Assembly: GCA_965644315.1 (NCBI GenBank)
Contig: CBFFRQ010000089.1
Location: 434,001 to 498,000 of the forward strand
Length of the DNA: 64,000 bases
Direction: 5' to 3'
Source: Caecitellus pseudoparvulus
Taxonomy: Eukaryota; Protista; Bigyra: Bicosoecida
The stretch's first letter is position 1; each line of letters begins with the position of its first letter. The notes under the pieces were generated by a model, which was not told the origin of the DNA, did no database searches, and saw nothing but the letters and a program-made list of their open reading frames with translations. Of this stretch, positions 1-64,000 are shown piece by piece. The position numbers were made by a program, and so were the translations under genes.

Positions 1-3000
1 GCGTCCACCGCTGCCGGCGCCTGCCTGCGTCGTCTGCTGCGACCTGCCGACCCACCCTGCGCTGAGGCCAAGGGCAAGGCGCGACGGCAGGTGCGGGGTC
101 CCTTCGCCAGCCTGCTGGGGCTGTACAGCCACGGCATGGGCGCACTGGCACATGCCTTCTTGCACTGGGCGTCGCCTGTGACCAGCACGGGCGCGCCGCT
201 GGGGCGCATCATCCCACCGCATGCCACCCGCCGCCTGCAGCTGCTGTTTCACGCCGACCCCGTCGTGCTGTACAACCGCAGTGTCAGTTCCTGGGCCCAG
301 CGCACAGTGGGGAACGGGACGTCTGCGCAGGCCCATGCGGCAGTGGTGAGCACGGTGGGGGCGCTGCTGTTCGAGCTGGGAGTGCGTGCGAGCGAAGAGG
401 CGACGGGGGCGGCCAGCGTGTCGCAGGCGCCGAGCGGCACCTCGCACAGCCTGGACCTCGGCAGCCTGGGCGACGAGGCGGTGCGAACGGGGGATGCGAC
501 CGCCTCCGAATCCAGTGGGGATGAGGGGGGGGGCGTGTCCACTGATGGCAGGGCGCTGTCCCAGCTGCTGCGCGAAGGGGCGGCTGACTCGCCCGGCGCG
601 CCGCCGAAAACCGCACTGAACCAAGCAACCACCCTGCGAGGGGGCGGGGCAGGGCATGGGCCGCCCTCCACCTCCCGCCTGGGGCTGGGCTGGCGGCGGT
701 GTGGGCTGGCAGTGTCCCAGGCCGTGTTCGGGTCGCAGTGCGACCTGGCGGGACACACCATGGCTGCGCTTGCGGGAGAATTCTCCCGCACCCCCTCAGG
801 TGGCTGGGCCGCCGCCCCCACTGGCGTCGCCCTGCCGCCCACACACGTCAGTTTGCTGCCGGCACTGAGTGTGTGCACTGTGGTGGGTGTGGAGCCCCTG
901 CCCTCCATCCCCTTCAACATGCTGCTGAGCGTGCTGCAAGGTATGGAGGGGCGGGCAGCGGATGCCATGGGGGTGTCAGGCCCCCCCTCCACACCCCTCA
1001 TGGGGGCCTCCCGCACCTCCCAGCGCCCGCCCACGCCCAGCAATGCCGCAGACATGAGCCAGCTCGCCGGGGCAGGCGCTGGGAAGGCGGGGAACACGAC
1101 GGCCTCCGGTCGCTGGGCGTGGGGTCGCGCGGGGGCGTTCGCGCCTTCCGCAGCTGCCAGCGTCTCGGGCGCAGGGCACATGAACGCATCCACACACAGC
1201 AGTGCCAGCCCTGCCCCAACAGGTGGGCCCACCTCCCCCGGGCGTTTCATCATGCCGCGCCTGGCGTTCTTTTCACTGTTGCGCCGGGAACGCCTGGCCG
1301 ACCTGCGGTTTTTGCACCGCCCCGTCCCCGACCGTGTGCTCAAGAGCCTGGGCCTGGGGCCGGCGCTGAAGCACTACCCACGTGCCGTGCGACCACGCAA
1401 GCCCCCGACGGTGGAACAGTTGTTCCAGACCAAGTCTGCCATGCAGCAGCAGACGTTGCGGGGGGGGGCGCCTGTGCCCGACAGCGGCAACGCGCGTGAC
1501 GCGCCCGCTTCTCCCCCCACCAAGCCCCAACTGCAACCCCTGACTCCCCGGCAACGCAGCGTGTCTCGCGGCACCCAGTCCACCCCCGCTGCGGCCCAGG
1601 AAGTCGCTGGCACCGCCCGCGACCTCACCACCACCAGCCTGTCGCAGCGACAACCCTCCCTCAACGTGACCCTGCAAGCCGGCGCCAGCACAGGCCTGAC
1701 CGCCGTGGCTGACGTGCAGCTGGCGAAAACGCCCCTGCGCCCCACCACTGCCAAGCGCAGTGCCAGCGTGCAGGACCGTCGACACGCCTCAGGCCACCGC
1801 ATCCTGCACCGACACGCCGCCGCCATGCAACCCTCCAAACTCGCCCTGCCAGCGGTGGGTGCCATTCTCTCCGCCGCAGACGACAGCCAGTTTGGGGCAC
1901 AGGTGGAGGCGGCACCCCTGTCGCGACTGCTGCACCGGGATGACTGGGCATTTGAGGACCGAGTCGTGCTGCACAGCGTGAGTCAGGGTGGCACCATGTA
2001 CCGCAGGTGGCTCTGGTGCAACTGGCCCGTGTTGGCTTCCCATCGCCACCTGGGCACGACCCTGCTGGGACTGCAGGCGCACCTCATGCAGGGGGGCAAG
2101 GTGCAGGGGTTGGGGTCGCTGGGGGCACTTGTTGCCGCAAAAAGTGCCCTGAAGTCCCTCCTCCGCACACCCAAGCCGGCGCCCACCCCAGCGCCGTCGC
2201 CCCTGCGGCCCCTGGGCCCACCGACGACGGGGGTGGGCCCAGGGCCCGAGGCAGTCGATGACGTCACGGCTGCTGCGAACAAGGCCCAGAGCCTGAACAC
2301 GTTTGTGCGTGAGCGGCAGTTGATGGGGGTGCTGTTCGGCACCGTCGCAGACACATCCGCAGCTAAACAGGCCAGCGGGGCGGCAGAGTCGCTCCCGGCC
2401 AGCCCCAGCGTGGCAGCTGCTGCTGCTGCACACGGCATGGCGCGGGAGCCGGGTGCTGACGTGGCGGGTGTCGGGAACATCTCCCGCCTGGGAGACGTGC
2501 TGTCGGCGACGAGGTCGCACGGCGACCGGGCGAAGATGACCGCCGCCCTGGGCGACATCCGGCGGGGTCTCCCCGCCCATGCCTTCAACCCCCAAACTGG
2601 CCTGGCAGTGACGCGCAGTGAGCTGCAGACCATGGCTGTGCGTGCTCGCATCATCACCCTGCGTGAGCAGTGCGACGCCCTGTCCAAGGCGTGCGCCACA
2701 GAGCAAGCCGCCATCACGGCAGCCGAGAACAGCCTCGCGGCGGCAGGGCGGAACACGGACATCGCCGCCGCTGAGAGCGAAGCTGCCAAGGTCATGGCCG
2801 CCTCCCTGCAGGTGCGTCTGGACGCAGTCACCGCCAGTTTGCTCGTGGCAGAGCGGAATCACGACTGGACAGCGGCGGTGGTGGGCATGGCCCGCGCCAA
2901 CCCCGGGCCAGACGCAGCCTACCTGCGAGAAGTCAGTGCCGCACTGCGCACACTGAAGGCGGCACAGAAATCTTTGGCAGAGGGCGTCGTCGCGCTGCGT

Positions 3001-6000
3001 TTCGAGCTGGCGCGGGCCGTGCGTCGCACCATCCCCGAACTGCAAGCGGCGGTGCAGGCTGCCGCTGCCACGCGGAAAACCGCCAAACAGCGCTTCATCG
3101 CAGCCGCCGAGACGGCACTGAATGCGAGGGCGGAGCAGGCAGCACGGGCAGAACGCGCAGCTCGCATTGAAGCTGATGCGCTGCGGCAGGCGGAAGCCGC
3201 GGCACATGCGGCACGAGTGGCGGCAGCGTTCGAGCTGTTGGAGAGTGCTGTGCGTGAGGGGGGCAAGAAGGGGGGTGCGGTGGGGGGCGCCACCCGGAAC
3301 ACGGGCGCCCTGGACCCCACCGACTTGCGGAATGCCGAGGGGGCGTTGGACGGCGAGGTGGTCATTGAAGTGCTGCACCCCGAACGCATCAGCGTGCTGG
3401 GCGCAGTGCCACAGCCCTCCCGGGCTGCCCCCTCAGCATCTCGGACATCGGCGCCCACCTCCGCCGTGGCACTTGTTCGCAGTGCCCTGCGGAAATCGAG
3501 GAGCTCCAGCTCTGGAGTCGGAACACACACCACGCCGGGCAGCGGCAAGCGGCGGCGAGGGGCGGGAGCGGGCGCCAGCATCTCAGAGCGTGTTCTGCTC
3601 AGCACCGCCCTGCGACGCTTGGGCCTTGTTCCGGGTGTGGACCTGCCCACCCTGTCCGCGCGGCATGCGGTGGCTCTGAGCCTCCGTGACGTCTTGCGGG
3701 GTCGGCTGGGGTATGTGCTGCGCCTGTACGATGCCTGGTCCGCCCTGGCCATCGACGGCGCCCATGAGCTGGGGGCGGCAGGGAGTAATACGCCAACACC
3801 TGCACCCCGTGAGTCCGCGGGGGAGGGGGAGGGGGCAGGCCCCGGTTCCCAGAAACGCCTCTCCTTCCGCATGATGTTCGACCCCGCCGTGTCCACGTAC
3901 ATGTTCGGGCAGGGGGGGGGCGCGGGGAGTGTTCTGAGTCGAGCCCCATCGCGTGTTCCGTCTGGACCCGGCGCAGGGGATGCCCCTCGGCAGTCCCCGA
4001 CCGGTTCAGAACACCGCTCGGCGACGGCGGGCACGCCCAGTGGGGGCGCGGAACACCGCAGCTCCGCCACCCCCGCCAGCACATTCCGCCCCCCCACGGC
4101 CGGCACAACGCAGCAACCACCAGGGTCCAGCCTGGAACACGCCCTGTCCCGACTGCATGCCGCGCTGGGCAACGACACGGCAATTACCTGGCCGAACTAC
4201 GAGTGGCTACACTCGGTGAGTGGCGCGGCGGTGGGCCCATCGTGGATGACTGGCGTGGCACGGGACACCGTGGCGCACGACCTGAAGGTGTTGTTCCAAG
4301 ACGGAACACAGGCCACCGTGGATGCTGTGCCCTTCATCACCACCTCCTCCCGCGGGGACCCGTTGTGGCAGGCGTACACGTCCCAGCTGCGGGTGGCAGA
4401 CACGCTGACGAAGCAGGTCGCCGGCATCCGCACCGATCTGGCCATGCTGGTGGAGGCGGTGGATGTGGAACGAGCGGCACGGGCGGCAGACGAAACCCAG
4501 CGACGACTGGCACGAGGGGAGGGGGACATGGGCGACTTGCCCGACGCCGATGGTGCCACGGGCGTTTCTGACGCGGACATGAACGCCCTGCAACGCATCG
4601 CAGAGGCGCTGGCGGCGCAGGCCCCCCCCCCATCACCCGACCAGCCCCCCCTACAAGCCTCCTCGTCGTCCCTCACCATCGCACGCCCCCGCCCTCGCGC
4701 CATGGGGGAGGCGTCTGCCCTGCTGGGGTCGGAAATTGACGCGGCCATGCGGCGGCAGTTCCTGACTTCCGCCCTGTCCACCGCCTCCGCCACCCTGCGC
4801 GCGCGGCCAGTGGAGCGCCTGCGCAGCCAAGCCAAGACACTGCAGGCCGACACACGGCGAGTGGGGCAGAGCCTGGCATTCCTCTCGTCACGCCTGCGGT
4901 CGGTGTGCGACTGGGGCCGCCTGGTACACCACCTCACCCGCACAGGCCTGGCGGCGCTGGCGTCCGTGTACACGCTGGACCTGTGCTGGGCGGCGGCATC
5001 CCACGGGGCGGCAGCGGGGGATGGGCCCCGGGATGAGGGGGGCAGCGGCCAGGGCCTGTACCATGCTAGCCACCTCATCCCGCCGCCACAGGGCGCTCCC
5101 GACACCACTTTCGAGTCGGGCAGTCCGAGTGAAGCCCCCCCCACGCCGGGGCACACGGTGGGGTTCGCCATCCCAGGGGACGATGGGCCCATGTCCCCGG
5201 GATCCACACGGCGCAGTGTGTTCCTGGCTCCCTCGCCGGAACGCGGCGGGGAGGCGCCTGACCCTGCGACGCAGGTTGCGGATTTTGCAGAGGTGGCGGG
5301 CAGCTCAGTGGGCGCCATCACGTCAGGCCTCGTCGCAGCGGCGGCGGCCATGGGTGGATACCACACTGGCGCCACCCACCGCGCCACTGAGGCGGTGCGG
5401 GTGTACACGGGGCAAGGCAGGGGCAGCGGCGGTCGGGGCGGTGTCCGCCCTGTGCACATGCCAGGGGGCAGCACATCCTACTTCCAGCTGGCGGCGGCGG
5501 CTGGGCGCATGGGCATGGAGGTGCGCCCATCCACCGCAAGCATGCGCCCACCCACCGCAGAGGCGCCCACCTCCGCCCTCAGCCCCCGCAGTCGCAGCGA
5601 CGAAGACGAGGACGGAGCCGGGGTGGGGTCGCGGACGGGCGGCGGTGGGGCGACATCCGCGGATGGGTGGGAGGCCCCCGATGTCGTGGCGCGTGCCGCG
5701 GGGGGGCTGGCCACCCTGCTGAATGCGACTGTCACGGGCATTTGCCACAAGGCACTGCTGTCCCAGGGCCTCCTGGATGCGCGTGCCGACGTGTACGCCG
5801 TGCTGCACCTGCAGCCCATCCTGGAGTCACTGCAGGCAGACCAGGGCGCAGCGGGGGGATCCCCCGCCACACCAGCTCGCCCCGAGTACGACCGCCGAGG
5901 GCGGGAAGCGGGGGGGGTGGGCCCAGAAAGCCGCTTCTACGCCCAGCGCCTGCAACGTGCGCGGGCGGCGTGTCTGGCTGCGCTGCAGGCAGCTGCCCGG

Positions 6001-6996
6001 GTACTGTTCCGCAAGCAACTGACCCGGGCAGCCCGCCTGGTGCAGACTGCGTGGGCGGTGTTGGCAGATGATCAGGAGGGCTTGCCTGCCATGGCGGGGC
6101 TGCTGCGCAGTCTGGACACGGCGGCACACATGGCCAACGTCAGCGTGCGGAATTTGCAGATGCACGCACACCTGGCAGAGTCTCAGGGGCGCGCCACGGA
6201 CGCGGCGACCACCACGGCCTCCATCATGGAGGTGGCGGCGGACACCGATGCCCTTGTGGAGACAGTGCCTGCCCCGCCAGACTTCATGGCGCGCGCATCT
6301 GCTGCAGTGAGTCGCGCCCAGCTCACCTTCGACCCACTGGCGGCGGACACCGCCCCAGGTGGGGAGGGCTGGGCCCCGGGTCCCAGCACAGATGCCGCCA
6401 TCCACACACTGCTGCGTCGGTCCCAGGCGCAGGGAGGGGGCGGCCCTGCCGCGGCAGAGGGGCAACCACTGCCCTCCCCTGACTCGCCGCCGCCCGCCAG
6501 GCGCCAGGTTCGAGCAGCTGACTCGCCTGGTCGCGGCGACCAGGTGGGGTTCACGGACCTCGCGGCACGGGTGCGGAAGGCCCCCCCGACGTCCCCAGAC
6601 ACCACGGGAGGGGGGGACACGCCCCCCCAGGATGGCATGTTTGGGGGCGGACCCAGTGGCGGCGGAGTCACCCTCTCAGCCACTCGGCGGGCCATGCTGG
6701 CACAACTGGGCCTGGCAGTGCAGTCGCGGCACGTGCACAGCATGGTGTCGCTCCCAGCGTACCTGCTGGGTCTGCGTGTGGGGCGGGGGGGCGATGTGCT
6801 GCCCACAGACCTCCGCCGGCACACGGCAGGGGGCAAGGTGCGTGTGCGCTCCGACAAGGCCCGGGACGTGCCGCCCGCTCTGCAGACCGGCACCATGCAG
6901 TACCGGTTTGTCATGGGGTATGAGCGGGGGGAGACGAAGGACACGGGAGGGGGCGGCGCTGGGTACCTTGGTGGGGGAGACGCTGCGGCGCTGTGA
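1..6996 (+). CDS. Large hypothetical protein (>2300 aa, 5'-partial); Ala/Gly/Pro-rich with central coiled-coil segments
   Basis: Frame 1 is open from base 1 to TGA at 6994-6996. Heptad-like Ala/Glu/Arg-rich stretch at ~2620-3260 (ARIITLREQCDALSK...AEQAARAERAARIEADALRQAE). No catalytic motif recognised. Confidence 0.75.
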   Translation, partial: ASTAAGACLRRLLRPADPPCAEAKGKARRQVRGPFASLLGLYSHGMGALAHAFLHWASPVTSTGAPLGRIIPPHATRRLQLLFHADPVVLYNRSVSSWAQRTVGNGTSAQAHAAVVSTVGALLFELGVRASEEATGAASVSQAPSGTSHSLDLGSLGDEAVRTGDATASESSGDEGGGVSTDGRALSQLLREGAADSPGAPPKTALNQATTLRGGGAGHGPPSTSRLGLGWRRCGLAVSQAVFGSQCDLAGHTMAALAGEFSRTPSGGWAAAPTGVALPPTHVSLLPALSVCTVVGVEPLPSIPFNMLLSVLQGMEGRAADAMGVSGPPSTPLMGASRTSQRPPTPSNAADMSQLAGAGAGKAGNTTASGRWAWGRAGAFAPSAAASVSGAGHMNASTHSSASPAPTGGPTSPGRFIMPRLAFFSLLRRERLADLRFLHRPVPDRVLKSLGLGPALKHYPRAVRPRKPPTVEQLFQTKSAMQQQTLRGGAPVPDSGNARDAPASPPTKPQLQPLTPRQRSVSRGTQSTPAAAQEVAGTARDLTTTSLSQRQPSLNVTLQAGASTGLTAVADVQLAKTPLRPTTAKRSASVQDRRHASGHRILHRHAAAMQPSKLALPAVGAILSAADDSQFGAQVEAAPLSRLLHRDDWAFEDRVVLHSVSQGGTMYRRWLWCNWPVLASHRHLGTTLLGLQAHLMQGGKVQGLGSLGALVAAKSALKSLLRTPKPAPTPAPSPLRPLGPPTTGVGPGPEAVDDVTAAANKAQSLNTFVRERQLMGVLFGTVADTSAAKQASGAAESLPASPSVAAAAAAHGMAREPGADVAGVGNISRLGDVLSATRSHGDRAKMTAALGDIRRGLPAHAFNPQTGLAVTRSELQTMAVRARIITLREQCDALSKACATEQAAITAAENSLAAAGRNTDIAAAESEAAKVMAASLQVRLDAVTASLLVAERNHDWTAAVVGMARANPGPDAAYLREVSAALRTLKAAQKSLAEGVVALRFELARAVRRTIPELQAAVQAAAATRKTAKQRFIAAAETALNARAEQAARAERAARIEADALRQAEAAAHAARVAAAFELLESAVREGGKKGGAVGGATRNTGALDPTDLRNAEGALDGEVVIEVLHPERISVLGAVPQPSRAAPSASRTSAPTSAVALVRSALRKSRSSSSGVGTHTTPGSGKRRRGAGAGASISERVLLSTALRRLGLVPGVDLPTLSARHAVALSLRDVLRGRLGYVLRLYDAWSALAIDGAHELGAAGSNTPTPAPRESAGEGEGAGPGSQKRLSFRMMFDPAVSTYMFGQGGGAGSVLSRAPSRVPSGPGAGDAPRQSPTGSEHRSATAGTPSGGAEHRSSATPASTFRPPTAGTTQQPPGSSLEHALSRLHAALGNDTAITWPNYEWLHSVSGAAVGPSWMTGVARDTVAHDLKVLFQDGTQATVDAVPFITTSSRGDPLWQAYTSQLRVADTLTKQVAGIRTDLAMLVEAVDVERAARAADETQRRLARGEGDMGDLPDADGATGVSDADMNALQRIAEALAAQAPPPSPDQPPLQASSSSLTIARPRPRAMGEASALLGSEIDAAMRRQFLTSALSTASATLRARPVERLRSQAKTLQADTRRVGQSLAFLSSRLRSVCDWGRLVHHLTRTGLAALASVYTLDLCWAAASHGAAAGDGPRDEGGSGQGLYHASHLIPPPQGAPDTTFESGSPSEAPPTPGHTVGFAIPGDDGPMSPGSTRRSVFLAPSPERGGEAPDPATQVADFAEVAGSSVGAITSGLVAAAAAMGGYHTGATHRATEAVRVYTGQGRGSGGRGGVRPVHMPGGSTSYFQLAAAAGRMGMEVRPSTASMRPPTAEAPTSALSPRSRSDEDEDGAGVGSRTGGGGATSADGWEAPDVVARAAGGLATLLNATVTGICHKALLSQGLLDARADVYAVLHLQPILESLQADQGAAGGSPATPARPEYDRRGREAGGVGPESRFYAQRLQRARAACLAALQAAARVLFRKQLTRAARLVQTAWAVLADDQEGLPAMAGLLRSLDTAAHMANVSVRNLQMHAHLAESQGRATDAATTTASIMEVAADTDALVETVPAPPDFMARASAAVSRAQLTFDPLAADTAPGGEGWAPGPSTDAAIHTLLRRSQAQGGGGPAAAEGQPLPSPDSPPPARRQVRAADSPGRGDQVGFTDLAARVRKAPPTSPDTTGGGDTPPQDGMFGGGPSGGGVTLSATRRAMLAQLGLAVQSRHVHSMVSLPAYLLGLRVGRGGDVLPTDLRRHTAGGKVRVRSDKARDVPPALQTGTMQYRFVMGYERGETKDTGGGGAGYLGGGDAAAL

Positions 6997-7130
6997 GCCA
7001 GTGGCATGTGGCCGAGCAAATGCTGGAGCAAGGCACATTCCACGCACAGTCAATTCAACTGAGCTGAAGAGTGCAGAGGCCCTCCCAATACACACATCTG
7101 TACATCAAGGGGCAGTGCACCACGGCAGCC

Positions 7131-8933
7131 ATGGCTGCTGCCAGTGCCACGCCAGCGGCGGCTGGCAGCGGTGCAATTTCCGCAGAGGCGGCGGCAGTGG
7201 CAGGCAGCCGCGGCAACATGCGCGCCATGGCCACGGTGGGGCCGGTGGGGCAGGCCTCCGCTGTGTACGCCAGCCGTTGGCGGTGTGGCGCCTGCAGTGC
7301 CATGAACGCGCCTGCCAAGATGAAGTGTGGGCGGTGCCGAGCAGCCAAGCCTGCCAACGCCTCCACCGTTGTCGTCAAGGCGCCCTCTGCCGCGAGCAAC
7401 TGGACCGAGGCCTTTGACGCGGGGACACAGCAGATTTACTACTACAACAAAGCCACGGGCAAGTCGCAGTGGACTCGGCCGGAGGAGCTGGGGCCGGCGC
7501 CGCACGCAACCGGATGGTGGGTTCGAATTCCGCACACGCAGTGCCCGTGTCCGGCGTCCCCCGTCACCGCCCCGTTGCTCCCATCCCCACCACAGGTTCG
7601 GCCGCGGCGCGTCAGGGAGTCAGGCCGCTCTGCGGTATGCGCAGCTCAACGCAGCGTGGTTGAAACGCCCCGCCCGCAAGCAAAGCGACATTGACTGTGC
7701 GTGTTTGCGAAAGGCGCAGCGCTGAGCCCCCCCCCTCCGCACACACGCCACCCCCCCCCCACGCACACACACACAGTGAAGGCGCCTGGGTACACTGAGG
7801 GGCAGCAGACGTACAACATCTGGTATGGGCGGTATGACGGCAGCACGAAGGAAGGGCGGTTGCTGCCTGGGGAGCCCGCCCCCAGCCGCTGCTGCCTGGC
7901 ACAGGACGCGGGGTGGACACAGGCGGACCGGGAACGCAGTGAGAAACGGTACTTCTGTCTGTTCTTCTCACGGGGCAGCTGTGCCTACGGGCAGCAGTGC
8001 AGCTACCACCACCACCTGCCGGGGCCGGTGGATGAGCGGGGGCTGGAAGGAACACGCGACATCTTTGGTCGCCAGCGACACGCGGAACACCGCGACGACA
8101 TGTCCGGCGTCGGCAGCTACACGTCTCAGTGCCGCACGCTGTACGTGGGGGGCATTCGTGCCGACACGCCCGTGTCTGGTGCCACCCGGCGGGGGGGGCA
8201 GGGTGCCCATGATGCCGTGGTGGAGATGTTGGCGCGGCACTTTGGCGAGTGGGGGGAGATCGAGAACATCAACTACATCGACCGCAAGAGCATCGCCTTT
8301 GTGCGCTACCGCCTGCGCGTGAATGCGGAATTTGCGCACGAAGCCATGGACCACCAAGCCCTGGACGGCAAGGAAGTCATCAACGTGCGGTGGGCGTACG
8401 ACGACCCCAACCCAGTGGCACAAGAAGCAGCTCAGCGGGCGGATGAGGATGCTTTCTTGATTGCGCTGCAGGCGCGCGGCATGACGCTGGTGTCGGATGA
8501 GCAGGCGGCGAGCATGGACCCAGCTGTGAACCCCGCCCTGGCAGGGCTGGAGGGGGGGTCAGCCGCCCCTTCTGGTGAGGGGGGTGGCGAGGGGGGTGAT
8601 GGGGGGGGTCAGCCGGAGCAGGGCGGCGGCAGTGGTGTGGCACTGGAGGCCCTGTCGCAGGATGCGTTCTACCAGGCTGTAGCGGAGGAGGTGGGGGCCT
8701 GTCCCACCCAGGACACGGACAGTCCTGAGTACGCCTCTTGGTATGCGGCGTACACGGCCGCCGCCACACGCCTGTGGCCTGTGTGGCAGGCCAAGGGGGG
8801 CGGGACCGACACAGCTCTAGGCGGCGCCAAGCGGACGCGGGAGGAGGAAGGGGCGGACACCGCCCCTTCGGATGCGGCCGCATCGGATGCCGCCCCCGGC
8901 GCCAGTCCTGCCGCAAAGCGCCCTGCTCCGTAG
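7131..8933 (+). CDS. CWC2: Pre-mRNA splicing factor Cwc2/RBM22-like (CCCH zinc finger + RRM) with N-terminal RanBP2-type zinc finger and WW domain; 3 exons
   Basis: Exons 7131-7516, 7596-7696, 7777-8933 (GT-AG, frame-consistent). Motifs: WRCGACSAMN..CGRC; WTEAFD..YYYNKATGKSQWTRP; RPARKQ; YNIWY; FCLFFSRGSCAYGQQCSYHH; DIFGRQRHAEHRDDMSGVGSY; RTLYVGGI; RRM ending INVRWAYDDPNP. Confidence 0.9.
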
Positions 8934-9177
8934 ACCAGCCTCCAGTTGGTGGGGGCTGTTGGCTCAGCCACCCACTCCGCCACCGCCCCGCAAAATGCAC
9001 CACACAGTGCGAACGGCAACCCCAGCCCCTGCCCGGTGCACGCACTGCCCAGTGCCACGCTTCATCCACGTGCCTCGCTCGCCGTGGTTGGCGGGTGGCC
9101 GCTGCGCGCCCCGCCACCACTACAGCGCCTGGCCGCTGTGCGACTGGCACGCCTCTCTTGCACTTGCCCCGCGCGGC

Positions 9178-12022
9178 ATGGCGGGGGAGACGCCCGTGCG
9201 CAAAGGGTACTTGTACAAGCGAGGGGGGTACAGGGCAGGTGTGCCTGACTTCATGAAGGTGCGGCACGCGCTGTGGCGGGCGAGCGCTCCCTGCGTCGCC
9301 GCCGCCCGCTGCATGCCACTGCACAGTGCACTGCAGCGCACCTGCGGCCACGCACTCACGGCACTGCCCCGCGCAGGGATGGAATCAACGGTGGTTTGAA
9401 TTGGACAACAGCGTTCTGCGGTGGTTTAAGGAGCCTGGCGGCTCTTGCCGAGCCATGGTGCGTGTTGCAGTGCCGCTCGCAAACCCGCGTTTCGTCAGCG
9501 TGCCACGCGCGCGAAGCGGCCCGCACGAAGCACGTTGCCACTCCGCTTCCATTGCGGCTGCCGCACGGGGAGTGGCAACTGCATGATGTGTGTGCGCGTA
9601 TGCTGTGCCTTCCACGCCCGTGGCTGTGCAGCTGGGCTGCTGCGTGGGCACAGCGCCGCTACCCTGACATCCGCCGGCGCCGCCTGGCCCAGAGCCCCCC
9701 CTCTCACACCCCTCCACCCCCCCCCAGATGGACATCAAGGGCTGCACTGTGCGGGAAGTGCCCACTGAGGAGTTCAACAAGCCGTATGCGTTTGAGATCG
9801 AGGACCAGGGCGGTCGCAGCATGTACCTTGCCACGGACTCGGCCGAGAGTCAGGATCGCTGGCGACGCGTGCTGGTGCATGGGGCCACTGGGAAACGCCC
9901 TGAAGCCTCTTCGGGGTTGCTGAAGCAGCGGCGGCGAGAGGAAATAGCGGCCATGAAGACCAGTGGCGCGAAACTCCGCACGGCAGTGAAAAAAGTGGTC
10001 GCTGCACGGGCCTTCGAGACGGTGAAGGTCGCCAGCGACCCGGAAACGCTCAAGGCTGCCCTGGAGTTTAAGGCAAAACTGACCAAACCACGCACAGAGG
10101 CTGAACGAGCTGCGGCATCAGCCACCTCGTCAGGGGCGTCGACGCCGCGGGGGGGCGGAGGGGGGGTCCAGGAAGGCAAGGCGACGGGAGGGGGGGGGTC
10201 CCCAGCCCTGCCGCCACCCCCCTCCTCCCCTCGCGGCTCCCCCGCCAGCACCGCAGCAGCAGGTGGGGCCAGTGGTGGGGCGGCGGGTGCGGAGCTGACT
10301 CTGTACTTGCAGGGTGTGCCCGAGGTGGGGTCGCAGCTGCGACTGGTGCCTGCGACGGGGTCGCTGGACGACATGTCGCTGGCTTGGTTCACGTACGAAG
10401 GCGACGGCCTGCCAGCGACAGGGACGGTGTCACCGCCCCTCCCAGGAGTCACCTACATCGAAGGCGCGACGGGGGTGGCCTACACGCCCACAGCAGCCGA
10501 CGCTGGGAAGCGAGTGGGGGCCAGTGCACGATCGGCGCTCGCAAAGACAGGCGCGCTGGTCGCAAGTGCCGAGCCGGTCGCAGAAGTCGACACGTCGGTC
10601 GTCAGCGTGCGGCTGGCCATGGCGCCGCACAAACACTCGCGCTACTGCGACCGGCGTGTGCGTGTGTGCACGACCGAAGGTCGCGTGCGGGAACACGAGG
10701 TCGTGCGTGCGGAGCTCCGCGGCCCCGCCGCAGACATCGCCAAATTCCGCGTGCGGTGGTGGCGCAGCGACCCCGTCCCGTCCAACGTCGCGGGGGGGCC
10801 TGCGGAAATGGCAGACCTGCTCAAGGGCTGCCACTTCCGCCCCGTCACGCCACGGCAGGTGGCGGACTTGCCGCCCACCCCCAAGGACTCCGAGCCGGCC
10901 CCCGACATCCAGGACGTGAAGGCGAAGTTGCAGAGCACGCCAGATATGGGGTGGGCCCAGCCCCCTGGGGGGATCACGGAGTACCCCCTATTCCCCGAGG
11001 ACTTGAACTGCCTCGTCGCGTGCGACCTGGTGCCTGTCGACGACCCGCCACCCTCCCCCACTGGCCCCGCTGCCATCACAGGGGAGCCCTGGCCTGTGTG
11101 GGGCACGGTGGGCCCACCCGCTGGCAGTGACTCACGGCACCCTGCAGCAGGGGGCCGCGTGTGCAGCATGCCACTGGGCCCAGTGGAGCCCTGCCCCCCC
11201 AAGGCCCGGGAGATCTGGATCGAGGGTGACGAGCGGGTGGGGCAGGTGCTGTGGGGGCGTTTCTGGTACTTTGGCGGGCGCATGGGCCCATGCCGCGTCT
11301 GGTGGGTGCGCATCGACGAGGAGGGTAACACGACTGACGTCACACCGCCCACACCGCTGCCCAGTCCGTACACGCCTCGCCCCAGCTTCGCCGACGCGTG
11401 CCAGGTCGCACCCGCCGAGGCCGGGTCGCCAAAGATCGACCCGTGCATCCTGCGCCTCGGCCCGGCTGACGCTGGGTCCGTGTTCAAGTTCAAGGTGACG
11501 CCTGTGCGGGAGGACGGCGATGAGGGCCACGCAGAAAGTTCTCGACCCAGTGGGCCCATCGCCCCGCCCGACGCGGAGCCCCGCCCCACACGGTACACCC
11601 AGGCGCCTGAGCTGCAGGCAGCGCCCCTGCAACGCCGAGTCACCACAAGCCGCGGCAAGTCCGCCCCCGCCGCGCCCAGCCGCAAGCGAGCCCCGTCAGC
11701 CCCCCCCACCAAGGGGGGGGGCTCCCCCGTGCCGGAGCCCGTGCCGGAGGAGGGGGGAGGTGGGGCGGATGTGCCCCCCCCTCCGGTGGCCCCCGCCCCC
11801 GCCCCAGTGGAGGATGACATGCTGCCCGGCTGGGTGGCGCTGGATGACGGGGAGGGCAACACGTATTACTTCCACGAGGAGAGCGGCGAGAGTCGGTGGA
11901 CCAAGCCCACTGCGGACGGGCTACCGGATGGCTGGATCAAGATGCTGGATGAGGAGACGGCGGCGGAGTACTTCTTCAACACCTACACAGGGGAGAGCCA
12001 GTGGGAGATGCCGACGGAGTGA
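9178..12022 (+). CDS. PH domain + AIR9-like Ig (A9-type) repeats + tandem WW domain protein; 3 exons
   Basis: Exons 9178-9258, 9377-9457, 9728-12022 join into a PH domain (RKGYLYKRGG..GWNQRWFEL..YLATDSAESQDRW). A9-like segments: IEGATGVAYTPTAADAGKRV; IWIEGDERVGQVLWGRFWYFGG; DAGSVFKFKVTPVREDG. Two WW domains: LPGWVALDD..YYFHEESGESRWTKP and LPDGW..YFFNTYTGESQWEMP. Confidence 0.85.
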
Positions 12023-12296
12023 GGGGGGGGATCGACCCCCCCTCCCCCCCCCTGCACACTTCCCCTCCGCGCTCTGTGCGTCTGTCTCGTGTCAAATTCA
12101 TCGCTTGTGCCCGCCCCTCCTCACCACGCGGCGTGATAACGCGAAAAAGGCGCTGCTCAAATCACAGCCAGTGCAGATGTAGTGTTGCTCCACTGCAGGT
12201 GAGCCGAGGCCCCCACGTTCCGGCACCAAGGCCTGCAAACACGTGCCGCAGGGGGCTGGCAGCGTGCGGAAATTGCGCCCACACCACCCCGCACCA

Positions 12297-14294
12297 ATGC
12301 CGTCGAAAGCCAAGCGCGGGCGCAAGGCACGCGGCAACAAGGTCGCCGTGGACGTTGCATTCGGCACGCCCTCGTCGGCAGTCGCCTCTGCCAGCGTGGC
12401 CAGCCTTGAAGCCTCCCTCAACGCAGCGGTGAATGTGGTGCCGACGCACGCCGGAGGCACACACCACGCCGAGGTGGGGCAGGACGCCGAGCTGCGCCCC
12501 GTCGCCGAGCGCGTGTGCCGGCACATGCTGGGAGGGGGCTGCTTCCGCAGCGACTGCCCTTTTTCCCACGACGTCTCGGGCATTCCCTGCAAGTTCTTCG
12601 GCACGCCGCAAGGCTGCCGCTTGGGCGACGCCTGCCCCTTCATGCACCGCACGCCCCTGCCGCGCACCAGCCAGCCTGCACACCCCACCAGCACAGAGCT
12701 GCCCCCTCCCTCGGCAGCCATGACGGGGGGGTGGGATTGGGTGGCCCCTGGCACTGCCGTGCCTGCCATGCCGGGCTTCATGGGGGGAGGTGTGGGTGGG
12801 ATGCCTCAATTTCCGCAGGTGCCACAGCAGGCCCCGGCCCAGCCGGCTGTCAGCCCCCCCCCTGCAGTGTGGGGCACGACCCCCCCTGCGTTGGGCTCAG
12901 CAGGCCCCTCCTGGACTCCCACCTCCCCAGCTGCCTTCCCCTCAGCGTTGGCGGCACCCCCCTCACAGATCCAGGAGGGGGGGGGGGTGGGGGACACCGC
13001 CGAGGCCCCAGCGCCCGATGCAGGGTGGGGTGTGCCAGGGAGGTTGGCTGACGCAGCATCCCCACCCGGACCTGCGCCTGAAGGGGAGGAGGAGGGGGAG
13101 GAGGGGGGGGGCGACCTGGAGGATGACGACTTGGCCTGGCTGCTGAGTGTGGCGGGGGAGGCGGGGGCCATGGGCCCACCCTCCGCACCCAGCTCCGCCA
13201 GCCAGACCCCGACAGACTCCAGCGAGCGGGCGGGCCCCAGCTCCACAGCCTGGGGACCCCCCCCCCCCTCTGAACCGGCAGGGCCCCTCCGCGCCGGGCA
13301 GGGCATCTCGCTGGGCCCACTGCCCGCCTGGGTGGTGCAAGACGTGCGGGACATGGCGCCACCCGCCGCACCGGAGGCCCCCTCCTTCCCCCGCCTGGGC
13401 AGCGGCAAGGCCTCCTCCGCCACTGGACCCCCCCCCTCGGCGTGGTCCTGGGGCCCCTCCGGCGGGCTGAATTTATCCGCAGCCCTGCAGGTGAAGTGGC
13501 TGCACTCAGCCACACTGAAGGCCCTGCAGGCAGCTGGGAACAACGACCCTGCTGCCTGCACTGTGGAGGGTGTGCGGGCTGTGTACGAGGAGCAGGGGGG
13601 GGACATGGCCGCCGCTCAGGCGGCGCTGGAGGCCGCTCATGGCGTGCGTATTACGGTCTCCCACCGCGGCACCCTGCCCTCCACCCGGCGCCGCCACGTC
13701 GCCTCCACTGGGCAGCGAGGCAGTGCCGAGGCGGCGGTCGCTGCGACCGCCCTGGCCCGTCGTCTGCGCTGGGTGGACACGGGTGTCAGCGCGAGCGCCA
13801 CGTACAAGGGCGCCCGGGACAAGGCGGAACAGTATGCGGTGGCCCGGAACAAGTGCTTTGGCCGTGCCACACAGGCGTACTTGGCTGGCAAGGGAGCCCT
13901 GGCCCGCAAGTGGAGCCGGGAGGGGCGTGCGCTGGATCGGCGCATGCGACAAGCTCACGCGCAGGCCGCAGCGGCTATCTTCGCCCAGCGCAACGCGGGG
14001 TTCCAGGGCTCTGCCTCGGATGGCTTGGCTGCTATGGATGTGCATGGCTTACACCCGGATGAGGCGGTGGATGCGGTGGCGGAAGGGGTGGCGACGAAGG
14101 GCGTCTCCCTGGGGGGTCCCCCTGCTGTGTGGTTGGCGGTGGTGGTGGGAACAGGGCACCACTCGTACGGTGGGCAGGATTCAGGTTCCGAGGTGGCTGA
14201 GGCGGTGCGGCGGTGGGCGGAGGGCGCCAAGGTGGTGTGGTGTGAGGTGGGGCAGGGCGACGGGCGAGGCGGCACCATCATGATTCAAATGTAA
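12297..14294 (+). CDS. CCCH zinc finger + DUF1771-like + Smr domain protein (putative RNA endonuclease)
   Basis: Two CCCH fingers (CRHMLGGGCFRSDCPFSH; CKFFGTPQGCRLGDACPFMH). Helical segment RNKCFGRATQAYLAGKGALARKWSREGR. Smr motifs MDVHGLHPDEA, VVVGTGHHS, GGTIMI. Confidence 0.85.
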   Translation: MPSKAKRGRKARGNKVAVDVAFGTPSSAVASASVASLEASLNAAVNVVPTHAGGTHHAEVGQDAELRPVAERVCRHMLGGGCFRSDCPFSHDVSGIPCKFFGTPQGCRLGDACPFMHRTPLPRTSQPAHPTSTELPPPSAAMTGGWDWVAPGTAVPAMPGFMGGGVGGMPQFPQVPQQAPAQPAVSPPPAVWGTTPPALGSAGPSWTPTSPAAFPSALAAPPSQIQEGGGVGDTAEAPAPDAGWGVPGRLADAASPPGPAPEGEEEGEEGGGDLEDDDLAWLLSVAGEAGAMGPPSAPSSASQTPTDSSERAGPSSTAWGPPPPSEPAGPLRAGQGISLGPLPAWVVQDVRDMAPPAAPEAPSFPRLGSGKASSATGPPPSAWSWGPSGGLNLSAALQVKWLHSATLKALQAAGNNDPAACTVEGVRAVYEEQGGDMAAAQAALEAAHGVRITVSHRGTLPSTRRRHVASTGQRGSAEAAVAATALARRLRWVDTGVSASATYKGARDKAEQYAVARNKCFGRATQAYLAGKGALARKWSREGRALDRRMRQAHAQAAAAIFAQRNAGFQGSASDGLAAMDVHGLHPDEAVDAVAEGVATKGVSLGGPPAVWLAVVVGTGHHSYGGQDSGSEVAEAVRRWAEGAKVVWCEVGQGDGRGGTIMIQM

Positions 14295-14373
14295 CGCAAC
14301 TGCATTGCCGGCCGATATGGTGCGCCAACAGCGCTGCGCGATGTAAGATTGCACGCCTTGCCACACGAACGGC

Positions 14374-17300
14374 TCAGGTCCCGCTCATGAAGGCAGGTGG
14401 ACCCCGCTGCATACCCCCTCCTCCTCCACCCACGAAGGACGGTGGACCCCGCTGCATACCCCCTCCTCCTCCACCCACAAAGGACGGTGGACCCCGCTGC
14501 ATACCCCCTCCTCCTCCACCCACGAAGGACGGGGGACCCCGCTGCATACCCCCTCCTCCTCCGCCAACGAAGGACGGTGGACCCCGGTGGCCACCCAGAT
14601 CCGCCTTGCCTCCCAAGGACGGCGGAAGGGCTGTCTCCAGCCGACTGGCTTCGCGCGCGAGAGGTGTCGCGGAGGCAGGCTCAAATTCCGCGCCCCGCCA
14701 CCGGTCGTGGTTCCCGCTGGCCTGGAACTGCAGCGATGCGCTAACTGGCCTGGCCTGCCGCTGGGACTGGGGGGTGGCCATGACCGGAACAACGGTGTTC
14801 CGGATGCGCGACGGATGCACACCCCCCCATCCCCGCCCAGCGAACAGCGGGTTGCTGGGCACCGCACCCACAGCGGCAGCGGCGAAGGACACGGCATCTG
14901 CGTGGCCCCAGGCATCCCCCCCCTCCACTGCCGCCAGCACGTCCAGCATGGCCGCACTGTACACGACGTGGGATAGGTGCGCCCTGGCCCGTGGTGTGGC
15001 ACACCAGGTGAGGAGGGCCTGCTTCAGCTGCGACACCCACGTGCCCACAACGGCTTGCAGTTCAGGGGGGGACAGGGGGGGCACGCTCACGTCGGGGTCC
15101 ACGTGGCCCATGGACCCCTCCCGAGCCAGAACAGCGGAGCGGGCCTCCAAGAACACGCCCGCCAGCGGCAGGGTGTGTTCCTGGGCCACTGCCGCGGCAG
15201 TTGCGGGGTACAGCATGGGCCCACGCAGGCCAGGGGCGGTTGCCATGAGGTTGGCGAGGTCCAGACCCCCCCCCGTCGCGACGCTGGTGGGCATGTCGTC
15301 CCCCCCCACGCCCACGCACGGCACAAGGAGGGGTGCCCGGGAGAGCAGCAGTGCCTGCTCGCCAGGCAGGCCGCGCCTCCCACCCCGCCTCGCAGCGGCG
15401 TGCACCCCAGCCGGAACACACTGCGCGGAGCCCACCATGCCGACCGGAACACGCACGGCGATGGGAGGGATGCCCACCCTGTCCCCGAACTCAGCCCAGG
15501 CCACCCGCAGCAGGGGTGCGGTGGGGGGCAGGGCGGAGGCAGTGCCGGCCACCCACTGGGCAACGGCGGAGGGGGGCAGGTACACCTCCACGTTGGCGGT
15601 GAGGGGTAGGGCGGAGGGGGGGAGGGGGGGGGTGTCACCCCCCTCCTCCGCCTGCACCGCAGCCATCCGACACCCGCCGTCCTCGCAGCCGTCGCGCTTC
15701 AGACGCTGCTGCAGCAGGGGCAGCGACATCACCGCCACATCACACGTGTCCCGTCCTCCCGGCGACACCACCTCCACATCCAGCCCTGTGTCCACCACCC
15801 CCTGCATCCGGCGCAGCAGGTCCCCTGCGCAGGCGGCGGCATCCGCTGTGCCGGGCAGCGTCAGGATGCGCCCTGCCAGAGGGACGAATCGCATGCCAGG
15901 CTGGCGCAGAATGGGCAGGGGGGTGATGTCCGGGCCCGCCCCCAAGGGCTCTGTGCACAGGAGCTCAGAGGGGGGCGGGGGGGCCATGGCCGCCTCGCCA
16001 TCCTCATCCCCCGCTGGCGCAGCTGGGGAGGCGGGAGCGGTGGTGGTGCCGGTGGGAGAGGTGGGCAGGTCTGCCCCCCCCATCCGTGCAGCGTACGCCG
16101 CCACCCCGGCCAGGGTGGGGTTGGAGCTGCCGCGGTAGGGGGCCGTGTCCGCATCTGGCTCGACACCGCCCCCCCCCACCTCCTCGTCCTCCTCCTCCTC
16201 GTCCACCACCCCAATCAGCAAGGGCGTGTGTGCCTTGAGTGAGGGCCGGTGCACTCTGCCCCCTGTCTTGTCTGCTGCTGCTGCCGCCGCCGCAGTGGAG
16301 GTGGGGGGCGCACCGGCCCCCTCCTCCCCCTCCCCGCCAACCCCCTCATCCGATGGGATGGCTTTCGGGTGCACTGCGGGTGGAGCGGAAGGGGTGGGCC
16401 CATCCTCCACCCCCACATCGTGGTGGGGTGAAGGGCGCGCCGCGACACCGACGGGCGGCGCGGATGGGGCCAGCAGTGGGCCCATGCCCTCCGCCCCGTC
16501 TGCGTGCGAGTGGGCAGACGCCGTGGAGGTGCTGTGGCTGCCAGACAGGCCGGGGCGCAGAAAGGACAGCGCGAAGGGGGCCTCCTCCACAGGCACCCCC
16601 CCTCCCGTGGACAGGCTGCTCGCTTGCGTGGAGGGGACGGGGGTGGGTGGGTGCCCGGTGCTGGCTGTGGGGGGCGGGCGCACGCCGGTGGGTGGACCCA
16701 CCGCCCCCACCGCCACAGGCGCCGGCAGCACGACATCCCCCCCCTCATCCCCCCCCTCATCCTGCCCGACCAGCCCCACCGCCACAGCCAGGCTGGCTGC
16801 AGAGGCCCCCGAGGCAGCGGTGGCGGCGGAGCCCCCTGAGGCAGTGCCCCCGCCGCCCGCCTGGCCCCCCCCCTGCCCTGGCTTGCCCCGCACCCCCGCC
16901 GCCCGCAACAGGCGTTTCTGGCGGCGGGCAGATCGTGCTGCCAGCGCGGCGGACGTCAGGTGCTCCGCTTGTTTTTGCACCAGGCTCCACAGCTGCGTCA
17001 TGTGCGCCTGCACCGCCACGCCAGAGTACGCCGTCACATGCATGTCGAAAAAGTGCTGCAGGGGGGACCCCGGCGCGTAGCCCTCTCCCACGCCCAGGAT
17101 GGGGGGGCGCCGGGCGGGGTGGGGCGCCAACAAGTGCAGCAGGGCGGCGACAGTGCCCTCCGATGCCGCTGGGCCCACGCCCCGCGCAGGGGGTGCGGAG
17201 GGTGCGCGCAGGCCCCGCGTGATGACCCCCACGTCCCCGATCGTGTACCTGTAGAAGGCCCCCGTGGGGGACAGTGGGTCCGCCCCCCCCGCATCCGCGT

Positions 17301-18442
17301 CGGAGAACTTGGCCCCGCTGGCTGCCCAGGGCGTGCTGCAGCCGCTGAGCAGGGTGAAGAAGGCCACGCCAGAGGACCAGACGTCCACCCCCCGCACGTC
17401 GTACCCACCAGGGTCAGAGGTGGTGGAGTGGGAGTCACACCCGCCACCACCACCACCGCCGCCCCCGCCGCCGGCGGAGCCACTGCCTGACACAGAGGGT
17501 GGGTTGCTCCCTGGCTCCCACAGACCCACCTCTCGTTGAAAGGCGCTGTTCCCCATCATCTCAGGCGCCCGGTACGCCACAGTGCCGCAGCTGGCCGTTG
17601 CCAGGTACGCCTGGGGGTGCGCCGTGCCGATGTCGGGGCGAGGCACGAGGAAGGCCATGCCAAAATCCGCAACTTGTGCCGTGCCGCTGGCAGACACGAG
17701 GATGTTCTCAGGCTTCACGTCGCGGTGAAAGACGCCCACGGAAGCAGCCCCCTGCAGCCCCACCAACGCCTGCAGCAGGAATCGACGGGCCAGGTGCTCA
17801 GACCACAAGGCACTGGTCTGCACAGCACCCTTTCCCAGCTCCAGCTCGATGGGCGCGTCCAACGGCATGCTGCCCTCCGCCGTCACGCCGTACTGGGCGT
17901 GCACCAGTGCGGAGATGCCCGACACGATCACCAGCAGGTCCGTGATGGCCAGGGGGTGTACCTGCAACGTGCACTGCAGCAGCTGCCCAGCCTCGCCCCC
18001 CTCGCCTGGCAGCTGTACCCACGGGCTCGTGGCGCTGTCAATCAACCCCACGACATTGCCCACCCGTGTCAAGCGCCGCAGGGCCCGCAGCTCTGTCGGC
18101 AGCGCCCCTGCCGCTGCCAGGGCGGCTCGGTGGGAGCCAGGCCGCGGCGCATCACACACTTTGACGGCCACAACAGTGCCTTGCTGCAGCTTGTCTCTCG
18201 CAAGCCACACCACGGCCTGGCCGCCAGCTCCAATGATGTTGATGAGTTCATAACGCCTGTGGGTGGCGAGAGGAGGGCAGGGCGTGCCGTGTGCACGAGG
18301 GTGACAGGCCTGGAAGGTAGCTGCAGCGGCTCAAAAACCGCACTCACTCGTGCAGCACAGCACCCTGCACCAGCTCCGCAACCGGCACTGAGGGCACAGC
18401 CGGGGAGGTTGAGCGAGTGATGTCGAAAATGAAGTCTTGCAT
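14374..18442 (-). CDS. Ser/Thr protein kinase with long low-complexity C-terminal region; 2 exons
   Basis: ATG at 18442, intron 18347-18257. The join restores RYELINIIGAGGQAVVW (Gly-rich loop). Also VAVK, HRDVKPEN, DFG, CGTVAYRAPE, DVWSSGV. Confidence 0.88.
14395..14587. repeat. 45-bp coding tandem repeat, ~4 copies, encoding (GPPSFVGGGGGGMQR)n at the kinase C-terminus
   Basis: The unit ggaccccgctgcataccccctcctcctccacccacgaaggacggt recurs with few substitutions. Confidence 0.95.
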
Positions 18443-18698
18443 GGCTCAACACGCTGCAAGCCGTCGCCACAGCGCCCTCAGTCGAAGCGGCGAAGCGCCA
18501 CGCCAGCCGCCCACACAACCACTGCCGGCGTGCCAGCGCACGGCGTTCCTTGGCCACGCACTGCCAGGCGAGGGCGGCGGGGGAGCACGTAGGTCACGTG
18601 GGAACGACGAGTACAAGCATGCATTTCAACGCATATGTGCAATGTAAGTCATTGGCATAGTTTCACGGTTTTACAGTGGGCCAGGGGAGTGCACAAGG

Positions 18699-21062
18699 TC
18701 AGGTGGCAGACGGGCTGGGCGGCATGTCACCCACCCCCACCCCCGCCGCTGGCACGTCCACCAGGCGCCACATGACGCGCACCAGGGCAGCTGGAACACT
18801 GCAGGGGAAGTGCAGGGACACCTGCACGTCATCTGACGCAGGCTTGGGGGGCGTGGCGGGGGGCGAACGCCCCTCTCCTGCCGCCGCTCCCCGCAGCCGC
18901 GTCAACGCCGCCACCTGCACAACATTCTGCCCCGAGTCCGCCAAGTGCCGCTTGTCCCCACGCATGGGTGTGCTCTTGTCCGCTTGCATGTGGCTGTCCG
19001 CCTCGCCCCCGGGCGGGACACCTGCCTCCCCCCCTGCCGGGTCAGCTGTACGCCCGGAGACGGCATCCCCCGATGTGGGGGACAGCGGCGCCTGCACGCT
19101 GCCCAGAGAGGCAGTGTGGGTCATGCTGAGCACGTGGCCACTGCTGGCACTGCGAAATGCAATGGGGGGGTACCCCACGCCGCTGCTGGACTTGCTGTGC
19201 CCTGGCGGCAGCGTGCCCAGGCTGGCTGCGGGGTTTGTGCTGTCTGAGTCAGAGGTGGAGCCACGAGCACGGCTGCCGCCCGACTCCCCCGTGGCCACAC
19301 GCGTGCGCCCCAGACGAGAGCTGGCCCCAGCAGCGCCCTCCTCCTCCACGATCGTGTCGATGGGGGTGCCGCCCACCATGGGCTTGCTACCCCGCCGCCG
19401 CCCGCCACCCCCCCGCACGAGAAGGTGCCCCGGCAAGGGGGTGCGGTCTGGAACGCGCAGCACATCCACCATGGTCCAGCTGTCCAGGGCAGGGGCAGAG
19501 GCGATGAACACTTGCACCTCCTGGTGCAGGGCACCGGAGGACCCCGCCGCCGCCGCCGCCACCACCTCCTCCAGCATCTGCACCAGGTCCGCCGGTGCTC
19601 GGAGGGTGAGGGTGGACACAGGGGCGATAGGCAGCACGGTGCACTGTGCGAAGCACACGCTGCTCATCTCCATCGCAGCTTGCAGCTCCCCCAGGTCGTC
19701 CCAGAAGGCGTCGGTGAGTCCCGCGCCGGCGGCGGAGTCACCCGCCGTCCGACCTCCACCACCCCGCCGGCCCCACCGACCCCCAGTTGTGCGAGACCGC
19801 GTGCGGGGCGGGGCCAAGGGTGCCCATGCCGGCGTGTACACCCCCGGTGTGATGGAGGAGCGACGCAGCGAGGGGGTGGAGCAAGAGGCGCTGAGGGGGG
19901 GCAGCAAGTACCCGCCGGGGCCCAGGGCCAGCGGCACGTCGGACACGTTGCCCCACTCCGCCCAGGCGGCCAGCAATTCGGAGCCGCCCGTGTGGGCAAA
20001 AGGTGCGATAGCCCCCCCCAGAGCGGCGATGTTGCTGGAAGCTGACTGCTCACTGAGAATGCTCACCGTGCTGTTCCGGGTGCGCTTGGAGGGGAAGTGC
20101 AGCAGGTGAGACCCGCCCCGCTCGCCCGACACGTCAGCGTACTCCACTGACAGGTCCGGCTCTCCCAGCAACATGCGGCTGGAGACGTCTGGCATTTGAA
20201 AGGTTTCCCGGGAACCACTGGGGGAGGGGGGCCCCTCCCCCACCTCCCCGCTGTGTCCGGATGATGTAGCGGGCACGATGTGGGGCGACGAGTGTGAGCG
20301 GCGAGAAGCCCAGTCAGAGACGCGAGAACTGCCCCCTACACTGCCCTGGCGGCCGCCAGAAGTGACGGGAAACGCACCTGGTGTGGGGGTGCTGCCACGC
20401 CTGGAAGGCGCGACGGACCGCCGGCCGTGGGAGGAGGCCCCACTGAAAGCGGAGGTGGCGCTGCCCCGGCGCGGCAAAAACCCCGCCCGCCCGGCGGCAC
20501 GTTTCAGGTGCTTCAGGACAGCGTGGCACTCCCAGGACGTGAGCAGGGCCATGCCCACGGCTTTCAAGGAGTCTGGCGTCCTGGGCGTCGTGACTGGGCA
20601 CACCCAGGGCCCGGCAATGGCCCACGTTGCAGTGCTGATGGGCGTCGTGGTCAGGCAATCCCCCGCGCTCTCCATGAAGGGTGACGGCAAGACGACAGTG
20701 CAGTCGTGCCCTAGGGCCTTGCCCAGATCGAGGAAATTCATGAATGGCCCGTCCCGCAGCGTCAGCTCCTGCACGACATCCCTCACGGCAGGGTCCCACG
20801 GGTCCACGCCAGTGCCCGGCGGCGCCCACGCATGCCGAATGACAAGCTGCTTCAGCCCGCGTGCAAAGCGCACAGGGGCAGTGACATACCCGCCGACACC
20901 GACAGTGATAGAGCCTGTGACGCGAGGGCCGGTGCGCTGTTCGGCAGCGCGCAGGGGGTCAGGCAACGCGGCAGTTGCTGTGTGCCGCTTGAAGCACGCA
21001 TTCGCTGAGCTGGCGCAGGCACGCCCCGCCGTGCAACGCACCCACAGACGCCACGCGGCCAT
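18699..21062 (-). CDS. Hypothetical protein (~790 aa), Ser/Gly/Pro-rich
   Basis: Long minus-strand ORF; first in-frame ATG (MAAWRLWVRC) at 21062. It fills the gap between the kinase and the F-box array. No recognisable domain. Confidence 0.6.
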   Translation of the reverse strand: MAAWRLWVRCTAGRACASSANACFKRHTATAALPDPLRAAEQRTGPRVTGSITVGVGGYVTAPVRFARGLKQLVIRHAWAPPGTGVDPWDPAVRDVVQELTLRDGPFMNFLDLGKALGHDCTVVLPSPFMESAGDCLTTTPISTATWAIAGPWVCPVTTPRTPDSLKAVGMALLTSWECHAVLKHLKRAAGRAGFLPRRGSATSAFSGASSHGRRSVAPSRRGSTPTPGAFPVTSGGRQGSVGGSSRVSDWASRRSHSSPHIVPATSSGHSGEVGEGPPSPSGSRETFQMPDVSSRMLLGEPDLSVEYADVSGERGGSHLLHFPSKRTRNSTVSILSEQSASSNIAALGGAIAPFAHTGGSELLAAWAEWGNVSDVPLALGPGGYLLPPLSASCSTPSLRRSSITPGVYTPAWAPLAPPRTRSRTTGGRWGRRGGGGRTAGDSAAGAGLTDAFWDDLGELQAAMEMSSVCFAQCTVLPIAPVSTLTLRAPADLVQMLEEVVAAAAAGSSGALHQEVQVFIASAPALDSWTMVDVLRVPDRTPLPGHLLVRGGGGRRRGSKPMVGGTPIDTIVEEEGAAGASSRLGRTRVATGESGGSRARGSTSDSDSTNPAASLGTLPPGHSKSSSGVGYPPIAFRSASSGHVLSMTHTASLGSVQAPLSPTSGDAVSGRTADPAGGEAGVPPGGEADSHMQADKSTPMRGDKRHLADSGQNVVQVAALTRLRGAAAGEGRSPPATPPKPASDDVQVSLHFPCSVPAALVRVMWRLVDVPAAGVGVGDMPPSPSAT

Positions 21063-22230
21063 ACCCTGCAGTGCTACTTTCCCTGTGAAGGGGGGGGAGC
21101 TCGCAGGTGCGGTTGGTGGCCTAGCCGCCGCTGTGTGCTGGCAGGGCACAGCGCAGAATCCCACTCAAAGCAGTGCAGGAAGTGTGCAGGTGAAGCGGCG
21201 GCAAGCCAACTGCAAGACGGCGCCACCGCTCCGCAACGCCGCTCTCAGACCCGGCAGCGCGCGAGCAGGCCAGCACGCACCACCAGTCCCGGATTTCACC
21301 AGCACTCCGCATGCTGTCCAAGGAAAGCACTGCGCCGTGCAGGGGGCAGAGGGTGCGCGTTTCTATCGACGCCAGCACATATCACCACCTCGCGCACACG
21401 CACAGCGCTCAGCTGTGTCCCAGTCCCCCAGCACGAAGCACCTGACAATCATGTACCCCAAACGGGACTGCCGCGTGCTGGCAGCCAAGTACGGCGGCCC
21501 ATCACGCCGCAGCAGGGGCATTGCAGCACCTCGGCTGCCACGCCGGGCACCTAAAGGCTCGTTGCCACTGCCCGCACTCTCCCTGGACACAATGGACTCG
21601 ACAGACTTGCAAGTGTACCTGCTCCTCGCGCTCTGGCTGGTGTGCTGCGACGCAGCATCTCCTGGTCGGGGTGGAGGGCCAGGCGGAGTGCGCACGCTGC
21701 CAACGTCGCTTTGCGGCGAGTCGAGCGTCAGGGCATTCCCGGGGGCCACACCCCCGCCTGCCGAGCTGAGGCTGCATCCCATGCTTCGACGTGAGCTGTG
21801 TGGGAGTGTAAATTCCCAATGATGAGTGGTTTGTTGTGTTATGCTCTGTTTTCGCTGCTGCACTGTCCAGCCTGGAAGCCCCCACTGGCTTCTCGCGTCG
21901 CTGCCTCTACTAGTTTGAGGTACATCCCGCCCTGCGCCTCAAACGGTCACTCAAAACATTGCACACCATGACTCCTCTAGCTGTTCCACACAATCCACGC
22001 CTCCACACATACCCGATCTGGCACACTCCACGCAACCGAGGCAGGAGCCGCTGGCTTGTTTGAGCCACAGTCCACGTGGAGCCCGAAGCGACACTCTTCA
22101 TACCCTGCCACCCTTGGGTGGGGCGTGCCCTGTGTGATCAGACTGCTGAAAGCACAGGAGGTGGAGCCGCCCCTGCCTGTCCGCTGCTGGCCCTCCAAGT
22201 GCGCAGACCAGCCAGCGCTGGTTCTTGGAA

Positions 22231-24690
22231 ATGGCAGGGAGAAGCACTTTTGGCGTGGTGGAGCCACATGCCTGTGAAGAGCAGGCACAGCCAGGCCTGC
22301 AGGAGCTATCTGACGAGTGCCTGCATGTGGTACTGAGCATGCTGTCAGCGGGGGACTTGCTGCGGTTGGGCTGTGTCAACTGGGAGTGGCTTTCTCGGGC
22401 AGACGACCAGAGGATTTGGCTGCCCCTGCTCATGCAGGACTTTCGCGTCAAGTGCCACGTCTCAGCACTGACGCCAACCGATGCGTCCAAGAGGCACAGC
22501 GAAGATGCTGCAGACGTCTCCAGTGTCATCTCTGTAGGGGGCGCGAAGCAAGCGTACAAAGCTGCTATGAGAGCGCACCAGGAGAAAGTGCGGGAATTGA
22601 TGCGAGACCTGCAGCGGCAGCACAGGGAGGAGCTCCAGGAGCGCGTCAAAGACCTCACGGCCACACACCCCTTCCTCACACTCACACCCCGTGCACTCTG
22701 GCAAGACGCATGGTCGCTCCCCGACATCCAAGTGACCGCCACACGGCTCCAGCTTGCCGTTGCCGCCTTCCTCGCCATCGCCCTAATGTGCACCTTCGGC
22801 GTGACAGGCGCCTGCTTCACCCTGGCACAAGGCGCTCTGCTGCTCGTCAGCAACGCCGCCCTCATCATCAACATCCTCGCCATCGCGGAGGACCGGCCAC
22901 GAGTCACTCTGCGCTCATACCTGCTGCGTTTCCTCCTCCACACTGGCCTCTTCCCGTCCCTCACACACGCCCTGGAGTCCATGACTGACCGCACCCTACG
23001 ACTGGCATTCATCGCTGCACTGTGCTGGCACATCCCACTGACACTGCTCACCCACTTCCTGCCCGCCGGACTGTCCACCTCCAACCCCGTCTCCCTCCTC
23101 CTGCAAACCTTCATACTGTGCCTGCTGCCCATCCGGTGGGGGAGCCTGGTCGCCCTCGTCCTCCTCTGCATCGACCAAGGCGAGACAGCGTGGAGGCGAG
23201 GCATCTCGAGCATTGACTCAGATGCACAGACAGCCGGCAAGCTTGCCTGTGGCGGCCTGCTTGCCTCCCAGCTCGGCCTCATGCTGCACATGCTCCTGAC
23301 AGGCGGCTACCCTTCCATGTCACACGACCTGCTGCCCGCCCTGTGGCAGGCTCTGCAAGTCATCTGTGTCGCAGTCATCGTCGTGGCAGGCGGCCTGCTC
23401 GCCGGCATGGCGTCAGCCCACTACACCCGGGTGTGGTGGGATCGCAACCGCGCCATCATCGAGACGTGGACCAGTGCGGATGTGCATCGGTCTCCCCTGC
23501 AGGCCATGGACCGTGGCGAGCGGTTCTACATCTCCACGGACTTCAAAGAGCTTGCCGGCGTCGGGGGTGTTGCCGCAGGCGTGCTGGCAGTGGGGCACTT
23601 CGCACTGCTGCCGCTCCTGGACTGGTTTGGACTGCTGCATGCCCCTGCTGCGCCGTACATGCTCCTGCACGCCGCTGCGGCAGGCGAGCAGCTGCTGCAA
23701 GCGTACCGCCTCATCGCCATGGTCATCTTGCTGTGCACAGTCGCTGTGTGGCTGCTGTGCTCGTACTGCTCGTGGCTGCTGGCGGCGGTGGGGGAGCGAC
23801 CCCCCCCTGGCTGGCTGCAGCACATTCAGCTCATCGGGCTGCCCATTGCACTGCTGGTGTGGTGGGGGGGTGAGTGGCTGGCACTGGCCACTGGTGCAGG
23901 GCCGCTGGCTGTCATGGACCCTGCCACACACATCGGCACTGTGCGGTTGGTGATGCCGACTGACCCCGTGATGGACTTCGTGGGTGACGCACTGTACACT
24001 ATGTTGTTGAGTGTGCCGTACTGGGTTGTGACAGTGGGTGTGCCGGGTGTGTGTTGGGGTGTGGTGTTGGCGGTGTACTATGTCCTGGCGCTGCCGCTGT
24101 ACTGTGTTGGAGCGGCACTGTGGCAGGCTCAAGCTAGTGTGGCTTCCATCGTGGGAGCTTCAGATGCCTTGGCTGTGTCACCCGTGCAGGTGTGCTGGGA
24201 TGTCTACTCGCCGCTCGCCATCGCAGGCAGGCTGTGGGGAGCCATCACACACGCCACCTGGGTGCTGACCAGCCTGTGCCTGGGCGAGGCATGGGGGGCG
24301 TGGCTGGTCGGTTGGAGTCCAGGTGTGTCCGCGGCGAGCACACTGCCGAGCAACGTGACGCCAGTAGTGTGTGTGTGGGCACGTGTGGCTGGTGCGGGCG
24401 TGGCGGCATGTCCGCCCATACCGGAACCCATGTGTTTCGGAGATGACACCGTGGCTGCATCCCCAACGCTGGACGGTGAGGGCAGCAGCTGGTGGTCTTG
24501 GGTGTGGTGGGCTTGCATCATTGTGTCCAGCGCCTTGGTCGTGGTGGGTGTGGCACTAGCCTTGCGCAAGGTGCTAGACAGCCGTGGGCCACGGCGAGTG
24601 CGCCGACCCGGCCGTGGACACCGGCAACGTGAAGCCCGCCTGCCCGAGAGAGAAGCACCACAGACCAGGCACCGAGTGCGGGCGCGTTGA
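22231..24690 (+). CDS. F-box-containing polytopic membrane protein, tandem copy 1
   Basis: F-box-like LQELSDECLHVVLSMLSAGDLLRLGCVNWEW..IW, short coiled coil, then more than 10 hydrophobic stretches and a basic C-terminal tail. Intronless. Confidence 0.8.
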   Translation: MAGRSTFGVVEPHACEEQAQPGLQELSDECLHVVLSMLSAGDLLRLGCVNWEWLSRADDQRIWLPLLMQDFRVKCHVSALTPTDASKRHSEDAADVSSVISVGGAKQAYKAAMRAHQEKVRELMRDLQRQHREELQERVKDLTATHPFLTLTPRALWQDAWSLPDIQVTATRLQLAVAAFLAIALMCTFGVTGACFTLAQGALLLVSNAALIINILAIAEDRPRVTLRSYLLRFLLHTGLFPSLTHALESMTDRTLRLAFIAALCWHIPLTLLTHFLPAGLSTSNPVSLLLQTFILCLLPIRWGSLVALVLLCIDQGETAWRRGISSIDSDAQTAGKLACGGLLASQLGLMLHMLLTGGYPSMSHDLLPALWQALQVICVAVIVVAGGLLAGMASAHYTRVWWDRNRAIIETWTSADVHRSPLQAMDRGERFYISTDFKELAGVGGVAAGVLAVGHFALLPLLDWFGLLHAPAAPYMLLHAAAAGEQLLQAYRLIAMVILLCTVAVWLLCSYCSWLLAAVGERPPPGWLQHIQLIGLPIALLVWWGGEWLALATGAGPLAVMDPATHIGTVRLVMPTDPVMDFVGDALYTMLLSVPYWVVTVGVPGVCWGVVLAVYYVLALPLYCVGAALWQAQASVASIVGASDALAVSPVQVCWDVYSPLAIAGRLWGAITHATWVLTSLCLGEAWGAWLVGWSPGVSAASTLPSNVTPVVCVWARVAGAGVAACPPIPEPMCFGDDTVAASPTLDGEGSSWWSWVWWACIIVSSALVVVGVALALRKVLDSRGPRRVRRPGRGHRQREARLPEREAPQTRHRVRAR

Positions 24691-25014
24691 GATGGCAAGG
24701 TACAGCGCATGCCAAGGTTCAATACATGTATACGCGACGTGCTGCAGTGCACTTGTGCTCGCACCTGTCAACTCCAACTCCCCCCCCCATCTCCAACTAC
24801 CATGCACTTTGAGGTGCCGAGGCAGGCGCCGCTGGCTTGCTCGAGCCACAGTCCACGTAGAGCCCGAAGCGACACTCTTCATACCCTGCCACCCTTGGGT
24901 GGGGTGTACCCTGTGTGATCAGACTGCTGAAAGCACAGGAGGTCGAGCTGCCGCCCCTACCTGTCCGCTGCTGGCCCTCCAAGTGCGCAGACCAGCCAGC
25001 GCTGGTTCTTGGAA

Positions 25015-27474
25015 ATGGCAGGGAGAAGCACTTTTGGCGTGGTGGAGCCACATGCCTGTGAAGAGCAGGCACGGCCAGGCCTGCAGGAGCTACCTGACGA
25101 GTGCCTGCATGTGGTACTGAGCATGCTGTCAGCGAGGGACTTGATGCGATTGGGCTGTGTCAGCAGGGTTTTTCGGTCGCGTGCAAGTAAAAAGGAAACT
25201 TGGCTGCCGCTGCTCATGCAGGACTTTCGCGTCGATTGCCACGTCTCGGCACTGACGCCTACCGATGCGTCCAACAGGGCCGCTGAAGCGGCTAGATATG
25301 TCTCCAGTTTTGTTTCAACGCGAAGCGCCAAGAGAGCGTACAAAGCTGCCATGAAGGCGCACCAGGAGAAAGTGCGGGAATTGATGCGAGACCTGCAGCG
25401 GCAGCACAGGGAGGAGCTCCAGGAGCGCGTCAAGGACCTCACGGCCACACACCCCTTCCTCACACTCATACCCCGTGCACTCTGGCAAGACGCATGGTCT
25501 CTCCCTGACATCCAAGTGACCGCCACACGGCTCCAGCTTGCCGCTGCCGCCTTCCTCGTCATCGCCCTCATGTACACCTTCGGCGTGACAGGCGCCTGCT
25601 TCACCCTGGCACAAGGCGCTCTGCTGCTTGTCAGCAACGCCGCCCTCGTCATCAACATCTTCGCCATCGCGGAGGACCGGCTGCGAGTCATTCTGCGCTC
25701 CCACCTGCTGCGTTTCCTCCTCCACACTGGCCTCTTCCCGTCCCTCACACACGCCCTGGAGTCCATGACTGACCGCACCCTCCGACTGGCACTCATCGCT
25801 GCACTGTTCTGCCACATCCCACTGACACTGCTCACCCACTTCCTGCCCGCCGGACTGTCCATCTCCAACCCCGTCTCCCTCCTCCTGCAAACCTTCATAC
25901 TGTGCCTGCTGCCCATCCGGTGGGGGAGCCTGGTCGTGCTGGGCGCCCTCTACATCGACCAAGGCGAGTGGGTATGGTGGCGAGGCATCTCGAACATGAG
26001 CCCGGAAGCACAGACAGCTTGCAAGCTTGCCTGTGGCGGCCTGCTTGCCTCCCAGCTCGGCCTCATGCTGCACATGCTCCTGACAGGCGGCTACCCTTCC
26101 ATGTCACACGACCTGCTGCCCGCCCTGTGGCAGGCTCTGCAAGTCATCTGCGTCGCAGTCATCGTCATGTCAGGCGGCCTGCTCGCCGGCATGGCGTCAG
26201 CCCACTACATCCGGGTGTGGTGGGAGCGCAACCGCGCCATCATCGAGACGTGGACCAGTGCTGATGTGCAGCGGTCTCCCTTGCATGCCATAGACCGTGG
26301 CGGGCAGTTCTACAACACCTCCGACTTCAATCACCTCGTCAGCATGTATATTATGGCGACAGGTGTGTTGGCAGTGGGGCACTTCGCACTGCTGCCGCTC
26401 CTGGACTGGTTTGGACTGCTGCACGCCCCTGCTGCGCCGTACATGCTCCTGCACGCCGCCGCGGCAGGCGAGCAGCTGCTGCAAGCGTACCGCCTCATCG
26501 CCATGGTCATCTTGCTGTGCACAGTCGCTGTGTGGCTGCTGTGCTCGCACTGCTCGTGGCTGCTGGCGGCGGTGGGGGAGCGACCCCCCCCTGGCTGGCT
26601 GCAGCACATTCAGCTCATCGGGCTGCCCATTGCACTGTTGGCGTGGCTTGGAGGTGAGCGGCTGGCGCTGGCCACTGGTGCAGGGCCGCTGGCTGTCATG
26701 GACCCCATGACATACTTCGGCACTGTGCGGTTGGTGATGCCGACTGACCCCGTGATGGACTTCGTGGGTGATGCGCTGCACACGGTGTTGTTGAGTGTGC
26801 CGTACTGGGTTGTGATGGTGGGCGTGCCGGGTGTGTGTTGGGGTGTGGTGTTGGCGGTGTACTATGTCCTGGCGCTGCCGCTGTACTGTGTTGGGGCAGC
26901 ACTGTGGCAGGCTCAAGCTGGTGTGGCTTCCATCGTGGGAGCTTCAGATGCCTTGGCTGTGTCACCTCTGCAGGTGTGCTGGGATGTCTACTCGCCGCTC
27001 GCCATCGCAGGCAGGCTGTGGGGAGCCATCACACACGCCACCTGGGTGCTGACCACCCTGTGCCTGGGCGAGGCATGGGGGGCGTGGATGGCCGGTTGGA
27101 GTCCAGGTGTGTCCGCGGCGAGCACAGTGCCGAGCAACATGACGCTTGCGATGTGTGTGTGGGCACGGGTGGCCGGTGCTGGTCTAAGCTCGTGTCCCCC
27201 ACTGCCAGTACCCATGTGTTTCGGTGATGACCCCGTGGCAGCATCCCCAGCGGTGGAAGGTGAGGGCAGCAGCTGGTGGTCTTGGGTGTGGTGGGCTTGC
27301 ATCATCGTGTCCAGCGCCTTGGTCGTGGTGGGCGTGGCACTAGCCTTGCGCAAGGTGCTGGACAGCCGTGGGCCACGGCGAGTGCGCCGACCCGGCCGAG
27401 GACGCCGGCAACGTGAAGCCCGCCTGCCCGAGAGAGAAGCAACACAGACCAGGCACCGAGTGCGGGCGCGTTGA
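25015..27474 (+). CDS. F-box-containing polytopic membrane protein, tandem copy 2
   Basis: LQELPDECLHVVLSMLSARDLMRLGCVSRVF..TW. Same length as copy 1, offset by 2784 bp. Confidence 0.82.
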   Translation: MAGRSTFGVVEPHACEEQARPGLQELPDECLHVVLSMLSARDLMRLGCVSRVFRSRASKKETWLPLLMQDFRVDCHVSALTPTDASNRAAEAARYVSSFVSTRSAKRAYKAAMKAHQEKVRELMRDLQRQHREELQERVKDLTATHPFLTLIPRALWQDAWSLPDIQVTATRLQLAAAAFLVIALMYTFGVTGACFTLAQGALLLVSNAALVINIFAIAEDRLRVILRSHLLRFLLHTGLFPSLTHALESMTDRTLRLALIAALFCHIPLTLLTHFLPAGLSISNPVSLLLQTFILCLLPIRWGSLVVLGALYIDQGEWVWWRGISNMSPEAQTACKLACGGLLASQLGLMLHMLLTGGYPSMSHDLLPALWQALQVICVAVIVMSGGLLAGMASAHYIRVWWERNRAIIETWTSADVQRSPLHAIDRGGQFYNTSDFNHLVSMYIMATGVLAVGHFALLPLLDWFGLLHAPAAPYMLLHAAAAGEQLLQAYRLIAMVILLCTVAVWLLCSHCSWLLAAVGERPPPGWLQHIQLIGLPIALLAWLGGERLALATGAGPLAVMDPMTYFGTVRLVMPTDPVMDFVGDALHTVLLSVPYWVVMVGVPGVCWGVVLAVYYVLALPLYCVGAALWQAQAGVASIVGASDALAVSPLQVCWDVYSPLAIAGRLWGAITHATWVLTTLCLGEAWGAWMAGWSPGVSAASTVPSNMTLAMCVWARVAGAGLSSCPPLPVPMCFGDDPVAASPAVEGEGSSWWSWVWWACIIVSSALVVVGVALALRKVLDSRGPRRVRRPGRGRRQREARLPEREATQTRHRVRAR

Positions 27475-27838
27475 GATGGCAAGGTACAGCGCATGCCAAG
27501 GTGCAATTCATGTTCTCGCGACGTGCTGCAAGGCACTCGTGCTCACCCCTGTCAACACCAACTACCCCCTCCCATCTCCAATTGCCATGCACTCTCCAAC
27601 ATGCACCAAAGCCATTACATGACACACTCCGAAGCCTTAACACACCCCTTCTCCAACCCCGCTTCCAAGCAAAAGCACAGAGTGTGCCAAGCACGGCCTT
27701 CGCGCGAGTGCTTGCCACAGTCTCCAACCAAGCAGCAACCACCAAACCTGTGAGATCATCGCAGGAAAGACCACTTTCCAAAGGCACACACTTTTCAGCA
27801 ATCTAAGCGCGCAGACCAGCCTGCGCTAGCTCTGGGAA

Positions 27839-30424
27839 ATGGCAGGAAGGAGCTGCATAAGCGCGATCCCTCAAGATGCTGAAGGGCAGGCACGTCCCAA
27901 CACCCAGGACATTGACCGCGCTCCCCAAGCTGCCTCGAGTGGCGCCGACTCCAATGGGGACCTGATACGCGCAGCCTGTGCAGACGATTCAACAAATCGG
28001 TGGAAACGCTTTGCACAAGAGCGCCCGTACCTTGAACACCTCGCGCACTTGAGCGCGAGAGCAGCCAAAGTCAAGCTACTGAAGGAGGCCACAGCTGCTG
28101 TGGACTTCTTCGGACCTGATGTGTTCATGGAGACCCGTGTGGAAGGACCGTCACAGGCTTTGTTGTCCAAACAGAAGCAGAAGACTGAACCTCAACAAGA
28201 AACAGCGCACTGCGCAACACACCACAACATCGAAGACCTCACGGCCACACACCCCTTCCTCACACTCATACCCCGCGCTCTCTGGCAAGACGCATGGTCG
28301 CTCCCTGACATCCAAGTGACCGCCACACGGCTCCAGCTTGCCGTCGCCGCCTTCCTTGCCATCGCCCTCATGTGCACCTTCGGCGTGACAGGCGCCTGCT
28401 TCACCCTGGCACAAGGCGCTCTGCTGCTCGTCAGCAACGCCGCCTTCTTCGTCCTCATTGCCATCGTTGACAGAAAACATGGTTTGTGCTTTTCCCGTTC
28501 CATTGGCCTCTTCCCGTCCCTCACACACGCCCTGGAGTCCATGACTGACCGCACCCTCCGACTGGCATTCATCGCTGCACTGTGCTGCCACATCCCACTG
28601 ACACTGCTCACCCACTTCCTGCCCGCCGGACTGTCCACCTCCAACCCCGTCTCCCTCCTCCTGCAAACCTTCACACTGTGCCTGCTGCCCATCCGGTGGG
28701 GGAGCCTGGTCGTGCTGGGCGCCCTCTGCATCGACCAAGGCGAGACAGCGTGGAAGCGAGGCATCTCGAGCATTGACTCAGATGCACAGACAGCTTGCAA
28801 GCTTGCCTGTGGCGGCCTGCTTGCCTCCCAGCTCGGCCTCATGCTGCACATGCTCCTGACAGGCGGCTACCCTTCCATGTCACACGACCTGCTGCCTGCC
28901 CTGTGGCAGGCTCTGCAGGTCATCTGTGTCGCAGTCATCGTCGTGGCAGGCGGCCTGCTCGCCGGCATGGCGTCAGCCCACTACACCCGGGTGTGGTGGG
29001 ATCGCAACCGCGCCATCATCGAGACGTGGACCAGTGCTGATGTGCAGCGGCCGCCCCTGCAGGCCATGGACCGTGGCGAGCGGTTTTATGACTCCTCCGA
29101 CTTCAATCACCTCACCAACATGTACATGATGGCGGCTGGTGTGTTGGCGGTGGGGCACTTCGCACTGCTGCCGCTCCTGGACTGGTTTGGACTGCTGCAT
29201 GCCCCTGCTGCGCCATACATGCTTCTGCATGCCGCCGCGGCAGGTGAGCAGCTGCTGCAAGCGTACCGCCTCGTCGCCATGGTCATCTTGCTGTGCACAG
29301 TCGCTGTGTGGCTGCTGTGCTCGCACTGCTCATGGCTGCTGGCGGCGGTGGGGGAGCGGCGCCCCCCTGGCTGGCTGCAGCACATTCAGCTCATCGGGCT
29401 GCCCATTGCACTGCTGGCGTGGTGGGGGGGTGAGTGGCTGGCGCTGGCCACTGGTGCAGGGCCGCTGGCTGTCATGGACCCCATGACATACTTCGGCACT
29501 GTGCGGCTGGTGGTGCCGACTGACCCGGTCATGGACTTCGTGGGTGATGCGCTGCACACGGTGTTGTTGAGTGTGCCGTACTGGGTTGTGATGGTGGGCG
29601 TGCCGGGTGTGTGTTGGGGTGTGGTGTTGGCGGTGTACTATGTCCTGACGCTGCCACTGTACTGCGCAAACTCGTACCTCCTGCATCTTGTGACTGAAGG
29701 GTCGCAGGGGGGAGCAGCTGCTGCTTTCCAGCTATCGTCACCTCTGCAGGTGTGCTGGGATGTCTACTCGCCCCTCGCCATCGCAGGCAGGCTGTGGGGA
29801 GCCATCACACATGCCACTTGGCTGCTGACCACCCTGTGCCTGGGCGAGGCATGGGGGGCGTGGATGGCTGGCTTGAGTCCAGGTGTGTCCGCGGCAAGTA
29901 CACTGCCGAGTAACGTGACGCCAGTGATGTGTGTGTGGGCACGAGTGGCTGGTGCGGGCGTGGCGGCATGTCCGGCGCTCCCTTCCTTTCCCTGCTACTG
30001 GGACGATGGGCCGTTCACTTGTCTGGCGGCAATGCCCTCTGATATGTGCCTGGACGGGATTGAAGTGGCATTGGAAGACTTTCCTCAGCCATCCACAGCC
30101 CCGGATGCACTTGCCCTCGGGTTTCCTCCGGCAGGTCCTGTCACACCTGCCATGTGTGTGTGGGCAAGAATCTCGCGAGCTTCACTGGGAACTTGCCCAC
30201 CTCTTCCCAAGCTGCAGTGCGGTGCAGATGAGCCACTTGAATCACAGGGTACGCGGTTGCCTGAGCATTGGATACCACCGCTGCTGAAGCGACTAGCACT
30301 CGTCATTTGTATCTCCTTGTCGATGCTTGGCATCCTATACTTCACATGCATGCTGCTACTGCTGTGCGCAATAGATAGCTTCCCGTACATGAGAAGAAGA
30401 GCCCGGCCAAAGAGAAAGGACTAG
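27839..30424 (+). CDS. Polytopic membrane protein, tandem copy 3; F-box region replaced and C-terminus divergent
   Basis: Near-identical to copies 1/2 from DLTATHPFLT (~28235) to ~29975. The N-terminal ~130 aa and C-terminal ~150 aa are unrelated or divergent. Confidence 0.8.
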   Translation: MAGRSCISAIPQDAEGQARPNTQDIDRAPQAASSGADSNGDLIRAACADDSTNRWKRFAQERPYLEHLAHLSARAAKVKLLKEATAAVDFFGPDVFMETRVEGPSQALLSKQKQKTEPQQETAHCATHHNIEDLTATHPFLTLIPRALWQDAWSLPDIQVTATRLQLAVAAFLAIALMCTFGVTGACFTLAQGALLLVSNAAFFVLIAIVDRKHGLCFSRSIGLFPSLTHALESMTDRTLRLAFIAALCCHIPLTLLTHFLPAGLSTSNPVSLLLQTFTLCLLPIRWGSLVVLGALCIDQGETAWKRGISSIDSDAQTACKLACGGLLASQLGLMLHMLLTGGYPSMSHDLLPALWQALQVICVAVIVVAGGLLAGMASAHYTRVWWDRNRAIIETWTSADVQRPPLQAMDRGERFYDSSDFNHLTNMYMMAAGVLAVGHFALLPLLDWFGLLHAPAAPYMLLHAAAAGEQLLQAYRLVAMVILLCTVAVWLLCSHCSWLLAAVGERRPPGWLQHIQLIGLPIALLAWWGGEWLALATGAGPLAVMDPMTYFGTVRLVVPTDPVMDFVGDALHTVLLSVPYWVVMVGVPGVCWGVVLAVYYVLTLPLYCANSYLLHLVTEGSQGGAAAAFQLSSPLQVCWDVYSPLAIAGRLWGAITHATWLLTTLCLGEAWGAWMAGLSPGVSAASTLPSNVTPVMCVWARVAGAGVAACPALPSFPCYWDDGPFTCLAAMPSDMCLDGIEVALEDFPQPSTAPDALALGFPPAGPVTPAMCVWARISRASLGTCPPLPKLQCGADEPLESQGTRLPEHWIPPLLKRLALVICISLSMLGILYFTCMLLLLCAIDSFPYMRRRARPKRKD

Positions 30425-30705
30425 TCGCCGCTTCGCCCAATGCGGACGCAGACCGGGTAGGTGGGTCGCCCCCGCAGCACGGCCCCTTCCATCGATTCTT
30501 CGTTGAACCCTATGAAGATGGCTGGAAGTCGGGATTTGCGTGTCAGCTACACTCGGCGGACTTCCCCTCCCAACATCGCTGAGCAAACCAAGTGGAGGCA
30601 AAGCATACATGAAAAAGAGTTGAGACAGGAACGCCGACACTGCGAACGCAACTGAGCTGGGGGAGGTGACTCTCAATGTACATTCACAAGCCGTGGCATG
30701 CCACG

Positions 30706-31650
30706 TCACTGCACGACACAGCAGCACTTGGAGCCACCTGTTCCTCCGCCCGCACCGCCTCCTTGGGCAGACGATGACCTGTCCGCAGTCAGACTGGCCA
30801 TGGCGGGGTTGGCCGCCTGCGTCGCACGCAGGACGTTCACCCATCGCACAGCTTCCTCCGCGTTCTCGGCACGGAACAGGCGGAAGCGGTCCCATTGGAT
30901 GCTGAACTCGTTGGTGGCGACGCGGGCGCCACTTGGGCCTTCGTGGGTGCGAACTGCGGAACCAAGCGACGGGGGTGCGGAGTCGCAGTGGCGCAGAGGA
31001 GGCGCCGACACGCACTCTCTGGGGTGTGGGCCTTCCACAGGTCCATGGCACACAGCATGTTGGGGCTGTCCGAGCGCTTGTAGTACACGAAGTACCGGCC
31101 CACCACCTCGAACCAGCGCTTCTGCCACTTGCCGGCCGAGTTTTCCTTGCGCAAATACCTGTGCCACACATGGGGTGAGCACCGTGGCAGGTGAAAGGCG
31201 TGCACAGGTGAGAGTGCCCCAGACACAGTAGGCTCCCTGGACGCACCCTTTGATGACAGCTCGCGCCCTGTGCAGTGAGAGCGGGAGCAGAGGTGCAAGC
31301 CAGCAGAGCACACACTCAGCGGCAGGGCAGTTGCAAGCGTCTCACCGATCCTGCTGCTCTGCCAACTGCACCAATTGGCCCTTTGGGCGTGTGCTTGTTG
31401 CCACGGTGTAGTTGTCCGCGTCAGGCCCGCCGTCAGCGGCAGGACCAGCCCCGGAGCCTGCGGAGAGATCTTGGCAAAATCCGCAAGGGCAGGCAGGTGA
31501 AGTCTGCCCGTGCGACTCGCACGCACCTTGACGGCTTCCAGGCGTCGAAGTCGCGGCCATGGAGTCGGCTGAGGCCAGGGCCCTCTTGTCATCCGGAGTC
31601 GCCGGGGCCCTCGCGGCAGCGGACTGTCCCGCGCTGGCTGTGCTGGCCAT
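30706..31650 (-). CDS. Small PH-domain protein ending in a CaaX prenylation motif (CCCVVQ); 5 exons
   Basis: Introns 31526-31458, 31345-31268, 31246-31159, 31015-30954 give VIKGYLRKENSAGKWQKRWFEV..YYKRSD..FRAENAEEAVRWVNVL..GSKCCCVVQ*. Confidence 0.82.
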
Positions 31651-31939
31651 GCCTGGTGGAAGCCAGCAGACAGCAGTTGTTGCTACTCAAAGCGCTCGCA
31701 GGCGCCGCCAACGGCGAGCAGCGAGAGCCATGTGTGCAGAGGTGACGCTGAGGTTCCGCAGGGGGCAGAAAGTGTGCCATTGAGCGCGCTGGTCAGTGCT
31801 CTGAGGGGTGTCTGGCAACGTTCACTCGCCCTGCTCATTCTCCTTAATTCGCCACATCAAACATTCAGCAGTCATCTTCAGCCTTCGTCAGTGTCCTGTG
31901 CACCTCTTTGTGTCCCAGATACCCACTCCCCCTGTCACC

Positions 31940-32924
31940 ATGGCCTCCACTTCCGAGAACCCCGTCGTCTTCTTCGGTGCGTGGCGTTTGTAGAAACGGC
32001 GGCGCCGTGGCCTTGCTTCGGCACTGCACTACACTGGTGCTGTGCCCGTACACGGGCCCTGCAGCGTGCCTGTGCATGCCTGCATCGGTTGTTACGATCA
32101 TCCTTGTCCCACGACTTACCCCGCCTCCCCCATGCGCAGACATCGGTTAGTTGTTCCCTCCGGCTGAGGTGTGGCTGACAAGTCCGCACCAACGATTCTA
32201 GCATGGCCGTGCCGCACCCATGCCCGCACTTGCCCCCTCTCCCACCACACACAGAAATCGGTGGCAAGGCTGCTGGCCGCATCGAGATGACCCTGCGCGC
32301 TGATGTCGTGCCCAAGACCGTGCGTGGCGGCGGCGCTTCACCACGCCAACGGCTTGCATCAGCTGCACAACCGCCCACTGCCCTTGCACCCACAGGCCGA
32401 GAACTTCCGCGCTCTGTGCACTGGCGAGAAGGGCACTGGCAAGTCCGGCAAGGCTCTGTCCTACAAGGTGCGTGCTGTCACTCAACATCCTCGCTGCACT
32501 GCGGCGACAAGTCACTGTCCGTACTTCCGCACACGCCGTCTCACACTTCCCACCACCCTTTCCCCCTTCACAGGGCTGCGCCTTCCACCGCGTCATCCCC
32601 CAGTTCATGCTGCAGGGCGGTGACTTCACCCGCGGCAACGGCACCGGCGGCGAGAGCATCTACGGCGAGAAGTTCGAGGATGAGAACTTCACCCTGAAGC
32701 ACACTGGCCCCGGCATCCTGTCCATGGCCAACGCCGGCCCCAACACCAACGGCTCCCAGTTCTTCATCTGCACCGTCAAGACCGCCTGGCTGGACGGCAA
32801 GCACACCGTCTTCGGCTCCGTGACCAAGGGCATGGAGGTCGTTGAGGAGATCGAGAAGTACGGCTCTGACACCGGCGCCACCACCGCCAGCGTCGTCATC
32901 GCCGACTGCGGCCAGCTGTCTTAA
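31940..32924 (+). CDS. Cytosolic cyclophilin A-type peptidyl-prolyl cis-trans isomerase; 5 exons including a 6-nt microexon
   Basis: Exons 31940-31976, 32140-32145, 32255-32319, 32396-32467, 32574-32924 give [77 protein letters not shown]. Confidence 0.95.
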
Positions 32925-33623
32925 GTGCTCGGGTGCCCCAGTTGGGTCTTCGTCAATGCACTCATGACGCAGCGTGCGGCGTCCCCCTGCTTGAAAGCAG
33001 CGCACGTCAGGCCCCGCGTCGAGCCAGCGCAGGGCACAACCCACGGCACACCACTTTCCCATGGTACAGCTGAAGCTCGCAAAGGCAGGAGCTGTCCGCT
33101 GGCTTTATCATCGCTCGCTGTCTGCTTTGTGACTGGCCCTGCCACGAGTCGCAGGCCTGCACCAGCTGGCACTCCACTGCCTCCAGCCCCATCACGAGCT
33201 GACCCGCACCAGCCCGGTACGTTTCATGCTAGCCCCGCGGAGCTGTTGCATTGCAAGTGGGCCCCACTGCTGAGTGTGTAAATCTGTGTGTGTGTGCTGC
33301 TTCCATGGCTTGTGGCGCAGTGTGGAGGTGCTGTGCAGCGCTCGGAGGCGATGTGCAGGCGTTGGCAAGCACACTCCACCGTCAGGGCGGCCGCCAGCGT
33401 GCAGAGCGGCCCAGCGCCGCAGACGCCAGCATGCTGTTGCTGCAAGCATACTTGTGCTGCACATTTGCACCGGTTGTCCTCGGCACATGTGCTTTGCAGC
33501 GGGGATGTCGTTGTGTTGCCGTCCAAGCGTTACCGTCACCTTTCTTAACGTGCACAGGGGTACCTGGCACCAGCGCACGCGCAACCACCGAGCTGTGGAG
33601 ACTAAGAGCGACTCACAGTGGCT

Positions 33624-36600
33624 ATGGAACGAATTATGAAAGCTGCTCCAGGTGACCGGAAGGATCGGTCCCTGGGTGCCCTGTGCTGCAGGTGAGGAGG
33701 AAACGTGCAGTGCAGCAAAACGCCGCTGCAGTGCAGCACGCCTTTGGCCCGCCCCCCTCGCTGCGCAGGTTCATGGCGCACTTTCAAAGCGGGGAGAAGG
33801 ATTTGATCTGCCTGGACCAAGCAGCGTCTGACTTGGGCGTGGAGCGGCGGCGCATTTACGACGTCATCAACATCCTGGAGGCGCTGGAGGTGGTGTCCCG
33901 CAAGGAGAAGAATTACTACAGGTGGCACGGCCTGGGCAGCCTGAGCACCTCCATGCAGCACTTGCGGGCCCTGGCCGTCGCAGAGCAGTGTGTGCCCCTG
34001 CCTGAGGTGGAGGAGGAGGTGGCAGGCATGGGCCCACGCCCGTCCCTGCAGGCTGCCCGCGACACCGTGCGGGCCGTGCAGGCGGAGCGCGTCAAATACC
34101 GCTCCGAAGACAGCAGTGACAAGCGGGAGCGCAGCATGGGCGCCCTGGCCCAGCGCTTCCTGCAACTATTCCTGGTGGGCCGGCGCTCCATCACCTTGGA
34201 GTTCGCGGCAGATTGCCTGATGGAGGGCGACGGCACAGCCAAGATGAAGACTCGCGTGCGGCGGCTGTACGACATCGCCAACGTGCTGTGCATGCTGCGC
34301 ATCGTGGAGAAAGAGGCCATCCCCGGCACCCGCAAGCCGCTGTTCCTGTGGGTCGGCGTCGGCAGCATCCCTGACTTCACGCAGTTCAAGAGCAACGCGC
34401 CCGGAGGAGGGGCCAGCGTGGGTGGCACGTTTGGGGCGCCGGGGGCTGCGGCCCCCCCCCGGCAGCCCACAGCACCCCCCTCCACCCATGCGCCACCCAC
34501 AGGTCCGTCCGGGCACGGCATGCTGCCTCCCCGAGGGGGCGGCATCCCGCCTCACCTGCTCGCCGCCATGTCCATGCGGGCGGGAGGCGGGGGTGGACAC
34601 ACCGTACTCATGGGGGGACAGCTCATGCGTGTGCTGCCAGGCGGCATGGTGGTGCCAGCCAACATGGCCAGTGGGCCCACTGGAGCGCCGGGTGGCATGA
34701 CGGTGGTCATGATGAAGGGGCCGCGGGGGCCCACCCCCATCGCCGTGCCCAACATCCTCATCATGCAGCACATGGCAGCGCTGCAGGCAGGCGGAGGGAT
34801 GCGGGGGCCCCCTGCACCCCCCTCAACGGCCCCACCCGCCCCAGCACCCTCCTCCTCTGCCCCCACATCCACAGGTACGTGGCAGCAGATGCTGCCTGCC
34901 GTGCTGCCTGGCAGTGGTGGAGGGGGGGGCCTCCCAGTCGCCTCAGCGGGGCGAGTGTCGAGGGGGGGTACGGGCGTGGACATGGGGGGGGGTGGTGGCA
35001 CCGCCACCTCCGCTGCCCAAAGGTCCGGCTCCACCCAGGACGGCACGGTGACGGTGGCGTACCCCCTGCACTCCGCCCGGGTCCGGGTGGGTGCCCTGCA
35101 CCTGGGGGGGGACGCCGCCGCCGCACAGGTGCGCCCCACGACGCCCCTGTCCACGGATGCCGCCCCGGATGTGGGTGCCCAGCCCACCCACATCCTGGCT
35201 CAGGATGCGGCCGCCAGCCTCGCGTGTGGCCCCCGCGCGCACCGTGTGTCTCAGCTGCGCGGCAGCAGTGGGCCCAGGGAGCGGGGGGGTGGGCCCACCG
35301 TGCCTCTGTTGGTGCGTGGCAGCACCGGGTCCGTGCGGGGCCCTGCGCCCACACCCCCCTTCACGTCCCCCACGAGGGGGGTGGCGGGGGGGGAGGAGGA
35401 CTTGGTGTCGGAAGACGGGCGCGGGTCCATGGGGTGGATGGGGGGGGGTGCGGCGGACCCCGCCCCCACCTTCACCTGGACCTCCCACGCCCCCCTCGTG
35501 CCCCTCACCCCCATGCAGGAGCAGCGGGCGGACTCCGCCAACACGGGTGGGGGGGACCTGACGTCGCCCCCACCGCCCGTGTCCACCACCGGCACCTACG
35601 CCCCCAGCGCCACGGCCCCCACCCTGCCCCAGGCGACGCCGGGCGGGGCAGTTGGGCCCACCCCCCTCGGCTCCACCACGGCGCTCCAGGGGGGTGTGAC
35701 CCCCCTCAGCCTGGTGGCAGGAACAGGGCACGCAGACCTGTCCACCACCTCCTCCGCCGCATCCAACGCTCTGTACAAGCTGCTGGAGGCCAGTCTGTGC
35801 ACGGCCACGGGGCTGGGCAGTGGGGATGAGGGGGAGGAAGAGGGGGGGGGCGGCGGCCACCCTGTCCGCCTGTCTGGCAGCGTGGCCGCTCCCCACCCCG
35901 CCCGAGTCAGTGCGACGCCCACTGGTGAGGGGGACGACGGCGAGAGCGTGGTGGCGGATTTCATGGAAACTGCCAAGCAAATTCGCAGAAACATCGAGGA
36001 CGGCCGCCGCCGCGCAGAGGCCGACGGACCCCCCCCTGCCCGCACCACGGGGGGGGGGTCCGCCCGCCGTGCCGGCCGCAAACGGGCCCGGGAAGCGCGT
36101 GGCACGGAGGGACACCCCCCCCCCTCCACCACAGCCCCCCCCGACCCCGCTGCACTGCTGAACTTCAGCATGTTCAGCCCAGGCACAGGCCGGGGGCAGG
36201 GGGTGCGCAGGGGGGGTGGCGTGGCCATGCAGCCCCCCCCCAGCACCGGCGGCCCCCGGCGTGTCGCCCGCCGCACAGAGCACTTTGACAGCCCCCAGCG
36301 CACCCTGACCCCTGCCCGGGCCCTGTTGGGAGGGGACCTGCCCACCGGGCGGACACCGGCCCTGCTGCTGTCAGCTTGCGGACGGGGGGGGGCGCTGCTG
36401 TCCCCTGCTGCGGGACCCCCCCCCGCATCCCCCCCACCACCCCCCTCTGCCTCCACCGGCACCATCAACATGACCCTCAGTTCCACAGAGACGTCCCTAG
36501 CAGGGGGGGAGATACCCCCCTCCGCCCGCTCCTCGTGCCCCCCCTCCGGCACCAGCCACCTGCCTCTGTCCTCAGCACGTGGCGGCAGCCTGCCCAGCAG

Positions 36601-36742
36601 GCGTATGTCCGCGGCGGGGGGCGGCCTGCTCAGCCCCATCCCCTCCCTGAACTTGGCGGAGCGCCTGAACCGAGTGGCGTCGGGGCGCAAACTAGGCGGC
36701 GCGCCCGCCTCCCCTGGCACCAGCCGGAACCTCATTCTGTGA
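33624..36742 (+). CDS. Atypical E2F (DEL/E2F7-8-like) transcription factor with two E2F DNA-binding domains; 2 exons
   Basis: Exon 1 33624-33691 (RKDRSLGALCCR), intron 33692-33768. DBD1 LGVERRRIYDVINILE; DBD2 RERSMGALAQRF..KTRVRRLYDIANVL. Long disordered tail. Confidence 0.9.
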
Positions 36743-36831
36743 GTTTGTGCACAACAATGCAGCGTCGCGTGACGCGCCGGCCACCCTCTGCCCCACACCA
36801 CCAGGACCGTTGTGCACCCCATCGCCAAACC

Positions 36832-39021
36832 ATGGGCTCCTCACCCAGCAAAGACGCGCTTGCAGGCGGCACCGGCATCGTCCCGGGCGTGAGTGATGCG
36901 GAACTTTACCCCCGTGCTGGTTCAGGCTGCCATGATCTTGTCAGCATTCCGCACTTCCTCGACGCACAGGCCGCAGATGGGGCTCCTGCAGGCGCAACGC
37001 CAGGGGGCCAAATTCCGCAACCCAACACCCACTCCACTGCCCCCAGCGCCGCCGCCACGCCGCCAGTAGATGGCTCAGAGAGTGGGGGCTCAGCGGTGGC
37101 AACGCCCCCGGTGGCTGTGCCGAGCATTTCCGGCATTGAAGCTGCAGTGGACTTGGCGGCAGCTGCAGGCGCGGAGCGGGACGGCGATGGCCTGCTGTTG
37201 ACGCAGGAAGTGGCGCAAAAAGGGAAGGTGGACTTCTTCAGCGCTCACGCCAGCATGCTATCGCCTTTCCTGCGAGTTTCCAGTGCTGAGCCAGCCACGC
37301 GCAGAGCCCTTCTGCACGCTGCAGGTGTGGGCGTGGTCGTCAACGCAGCAGCCGACGCAGTGCCTTGCAAGTTCCGCAGAGATGGCGTCCCCTACACGTC
37401 GTTGTGTGTCGCGGACACCTCCAGCACCGAGTTGAGCAACCTCTTCCCTGCCATCTGTGCCCTCCTAAAGGCTGCAGAGCAGGCCAGCGTGCCAGCCCTC
37501 GTCCACTGCCACCAGGGCGTTTCGCGCTCTGGCACGCTGGCAGTGGCATACATCATGTGGCGGTGGGGCGCAGACCTGGACACAGCGGTGGCCGCCGCGC
37601 GCCGAGTGCGTGGCATCATCTCCCCCAACCCTGGTTTCCGCCTGCAGCTGCAGGAGTGGGGGTGGTGGCTAGCGCGGTGGCGAGAGGGTCCAGCCGTATC
37701 CTCCCTCGCAGACCTGCCGTGGGTGCCAGCAGGCGAGGCTGCGGCAGCAGGTGGTGTTCCGCGTTCCTCTCCAGATGGCAAGTGGACCTTGTGTGACGTC
37801 ACCCTGGACCCTGCCGCGCCCCTGCCCGTGTACAGCGCGGCTCGCCTGGCGCCAGGCATGTTTGACGTTGCTGCGGTGCCAGTGACTCCCACCACACCTG
37901 CCCAGCTGCAGCTGTTCACTGCCAGCGCACCAGAGGCACCCAGCCTGGAATCGTTGCCTTGTTTTCATCCTCATGAGGCCCTGCCGCCCAGTTTCAAAGT
38001 GGTGCCGGCGGAAGGCAAGGCTGACACCTCCACCGGTGCGGTGCTTGCACAGCAAGCTGCGCCGGGCTTTGCAGCCTTCACCTGCCGCAAGCTGCTCATT
38101 CCGCGGAGGTGTGACACGACCCACCTGCTCCTGGCCCCTGCACGAGACGCTCTGGCGTCCACTAGCGTGACGTTGCTGACTCACGCCCCCGGTGGGCCAC
38201 TTCCGCCCCTTGCAGTGTGGGTTGGTGCGGAAGTGGCCCCCGAGGTGGTGGAGGCATGTTTGGCCGCAGTGGCCAGCACCCTGCAGGCTTGGAAGACACT
38301 CTTTCCGGCTCTGGCGCAGCAGCCATGGGCCGCCTGGCCCCTGCCTCTTCTGAAGGAGGGCTCGGAGGAAGCGGCGGCGTTTGCCGCGCACCTGCCTGCG
38401 ACGAACGTGGCCACCGCAACTCCCCCTGCCCCCCCAGCCACCTCTCGGAGGGGGCCTTCCACGATTGCCCACCTGGCAAGTGTTGACCCTGGTGCGGCTG
38501 ATGTCTCCACGGGGCCAGATGCGCCCCCCCTTGCTCCGCGCGGAGCGAAGGGAGGTGCCGCGGTCCTTGCGGGCGCTGGGTCAGCCGTTGCCGCTGACGA
38601 CGAGGAGGAGGAGGAGGATGATAACCCCAGCATGTACTTAGGTCGTCCTTCCCTGTACTCCCTTGCCAATAGCGGCACCTCCGGTAGTGTGGAGTGGGAC
38701 CGGTGCGGAGAGTACGATGATGACGACCTCGTGCCCGGCAGCACACTGGCGCTGGTGGTGGTGGGCGCAGGCGCGGGTGCGGAGGGTGGCGATGCCTTTG
38801 ACATCTCAGCGGCGGATGCACCGCAGCAGCCCCACACTGTGTACCTTTGGGCTGCTGCACACGGGGAGGGGGACCGAACGGACCTGGCCACTGCAGCACT
38901 GCACGCTCACTACACAGCGCGGGGGCTGGCCCTGCCACCAGGCGTCAAGCCCAGCGTCCAGGCAGAAGTGAGTGGGGCAGAAAGCGATGCATTCTGGGAA
39001 CACTTTGAAGCTGGGTTCTAA
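36832..39021 (+). CDS. Dual-specificity protein phosphatase, MKP1-like, with probable gelsolin-like C-terminal domain(s) and N-myristoylation motif
   Basis: N-terminus MGSSPSK. Catalytic VHCHQGVSRSGTLAVAYIM and ISPNPGF. Gelsolin-like ends VWVG..KEGSEEAAAF and VYLW..SGAESDAFWEHF. Confidence 0.82.
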   Translation: MGSSPSKDALAGGTGIVPGVSDAELYPRAGSGCHDLVSIPHFLDAQAADGAPAGATPGGQIPQPNTHSTAPSAAATPPVDGSESGGSAVATPPVAVPSISGIEAAVDLAAAAGAERDGDGLLLTQEVAQKGKVDFFSAHASMLSPFLRVSSAEPATRRALLHAAGVGVVVNAAADAVPCKFRRDGVPYTSLCVADTSSTELSNLFPAICALLKAAEQASVPALVHCHQGVSRSGTLAVAYIMWRWGADLDTAVAAARRVRGIISPNPGFRLQLQEWGWWLARWREGPAVSSLADLPWVPAGEAAAAGGVPRSSPDGKWTLCDVTLDPAAPLPVYSAARLAPGMFDVAAVPVTPTTPAQLQLFTASAPEAPSLESLPCFHPHEALPPSFKVVPAEGKADTSTGAVLAQQAAPGFAAFTCRKLLIPRRCDTTHLLLAPARDALASTSVTLLTHAPGGPLPPLAVWVGAEVAPEVVEACLAAVASTLQAWKTLFPALAQQPWAAWPLPLLKEGSEEAAAFAAHLPATNVATATPPAPPATSRRGPSTIAHLASVDPGAADVSTGPDAPPLAPRGAKGGAAVLAGAGSAVAADDEEEEEDDNPSMYLGRPSLYSLANSGTSGSVEWDRCGEYDDDDLVPGSTLALVVVGAGAGAEGGDAFDISAADAPQQPHTVYLWAAAHGEGDRTDLATAALHAHYTARGLALPPGVKPSVQAEVSGAESDAFWEHFEAGF

Positions 39022-40658
39022 GGTGTCGAGGTTCGGGCCAGTGCATGCGCTTGGGGCTGGGAACCGTCAGCTGCCTCCTCAGCAGAGTCTTGAGACGGCA
39101 GCAGCTGGTGAGTTTCGGAGTCCCCGCGCCCCGCGCTCACGGCGCCCATTGCGCCTGCGAATGCAATGATGCTACCAGCGTACGCTGCACCCACCACGAG
39201 GAAGAGGGGCGTCCCGATGTGGCCGGCAAACGGCCCTTGCACGAATGCGCCCAGCACAAGTGGCCCGACGCTGCCCACCAAGTTCCCCACCAGGCTGAAC
39301 AGGCCGGCAGCAGTGCCATGGGTGGACTTGGGCAGCTCCCGGAACATAGTTGCCAGTGTCGGGCCAAACCACGCCTCCGCCGTCAAGTACTGTGCCAGCA
39401 GTCCAGTCAGCGCCAGGCCGAAATCCGCAGCAAACACCATCAACGCGATGGCAGGCACAGCCAGGGCCGAGCCGAGAATGGGCACCAAGAGACGCGTAGA
39501 TACACGTGGGAGTGCCCGCCCGAAGCAGGGCATGCCGGGCGTCTGTGCTCGCCGTCGCGCCAACCAGTCGCCCAGCATGCCCCCTCCAAACGACGCCGCG
39601 GCGCCGCCTAGACCGATGATGGCGGCGTTGGCCACAGCGTATGCATCCGCCCGGGCTGGGAAGGCTTGCCCAAAATACTTGGGCTGGAACGCCCCCAGGG
39701 ACAGCCCGCCCACATACCTCAGCGCTGCAGCGGCCAGAATCCAGCGAACGGTGTTCGGGGCCAGAGCGGCGAGGGACAGGTGGCCCATGTGCCGCAGTGT
39801 GGGCCCACACCCCGCCCGAGTCGCAGAGGGCACCACAGGAGCTGCCTGGAGCCCTTGTTCCACATGGCCAGAGGCGCCTCCCTCAGACAACCCCTCCGCC
39901 TTCAGTGGCTGCGAGGGGGGTGCAGGGGGGCCCGCGTCCGGCGGCAGCACGCACCACAGTGGCACAGCACATGCCAGCCCGGCCACGCCCGCCACCAAGA
40001 CAGTGCCGCGCCACCCCAGCGCCGAGTGAGCCATGAGGATGGACAGGGAGGAGAAACCGCCCCCAAGGTACACGCCAAACGACAGCAGGCCCAGAGCAGT
40101 CCCCGTCGCTGACAGCGGGCAACTGCGCATGACGATGGCTTGGGCCATGGGTGTGGCCAGGGACTCCGCCGCGCCTAGGATGAGGCGCAGGAGCAGCAGG
40201 TGCCAAAAGCGCGAGGCCAGCGCCTGTGCCGCGGCGGCGACGCTCCAAACGACCAGGGCTGTGACCAGAAACGCCTTGTGAGCGCCCAGCGCGTCGGCTG
40301 CCGTGCCGCCGCCAACACTGCCAACCACATACAGCAACGTGAATCCGAAGCCATTCAAGAGGCCAAACTGCACGGTGTCAGTGCAGGTTCCTTCTTGTAT
40401 GTTCACGCGGCTGAGGCCGCGCTGCTCCAGGCAGCGCTGGCACGCTCCCAAGGTGGAGTTGGCCGGCGCCGAAGCCGACACGCCACACAACGTGAGCTTC
40501 GTCGCCGGCACCGCCTCGCAGGGCTCGCCACGCCCCGTGCACACGCTTGTGCTGGAGAGGTAGGCCAGCTGGTACTTGTCCCACTGGTTCAGCATGTACA
40601 CTAACACCAGCATGCCCACCACTGCCCAGGCACGCCCTGGCAAGATGGCTGCAGCCAT
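39018..40658 (-). CDS. MFS transporter, spinster-like
   Basis: ~12 hydrophobic helices. LVLVYMLNQWDK; FGLLNGFGFTLLY; FWHLLLLRLILGAAES; GGMLGDWL. Intronless. Confidence 0.88.
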   Translation of the reverse strand: MAAAILPGRAWAVVGMLVLVYMLNQWDKYQLAYLSSTSVCTGRGEPCEAVPATKLTLCGVSASAPANSTLGACQRCLEQRGLSRVNIQEGTCTDTVQFGLLNGFGFTLLYVVGSVGGGTAADALGAHKAFLVTALVVWSVAAAAQALASRFWHLLLLRLILGAAESLATPMAQAIVMRSCPLSATGTALGLLSFGVYLGGGFSSLSILMAHSALGWRGTVLVAGVAGLACAVPLWCVLPPDAGPPAPPSQPLKAEGLSEGGASGHVEQGLQAAPVVPSATRAGCGPTLRHMGHLSLAALAPNTVRWILAAAALRYVGGLSLGAFQPKYFGQAFPARADAYAVANAAIIGLGGAAASFGGGMLGDWLARRRAQTPGMPCFGRALPRVSTRLLVPILGSALAVPAIALMVFAADFGLALTGLLAQYLTAEAWFGPTLATMFRELPKSTHGTAAGLFSLVGNLVGSVGPLVLGAFVQGPFAGHIGTPLFLVVGAAYAGSIIAFAGAMGAVSAGRGDSETHQLLPSQDSAEEAADGSQPQAHALARTSTP

Positions 40659-40966
40659 GCGGTAATTGAAGCGCCGAATTCGCCAGACATGCCTGGGGCA
40701 GGACCCTCGCACGAGCCCAGGTCAGGGGGGTCGGAAAGTCAAACAGGCACTGTACATATATAAACACTCTTCACAACACGCAAGGCCTTTGCAAACCGCC
40801 CAGGTTGTCTCGCACTGTGCATTGTGACTTGGTGTCAAACTCGATCCAGCAATCCGTGCGCAGCGCCCGTCAGCTGATTCGTGCAGCTGGGGACGCCGCC
40901 AAGGCTGCTGTACCCGCCAGGTACCCCACGAAGTGGGAATTTCATTGACTTCCTTCACACCTTGCC

Positions 40967-42541
40967 ATGCTCCAAGCGGCAACTTCTCTGTTCCGGCGCG
41001 GGGGACTGCAGACAGCCTCGCCCGTCAGGTGCGGCTTTTGACGCACGACACAGACGCCAAGCACTCGCCCTGGCAGGCACGCACTCCGTCCTTTCCGGCC
41101 CCCCTTGCGCAGGGCATTTGCTTCAGCTGCTACTGATGCGTTTGACTATGTTGTCGTTGGTGGCGGCAGTGGAGGCATTGCCAGCGCCCGGCGCGCAGCC
41201 CAGCACGGCGCCAAGGTGGCTGTCATTGAAGGCTCCAAGCTGGGTGGCACCTGTGTCAACGTTGGCTGCGTGCCCAAGAAGGTCATGTGGCATGCAGCGG
41301 AGCTAGGGGCCGCTGTGGGCCATGCGTCGGAGTACGGGTGGCAGGGCGTGGGCGCACCGACGATGGATTTGGCGATGCTCAAGTCCAAGCGGGACGCCTA
41401 CGTGCAGCGGCTGAACGGCATCTACGCCCGCAATTTGGAGGCGTCGGGTGTCACGTCCATCTCTGGATGGGGCTCCTTGGTGGGGGAAGGCCGCGTGGCC
41501 GTGCGTGGCGCGGACGGTGCGACGCACGAAGTGAGCGGGAAAAATGTGTTGCTTGCACCGGGCGGCAAGCCGTGGGTGCCGGCTGAGCCGTGGGCTGCCC
41601 ACAGCATCACCTCAGACGAATTCTTTGATCTAGACACAGTCCCCAAGCATGCTGTGGTGGTGGGCGGCGGCTACATTGGCTGTGAGCTGGCCGGCATTCT
41701 TGCAAGCCTCGGCAGCAAGGTCACCATGGTGATTCGCGGCGGATGCCCGCTGCGTGGCTTCGACAGCCTGGTGGTGGACACCGTCATGGCTGCCATGGTG
41801 GAGGCGGGCGTGGATGTGAAGTGTGAGTCCAACATCGTGGACGCCTCTGGCGACGAAGGTGACTTGACCCTCGCCCTGGACAACGGCAGCAGCCTGTCGG
41901 GTGTGGACTGCCTGCTCATGGCCACAGGGCGAGTGCCCTTCACCGACGGCCTGGGCCTGGACACCGTGGGGGCAGAGCTGCTGCCGTCAGGTGCTGTCAA
42001 GACAGATGCAGGGCAGACCACCTCCCTGCCCTGGCTGCATGCAGTGGGCGACGTGACGGGCCACGCCCAACTGACGCCGGTGGCAATTGCCGCGGGGCGG
42101 TTGCTGGCAGACCGCCTCTTTGGCGGTTACCCACACGCCAAGTTGGAGTACGAGAACATCCCCACTGTCATGTTCACCCACCCGCCCATCGGCACCATCG
42201 GGCTGACGGAGGAGGCTGCCGTGGAGCGTTTCGGCGCCGACGCCGTGCAGACATTCACATCCACCTTTGCCAGCCTGTTCTTCGGCATCATGGAACACAA
42301 GGGCAAGACCGCCATGAAACTCGTCACGACGGGGCCGGAGCAGCGCATTGTCGGCCTGCACGTGGCGGGGCAGGGCGCCGACGAGATGCTGCAGGGCTTC
42401 GCCGTGGCGGTCAAGATGGGCGCCACCAAGGCGGACTTCGACAGCGTCGTGGCCATCCACCCCACCTCGGCGGAGGAATTCGTCACCATGCAGCCGTGGG
42501 CCCCGCACAGCCGTGGGGACAAGAGTGCAACCAGCCGCTAA
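40967..42541 (+). CDS. GSR: Glutathione-disulfide reductase with probable mitochondrial presequence; 2 exons
   Basis: Exon 1 40967-41028 (MLQAATSLFRRGGLQTASPVR), intron to 41112. GGGSGG, GGTCVNVGCVPKK, GGGYIG, LTPVAIAAGR, HPTSAEEF. Confidence 0.95.
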
Positions 42542-42791
42542 ACTGACCTGCGGGAACGAATTCACGGAGTGCACAAGTGCTTCCTAAAGCTTGCGAGAGG
42601 TTGCCTTCCTGACTGATGACCTGGGGTCGTCTGGCTCCTGTATATTCTCGATTTCGAGGCGCAACACACGGGAATGACAAAAAAACACTGACCAATAGTA
42701 CTGTTTGCAGCTAGGCACAAGTTGCACCCCCTGGGATCGTGCACCGTCTCCGCCCTGCTCCAATCCCACCCTCGCCAGGTTTGCCGTGGGC

Positions 42792-43570
42792 ATGGCGGCC
42801 AGCGCAACCCAGGCCAGCAGCCTGGCCCGCACACGCCTCACCAAGGAGCGCAAGGAGTGGAGGAAGGAACACCCCCCCGGGTTCTACGCTCGCCCAGAAC
42901 GGAAAGCGGACGGCTCAACTGACATCCTCTCGTGGACGGCGGGAATCCCCGGCAAAGCTGGCGTGAGGCACAGCGAAGCGAGACTGCACTGCTTGCCCAT
43001 GCAGCGCCGCGCCCTCACGCCACTGTCCACAGACGCCCTGGGAGGGCGGCGTTTACAAGCTTTCCATGCAGTTCCCACCCGACTACCCGTCCAAGCCACC
43101 GAAGTGTACGTGTGCGGGCGCGGCTTGCGACAGCAGAGTTTCAGGCCGAAACGCTGTCCTCCCGTCGCTGCGCAATCGTGCAGGTCAGTTCACGCCACCG
43201 CTCTTCCACCCAAATGTGTACCCTAGTGGGACTGTGTGTTTGAGCATCTTGAACGAGGAGCACGGATGGAAGCCCACGTTGACCTTCAAATCGGTGCGTG
43301 GTAGCGGCGCTGGCCGGTAGGCTTCGCTGCTCACCTCTCAAGATCTGGGCTGTGGTGCAGGTGCTGGAGAACATCCAGAATCTGCTGGACGACCACAACC
43401 TAGACGACCCCGCACACAGGGAGGCGTTCAAGATGGCAAGGTGCGTGCCAGGCCCCGGCCCCGAAACACTGCAGTGTACACGTCAGCCTCCCCACGCCCC
43501 GCTCAGAGACGCGCCGGCTGAGTACGCGAAGAAGGCCCGGGAGCAGGCGGAGACATTCGCGCCACGGTGA
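42792..43570 (+). CDS. UBC9: SUMO-conjugating enzyme E2 (Ubc9); 5 exons
   Basis: Introns 42963-43032, 43106-43183, 43294-43360, 43441-43506. [17 protein letters not shown]; [16 protein letters not shown]; [16 protein letters not shown]. Confidence 0.92.
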
Positions 43571-43815
43571 GGGCACGTGGAGCAAGGGACCATGCGAGGG
43601 GTGCAGCTATGCGCACTGCCCTGTGCGAGCGAAGTGCTGGAGGCAGCAGTGAACGGCCGCCCACGCCGCGAGACCCCCCTAGCGTGGAAGGAAGATGGCT
43701 GGCAGTGCGGAGAAGTCACCACAATTGCATTCATCGTCGCCCTCTGCCACCTGCCACCCTTCCGTGTGCCCCGTGCTCACCCGACCCTGTGTCACGCCTC
43801 ACCATCACCACCACC

Positions 43816-45022
43816 ATGGCTCTCGCTCGCGCTGCTGCTCGCGCCATGAGCACCGCTGCAGGTGCCGCTGGCAAGAAGGTGTCTGTGTTGGGCGCCGCAG
43901 GCGGCATCGGGCAGCCCCTGTCCCTGCTGCTGAAGGAGCACGCCTTGGTGTCTGACCTGTCCCTGTTCGACATCGTCAACACGCCTGGCGTGGCAGCTGA
44001 CCTGAGCCACATCAACACTGGCGCCAAGGTGCGTGCAGCAGCTGCGCGGAATGCGCGCCTCTGCGCTCAAGGAAGGCCCTGTGCCACGCTTACCCACGCT
44101 GCTGCGCTGTGGGCGGCGGTGTGGCCTGTGCGCGTCGTGTCCACGTATTGCGCGCCGCCTGCCAGATTCCGCTCCCGCGCCGCCCGCTTCACTTGCCGTC
44201 ACGGCTGCCACCACGGCTGCTGCCGCCCTCTCCCTTCCGCAGGTGACTGGCCACGTCGGTGCTGACAGCCTGGGCGATGCTCTGGCAGGCAGCGACGTCG
44301 TCGTCATCCCCGCTGGCGTGCCACGCAAGCCCGGCATGACGCGTGATGACCTCTTCAACACCAACGCCTCCATCGTACAGTCCCTGGCTGAGGGCTGCGC
44401 CAAGCACTGCCCCGAGGCGCACGTGCTGGTCATCGCCAACCCCGTCAACTCCACCGTCCCCATCGTGGCTGAGACAATGAAGGCCGCTGGCGTGTACAAC
44501 CCCGCCAAGCTGTTCGGCGTGACCACCCTGGATGTCTGCCGCGCCAACACGTTCGTGGCGGAGAGCCAGGGCTGGAGCCCCGTGGACACGGACGTCACTG
44601 TGGTGGGCGGCCACGCCGGCACCACCATCCTGCCCCTTCTGTCCCAGGTGGAGGGCGCTTCCTTCACCCAGGAGCAGATTGAGGCCCTGTCCCACCGCAT
44701 CCAGTTCGGCGGGGACGAGGTTGTCAAGGCCAAGGACGGCGCCGGGTCCGCGACGCTGTCCATGGCGTACGCGGGTGCCCGCTTCACCTTCTCCCTCCTG
44801 CGCGCCCTGACCGGCGAGCAGGGCGTGTCGGAGTGCGCCTTCGTGGAGAGCAGCGTGACGGAGGCACCCTTCTTCGCCTCCCGCATCGCCCTGGGCACGG
44901 AGGGCGTTGCCAGCGTGGGGGACCTGGGCAAGCTCTCGGACTTCGAGCAGGCAGGCCTGAAGGAGGCCCTGCCCCAGCTCATCGCTTCCTACGAGAAGGG
45001 TGTGCAGTTCGTGAAGAAGTGA
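43816..45022 (+). CDS. MDH2: Mitochondrial malate dehydrogenase; 2 exons
   Basis: Presequence [15 protein letters not shown]; [17 protein letters not shown]; intron 44029-44242; [20 protein letters not shown]; VVGGHAG; [11 protein letters not shown]. Confidence 0.96.
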
Positions 45023-45130
45023 GCAGAGTGCCGCACCCTCCACAATGCAAACCCCACTGCAAGCTGTCGGCAGTGCGCTCCACGACAACGCCACCCTGCG
45101 TCTCACATACACACCCCAAGCACGCGCACC

Positions 45131-45700
45131 ATGGCAGCGCTGGCCTGCCGTGCTGCTGCGCTGTGCACCGTGGCGCTGCGCCAGGCTGGCACGGCGCCTT
45201 GGCGAGGAGCGATTTCCGCAGTGCCCGCTGCCACCTTGGCTTCACGTGCCCACCGCTCCAAGCGCAAGGTAAAAGCCGACTCCAGCGGGTACATGAAGCA
45301 CCCTCCTGCCGACGCGCCGATGCTGAAGACGGTTCTGCGGCAGTTCCAGAAGAAGATCCACCCCGACCTGTTTGGGCAGTACCCTGACCTGCAGGAGAAG
45401 AACAGCGACAACTTCCAGACGCTCATGGGTGTGCTGAACGACGCCAAGAGCGGGGACAAGGACGACTACATGCAGCTGCAGCGGCACGACCTGGAGTTCT
45501 ACGTGCGCACGGGCGAGGAGGGGCAGTTCTTGCGCGTGCCCATGGTGTTGGAGGTGAAGGGCAGCCAGAGCAAGCATGTCATTGGTCGGGCGCTGTCCAA
45601 GGCGTTCGCCCACGCCGGCTTGCCCACGGCCTGGCACTGGGGCAAGGAGTACTGGAACCACCGCGTGTTCCTGCGGGAGAGCAAGGACGAGGAGGAGTGA
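45131..45700 (+). CDS. DUF4460/TCAIM-like mitochondrial protein with J-domain-like HPD motif
   Basis: Arg/Ala-rich N-terminus followed by LRQFQKKIHPDLFGQYPDLQEKNSDNFQTL. Confidence 0.72.
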   Translation: MAALACRAAALCTVALRQAGTAPWRGAISAVPAATLASRAHRSKRKVKADSSGYMKHPPADAPMLKTVLRQFQKKIHPDLFGQYPDLQEKNSDNFQTLMGVLNDAKSGDKDDYMQLQRHDLEFYVRTGEEGQFLRVPMVLEVKGSQSKHVIGRALSKAFAHAGLPTAWHWGKEYWNHRVFLRESKDEEE

Positions 45701-45704
45701 GGCG

Positions 45705-47335
45705 TCACCCCCCCTTCACCTTGGCCGCTTGCTCGGCCGCGTCGGGGGGGGGTGCGTCTGCCGCCGCCCCCTGTGGCGTCGGGTACGCCCCCTCCAACTG
45801 CGCATCACCCCCCTCTCCAGCTGGAGCGCTGGCCGGGAAGACTGTGCCAGCCGCCACCCCTGCCCGTGCAGGGGTCTGCTCCGCCGCTCCAGAGCCATCC
45901 GTAGCGGTGTGTGGCAGGGCGGATGCGGCAGCCTCCCCTTCCCCCTCCTCCTCCTCACCCTCCCCCAGCAAGTCTCCTGGTGCACCACACAGGGCCTCCC
46001 GCTGCGCCTCCACCTCCTCAATGCGCTCCAGCTCAGTGGCCCAGGCGTCAGGCAGGTTGCCAGCGGTTCGCAGTTGGCGCAGGTGGTTCGTGAGGGCCCA
46101 CCGGCGGCGGCCATACAGGGCCTGGGGCGGCAGGGTGGCCAGGTCTTCCGTCCGGTCGTGGGTCACGGTGTTGTAGAAGTACACGCTGCCGTCAATCCAT
46201 GTGTGTTCCCGCCACTCGCCCAGGAACTGCTCTCGCTGGCGGTGCAGGCGCTGCTCCCGTGTCTCGCCCAGGGCGGGGGACCACGTGATCCACCCCCGGT
46301 ACACATCCTGGGCGGGCTGCGTGAAGACGTTCCACACCTCCGCCCGCACCCAGTCCGCCAGCAGGAGGACGACTCGGGAGTCCACGGAGGGGCGTGCCTG
46401 GAACACAGACCGGAACAGGGCCCCTGCCAGCTCCATGTTGTCGTCGTCCACGACGGCCAGCGCGGCGTCATACTCGAACATGTCCATGAACGTGCTTTTC
46501 TGGACCAGGTCCATCTGCCGGTTGAAAGAGACGTCGGAGTTGCGCGCAGAGCGGATGCGCCACTCGGTGTCACGCCAGAACTCCTCGAACAGCAACTTGT
46601 CGGCTTGGCGCCCGCAGAACTCGCCCTCCGCGTGGAAATCCAGCATGTGCCGGCGGTGGATGATCCACACGTGAAGTGCGATGAGGGAGTGCTCTGACAG
46701 CCACGTGCGGGGGATACCCAGCGCCTCGAACCACGCATCCTGCGTCGCCTGCTCTTCAATGCTGCGGAACACCGTGGCAGCATTCTCACCCATCACCGCT
46801 GGCTTGCTGTGTGGAAAGGGGGGCAGGAAGGAATGCGGGTTCGAAACGTGGGCGAAACGCACGCCGCCCTGCTCGCCCCGTACGCCTGTGAACGTACCTG
46901 TACGCCCCAATGGCTTTCAACAGGGGGTAGATCAGCTGTTCCTTCCGCTTCATGGGCAACTGCAGGGTGGTGGCGGCGTGTGGTGGCATTGCTGTGGCAC
47001 CTGCCACGTCAGGCTCCACGTACTGGCTTGTACAGCGGCTCTCGCTGCAGTGGAATGTTGTCTCTGATCTTGGCCAACTCCTCCTTCGTGAACCGGCGGT
47101 CGAAAATGGGTTGCAAGCCGCCTACACCCTCCTCCTCCTCCTCCTCCTCCGTTCGCTCCATTTCAGCCAGCGCATCCACAGGCTCTGACGCCGCACTGCC
47201 TGGAGCTCGCGTCGTGCCCGCGCCTGGCGCGCTGTTTGCCGCCGCACAGAACGGCCGCAGCAGGGCAGGCCCTGCGCAGCGCACAGTCGTCAGGGCTCGC
47301 AGCAGAGCCTGCCTGCTCGCCTGCACTGCCGCCAT
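45705..47335 (-). CDS. CBP3: Ubiquinol-cytochrome c reductase assembly chaperone Cbp3/UQCC1 with a WW-like C-terminal segment; 3 exons
   Basis: Presequence MAAVQASRQALLRALTT. Introns 47023-46960 and 46897-46807. HSLIALHVWIIHRR; LFEEFWRD; YDAAL..ELAGALFRSVF. Confidence 0.82.
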
Positions 47336-47993
47336 TCTGTCCACGCGCTGTCAAAGCCAGCTCACCGACGCTCGGCCCACCTCCGTCGAGCACAAGTCAG
47401 CGATGGAGCGTCCACCAGCGGACACTAGGGTCAAACGGCGCAATGCAGGAAGCCAGTCGGCGTGGCAGCTTGTGTGCACAGCAGGGGTACCGTGGCGCGG
47501 CGTGTTTTGCTCGGCGACTTTGAGTGCGTGCCAGCGTAGCCAGCGCCAGCGCCGCTGCCATACCTGCGCAGGCGGCACGCCATGGCCACACACGCTGCCG
47601 CCACCTGCACAACAGACAAGCGCGCAATGGCACATTCCCCTCTCACACCTTCCTGCGCTACCTCAGGCTTGCCATAAGCCCTCGCCAGCCCCAGGCAGCG
47701 TCAGCTCGGTGGGTGCGAGTTGCCGCCAGTGGGTGCAACACCCCACGCTGCCGACAGGCTGCGTCGGTGACGCCGAGCAGTGGCGGCAGACCGTCAAGCT
47801 CACCCGCACACACGTCAAGCCACGCATTTGAGTGCAACGCTGTACGTGGCAGCCCAACATGGCGCGCAAGCCCCTCTCTGGCTTCGTAGGCTGTGCTGCG
47901 CGGCCAGCCGCAGTGCTGGTGCAGGCGTCGACCCCGCCACTAGTCTGACCGCCACCCGCTGCACGCCGTCAGCGCCTGGCCTCGCAGTGAAAC

Positions 47994-49609
47994 ATGGCTG
48001 ACCAGTGGAAGGAAGTCCAGGATGCCTCAGGCCGCCCGTATTACTGGAACACGACCACAAACGTACGCAGACAGCTTGGGTTGCAACGCGAGACAGGGTC
48101 GCTTGCGGCCTTTCTCCTTCGTGCTTCACCTGGAACTGCGTTGCTCGCACGGCACGCCGCGGGCGCACCTGGCACCCGTCTTCGCGCGCACAGGAGACCA
48201 CATACGACAAGCCCGCCGTGCTAGGTGGCGGTGCAGGCGCCGATGCTAGTGCAGGCGATGCTGCCGTGTGGAAGGAGCTTGCTGATGGCAACGGCAAGCC
48301 GTACTACTGGAATACCGTCACCAACGTACGAAGTCGCCGCATCGCTGATGGCTGAGGTTTGTCCTGACACACATGCCTCCTCTCTACCACTTTCAGGAAA
48401 CTACATACACGAAGCCGGCAGCTCTAGGAGGCGCTGCGACAGCAGCAGGTTCCGCCACGAGCAGCGCGGCGGAGTGGAAAGAAGTGCAGGATGCCAACGG
48501 CAAGCCATACTACTGGAACACCGTGACCAACGTGAGTGGTATTTCCTTATCATTTTACTCGCACCCGCTTGCACCCACCTTGCCTCCGAGCGCAGGAGAC
48601 AACGTACACCAAGCCGGCGGCGTTATCTGGTGGTGGCGCCGCTGCAACGCCTGCAACATCCTTAGCAGACTGGAAGGAAGTGCAGGACGCCAACGGCAAG
48701 CCATACTACTGGAACACCGTCACGAATGTAAGACTTGAGCTGTGCATGGCACGCCCAGGCCTGGCGCGTCCCGGCACACAGTTCATCATGCCTTCACCTC
48801 TCGCTGCCCTGCAGGAGACAACATACACCAAGCCTGCAGGCTTCGGGGAGCCCGCCGCAGACGCCAAGTCCGAGCCAGCTGCCAAGGCTGCCGCCGCTGC
48901 TACCAGTGCTTCCCCTGCCGGCGGTGAAGGCAAGCCTGAAGAAGCCAAATCTCCAGCCCCCGCACCTGCGCCTGCACCAGCTCCAACGCCAGCCCCTGCT
49001 CCAGCTCCTGCTCCAACACCAGCTCCAGCTCCAGCTCCAGCTCCAGCTCCTGCGCCCTCACCAGCCCCGGCCGCTGCCGCCGCCGCAGGCGCAGGTGCGA
49101 GCACAGGCTCGGCGAAGCGAGCGCACCCACCGCCCTTCCCCAAGCAGCAGTACCTGACCGAGGTGGAGAAGGGGGGTGCCGAGTTCGGCGAGGCGGAGCT
49201 GTGCGCCTTCATGGACCACTTCTGGAGCATCGACCGGGACGGGGAGGGCTTCATCCACCTGGACAACATGCGCGCCTTCGCCATCCGGGAAGACTACCAG
49301 ATGAGCGAGGAGCAGCTCCTGGACCTCATCGACGACAAGGACGCCAACCAGGACGGGCGCGTCAGCGTGCGGGAGTTCGTGGCCGCCACACACCGCCCCA
49401 TGCCCTTCCACCAGCCGTGGCTGTACCAGTACCTGTACACGAACCTGGTGGAGGATGAGGCAGAGGGCATGAGCCTGAGTACATTCAAGGTGCTGCTGGA
49501 GACCCTGGAGATGGCCTTCACGGATGACGACATCGAGGCGTGGACGGAAGGACGCAAAGTGCCGCTGTCTGTGAAAGACGTCGTGTCCATCTTCCTGCCA
49601 GGCAAGTAG
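47994..49609 (+). CDS. Four WW domains + Pro/Ala linker + EF-hand protein; 5 exons
   Basis: Exons 47994-48062, 48194-48325, 48397-48531, 48596-48727, 48815-49609. Four copies of WKEVQD..G(K/R)PYYWNT.TN|ETTY.KP. EF loops DRDGEGFIHLDN and DANQDGRVSVRE. Confidence 0.88.
48950..49070 (+). repeat. Coding (Pro-Ala)n repeat, (ccagct)n-like
   Basis: cagctccagctccagct.. encodes SPAPAPAPAPAPTPAPAPAPAPTPAPAPAP. Confidence 0.9.
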
Positions 49610-49795
49610 CCCCCCCTCCCCCCCCCCCCTGTCTTGGCACCTGCCGCCTCCACCACTGCCTTTGGCCGTGCACGCACTCCCCACCACATGGCTAGGCGCC
49701 TTGACACGTTCGCTGTCCGCCACATCGTTCGTGAGGCGTCTCTGTATCTGTGTGAGTGTCAGTGGTCAGTTGGCAGCAATGCAAACTGCTTGTGC

Positions 49796-50839
49796 TCACC
49801 TGGCCGCCCGCCGCCCCTTGCGTGCGCGCTTGGGCGGCGCAGGCAGCGCGTCGGGCACATCCTGCAAGTCCACACCGTGCCGGGCGGCTAGAGCAGCCAG
49901 GATACCGCCACCACCACCACCGCCGCCGCCTCGCCCACGGATGGCGGCCACGAGAGCTGCATCTGGGTCATCTCCGCCGCCGCCGCGCTTGCCCTTGCGT
50001 TGCTTCTTGGCTGCGGCACGCTGGCCTGAGGCGGTCAGCTTCTTCGCCCGGGCCGCCATGAGGCGGACGACCTCTGCCTCTGGCAGGCCCTGCGCGTAGT
50101 GCGGCGTTTGCTGCTGCACTTCACCTGCCTTCACAGCTGCCTGCGTCAAATCGAAGAACCGCTCGGCGTCAGCGTTACTGGACAGCATGATGTGCTCCAG
50201 CATGGCCTTCATGTCTCCTTCATGCTGCACAAATGCTGGAGTGTGCGCGCGGGGAGGGGGGGGTCCACAGTGCAGGGTGCAGTGCGGGCGCTGCCCGTGG
50301 GCATTTGCTGCGTTGCTCACCTCGCAGAACATCCTGGCGCTCCTCCTCTGACCCGCGGTACTCGTCAGCAAAAGCGTCAATCTTGGTCACGGTGACTTTC
50401 GGAAAGAGGCTGCGCCAGTACTCTGACCAAGCAGCCAAATCCTGCGCAGACTCGGCATCTTCGACGCTGCCTGACGCGTCGAACTGCGCACGCTTCTTCG
50501 AATCACTGAGGATGCTGTGGGACAGGGACAGCGCCTGGAACTTGGCAGTCGCAGAGGGGTGCTTGTTCTTGTCAGGGTGCTGGGCATTGGGGGGGGGGTG
50601 ACACGTGAAGCAGGGCGGCCTCCGTGGGCGCCTCCAGGGGCACGCCAGCAATTGCATCGGCTCACGTATTTCAAGCTGCGCTTGCGGTAAGCGCGGGTGA
50701 TTGCCTTGTTGTCAGCGTCTCGGGGCACGCCTAGGATCTCGTAGACATCCACAGTGCCAAAGGCCCCCATGAGCAGCTGCGTGTACTGGCCCTCCCCACC
50801 TGCATCGCTGTCGGAATCAGAGGCATGCCCTGCTGCCAT
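49796..50839 (-). CDS. DnaJ co-chaperone, DNAJC9-like; 3 exons
   Basis: Introns 50665-50580 and 50320-50236. DVYEILGV..YRKRSLKYHPDKN..KFQAL..ILSDSKKRAQFD; YWRSLFPKVT..YRGSEEERQDVL..GDM. Confidence 0.88.
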
Positions 50840-51080
50840 GCTGCGGGGCGTCGTTTGAAACGAGCGTGAAACGCGAGCAAATTGGTGAGCTCCCGGCCGG
50901 CTCAAGTCCAGGGGGTAGGGGCCTCGGGCAATTTGCTCATGCACTTAAATTTACACAGTTCTCGTTTTGTACATTGTGCTGCATTGCTCTTAGGCTTTGG
51001 CACTCTGCCGAGGCACCCCAAAGCGCGCAGTGGGGCATCCACGCTGCCCAGCACCGGGCGAGAAGCTTCACGCACGGGGC

Positions 51081-51878
51081 ATGGCTGCGCAGGAGGGCAC
51101 GCCCCATGTGGAGACAGCATCAACAATCTCTCCCCCGCCACCCCTATCGGATGCGGCTGTCGCTGACACGGTCACCTTCCTGCGCGCGTTGGAGCTGCCC
51201 GTTGGCTCGCAGGTGGCAGCGCTCGTGCGCGTGAGGCGCAAGTACGGCGCAGCCACGAACACAAGCAAGGCCAAGACCCTGATCAAGACAGACGATGTGC
51301 GTCTGGCAGCCCGCCAGCTGCACGCCATGCTGTGGGCAGCCAGCGAGGGTGTGGAGAGTGCCAGTGTACTGTACGTCACGCCCGCTCCCCGGGCAGTGGA
51401 CAGGGCAGCCAAGGCGGTGGCCAAGGCGGCCATCGACAGCCCCTCTGTGTACAGCGCCTTCCCGTCAAAGTTGCTGAGTGAGGCAATGAGCCCTGCCTGC
51501 ACGGCCAAGGCTGGGCGCGTGTCGGACATTGACGTGGACTGGCCAGCCTGCATTCCAGACGTGTTCCAGCTGGTGCAGGAGTTGGGCCTGCCCCTGGTCG
51601 GGGTGGTGAGCACGCGTGGAGGTGTGCACTTGCTGTACAGGCCTCGAGATTACCCCGCGTCAGACACACACACCAAGCTGGTGGCAGGTCTTCAGGCGGT
51701 GGATGCCAAGCACGAAGCTGCAGCCACCGCAGCGGGCGTCGGGGCCCCCACTTCATTGAAGGCTGACAGGTTCTCACCAGTGCCAGGCACTCTGCAGGGC
51801 GGCCATTACGTGACGTTTTTTCCAGGCCCAGACCTACCCGCCTTGGCGAGTGTGAGGCAAGCCGGGGGCGACGCCTGA
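51081..51878 (+). CDS. Intronless hypothetical protein with AEP-superfamily (primase-polymerase)-like motifs
   Basis: In order: RRKY, LYVTPAPR, DIDVD (DxD), STRGGVHLLY (T..G.H), D..SPVPGTLQ. Confidence 0.6.
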   Translation: MAAQEGTPHVETASTISPPPPLSDAAVADTVTFLRALELPVGSQVAALVRVRRKYGAATNTSKAKTLIKTDDVRLAARQLHAMLWAASEGVESASVLYVTPAPRAVDRAAKAVAKAAIDSPSVYSAFPSKLLSEAMSPACTAKAGRVSDIDVDWPACIPDVFQLVQELGLPLVGVVSTRGGVHLLYRPRDYPASDTHTKLVAGLQAVDAKHEAAATAAGVGAPTSLKADRFSPVPGTLQGGHYVTFFPGPDLPALASVRQAGGDA

Positions 51879-52232
51879 ATCCCAGCGCAGGCTGGCACAG
51901 GTCAAAGGGGACGGAAAGCACGCAAAGGAGCGTGGTGTTCATGCAACATACTTCAACGCAATTCTTCCCGGCGTGAGAGACGTGGTGCACACGCAGGGCT
52001 CGACCCTGCACCTGCATCAGCCTTGGCGGGCGGTGCGGGAAAAGCCAGCGCAGGCCATCACGACAGAACTGGGGCACGCTCCCACCTCAGGCAAAATGAC
52101 CCCGTCACCCAACTAAATGCATCAATGCATGCACTGTGTTTGCATGCATCTGGCAGGTGATCGCCTGTTCGCTCGATTTTCCACGGCGTTTGCGTGGGAT
52201 TGGGCGCAACGACCGACCCTGCAACTTCGACC

Positions 52233-55200
52233 ATGAAGCTGCTCAGCACGATGCTCCTGCTGGGGGCACAAGCTGCACTTGTGTACGGCCAGACTCCCAC
52301 AAACTGTCCCTTTGGATGGTCGGTGTCAGACATCGGAGGGCAGGGCCACTTCTGCTACAAGTGCGTTCGGCGTGCTGCACTGTCAGCGTTTCCCTGCCCG
52401 CGCACTGCTCCGTCGAACGTGGCCTGCGATTGCCCTCGACGGGCGGGCTGTCGTCCCTCTTCACACATGGGAATGCCGGAACTACGTTTGTTTGCTCGGT
52501 CGATGTCTTGCCGCACCTCACGCTGTCTCCATCCCACGCCACAGGTTGGTGCAAGCTCAGCAGCCTTGGCAGACCGCTGAATCCGACTGTGTCGCCCAGG
52601 GAGGGCACCTTGCCTCCGTCTGGAACGAACAAGAACGAGATCTCATCTACACTCTCTGCTCGTGCGTGCGCCAGTGCCCCGTCTGGCGCCGGCACTCCGC
52701 CATGAGCGCCTTGCGCCGCGTCACTTCCTTGTTGCGCCGCCGCCATGCACAGGGCTTCTCCGAGCAACCAGTGCTGGACTGGAGGTAATGACCGATCAAC
52801 TGAGGGCACATGGAGGTGGTCCGATGGCAGCTCGCGGTCTTACATCAACAGCTTCTGGTCCTCCGGCCAGCCCGACAACATGGGGGTGTGTTGGTGCTGC
52901 GACGTGCTGGTGCTCTGGTTCAGCACCCAACACTGCGATGCTCCCGCCCCCCTCGGCACAGAACCAAGACTGCCAAGTCATGTGGGATGCAGAGGATCCA
53001 GAGGCCTCCGCGGACGACCTCGGCTGTGGCTCCGCTCGAGACTACATCTGCAAGATGCCTGGTGCGTGCCGGGACTGCTTCCCACGCTGCTCCTCAGCCT
53101 TGCACACACCAGTCGCCCCCCACTCCCTCTCGCAGCTGGCTGCCCACCTGGTAGCTACAAGAGCGGCAACTCCTGTGTGGGCTGCCCGGCCGGGCGATAC
53201 TCCCCCAGCATCCTGAACACCGGGGTGGGTGGCTGCCTCGGCTGTGACCCCGGCCGGTACGGCTCCACCACGGGCCTCACCACACCGCTGTGCACGGGCA
53301 AGTGTGCCAACGGGCACTACTGCCCCAGTGGCTCATCCACCTCTGCCAACGCATTCAACTGCCCCGCGGGAAGGTACGGCCTGACCCCAGGGGGCGCGTC
53401 CCACGGCCTGGGATCAGCAGCTTGCTCTGGGAACTGTGCTGCTGGCTGGTACTGTGGCGTGGAAGAGACGTCCAGCACACCCGCAGGCCAGCAGTGCCAG
53501 CCGGGGTTCTATGGAGTGGGCGGCGAGAGCACTCCCACCTGCGCTGGCATGTGCCAGGCCGGCTACTACTGCACTGCCGGCTCGCCCCGTGCCGACCAGA
53601 ACGCCTGCGGTGCTGAGGACAAGTTCTGCCCTGAAGGCTCCAGTGCACCCCAGGATGTGGACGTGGGGCACTACTCCACCCCCACTAGCTCCCCCGTCAC
53701 CACTCGTTCAGGCCAGGCTGTGTGCGAGGCAGGGTACTACTGTGCCAACGGCCGCCGCACCGGCTGCCCTGCTGGCCGTTACTCTGGCGCTATTGCCGCC
53801 ACATCCTCAGCTACCTGCAGTGATTGTGACCGTGGGTTCTTCTGCCCTCTGGCATCAACGCAGCCCACTGAGACGCCCTGTGGCGCCGCACAGCCCGCGG
53901 GCCAAGAGGCGGCCGTGTACTGCCCAGCAGGCACCAGCAGCCGTCTGGCTGTGCCTCCTGGACACCAGAGTCTGCCGGCGGATGCCCCCGTGGACCAGCG
54001 CTGGGACACCCGGCCTTGCCCTCAGGGCCACAACTGCATCTTCGGCATCGCGTACCCCCTCATCCAGTTCACCAGCGGCTGCACCACCCCCGCACCTGCC
54101 CAAGGCCCTTTCCCTGGCTCCACCTTCACTGGCACCCTGTTCGTGGACGAGAACCAGCCGTTCCTGTTCAACCTGGACTACGTGGACCAGGACCCTGGCG
54201 TGGCGCCGGTGTTCCAGGGCGCGCGGCCACTGTCTGGCTTCCAGTACGGGGCGGCATGCCCTGGACAGGCCACCTTCGGAACCGCCTTCACCTCCACCCC
54301 CGTCACGACGAACCCTCTCAACGGGCAGCTGCGCATCGAGCTGCCCAGCGCAGGCTTCAACTACGAGGGCTGCGAGGTGGCCGGCGTGGACTTCGTGTAC
54401 GAGCAGGGCGGCTTCGAGTACACCTGCCGCATGATGATTACAGTGGAGAACGTGAATGACGCACCGCAGTTCCTGCCTGACTCGGCCGTGCGGTCCATTG
54501 AGGAGAACTCCAAGGTGGGCGTGCCAGTGGGCCCCCGTGTGCCGGCGCTGAACGAGGACGACGGCCAGGAGCTCGCCTTCAGCATCATCCCCTCCAGCGA
54601 CCCGTACGGGTACTTCTCCATCTCCGTCTGCTCCGGGCAGATCTTCGCGGCGGTGAGCGACATCTCTTACGAGCAAGCGCTCTGCTCGCCACTGCCCTTC
54701 GTGGACCTGCAGGTGGAGGTGGTGGACAACGGCATCCCCCCCCGCTCCGCCATCCGCACGGTGCGTGTGAACATCATCAACATCAACGAGCCCCCTGTCT
54801 TCCTCACCACCACCGGCACGGCCGAAAATGACAACCTGGGCTATGGCTTCCAGGTGTCTGAGGACGTCACCGTGCCGCACATGGTGGGCGTCGCGGCCGC
54901 CATGGACCCTGACTGCCTGCCCCTCACATGGTCCCTGGAGCAGCGCAACGGGCAGGCCAACTTCAAGAGCAACCCTGAGTTCACCATCGCGCCCGGGACA
55001 GGCTCCATCTCAGCGGTGCGGGCCCTGGACTACGAGTCTGTGGAGGAGTACGCCTTCACCCTGCGCGTGCAAGACCAGTTCCCGCTGGGTGTGCCTGGGT
55101 TCGAGGTGCCCCTCAGCAACGAGCTGGTGATTGAGGTCTTGGACGCCAACGACGCGCCGGCGGTCACGGCAGTGAACCTGAACGTGCCCGAGGATGCCCA

Positions 55201-58200
55201 GATCGGCGACCCCGTCAACGGCTACATCCTCATCACGGACCCCGAGACCAACCCGGGCCGGGCAGCCGTCACGTCGGTTGTCACCTCCGGCCCCAACTCA
55301 AACATGTTCACGGCAGTGCCCCTGGCACCCGGCGCCGGCGGCTCACCCGCCAACGTCACCGCCTATGGACTGGAGGTGCTGGTGGCAGGGTTCGACTTCG
55401 AGACTGCGTCCAGCTACACCTTCCAAGTGACGGTGACGGATGTGGGCGTGGGGCACCCCGACGCCTCCACCACCATCACCGTCACTGTGCAGATCACTGA
55501 CGTGAACGAGCCGCCCATCTTCCCTGTCGGTGGTCCCATGCCCTTCGAGGTGTTCGTGCCTGAGAACACCATCGCTGGCACACGCCTCCTGGCTCAGGCC
55601 CTGCAGTACACGGAGCCCGACGTCGGCCAAACCGCCGACTTCCTGGTCCGCAACTACACCTCCACGTTCGACGTGGACGCCGTCAGCGGAGTCCTGCGCT
55701 TGACGCAGAACGTCCTGAACTACGAAGCGCAGAACCAGTACGGCCTTGTGCTGTCGGCACAGGACAAGGGAGTGCCCGCGCTGTCCACGGATGCCACCCT
55801 GGCTGTGCACGTCACCAACGTGAACGAGCCCCCCTCTGTGGTGCCAGGCCAGGTCTTCACAGTGCCTGAGAACCACCCCGCCGGCGCCGTCATTGGCTCA
55901 GTCATCGTGGCAGACCAGGACTCCCTCATCCCCGCCGAGGGGGAGGTGCACACCTGGACCCACCTGGCTGGTGAAGGTCTGCACAACCCCCGTGCGTACT
56001 TCGTCTCCGGCGGCACACAGTTCCTGGGCATCGACCTGTTCAAGGTGAACTCCTCCACCGGCGAGGTGCGAGTGAACGATGGCGTGAACACGGACGTGTG
56101 GACCAGCCTGTTGGACTTCGAGGACATCCAGGAGTACACCGTTGAGGTGTTCGTGCACGACGCTGGCATCGCGGGTGGCCCAGTGTTCAACGCCTCAGGC
56201 ACCTTCAAAGTTCAACTCACCAACGTGCAAGAGGCGCCATTGCTGGTGCCACGCCCTGACGGCTCAGCCCAGGTGCGCGCGGTGGCCGAGTCGGCGCCCA
56301 GCGGCACGAACGTGGGCCCACCTCTGCAGATCCTGGACCAGGAGAACCAGACGTACTCTTGTGCGTTCGTGACCCCCACAACGGAGTGGTCCTTCGCCCC
56401 TGGCCCCGGTTGCCAGGTGCAGGCGGCACAGCCGGTGCAGACGCTGAGTGGGGCACAGCCTGAGCCGCTCACCCGGGAGTACACCATCTCCATCAACGAC
56501 ACGGGATCCCCCCCCCGCACGACAACGACCATTCTGAACATCACCATCGCAGACAACAACCAGTACCCTGTCTTCTCGGACCACGCTGTGTCTGTGCGAG
56601 AGGATGCTCCCTTGGACTCCATCGCTGGAGACGTCGGCATGGCATCCTACGTGACGGACGTGAACACTGACCAGACCCACCAGTTCTTCATCCTCTCTTT
56701 CGACCCCGTGAACACCAACACCTGGTTCTACATCGCCGCCGACAACATCAACGCAGGCAACATCTCTGTGGGTGCGCCGCTGAATTACGAGGCGCACCCC
56801 TCTGTCACACTGGGCGTGCAGACACAGGACAACGGCAAGGGTGGCGGCCTCACAGACACAGCCACGTGGACTGTGAACCTCTTGAACGTGAACGAGCCCC
56901 CTTCCTGGATCGCCCAGGCTCCCATCTCCTTCCCCGAGACTGTGTTGGGCGGCTCCACTGTCGGGCAGACCATCGGCAGCGTGTCCTGGCAGGACGAAGA
57001 CAGCACATCTGGGGATTCCTGGACAGTGTCCATCGCCCCCAGCACCGCGGACCCCGCGCCCGTCTACTTGGCGGTTGACAACAGCGGCAGCATCACCATC
57101 GCACAGCCTGTCGACCACGAAGCCCATGGCACCCTGTCCTACAACTTCACAGTGTGCGACTCTGGCAACGCGCTGCCTCCGCCTGGTGTCGCGCCGGGCA
57201 CCCCCCTCTGTGCGTCCGCTGTCTTTGACTTCATCGTGCAGGACGTGAACGAACCGCCCACCGTGGTGGCCAACACCCTGCTGGTGGAGGAGGCGTCGGC
57301 GCCCGGCGCCACTCTGAAGATGGAGGTGAACGGCAGCAACCCCCTGCCTGCTCTCATCACCTGGTCCGACCCGGATGACCCCTCCACGCCTTTCGGGCAG
57401 GTGACCTTCTCCATCATCGCGGGGGATGCCGTGCACTTTGTCGTGTCCAACACCGGCTACGTGCAGCTGGCCCAGGTGGTGGACTTTGAGAACCTGCAGC
57501 AGCACACCTTCACCGTGCAGGTGGAGGACAACCCTGGCGGTTCTCCTCGTTTCTCTGACTCTGCTGTGTACACAGTGCAGGTAGTGGATGACAACGACCT
57601 CACCGGGGCAGTGTACAATGGAGGCGGCCAGCTGGTGCACCCCACCACTGGCACCTCTGACCATGTCGTCTTCTTCAACGGCACGAACATGGGCCCCACC
57701 CAGTCGTGGCTTGCCTCCGCGTCAGGCGCCAACCCCTCCCTGAGCAGCCTCATCGAGTACAAGGCCTTCGTGTCCTTCAGCACTTCCCCTTCCCAGCCCT
57801 ACCCTCCCACCGGCTCCCCCACCAACACCAAGGAGGTGACTTGTGTCAGCATCACAGCCAACACGGCCATCGCCTGCGCCGTGCCCTCTGGTGTGGGGCG
57901 GCTGACGTGGCAGCTGCAGACCCGCGTGCCCCTTGTGGATGCGTCCTGGAGTGTCATTCCCGGTCAATTCTCTACCCAGGTGTACACTGCCCAGGGCACG
58001 ACAGATTACGCCGCGCCATCCGTGACAGGTGTGGTGCTGGCCTCTGGCCAGCTGTCTACGACTGGTGGACAGTCAGTGGTCATTACGGGCACGAGCTTGG
58101 GCCCAGCCGACACGCAGTACGAGAATGGCGATGTCCGGTACGGTGTGGCGGAGCCGTACTTCGTGGCTGAGTCTTGCACCGTGACGACGGCGCACACTCA

Positions 58201-61200
58201 GCTGACCTGCCAGACCCAGGTGGGTGTGGGGTCAGACATGTTCATCCTGCTGCGCACTGGTGGCAAGGGCGCCTCCCCGTCGCCCTTCACGCCCTCCAAC
58301 CCTGCCATGTCCTACGGCCGCCCTGCCATCTCCTCTGTCACTGTGTGGCGTGCCGGCATGCAGCAGCCCAAGCTGGCCACCGCTGGCGGTGACACCATCC
58401 GCATCATCGGCAGCAACTTCGGCCCTGCCCGCCTGCTGCTGGCCAATAACAACGGCGTGACGCAGGACATGCCTGTGGTAGTGGAGGTGGAGTACGGCCT
58501 GCCCCGCGGGGAGGACTTGACCTACCCTGGCAGCAGCCCCATGCGCTTCCAAGCCCTGGCCTGCACGCACAACGTCGCCCCCCACACTCAGATCAACTGT
58601 CTGGCTCCTCCAGGCACCGGCGGCAACCTCGTCGTCCGTGTCGCCGTCAAGGTCACCTACCCCGGCGGTGCCCAGGAGTTCCAATACTCCCAGCTCACCA
58701 ACACCACTGTCGTGTCATACCAGGGCCCGCTCCTGGACCAAGTCACGGGCCCCGGCTCGCGGCAGGGTGGCACCCTTGGAAACGAGCTCATCCGCGTCAT
58801 TGGCCGCAACTTTGGCGCCGTGACACCAGTCATGGGCTCCAACGGCGGCTTCTCTTGCACCACCGCGGCCGACCCCAACCAAGTGACGGCTGCAGACATC
58901 CCCATTGTTCGATACGGCCGCCCTGGGACTGGTCAGCGCCGCTTCACTGCGCGGTACTGCATCGTGAAGTCCGACTCTGTGATTGAGTGCTGCAGTGCCC
59001 CGGGCACTGGTGCTCAGTTCGAGTACACCGTGGAGCTGGATGGGCAGGTGTCCCCTGCGCACTACGAGCCCGAGAGCGGGTACCACCCGCCTGTGGTGAC
59101 TGGGTACCTCAACGCTGATGCCACTGGCCCCGCTGAGCTGTCCCCCACGCCAGGTGATGCCGTGGTGGTGCTGCAGGGTGCCAACTTCGGTGACGGCACG
59201 CAGTGGATCGACAGTGTTGAGTACGGCAAGGACGGGCAGAAGGACTACGACGCCTCCAACTGTGCCATGGTGCCCGGCTACCTGCACACGCGCATCCAGT
59301 GCCGCACGGTGCAAGGCGCTGGGGCGGGCCTGTCCTGGACCGTCACTGTGGACGGCCTGGAGAGCGAGGCGCCGTCCACGAGCTACGGCCCCCCCGTCAT
59401 CACTGGCTTCGCAGGGGCAGCAGCTGTCAACGCCAGCACGCTGGGTGGGCAGGTGGTGGAGCTGCTGGGGTACAACTTTGGCCCCCAGATGGGCGAGGTG
59501 TCCAATGAGGTCCCCGCCGGCCCTGGCTCCGTGAACAAGACGCACACCTTCCTGGACTGGGTGAGGTATGGCCCAGTCACCGGTGAGGAGTACCGCCCTG
59601 ACAACTGCACGGTCTTGTCGCACACGCGCATCTCCTGCGTCACCAAGCCAGGCTCGGGCAAGGACCACACGTGGACTGTGCGTGTGGAGGGCCGCACTGG
59701 CCCAGGGTCTGCCGTCAAGTGGTCCTACGCTGCCCCCGTGCTGAGCGGCATCACGACGCCGCCTGCTGGTGTGCCCACCACCGGCGGTGTCCTGGGCGCG
59801 CTGCAAGGCACCAACCTTGGCACCCAGGACCCCCTTGCATCCGCCTATGTCCAGATTCGCCTCGCCAAGGACGGCGGTGCTGTCATCCGCGCAGAAGTGC
59901 AAAGCATGAGCGTCCTGCCTGGCGGCCTGGAGCAGGTCACATTCTTTTTCCCTGAAGGGTATGGCTTCCACGCCCAGGCACGCCTGGTGGTGGACGGCGC
60001 CCAGCTGCAGTACTCCAACTTCATCTCCTTCAATTACGCCGCTCCCATCTGGTCTGGGTACAAGGTGCGCGGGGACACGCTGGCGGCTTTCGTGCGTGTG
60101 GAGGCGCTGGGCGAGAACTTCGCCGCAGGCCCCATCAACAACGCCGGTTTCCCAATCGCCCGTCTGTTCAACGGCCCCTTTGAGGTGCCGGCCGAGAACA
60201 TCCTGTCTTGGGACCACACCCGCCTGGAGTTCAAGCTGCTGCGGCCTTCCTCTGGCAGCAGCGGTGCTGGCGCGGGGGAGTCCCACGTTCCCGTGGACAT
60301 CCAGGTGTTCAAGGCGACTGAGGAGGTGCCCATCATGCAGGATGTCACGACCACTGTGACCGACAACGTGACCACCTTCGTGAACGGCACTGCTACCTGG
60401 CAGATTGTCTCGTACAACGTCACCACGCAGGTGCCCACCGGCAACAGCAGCGTGGAGGATGTGTACCACGAGGCATCCCGATCTGTAGAGATGGAGCCGC
60501 CTTCCTTCGCCTCCCGTGAGAGCATCTCGTCAGAGCCCCTGGACACTGCCGGTGGTACACGCATCCACTTCCAGGTGCGGGGCATCACGAACAACACCGC
60601 AGACTTGGACGTGTTCGTCGGACCGGGGACCCTGCTGTACGGACCAGCGGACGGCTACGCCAGCACCACGCCACGGTACCGCGACAACCGCTGCACCGAC
60701 CTCGCCATCACATACTGCCTGGAGGATGCAGCTGCGCTGGCCGTGTGCTGTGACGGGGCACCTGGCTGTGTCGCTGCAGATCGCGAGGACACGTTCTACG
60801 TCGAGTGCACTGCGCCAGCAGGGCAAGGCACTCGCAACCGCCTGCGTGCAGTGTTTGCTACTGGCGCCGATATCGGGCTGGGCAGCAGCAACTCCTCAGC
60901 AGACCAAGTGTACATGGAGTACAAGCAGCCCATGATTGACGACATCACCTTCACCACCAGCTCCGGGGCCCTGTCTGGCCGTGCCCTGCAGAGCGGCACC
61001 GTCGTGAACGGGCTCGTGGACAAGGCTGGCCTGCGCGAGACTGGGACGGTGCGTGACAATGGGCGCAACGAGCTGGCCTTCATCTTCAACATGCCCACGG
61101 ACACGGCGTACCTGCACATTGCCGGTGCCAACCTGGGCATGTCTGCCGGCATGAAGGTGATTTCCCCTGGTGGCCTTCCCGGCGCCACAGACGACTTCAT

Positions 61201-64000
61201 GCCCCGGCCCTCAGGGCCCGGCGCCAGCTTGAACCCTTCTCACACTCTGGCTGCGGTGGCAGTGCCGCCCGGCATCAACGGCCTGTCTCTGTCAGACGAC
61301 CGCATCATGGAGTTCCAGGTGTGTGATACGTACGGCTGTGGCCAACTGGCGGATGTGTCTGGGCAGATCGGCTCCCTGAACTTCACCGCGCAGCAGTACA
61401 ACACGGACATCGGCGCAGGGGACCCGCCTGCCACGTGCCGTGATGTCGGCTGCACGGGTGTCGGCCGCCGCATCTCCTTCACCTACGCCGCACCTGTCCT
61501 GTTCAAGGGCACTGTGAAGCTGCCCACCACTGGTGGTGCAGCCCTGGCCCTCAACGGCGCAAACTTCGGACCTGCCTCCCTTGCCAGTGCCGTGTCAGTC
61601 ACCGTGGCTGGGCAAGCCTGCCCTCTGCGCCTGACCCCCGGCGGCGACCGCATGGTCAACCCTGGCGCCTCACCTCACAACCAGATTGTGTGCGACATGC
61701 CCCCTGGGGTTGGCGCCAGCATGGATGTGTCTGTCACGGTTGGCAGCCAAACTGTGTCGGTGCCCTCCGGGACAGACCCCGACTTCAGCATCGGGTACCT
61801 GCCTCCCCGCGTGTTCAACATGTTCCCACGCACTGGGCCCACCAACGGCGCATTGAACCTGACGCTGACTGGTGAGAACTTTGGCACAGACCCCAGCAAG
61901 GTGGTGGTGCGCCTGCGCTCCAACCCCGCTGACGTCGCTGTGGGCCGTGAGGAGGACGTGGAGTCACCCCTGGTCTCTTTCGTGAACGACACCACCATCG
62001 TCTTCACCCTGCCCGAGGGACAGGGTGGTGCCAAGGTCGTGGAGGTGCTGGCTGGCGGCCAGAGCTCTCTCGTGTCTGCGCTGCAGCCTGCGCCCGCCAG
62101 CGCCTGGCCACCCGCTGCCTACTCCCAGTTCGTCTTCGACTACCTGCCCCCCAGGGTGGCGTCTGTGTCCCCCAACTGCGACACGTTCGGCTGCACCATC
62201 ACCATCCGTGGCGAGAACTTTGGCAAGCGTGACTGCAACGCAGCTGGCCCCGTCACCCGCAACAGCACCGCCGACGACCCCGTGCAGGTGGCTGTGCGTG
62301 TGCGGCAGGGTTCCGACGAGGCCCGCGGCCCAGATGACATGGAGTACAACTGTGTGCCCCAGTGCGCCGGCCACACCCACGACGAGTTCCAGTGCGTCCT
62401 GGACCCCGGCATGGGGCGGGAGCTGGATGTGTATGTGCGCATCGGCAGCAAGGAGGCGCCCATCGACGCCAGCGCCGGCACGTACTCCTATGCGGCCCCC
62501 ATCCTCACCTCCACAGTCAGCTCCTATGTCTCTGCCCGGGGCGCTGTGAACTTGACTTTCTACGGCAAGAGCATGGGCATTCCGGAGCGGTCTCCAGCCC
62601 GCGTCTTCGTGGGTGGCAAGGAGTGCCTGAACGCCACCGTGGCCACCATCGACGCTGCCAACCGTGCCCAGAGCCTCAAGTGCCTGCGTCCCGAGACAGA
62701 CACCATCGGTGCCAAGGAGGTGCGCTTCGAGCTGGCCTTCCAGCCAGAGCAGTCCGTGGCAGCCGCGGACGGTTTGCTGCAGTTCAATTGCCCTGATGGG
62801 CACTACGGCCAGCCTGGCGAGCTCTGCGAGCCTTGCCCCATCGGTGGCGTGTGCGAACCCCATCGCGTGTCCTGCGTACAGTTCATCAACGACACTCGGT
62901 ACGGCACGGAAGTGTGCACGCAGTACATGGCGCCGTACGCGCAGCCAGAGCACTGGCGCCTGACCCTGCCGACACCCAACCGTTTCTGCGATCAGCTGAA
63001 CCGCGGCAACCGCACGTACCCCAACAACGGCACATGCTTCTTCTTCGCCGGGTGCGACCCGCCCAACGCCTGCGCCGGGCGAAACTTGTGCACGGAGGGC
63101 TACAAAGGTGAGCGATGTGGGCAGTGTGTGCTGGGTTTCTTCCGCCTGGATGGTGAGTGCGTGAAGTGCCCCGACCTGGCAGGGCTGTACATCGCTTTGT
63201 TCGTCATCGGCATCCTCGTTATTTGCGCCGGCGGCTACTGGCTGAACAAGCAGAACATCAACCTCGCCTTCATCTCCATCGGCGTGGACTATCTGCAGGT
63301 GCTGGCGCTGTTCGCGCGCACCAAGATTGCCTGGCCTCCCGTCATCAAGAACCTCTTCCGCTTCATGTCCGTCTTCAACCTGAACATCGACTTGGCCGCG
63401 CCCGAGTGCCTGAACCCCGAGATGCAGTATGACGTCAAGTGGGCCGCCATCATGCTGCTGCCCGTCCTCATCGCTTCGGTGTTCTTCCTGGTGTACCTTG
63501 TGAACTACCTGTACAAGCGCTGCATCTTGAAGGTGGCAGCAGAGAAGCGCAACTCCCACATGCCGCAGTTGGTGGGCGTGTGCCTGACCATGTTCTACTT
63601 GCTGTACCTGTACCTCACCCGCACCACCTTTGACATCTTCAACTGCAGCCCCACCAACCCGGATGACGGCTTCCAGTACATGGAGGTGGTCTTCGAGAAG
63701 TGCTGGGAGAGTGACCTGCACAACCGCCTCTTCCCCGGTGCCATCGTTACCCTCATCGTGTATGTCATCGCGTACCCAGTCGGTGTTGGCTACGTCCTGT
63801 ACAGCAACAAGGACACAGTGAAGGTGGACCAGCTGCTGCGCGCGCAGTACCTGGGCGACGAAGCCAAGACCAGCACCCGCACCACGTACAGCTTCCGCAA
63901 GATGGCGGAGAAGCTGTACCGTAACTTCAAGCCTGGCAAGTGGTACTGGCAGGTCATCATTATCGCCCGCAAGTTCTTCATCGCCGTCACGTCCCTGCTC
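52233..64000 (+). CDS. Giant multidomain surface receptor (3'-partial): signal peptide, C-type lectin, Cys-rich repeats, ~10 cadherin repeats, ~13 IPT/TIG repeats, EGF-like Cys region, multi-pass TM domain
   Basis: Exons 52233-52360, 52545-52661, 52753-52885, 52962-53061, then 53136 to the window end in one frame (codons at positions 2 mod 3). The ORF track lists no + ORF in that frame there, consistent with no stop codon. Cadherin linkers include ENVNDAPQF, NINEPPVF, LDYE, DANDAP, DVNEPP. IPT motifs include TTGG..V.ITG.NFG. TM region includes DYLQV..IAWP and YRNFKPGKWYWQVIIIARK. Confidence 0.9.

What the first reader, a model, noticed from the sequence alone, without database searches (positions are those of the whole stretch)
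52233..64000. Hidden giant lectin-cadherin-IPT multi-pass receptor: candidate adhesion or prey-sensing system
Seen: absent from the ORF track because the last ~10.9-kb exon has no stop inside the window. The spliced product is at least ~3,780 aa. Order: signal peptide; C-type lectin (52300-53060); CxxGxY/CPxG Cys-rich repeats (53140-54050); ~10 cadherin repeats with DxNxxP/LDYE Ca2+-binding motifs (~54060-57600); ~13 IPT/TIG repeats (~57600-62780); Cys-rich juxtamembrane region; at least 5 TM helices. Established: cadherins are typical of holozoans and are also reported in some stramenopiles such as oomycetes; protists have large ectodomain + multi-TM families. Inference: a sugar-binding tip on a long Ca2+-stiffened stalk coupled to a polytopic membrane module is adhesion-GPCR/Flamingo-like logic, suited to prey, substrate or partner recognition. 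I do not recognise this exact architecture from any characterised protein.
Basis: partly seen in the sequence, partly recalled or inferred. Interest (0 to 1): 0.85.

Follow-up and report, generated by a model that had tools for sequence, protein, structure and literature searches.

The report
Nine-pass stramenopile cadherin with lectin tip
This real, expressed 4,123-residue surface protein belongs to the already named 'nonagonal' cadherin family of stramenopile protists; what is new is modest: a lectin tip, about 20 copies with differing tips in one genome, and a membrane core related to fungal Pkd2-type and parasite CRMP proteins rather than to GPCRs.

Summary
The gene is real. It has five exons and 4,123 codons, and ends 1,029 bases past the window. 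All four introns appear in one RNA contig. Domain order: signal peptide, C-type lectin, 11 Cys-rich repeats, 10 cadherin repeats, about 13 IPT repeats, Cys-rich neck, nine TM helices (not five or seven), 170-aa tail.

The architecture is not new. The membrane module is 37% identical (E 1e-106) to the giant cadherin of Phytophthora nicotianae. The cadherin-IPT-neck-9TM block is colinear in Phytophthora, Cafeteria, Triparma and Cantina. This matches the nonagonal cadherins (Fletcher 2016, whose text I could not read).

The Flamingo/adhesion-GPCR reading fails: nine helices, no GAIN, no GPCR fold match. The core links to Pfam PF06011 (fungal Pkd2/Flc) and, by eye, to CRMP exocytosis sensors. The genome holds 21 close loci with varied tips, and the lectin sugar motif is not conserved.

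Best model: a contact sensor whose stalk couples tip binding to a CRMP/Pkd2-type signal (inferred). The scan noted such genes elsewhere in this genome before.

The parts
52233..52360 (+). Exon 1: start ATG, predicted signal peptide (about 19-20 aa, by eye), start of the C-type lectin domain
   Evidence: RNA contig begins at 52162 and there is no upstream ATG in it; joint 52360>52545 in 3 runs; translation
52545..52661 (+). Exon 2: C-type lectin, profile positions 2-32
   Evidence: PF00059 E 0.0043; RNA joints
52753..52885 (+). Exon 3: C-type lectin core (WTG motif, QPD motif)
   Evidence: PF00059 positions 37-77, E 0.0046; RNA joints
52962..53061 (+). Exon 4: end of the lectin; canonical WND replaced by ADD
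   Evidence: RNA joints, one run; 48% identical exon in the syntenic orthologue
53136..64000 (+). Exon 5: 11,894 nt in all, continuing to window-equivalent 65029
   Evidence: RNA contigs over most of 53135-58000; 53% identity over 3,862 columns to syntenic orthologue P0001
53138..54052 (+). 11 CxxGx[YF] Cys-rich repeats (ephrin-receptor-like/GCC2_GCC3 type by motif)
   Evidence: motif count; no Pfam hit for this copy, PF07699 E 1.6e-4 in paralogue C47
54104..57613 (+). 10 cadherin (EC) repeats with xE[ND], L/F-D/N-Y/F-E and D/N-x-N-D/E-x-P calcium-linker motifs, some degenerate
   Evidence: PF00028 E 1.6e-57; repeat map; best PDB sequence hit CELSR1 EC repeats, E 3.8e-30
57572..62782 (+). About 13 IPT/TIG repeats with one or two insertions
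   Evidence: PF01833 E 1.7e-23; 12 GxNxG-type and 13 YxxP motifs; 11 by HMM
62789..63178 (+). Cys-rich juxtamembrane neck (EGF/ephrin-like; DUF7630)
   Evidence: six invariant Cys in 58 homologues; PF24633 E 2e-4
63179..64000 (+). TM1-TM6 of the nine-helix module. TM7-TM9 lie at window-equivalent 64013-64471; a 170-aa cytosolic tail follows to 65029
   Evidence: family hydropathy; AlphaFold2 pLDDT 88.6, pTM 0.87; positive-inside pattern gives N out, C in

Best explanation
A nonagonal (nine-pass) cadherin of a marine, probably stramenopile, protist that works as a surface contact sensor. SHOWN: a spliced, expressed gene; an ectodomain of lectin, Cys repeats, 10 EC and about 13 IPT; a conserved Cys-neck + 9TM core with N out and C in; family membership by sequence and colinearity; many paralogues with different tips on one stalk and core. 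INFERRED: calcium stiffens the EC run, so the stalk holds the tip roughly 100 nm from the membrane (assuming about 4 nm per repeat, from general knowledge). The tip binds a surface ligand of prey, substrate or another cell. Load or clustering is passed to the 9TM core, which signals as its relatives do, by Ca2+ entry (fission-yeast Pkd2) or by triggering local exocytosis or engulfment (CRMP), not through a G protein. Odds: family membership about 0.9; contact receptor with signalling output about 0.6; specifically a Ca2+/exocytosis trigger about 0.35.
For:: 37% identity, E 1e-106, to P. nicotianae L916_08084, and HSPs across EC, IPT and TM; that protein has three EC runs (11+26+10), 13 IPT and the same core, fitting 'tri-modular Nonagonal cadherins' (PMC7409359); nine helices. 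PF06011 in 23 of 58 homologues (best E 2e-5); distant in-genome relatives of the module pass the PF06011 cut-off. Atlas fold TM 0.75 and feature score 0.95 to TRP/ephrin-like clusters. Literature: Pkd2 has nine predicted helices and passes Ca2+ on membrane stretch; CRMPs have nine TM plus Cys repeats and trigger exocytosis. Conserved buried polar residues (DYxQ, RKF, NxxE) argue for more than an anchor.
Against: No functional data for any nonagonal cadherin were found. The PF06011 link is weak for this protein itself (no hit at E 0.1) and is transitive. The CRMP link is by eye only. There is no solved structure of the core. PPTG_11709, the gene named as nonagonal in PMC7409359, was not retrieved by name. 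The lectin calcium site is non-canonical and variable.
Confidence: 0.6

Rival explanations
1. Purely adhesive tether or surface-coat protein: the stalk and tip hold prey, substrate or sister cells, and the 9TM core serves only as anchor and trafficking handle.
For: EC and IPT repeats are adhesion modules. Cadherin- and IPT-domain genes are listed under cell adhesion, and cadherin genes rise in starved Cafeteria (PMC7852580; not shown to be this family). Anti-cadherin staining at the zoospore cell perimeter (PMC7409359). No signalling domain in the tail.
Against: The nine-pass core has invariant polar and Cys residues and is much better conserved (35-60%) than the stalk (about 25%). A single helix would do as an anchor.
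Confidence: 0.22
2. Adhesion-GPCR/Flamingo-like receptor that signals through G proteins.
For: The best PDB sequence hit of the EC region is CELSR1, and a Phytophthora homologue is auto-annotated as a seven-pass G-type receptor. Both rest on EC repeats only. CRMPa was called GPCR-like by PANTHER.
Against: Nine helices; the neck is a Cys-rich EGF/ephrin-like module, not GAIN/GPS; no 7tm Pfam hit in the 25 families listed for the 58 homologues; GPCR chains score E about 1-2 and TM below 0.2.
Confidence: 0.05
3. Mechanosensor or flow sensor, for example on flagella or flagellar hairs, in which the stalk is a lever and tip specificity is secondary.
For: Pkd2 is stretch-activated. Named homologues come mostly from lineages with flagellated stages.
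Against: Tip diversity across paralogues suggests ligand discrimination. From memory of Fletcher 2016, the family also occurs in non-flagellated Blastocystis and Aureococcus (not checked here).
Confidence: 0.13

Closest known systems
Nonagonal cadherins of stramenopiles (Fletcher, van West and Gachon 2016, Gene 593:64; cited in PMC7409359 and PMC8164589)
   Same: EC repeats with calcium motifs, nine TM helices, N-terminal putative carbohydrate-binding module. Colinear EC-IPT-neck-9TM block with the Phytophthora giant cadherin.
   Different: One run of 10 EC instead of three runs totalling 47; C-type lectin plus 11 Cys repeats at the tip, where Phytophthora has an F5/8 discoidin domain; about 20 loci here against one or two per genome in the original report (from memory). 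I could not check whether that paper described the IPT array.
CRMPs (cysteine repeat modular proteins) of Apicomplexa and ciliates
   Same: Cys-rich repeats, EGF-like neck and nine TM; N out, C in; lectin-type tips in some. By eye, neck Cys spacing and the TM6 W..ARKF motif match TgCRMPA.
   Different: No EC/IPT stalk reported for CRMPs; they act as A/B heterodimers at rhoptry or mucocyst exocytosis. Homology was not scored here.
Fungal Pkd2/Flc 'TRP-like' family (PF06011)
   Same: Nine predicted TM helices; weak profile and fold links.
   Different: Pkd2 has one short Ig-like ectodomain. Channel activity is shown only for Pkd2. The link to this gene is below the Pfam cut-off.
Flamingo/CELSR adhesion GPCRs
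   Same: Long EC stalk on a multi-pass core; EC repeats are homologous.
   Different: Seven TM, GAIN, LamG and HRM domains are all absent here; the core fold is unrelated.

Membership tests
Nonagonal cadherins | Tandem extracellular cadherin repeats with calcium-binding motifs | tested here: met
   10 EC, PF00028 E 1.6e-57, linker motifs tallied
Nonagonal cadherins | Nine transmembrane passes | tested here: met
   hydropathy over 58 homologues, AF2 model, positive-inside pattern
Nonagonal cadherins | Homology of the membrane module to the oomycete tri-modular cadherin | tested here: met
   37% identity, E 1e-106, to P. nicotianae L916_08084; the longer allele has three EC runs
Nonagonal cadherins | Direct match to a sequence named in the literature (PPTG_11709; Fletcher's gene models) | tested here: inconclusive
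   PPTG_11709 not returned by name; the paper is not held
Nonagonal cadherins | Putative carbohydrate-binding module at the N-terminus (from memory of the abstract) | tested here: met
   C-type lectin exons; binding itself not testable
Nonagonal cadherins | Stramenopile host | tested here: inconclusive
   Named homologues are stramenopiles apart from two likely contaminated assemblies; 18S is 1,697 nt but could not be classified
Adhesion GPCR / Flamingo | Seven-helix GPCR fold | tested here: not met
   nine helices; no Foldseek or VIA match
Adhesion GPCR / Flamingo | GAIN domain with GPS before TM1 | tested here: not met
   neck is Cys-rich DUF7630/ephrin-like; no GAIN or GPS Pfam hit
Classical cadherins | Single TM and catenin-binding tail | tested here: not met
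   nine TM; no Cadherin_C hit in the tail
PF06011 Pkd2/Flc | Profile score above the curated cut-off | tested here: not met
   no hit for this protein; weak hits in 23 of 58 homologues; distant paralogues pass
PF06011 Pkd2/Flc | Ca2+ permeation on stretch | not testable with these tools
   needs reconstitution
CRMP | Scored homology of the neck + 9TM core | not tested
   The CRMP sequence has no tool reference, so it was compared by eye only
Ca2+-dependent C-type lectin | EPN/QPD plus WND calcium-site motifs | tested here: inconclusive
   QPD present, WND replaced by ADD; QPD absent in the orthologue; EPN in paralogue C30

The most novel reading that the evidence does not exclude
Nonagonal cadherins, CRMPs and fungal Pkd2/Flc are one ancient non-GPCR, nine-pass receptor superfamily. 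In this free-living protist it has expanded into a repertoire of about 20 long-stalked receptors with swapped tips (galactose- and mannose-type lectins, Sib/integrin-beta-like domains) that tell prey apart and trigger Ca2+-dependent capture, perhaps as heterodimers encoded by head-to-head gene pairs. I found no paper in the held library that links these families.
Probability: 0.25. Interest if true: 0.65.

Novelty: new member of a known kind. Interest (0 to 1): 0.32.

Why it matters
The locus itself adds one member to a named but functionally unstudied family. The wider pattern is of more use. How bacterivorous protists recognise prey is an open question, and a variable-tip, constant-core receptor family with relatives in culturable Cafeteria and in Phytophthora gives testable candidates. 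If the core is the CRMP/Pkd2 module, it also supplies a mechanism (contact to Ca2+ or exocytosis) that the nonagonal cadherins appear to lack so far.

Tried and rejected
1) Fletcher 2016 is not held by DOI or PMID; details from it are from memory and marked so.
2) PPTG_11709 could not be retrieved by name. PPTG_14933 in the same cluster is only a 141-aa match to the N-terminus.
3) PDB sequence, Foldseek and VIA searches of the 9TM core gave nothing significant; best Z 8.7 was to a small helical bundle.
4) Split genes or an antisense artefact were rejected: RNA links the lectin exons to exon 5, GC3 is 0.83, and the orthologue is continuous.
5) GPCR and classical-cadherin membership were rejected.
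6) The host could not be named from 18S.
7) The tree is the quick version only; the careful search did not finish and deep branches are unresolved.
The CRMP sequence had no reference and was not scored.
10) RNA was laid only on 52100-58000.
Full report
Observation. The window is G000:C89:434001-498000 of a 30.6-Mb, GC-rich eukaryotic genome. One + strand frame is open from 52706 to the window end and stops at window-equivalent 65027-65029. Four GT..AG introns (184, 91, 76 and 74 nt) give five exons, 12,372 nt and 4,123 aa. A marine metatranscriptome contig spans 52162-53402 and carries all four joints; joints 1 and 2 each recur in two other runs, and RNA contigs cover most of the stretch up to 58000, the limit tested. 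So the lectin exons and the giant exon are one transcript. A syntenic orthologue (DNAJC9 upstream, a zinc-type dehydrogenase/quinone reductase downstream) is 53% identical over 3,862 columns and keeps the lectin exons.

Anatomy. Signal peptide (by eye). C-type lectin over exons 1-4, with two exons hitting PF00059 in order at E about 0.004 each. Eleven CxxGx[YF] repeats. Ten cadherin repeats with mostly intact calcium-linker motifs (PF00028 E 1.6e-57). About 13 IPT repeats (E 1.7e-23; 11 by HMM, 12-13 by motif). A Cys-rich neck with six invariant cysteines. Then nine TM helices: family-averaged hydropathy shows nine peaks plus one amphipathic helix after TM2, AlphaFold2 models them at pLDDT 88.6 and pTM 0.87, and basic residues fall on alternate loops as expected for N out and C in. 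The 170-aa tail has no catenin-binding or enzyme domain.

Relatives. The membrane module finds 78-86 giant proteins per search, most with cadherin and TIG domains, and 1,225 cluster representatives at E 1e-30 or better. Named ones come from Phytophthora, Cafeteria, Triparma/Tetraparma and Cantina, plus single hits in Batrachochytrium and Symbiodinium assemblies that I take for contamination (inference). P. nicotianae L916_08084 is 37% identical over the module, E 1e-106, and aligns along the EC and IPT regions too. Its longer allele reads discoidin - 11 EC - insert - 26 EC - Cys - 10 EC - 13 IPT - neck - 9TM. That fits the 'tri-modular Nonagonal cadherins' that PMC7409359 reports for P. parasitica, citing Fletcher et al. 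2016; PMC8164589 names the same family, and oomycete cadherins with true calcium motifs were reported in 2010 (PMC2926784). I could not read Fletcher's text or retrieve PPTG_11709 by name, so the last link rests on architecture and species. From memory of the abstract, the family is defined by nine passes, has a short single-run subclass of 3-12 EC, and carries putative carbohydrate-binding domains; this gene fits that subclass.

The family in this genome. Twenty-one loci match the module at E 1e-34 or better, and some 35 more match weakly. Twenty of the 21 have cadherin hits in the same open frame. Three pairs look like recent duplicates or haplotigs, leaving about 18 distinct genes. The ten paralogues fetched share stalk and core but differ in EC number (2 to 54) and tip: C-type lectins in C18, C30 and two C32 genes, Sib/integrin-beta-like domains in C29 and weakly C47. 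In the quick tree the genome's copies fall in several groups, the nearest to this gene being its syntenic orthologue and C30; oomycete copies form one clade, and deep order is unresolved. The lectin motif varies: QPD here, none in the orthologue, EPN in C30, and WND is missing. Ligand specificity may therefore differ among copies, but sugar binding is not established.

What the core is. It is not a GPCR: nine helices, no GAIN/GPS, no 7tm Pfam hit, and no PDB fold match. CELSR1 tops the PDB sequence search only through EC repeats. Instead PF06011 (fungal Pkd2/Flc) hits 23 of 58 homologues weakly; distant in-genome relatives pass its cut-off; and the Atlas returns TRP/ephrin-like clusters at TM 0.75 and feature score 0.95. 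Fission-yeast Pkd2 has nine predicted helices and passes Ca2+ when the membrane is stretched (bioRxiv 2022.08.11.503631, PMC9727806). Toxoplasma CRMPs have Cys repeats, an EGF-like neck and nine TM, form A/B heterodimers and trigger exocytosis on host contact (PMC9815656, PMC9670195). By eye, the TgCRMPA core in that paper's table shares the neck cysteine spacing and the TM6 W..ARKF motif; this was not scored because the sequence has no tool reference.

Mechanism. Most likely a plasma-membrane contact sensor: a calcium-stiffened stalk holds a variable tip far from the cell, and binding or pull is passed to a conserved nine-pass core that signals through Ca2+ or local secretion. Gene structure, expression, architecture, topology and family are shown; ligand, location and output are inferred (0.6 for a signalling contact receptor, 0.35 for Ca2+/exocytosis specifically). 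Rivals: passive tether (0.22), flow or mechanosensor (0.13), G-protein receptor (0.05).

Verdict. The claim of an unrecognised architecture fails, since this is a new member of the nonagonal cadherins. The lectin tip, the expansion with swapped tips and the link to CRMP/Pkd2 cores are the parts worth following. Earlier scan notes flagged similar genes, one as 'Nonagonal-like', elsewhere in this genome; my note of that family predates reading them, and they are not counted as support. Interest 0.32.

Noticed in passing
G000:C20:28487(-)/64801(+) and G000:C68:861844(-)/898153(+): Diverged paralogues of this family sit head to head, and the two pairs look like duplicates of each other. CRMPA/B are TM heterodimers, so these could be partner subunits.
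   Followed up: no
G000:C94:54109-80000 (L026-L029): Paralogue with an 8,657-codon open frame and 54 EC repeats in three runs, as large as the oomycete tri-modular form.
   Followed up: partly
G000:C69:876893, C32:474260, C57:290089 (probably also C37:82302, C68:96716): A divergent subgroup; in the first three, TM8-9 match several hundred bases further on, implying a large cytosolic insertion between TM7 and TM8.
   Followed up: no
L018:5729-9997 (G000:C29): The paralogue's tip matches Dictyostelium Sib/integrin-beta-like domains (PF24907 E 2e-9, PF24908 E 2.6e-12).
   Followed up: partly
   Followed up: partly
window 22036-29974 (+): Three tandem copies of an approximately 2.8-kb gene, about 90% identical in DNA; two have an N-terminal F-box.
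   Followed up: partly
G000:C43, C68, C89, C44, C66: Many other giant open frames (3,000-8,000 codons) carry arrays of C-type lectin domains: a large lectin repertoire.
   Followed up: no
G000:C69:862262-867916: Tandem near-identical cadherin repeats (about 670-nt period) in short frames upstream of a paralogue; either a repeat expansion or an assembly artefact.
   Followed up: no
L014:1501-3197: The 18S rRNA gene is short (1,697 nt), in a tandem array on C81; a weaker, divergent SSU match lies on C213.
   Followed up: no
P0068 (KAH9252082.1), P0159 (CAE7945039.1): Family members labelled Batrachochytrium salamandrivorans and Symbiodinium. The latter clusters at 90% with Cafeteria proteins, so both are probably stramenopile contamination.
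   Followed up: no
window 91-6996 (+): 2,301-codon ORF with no Pfam hit.
   Followed up: no
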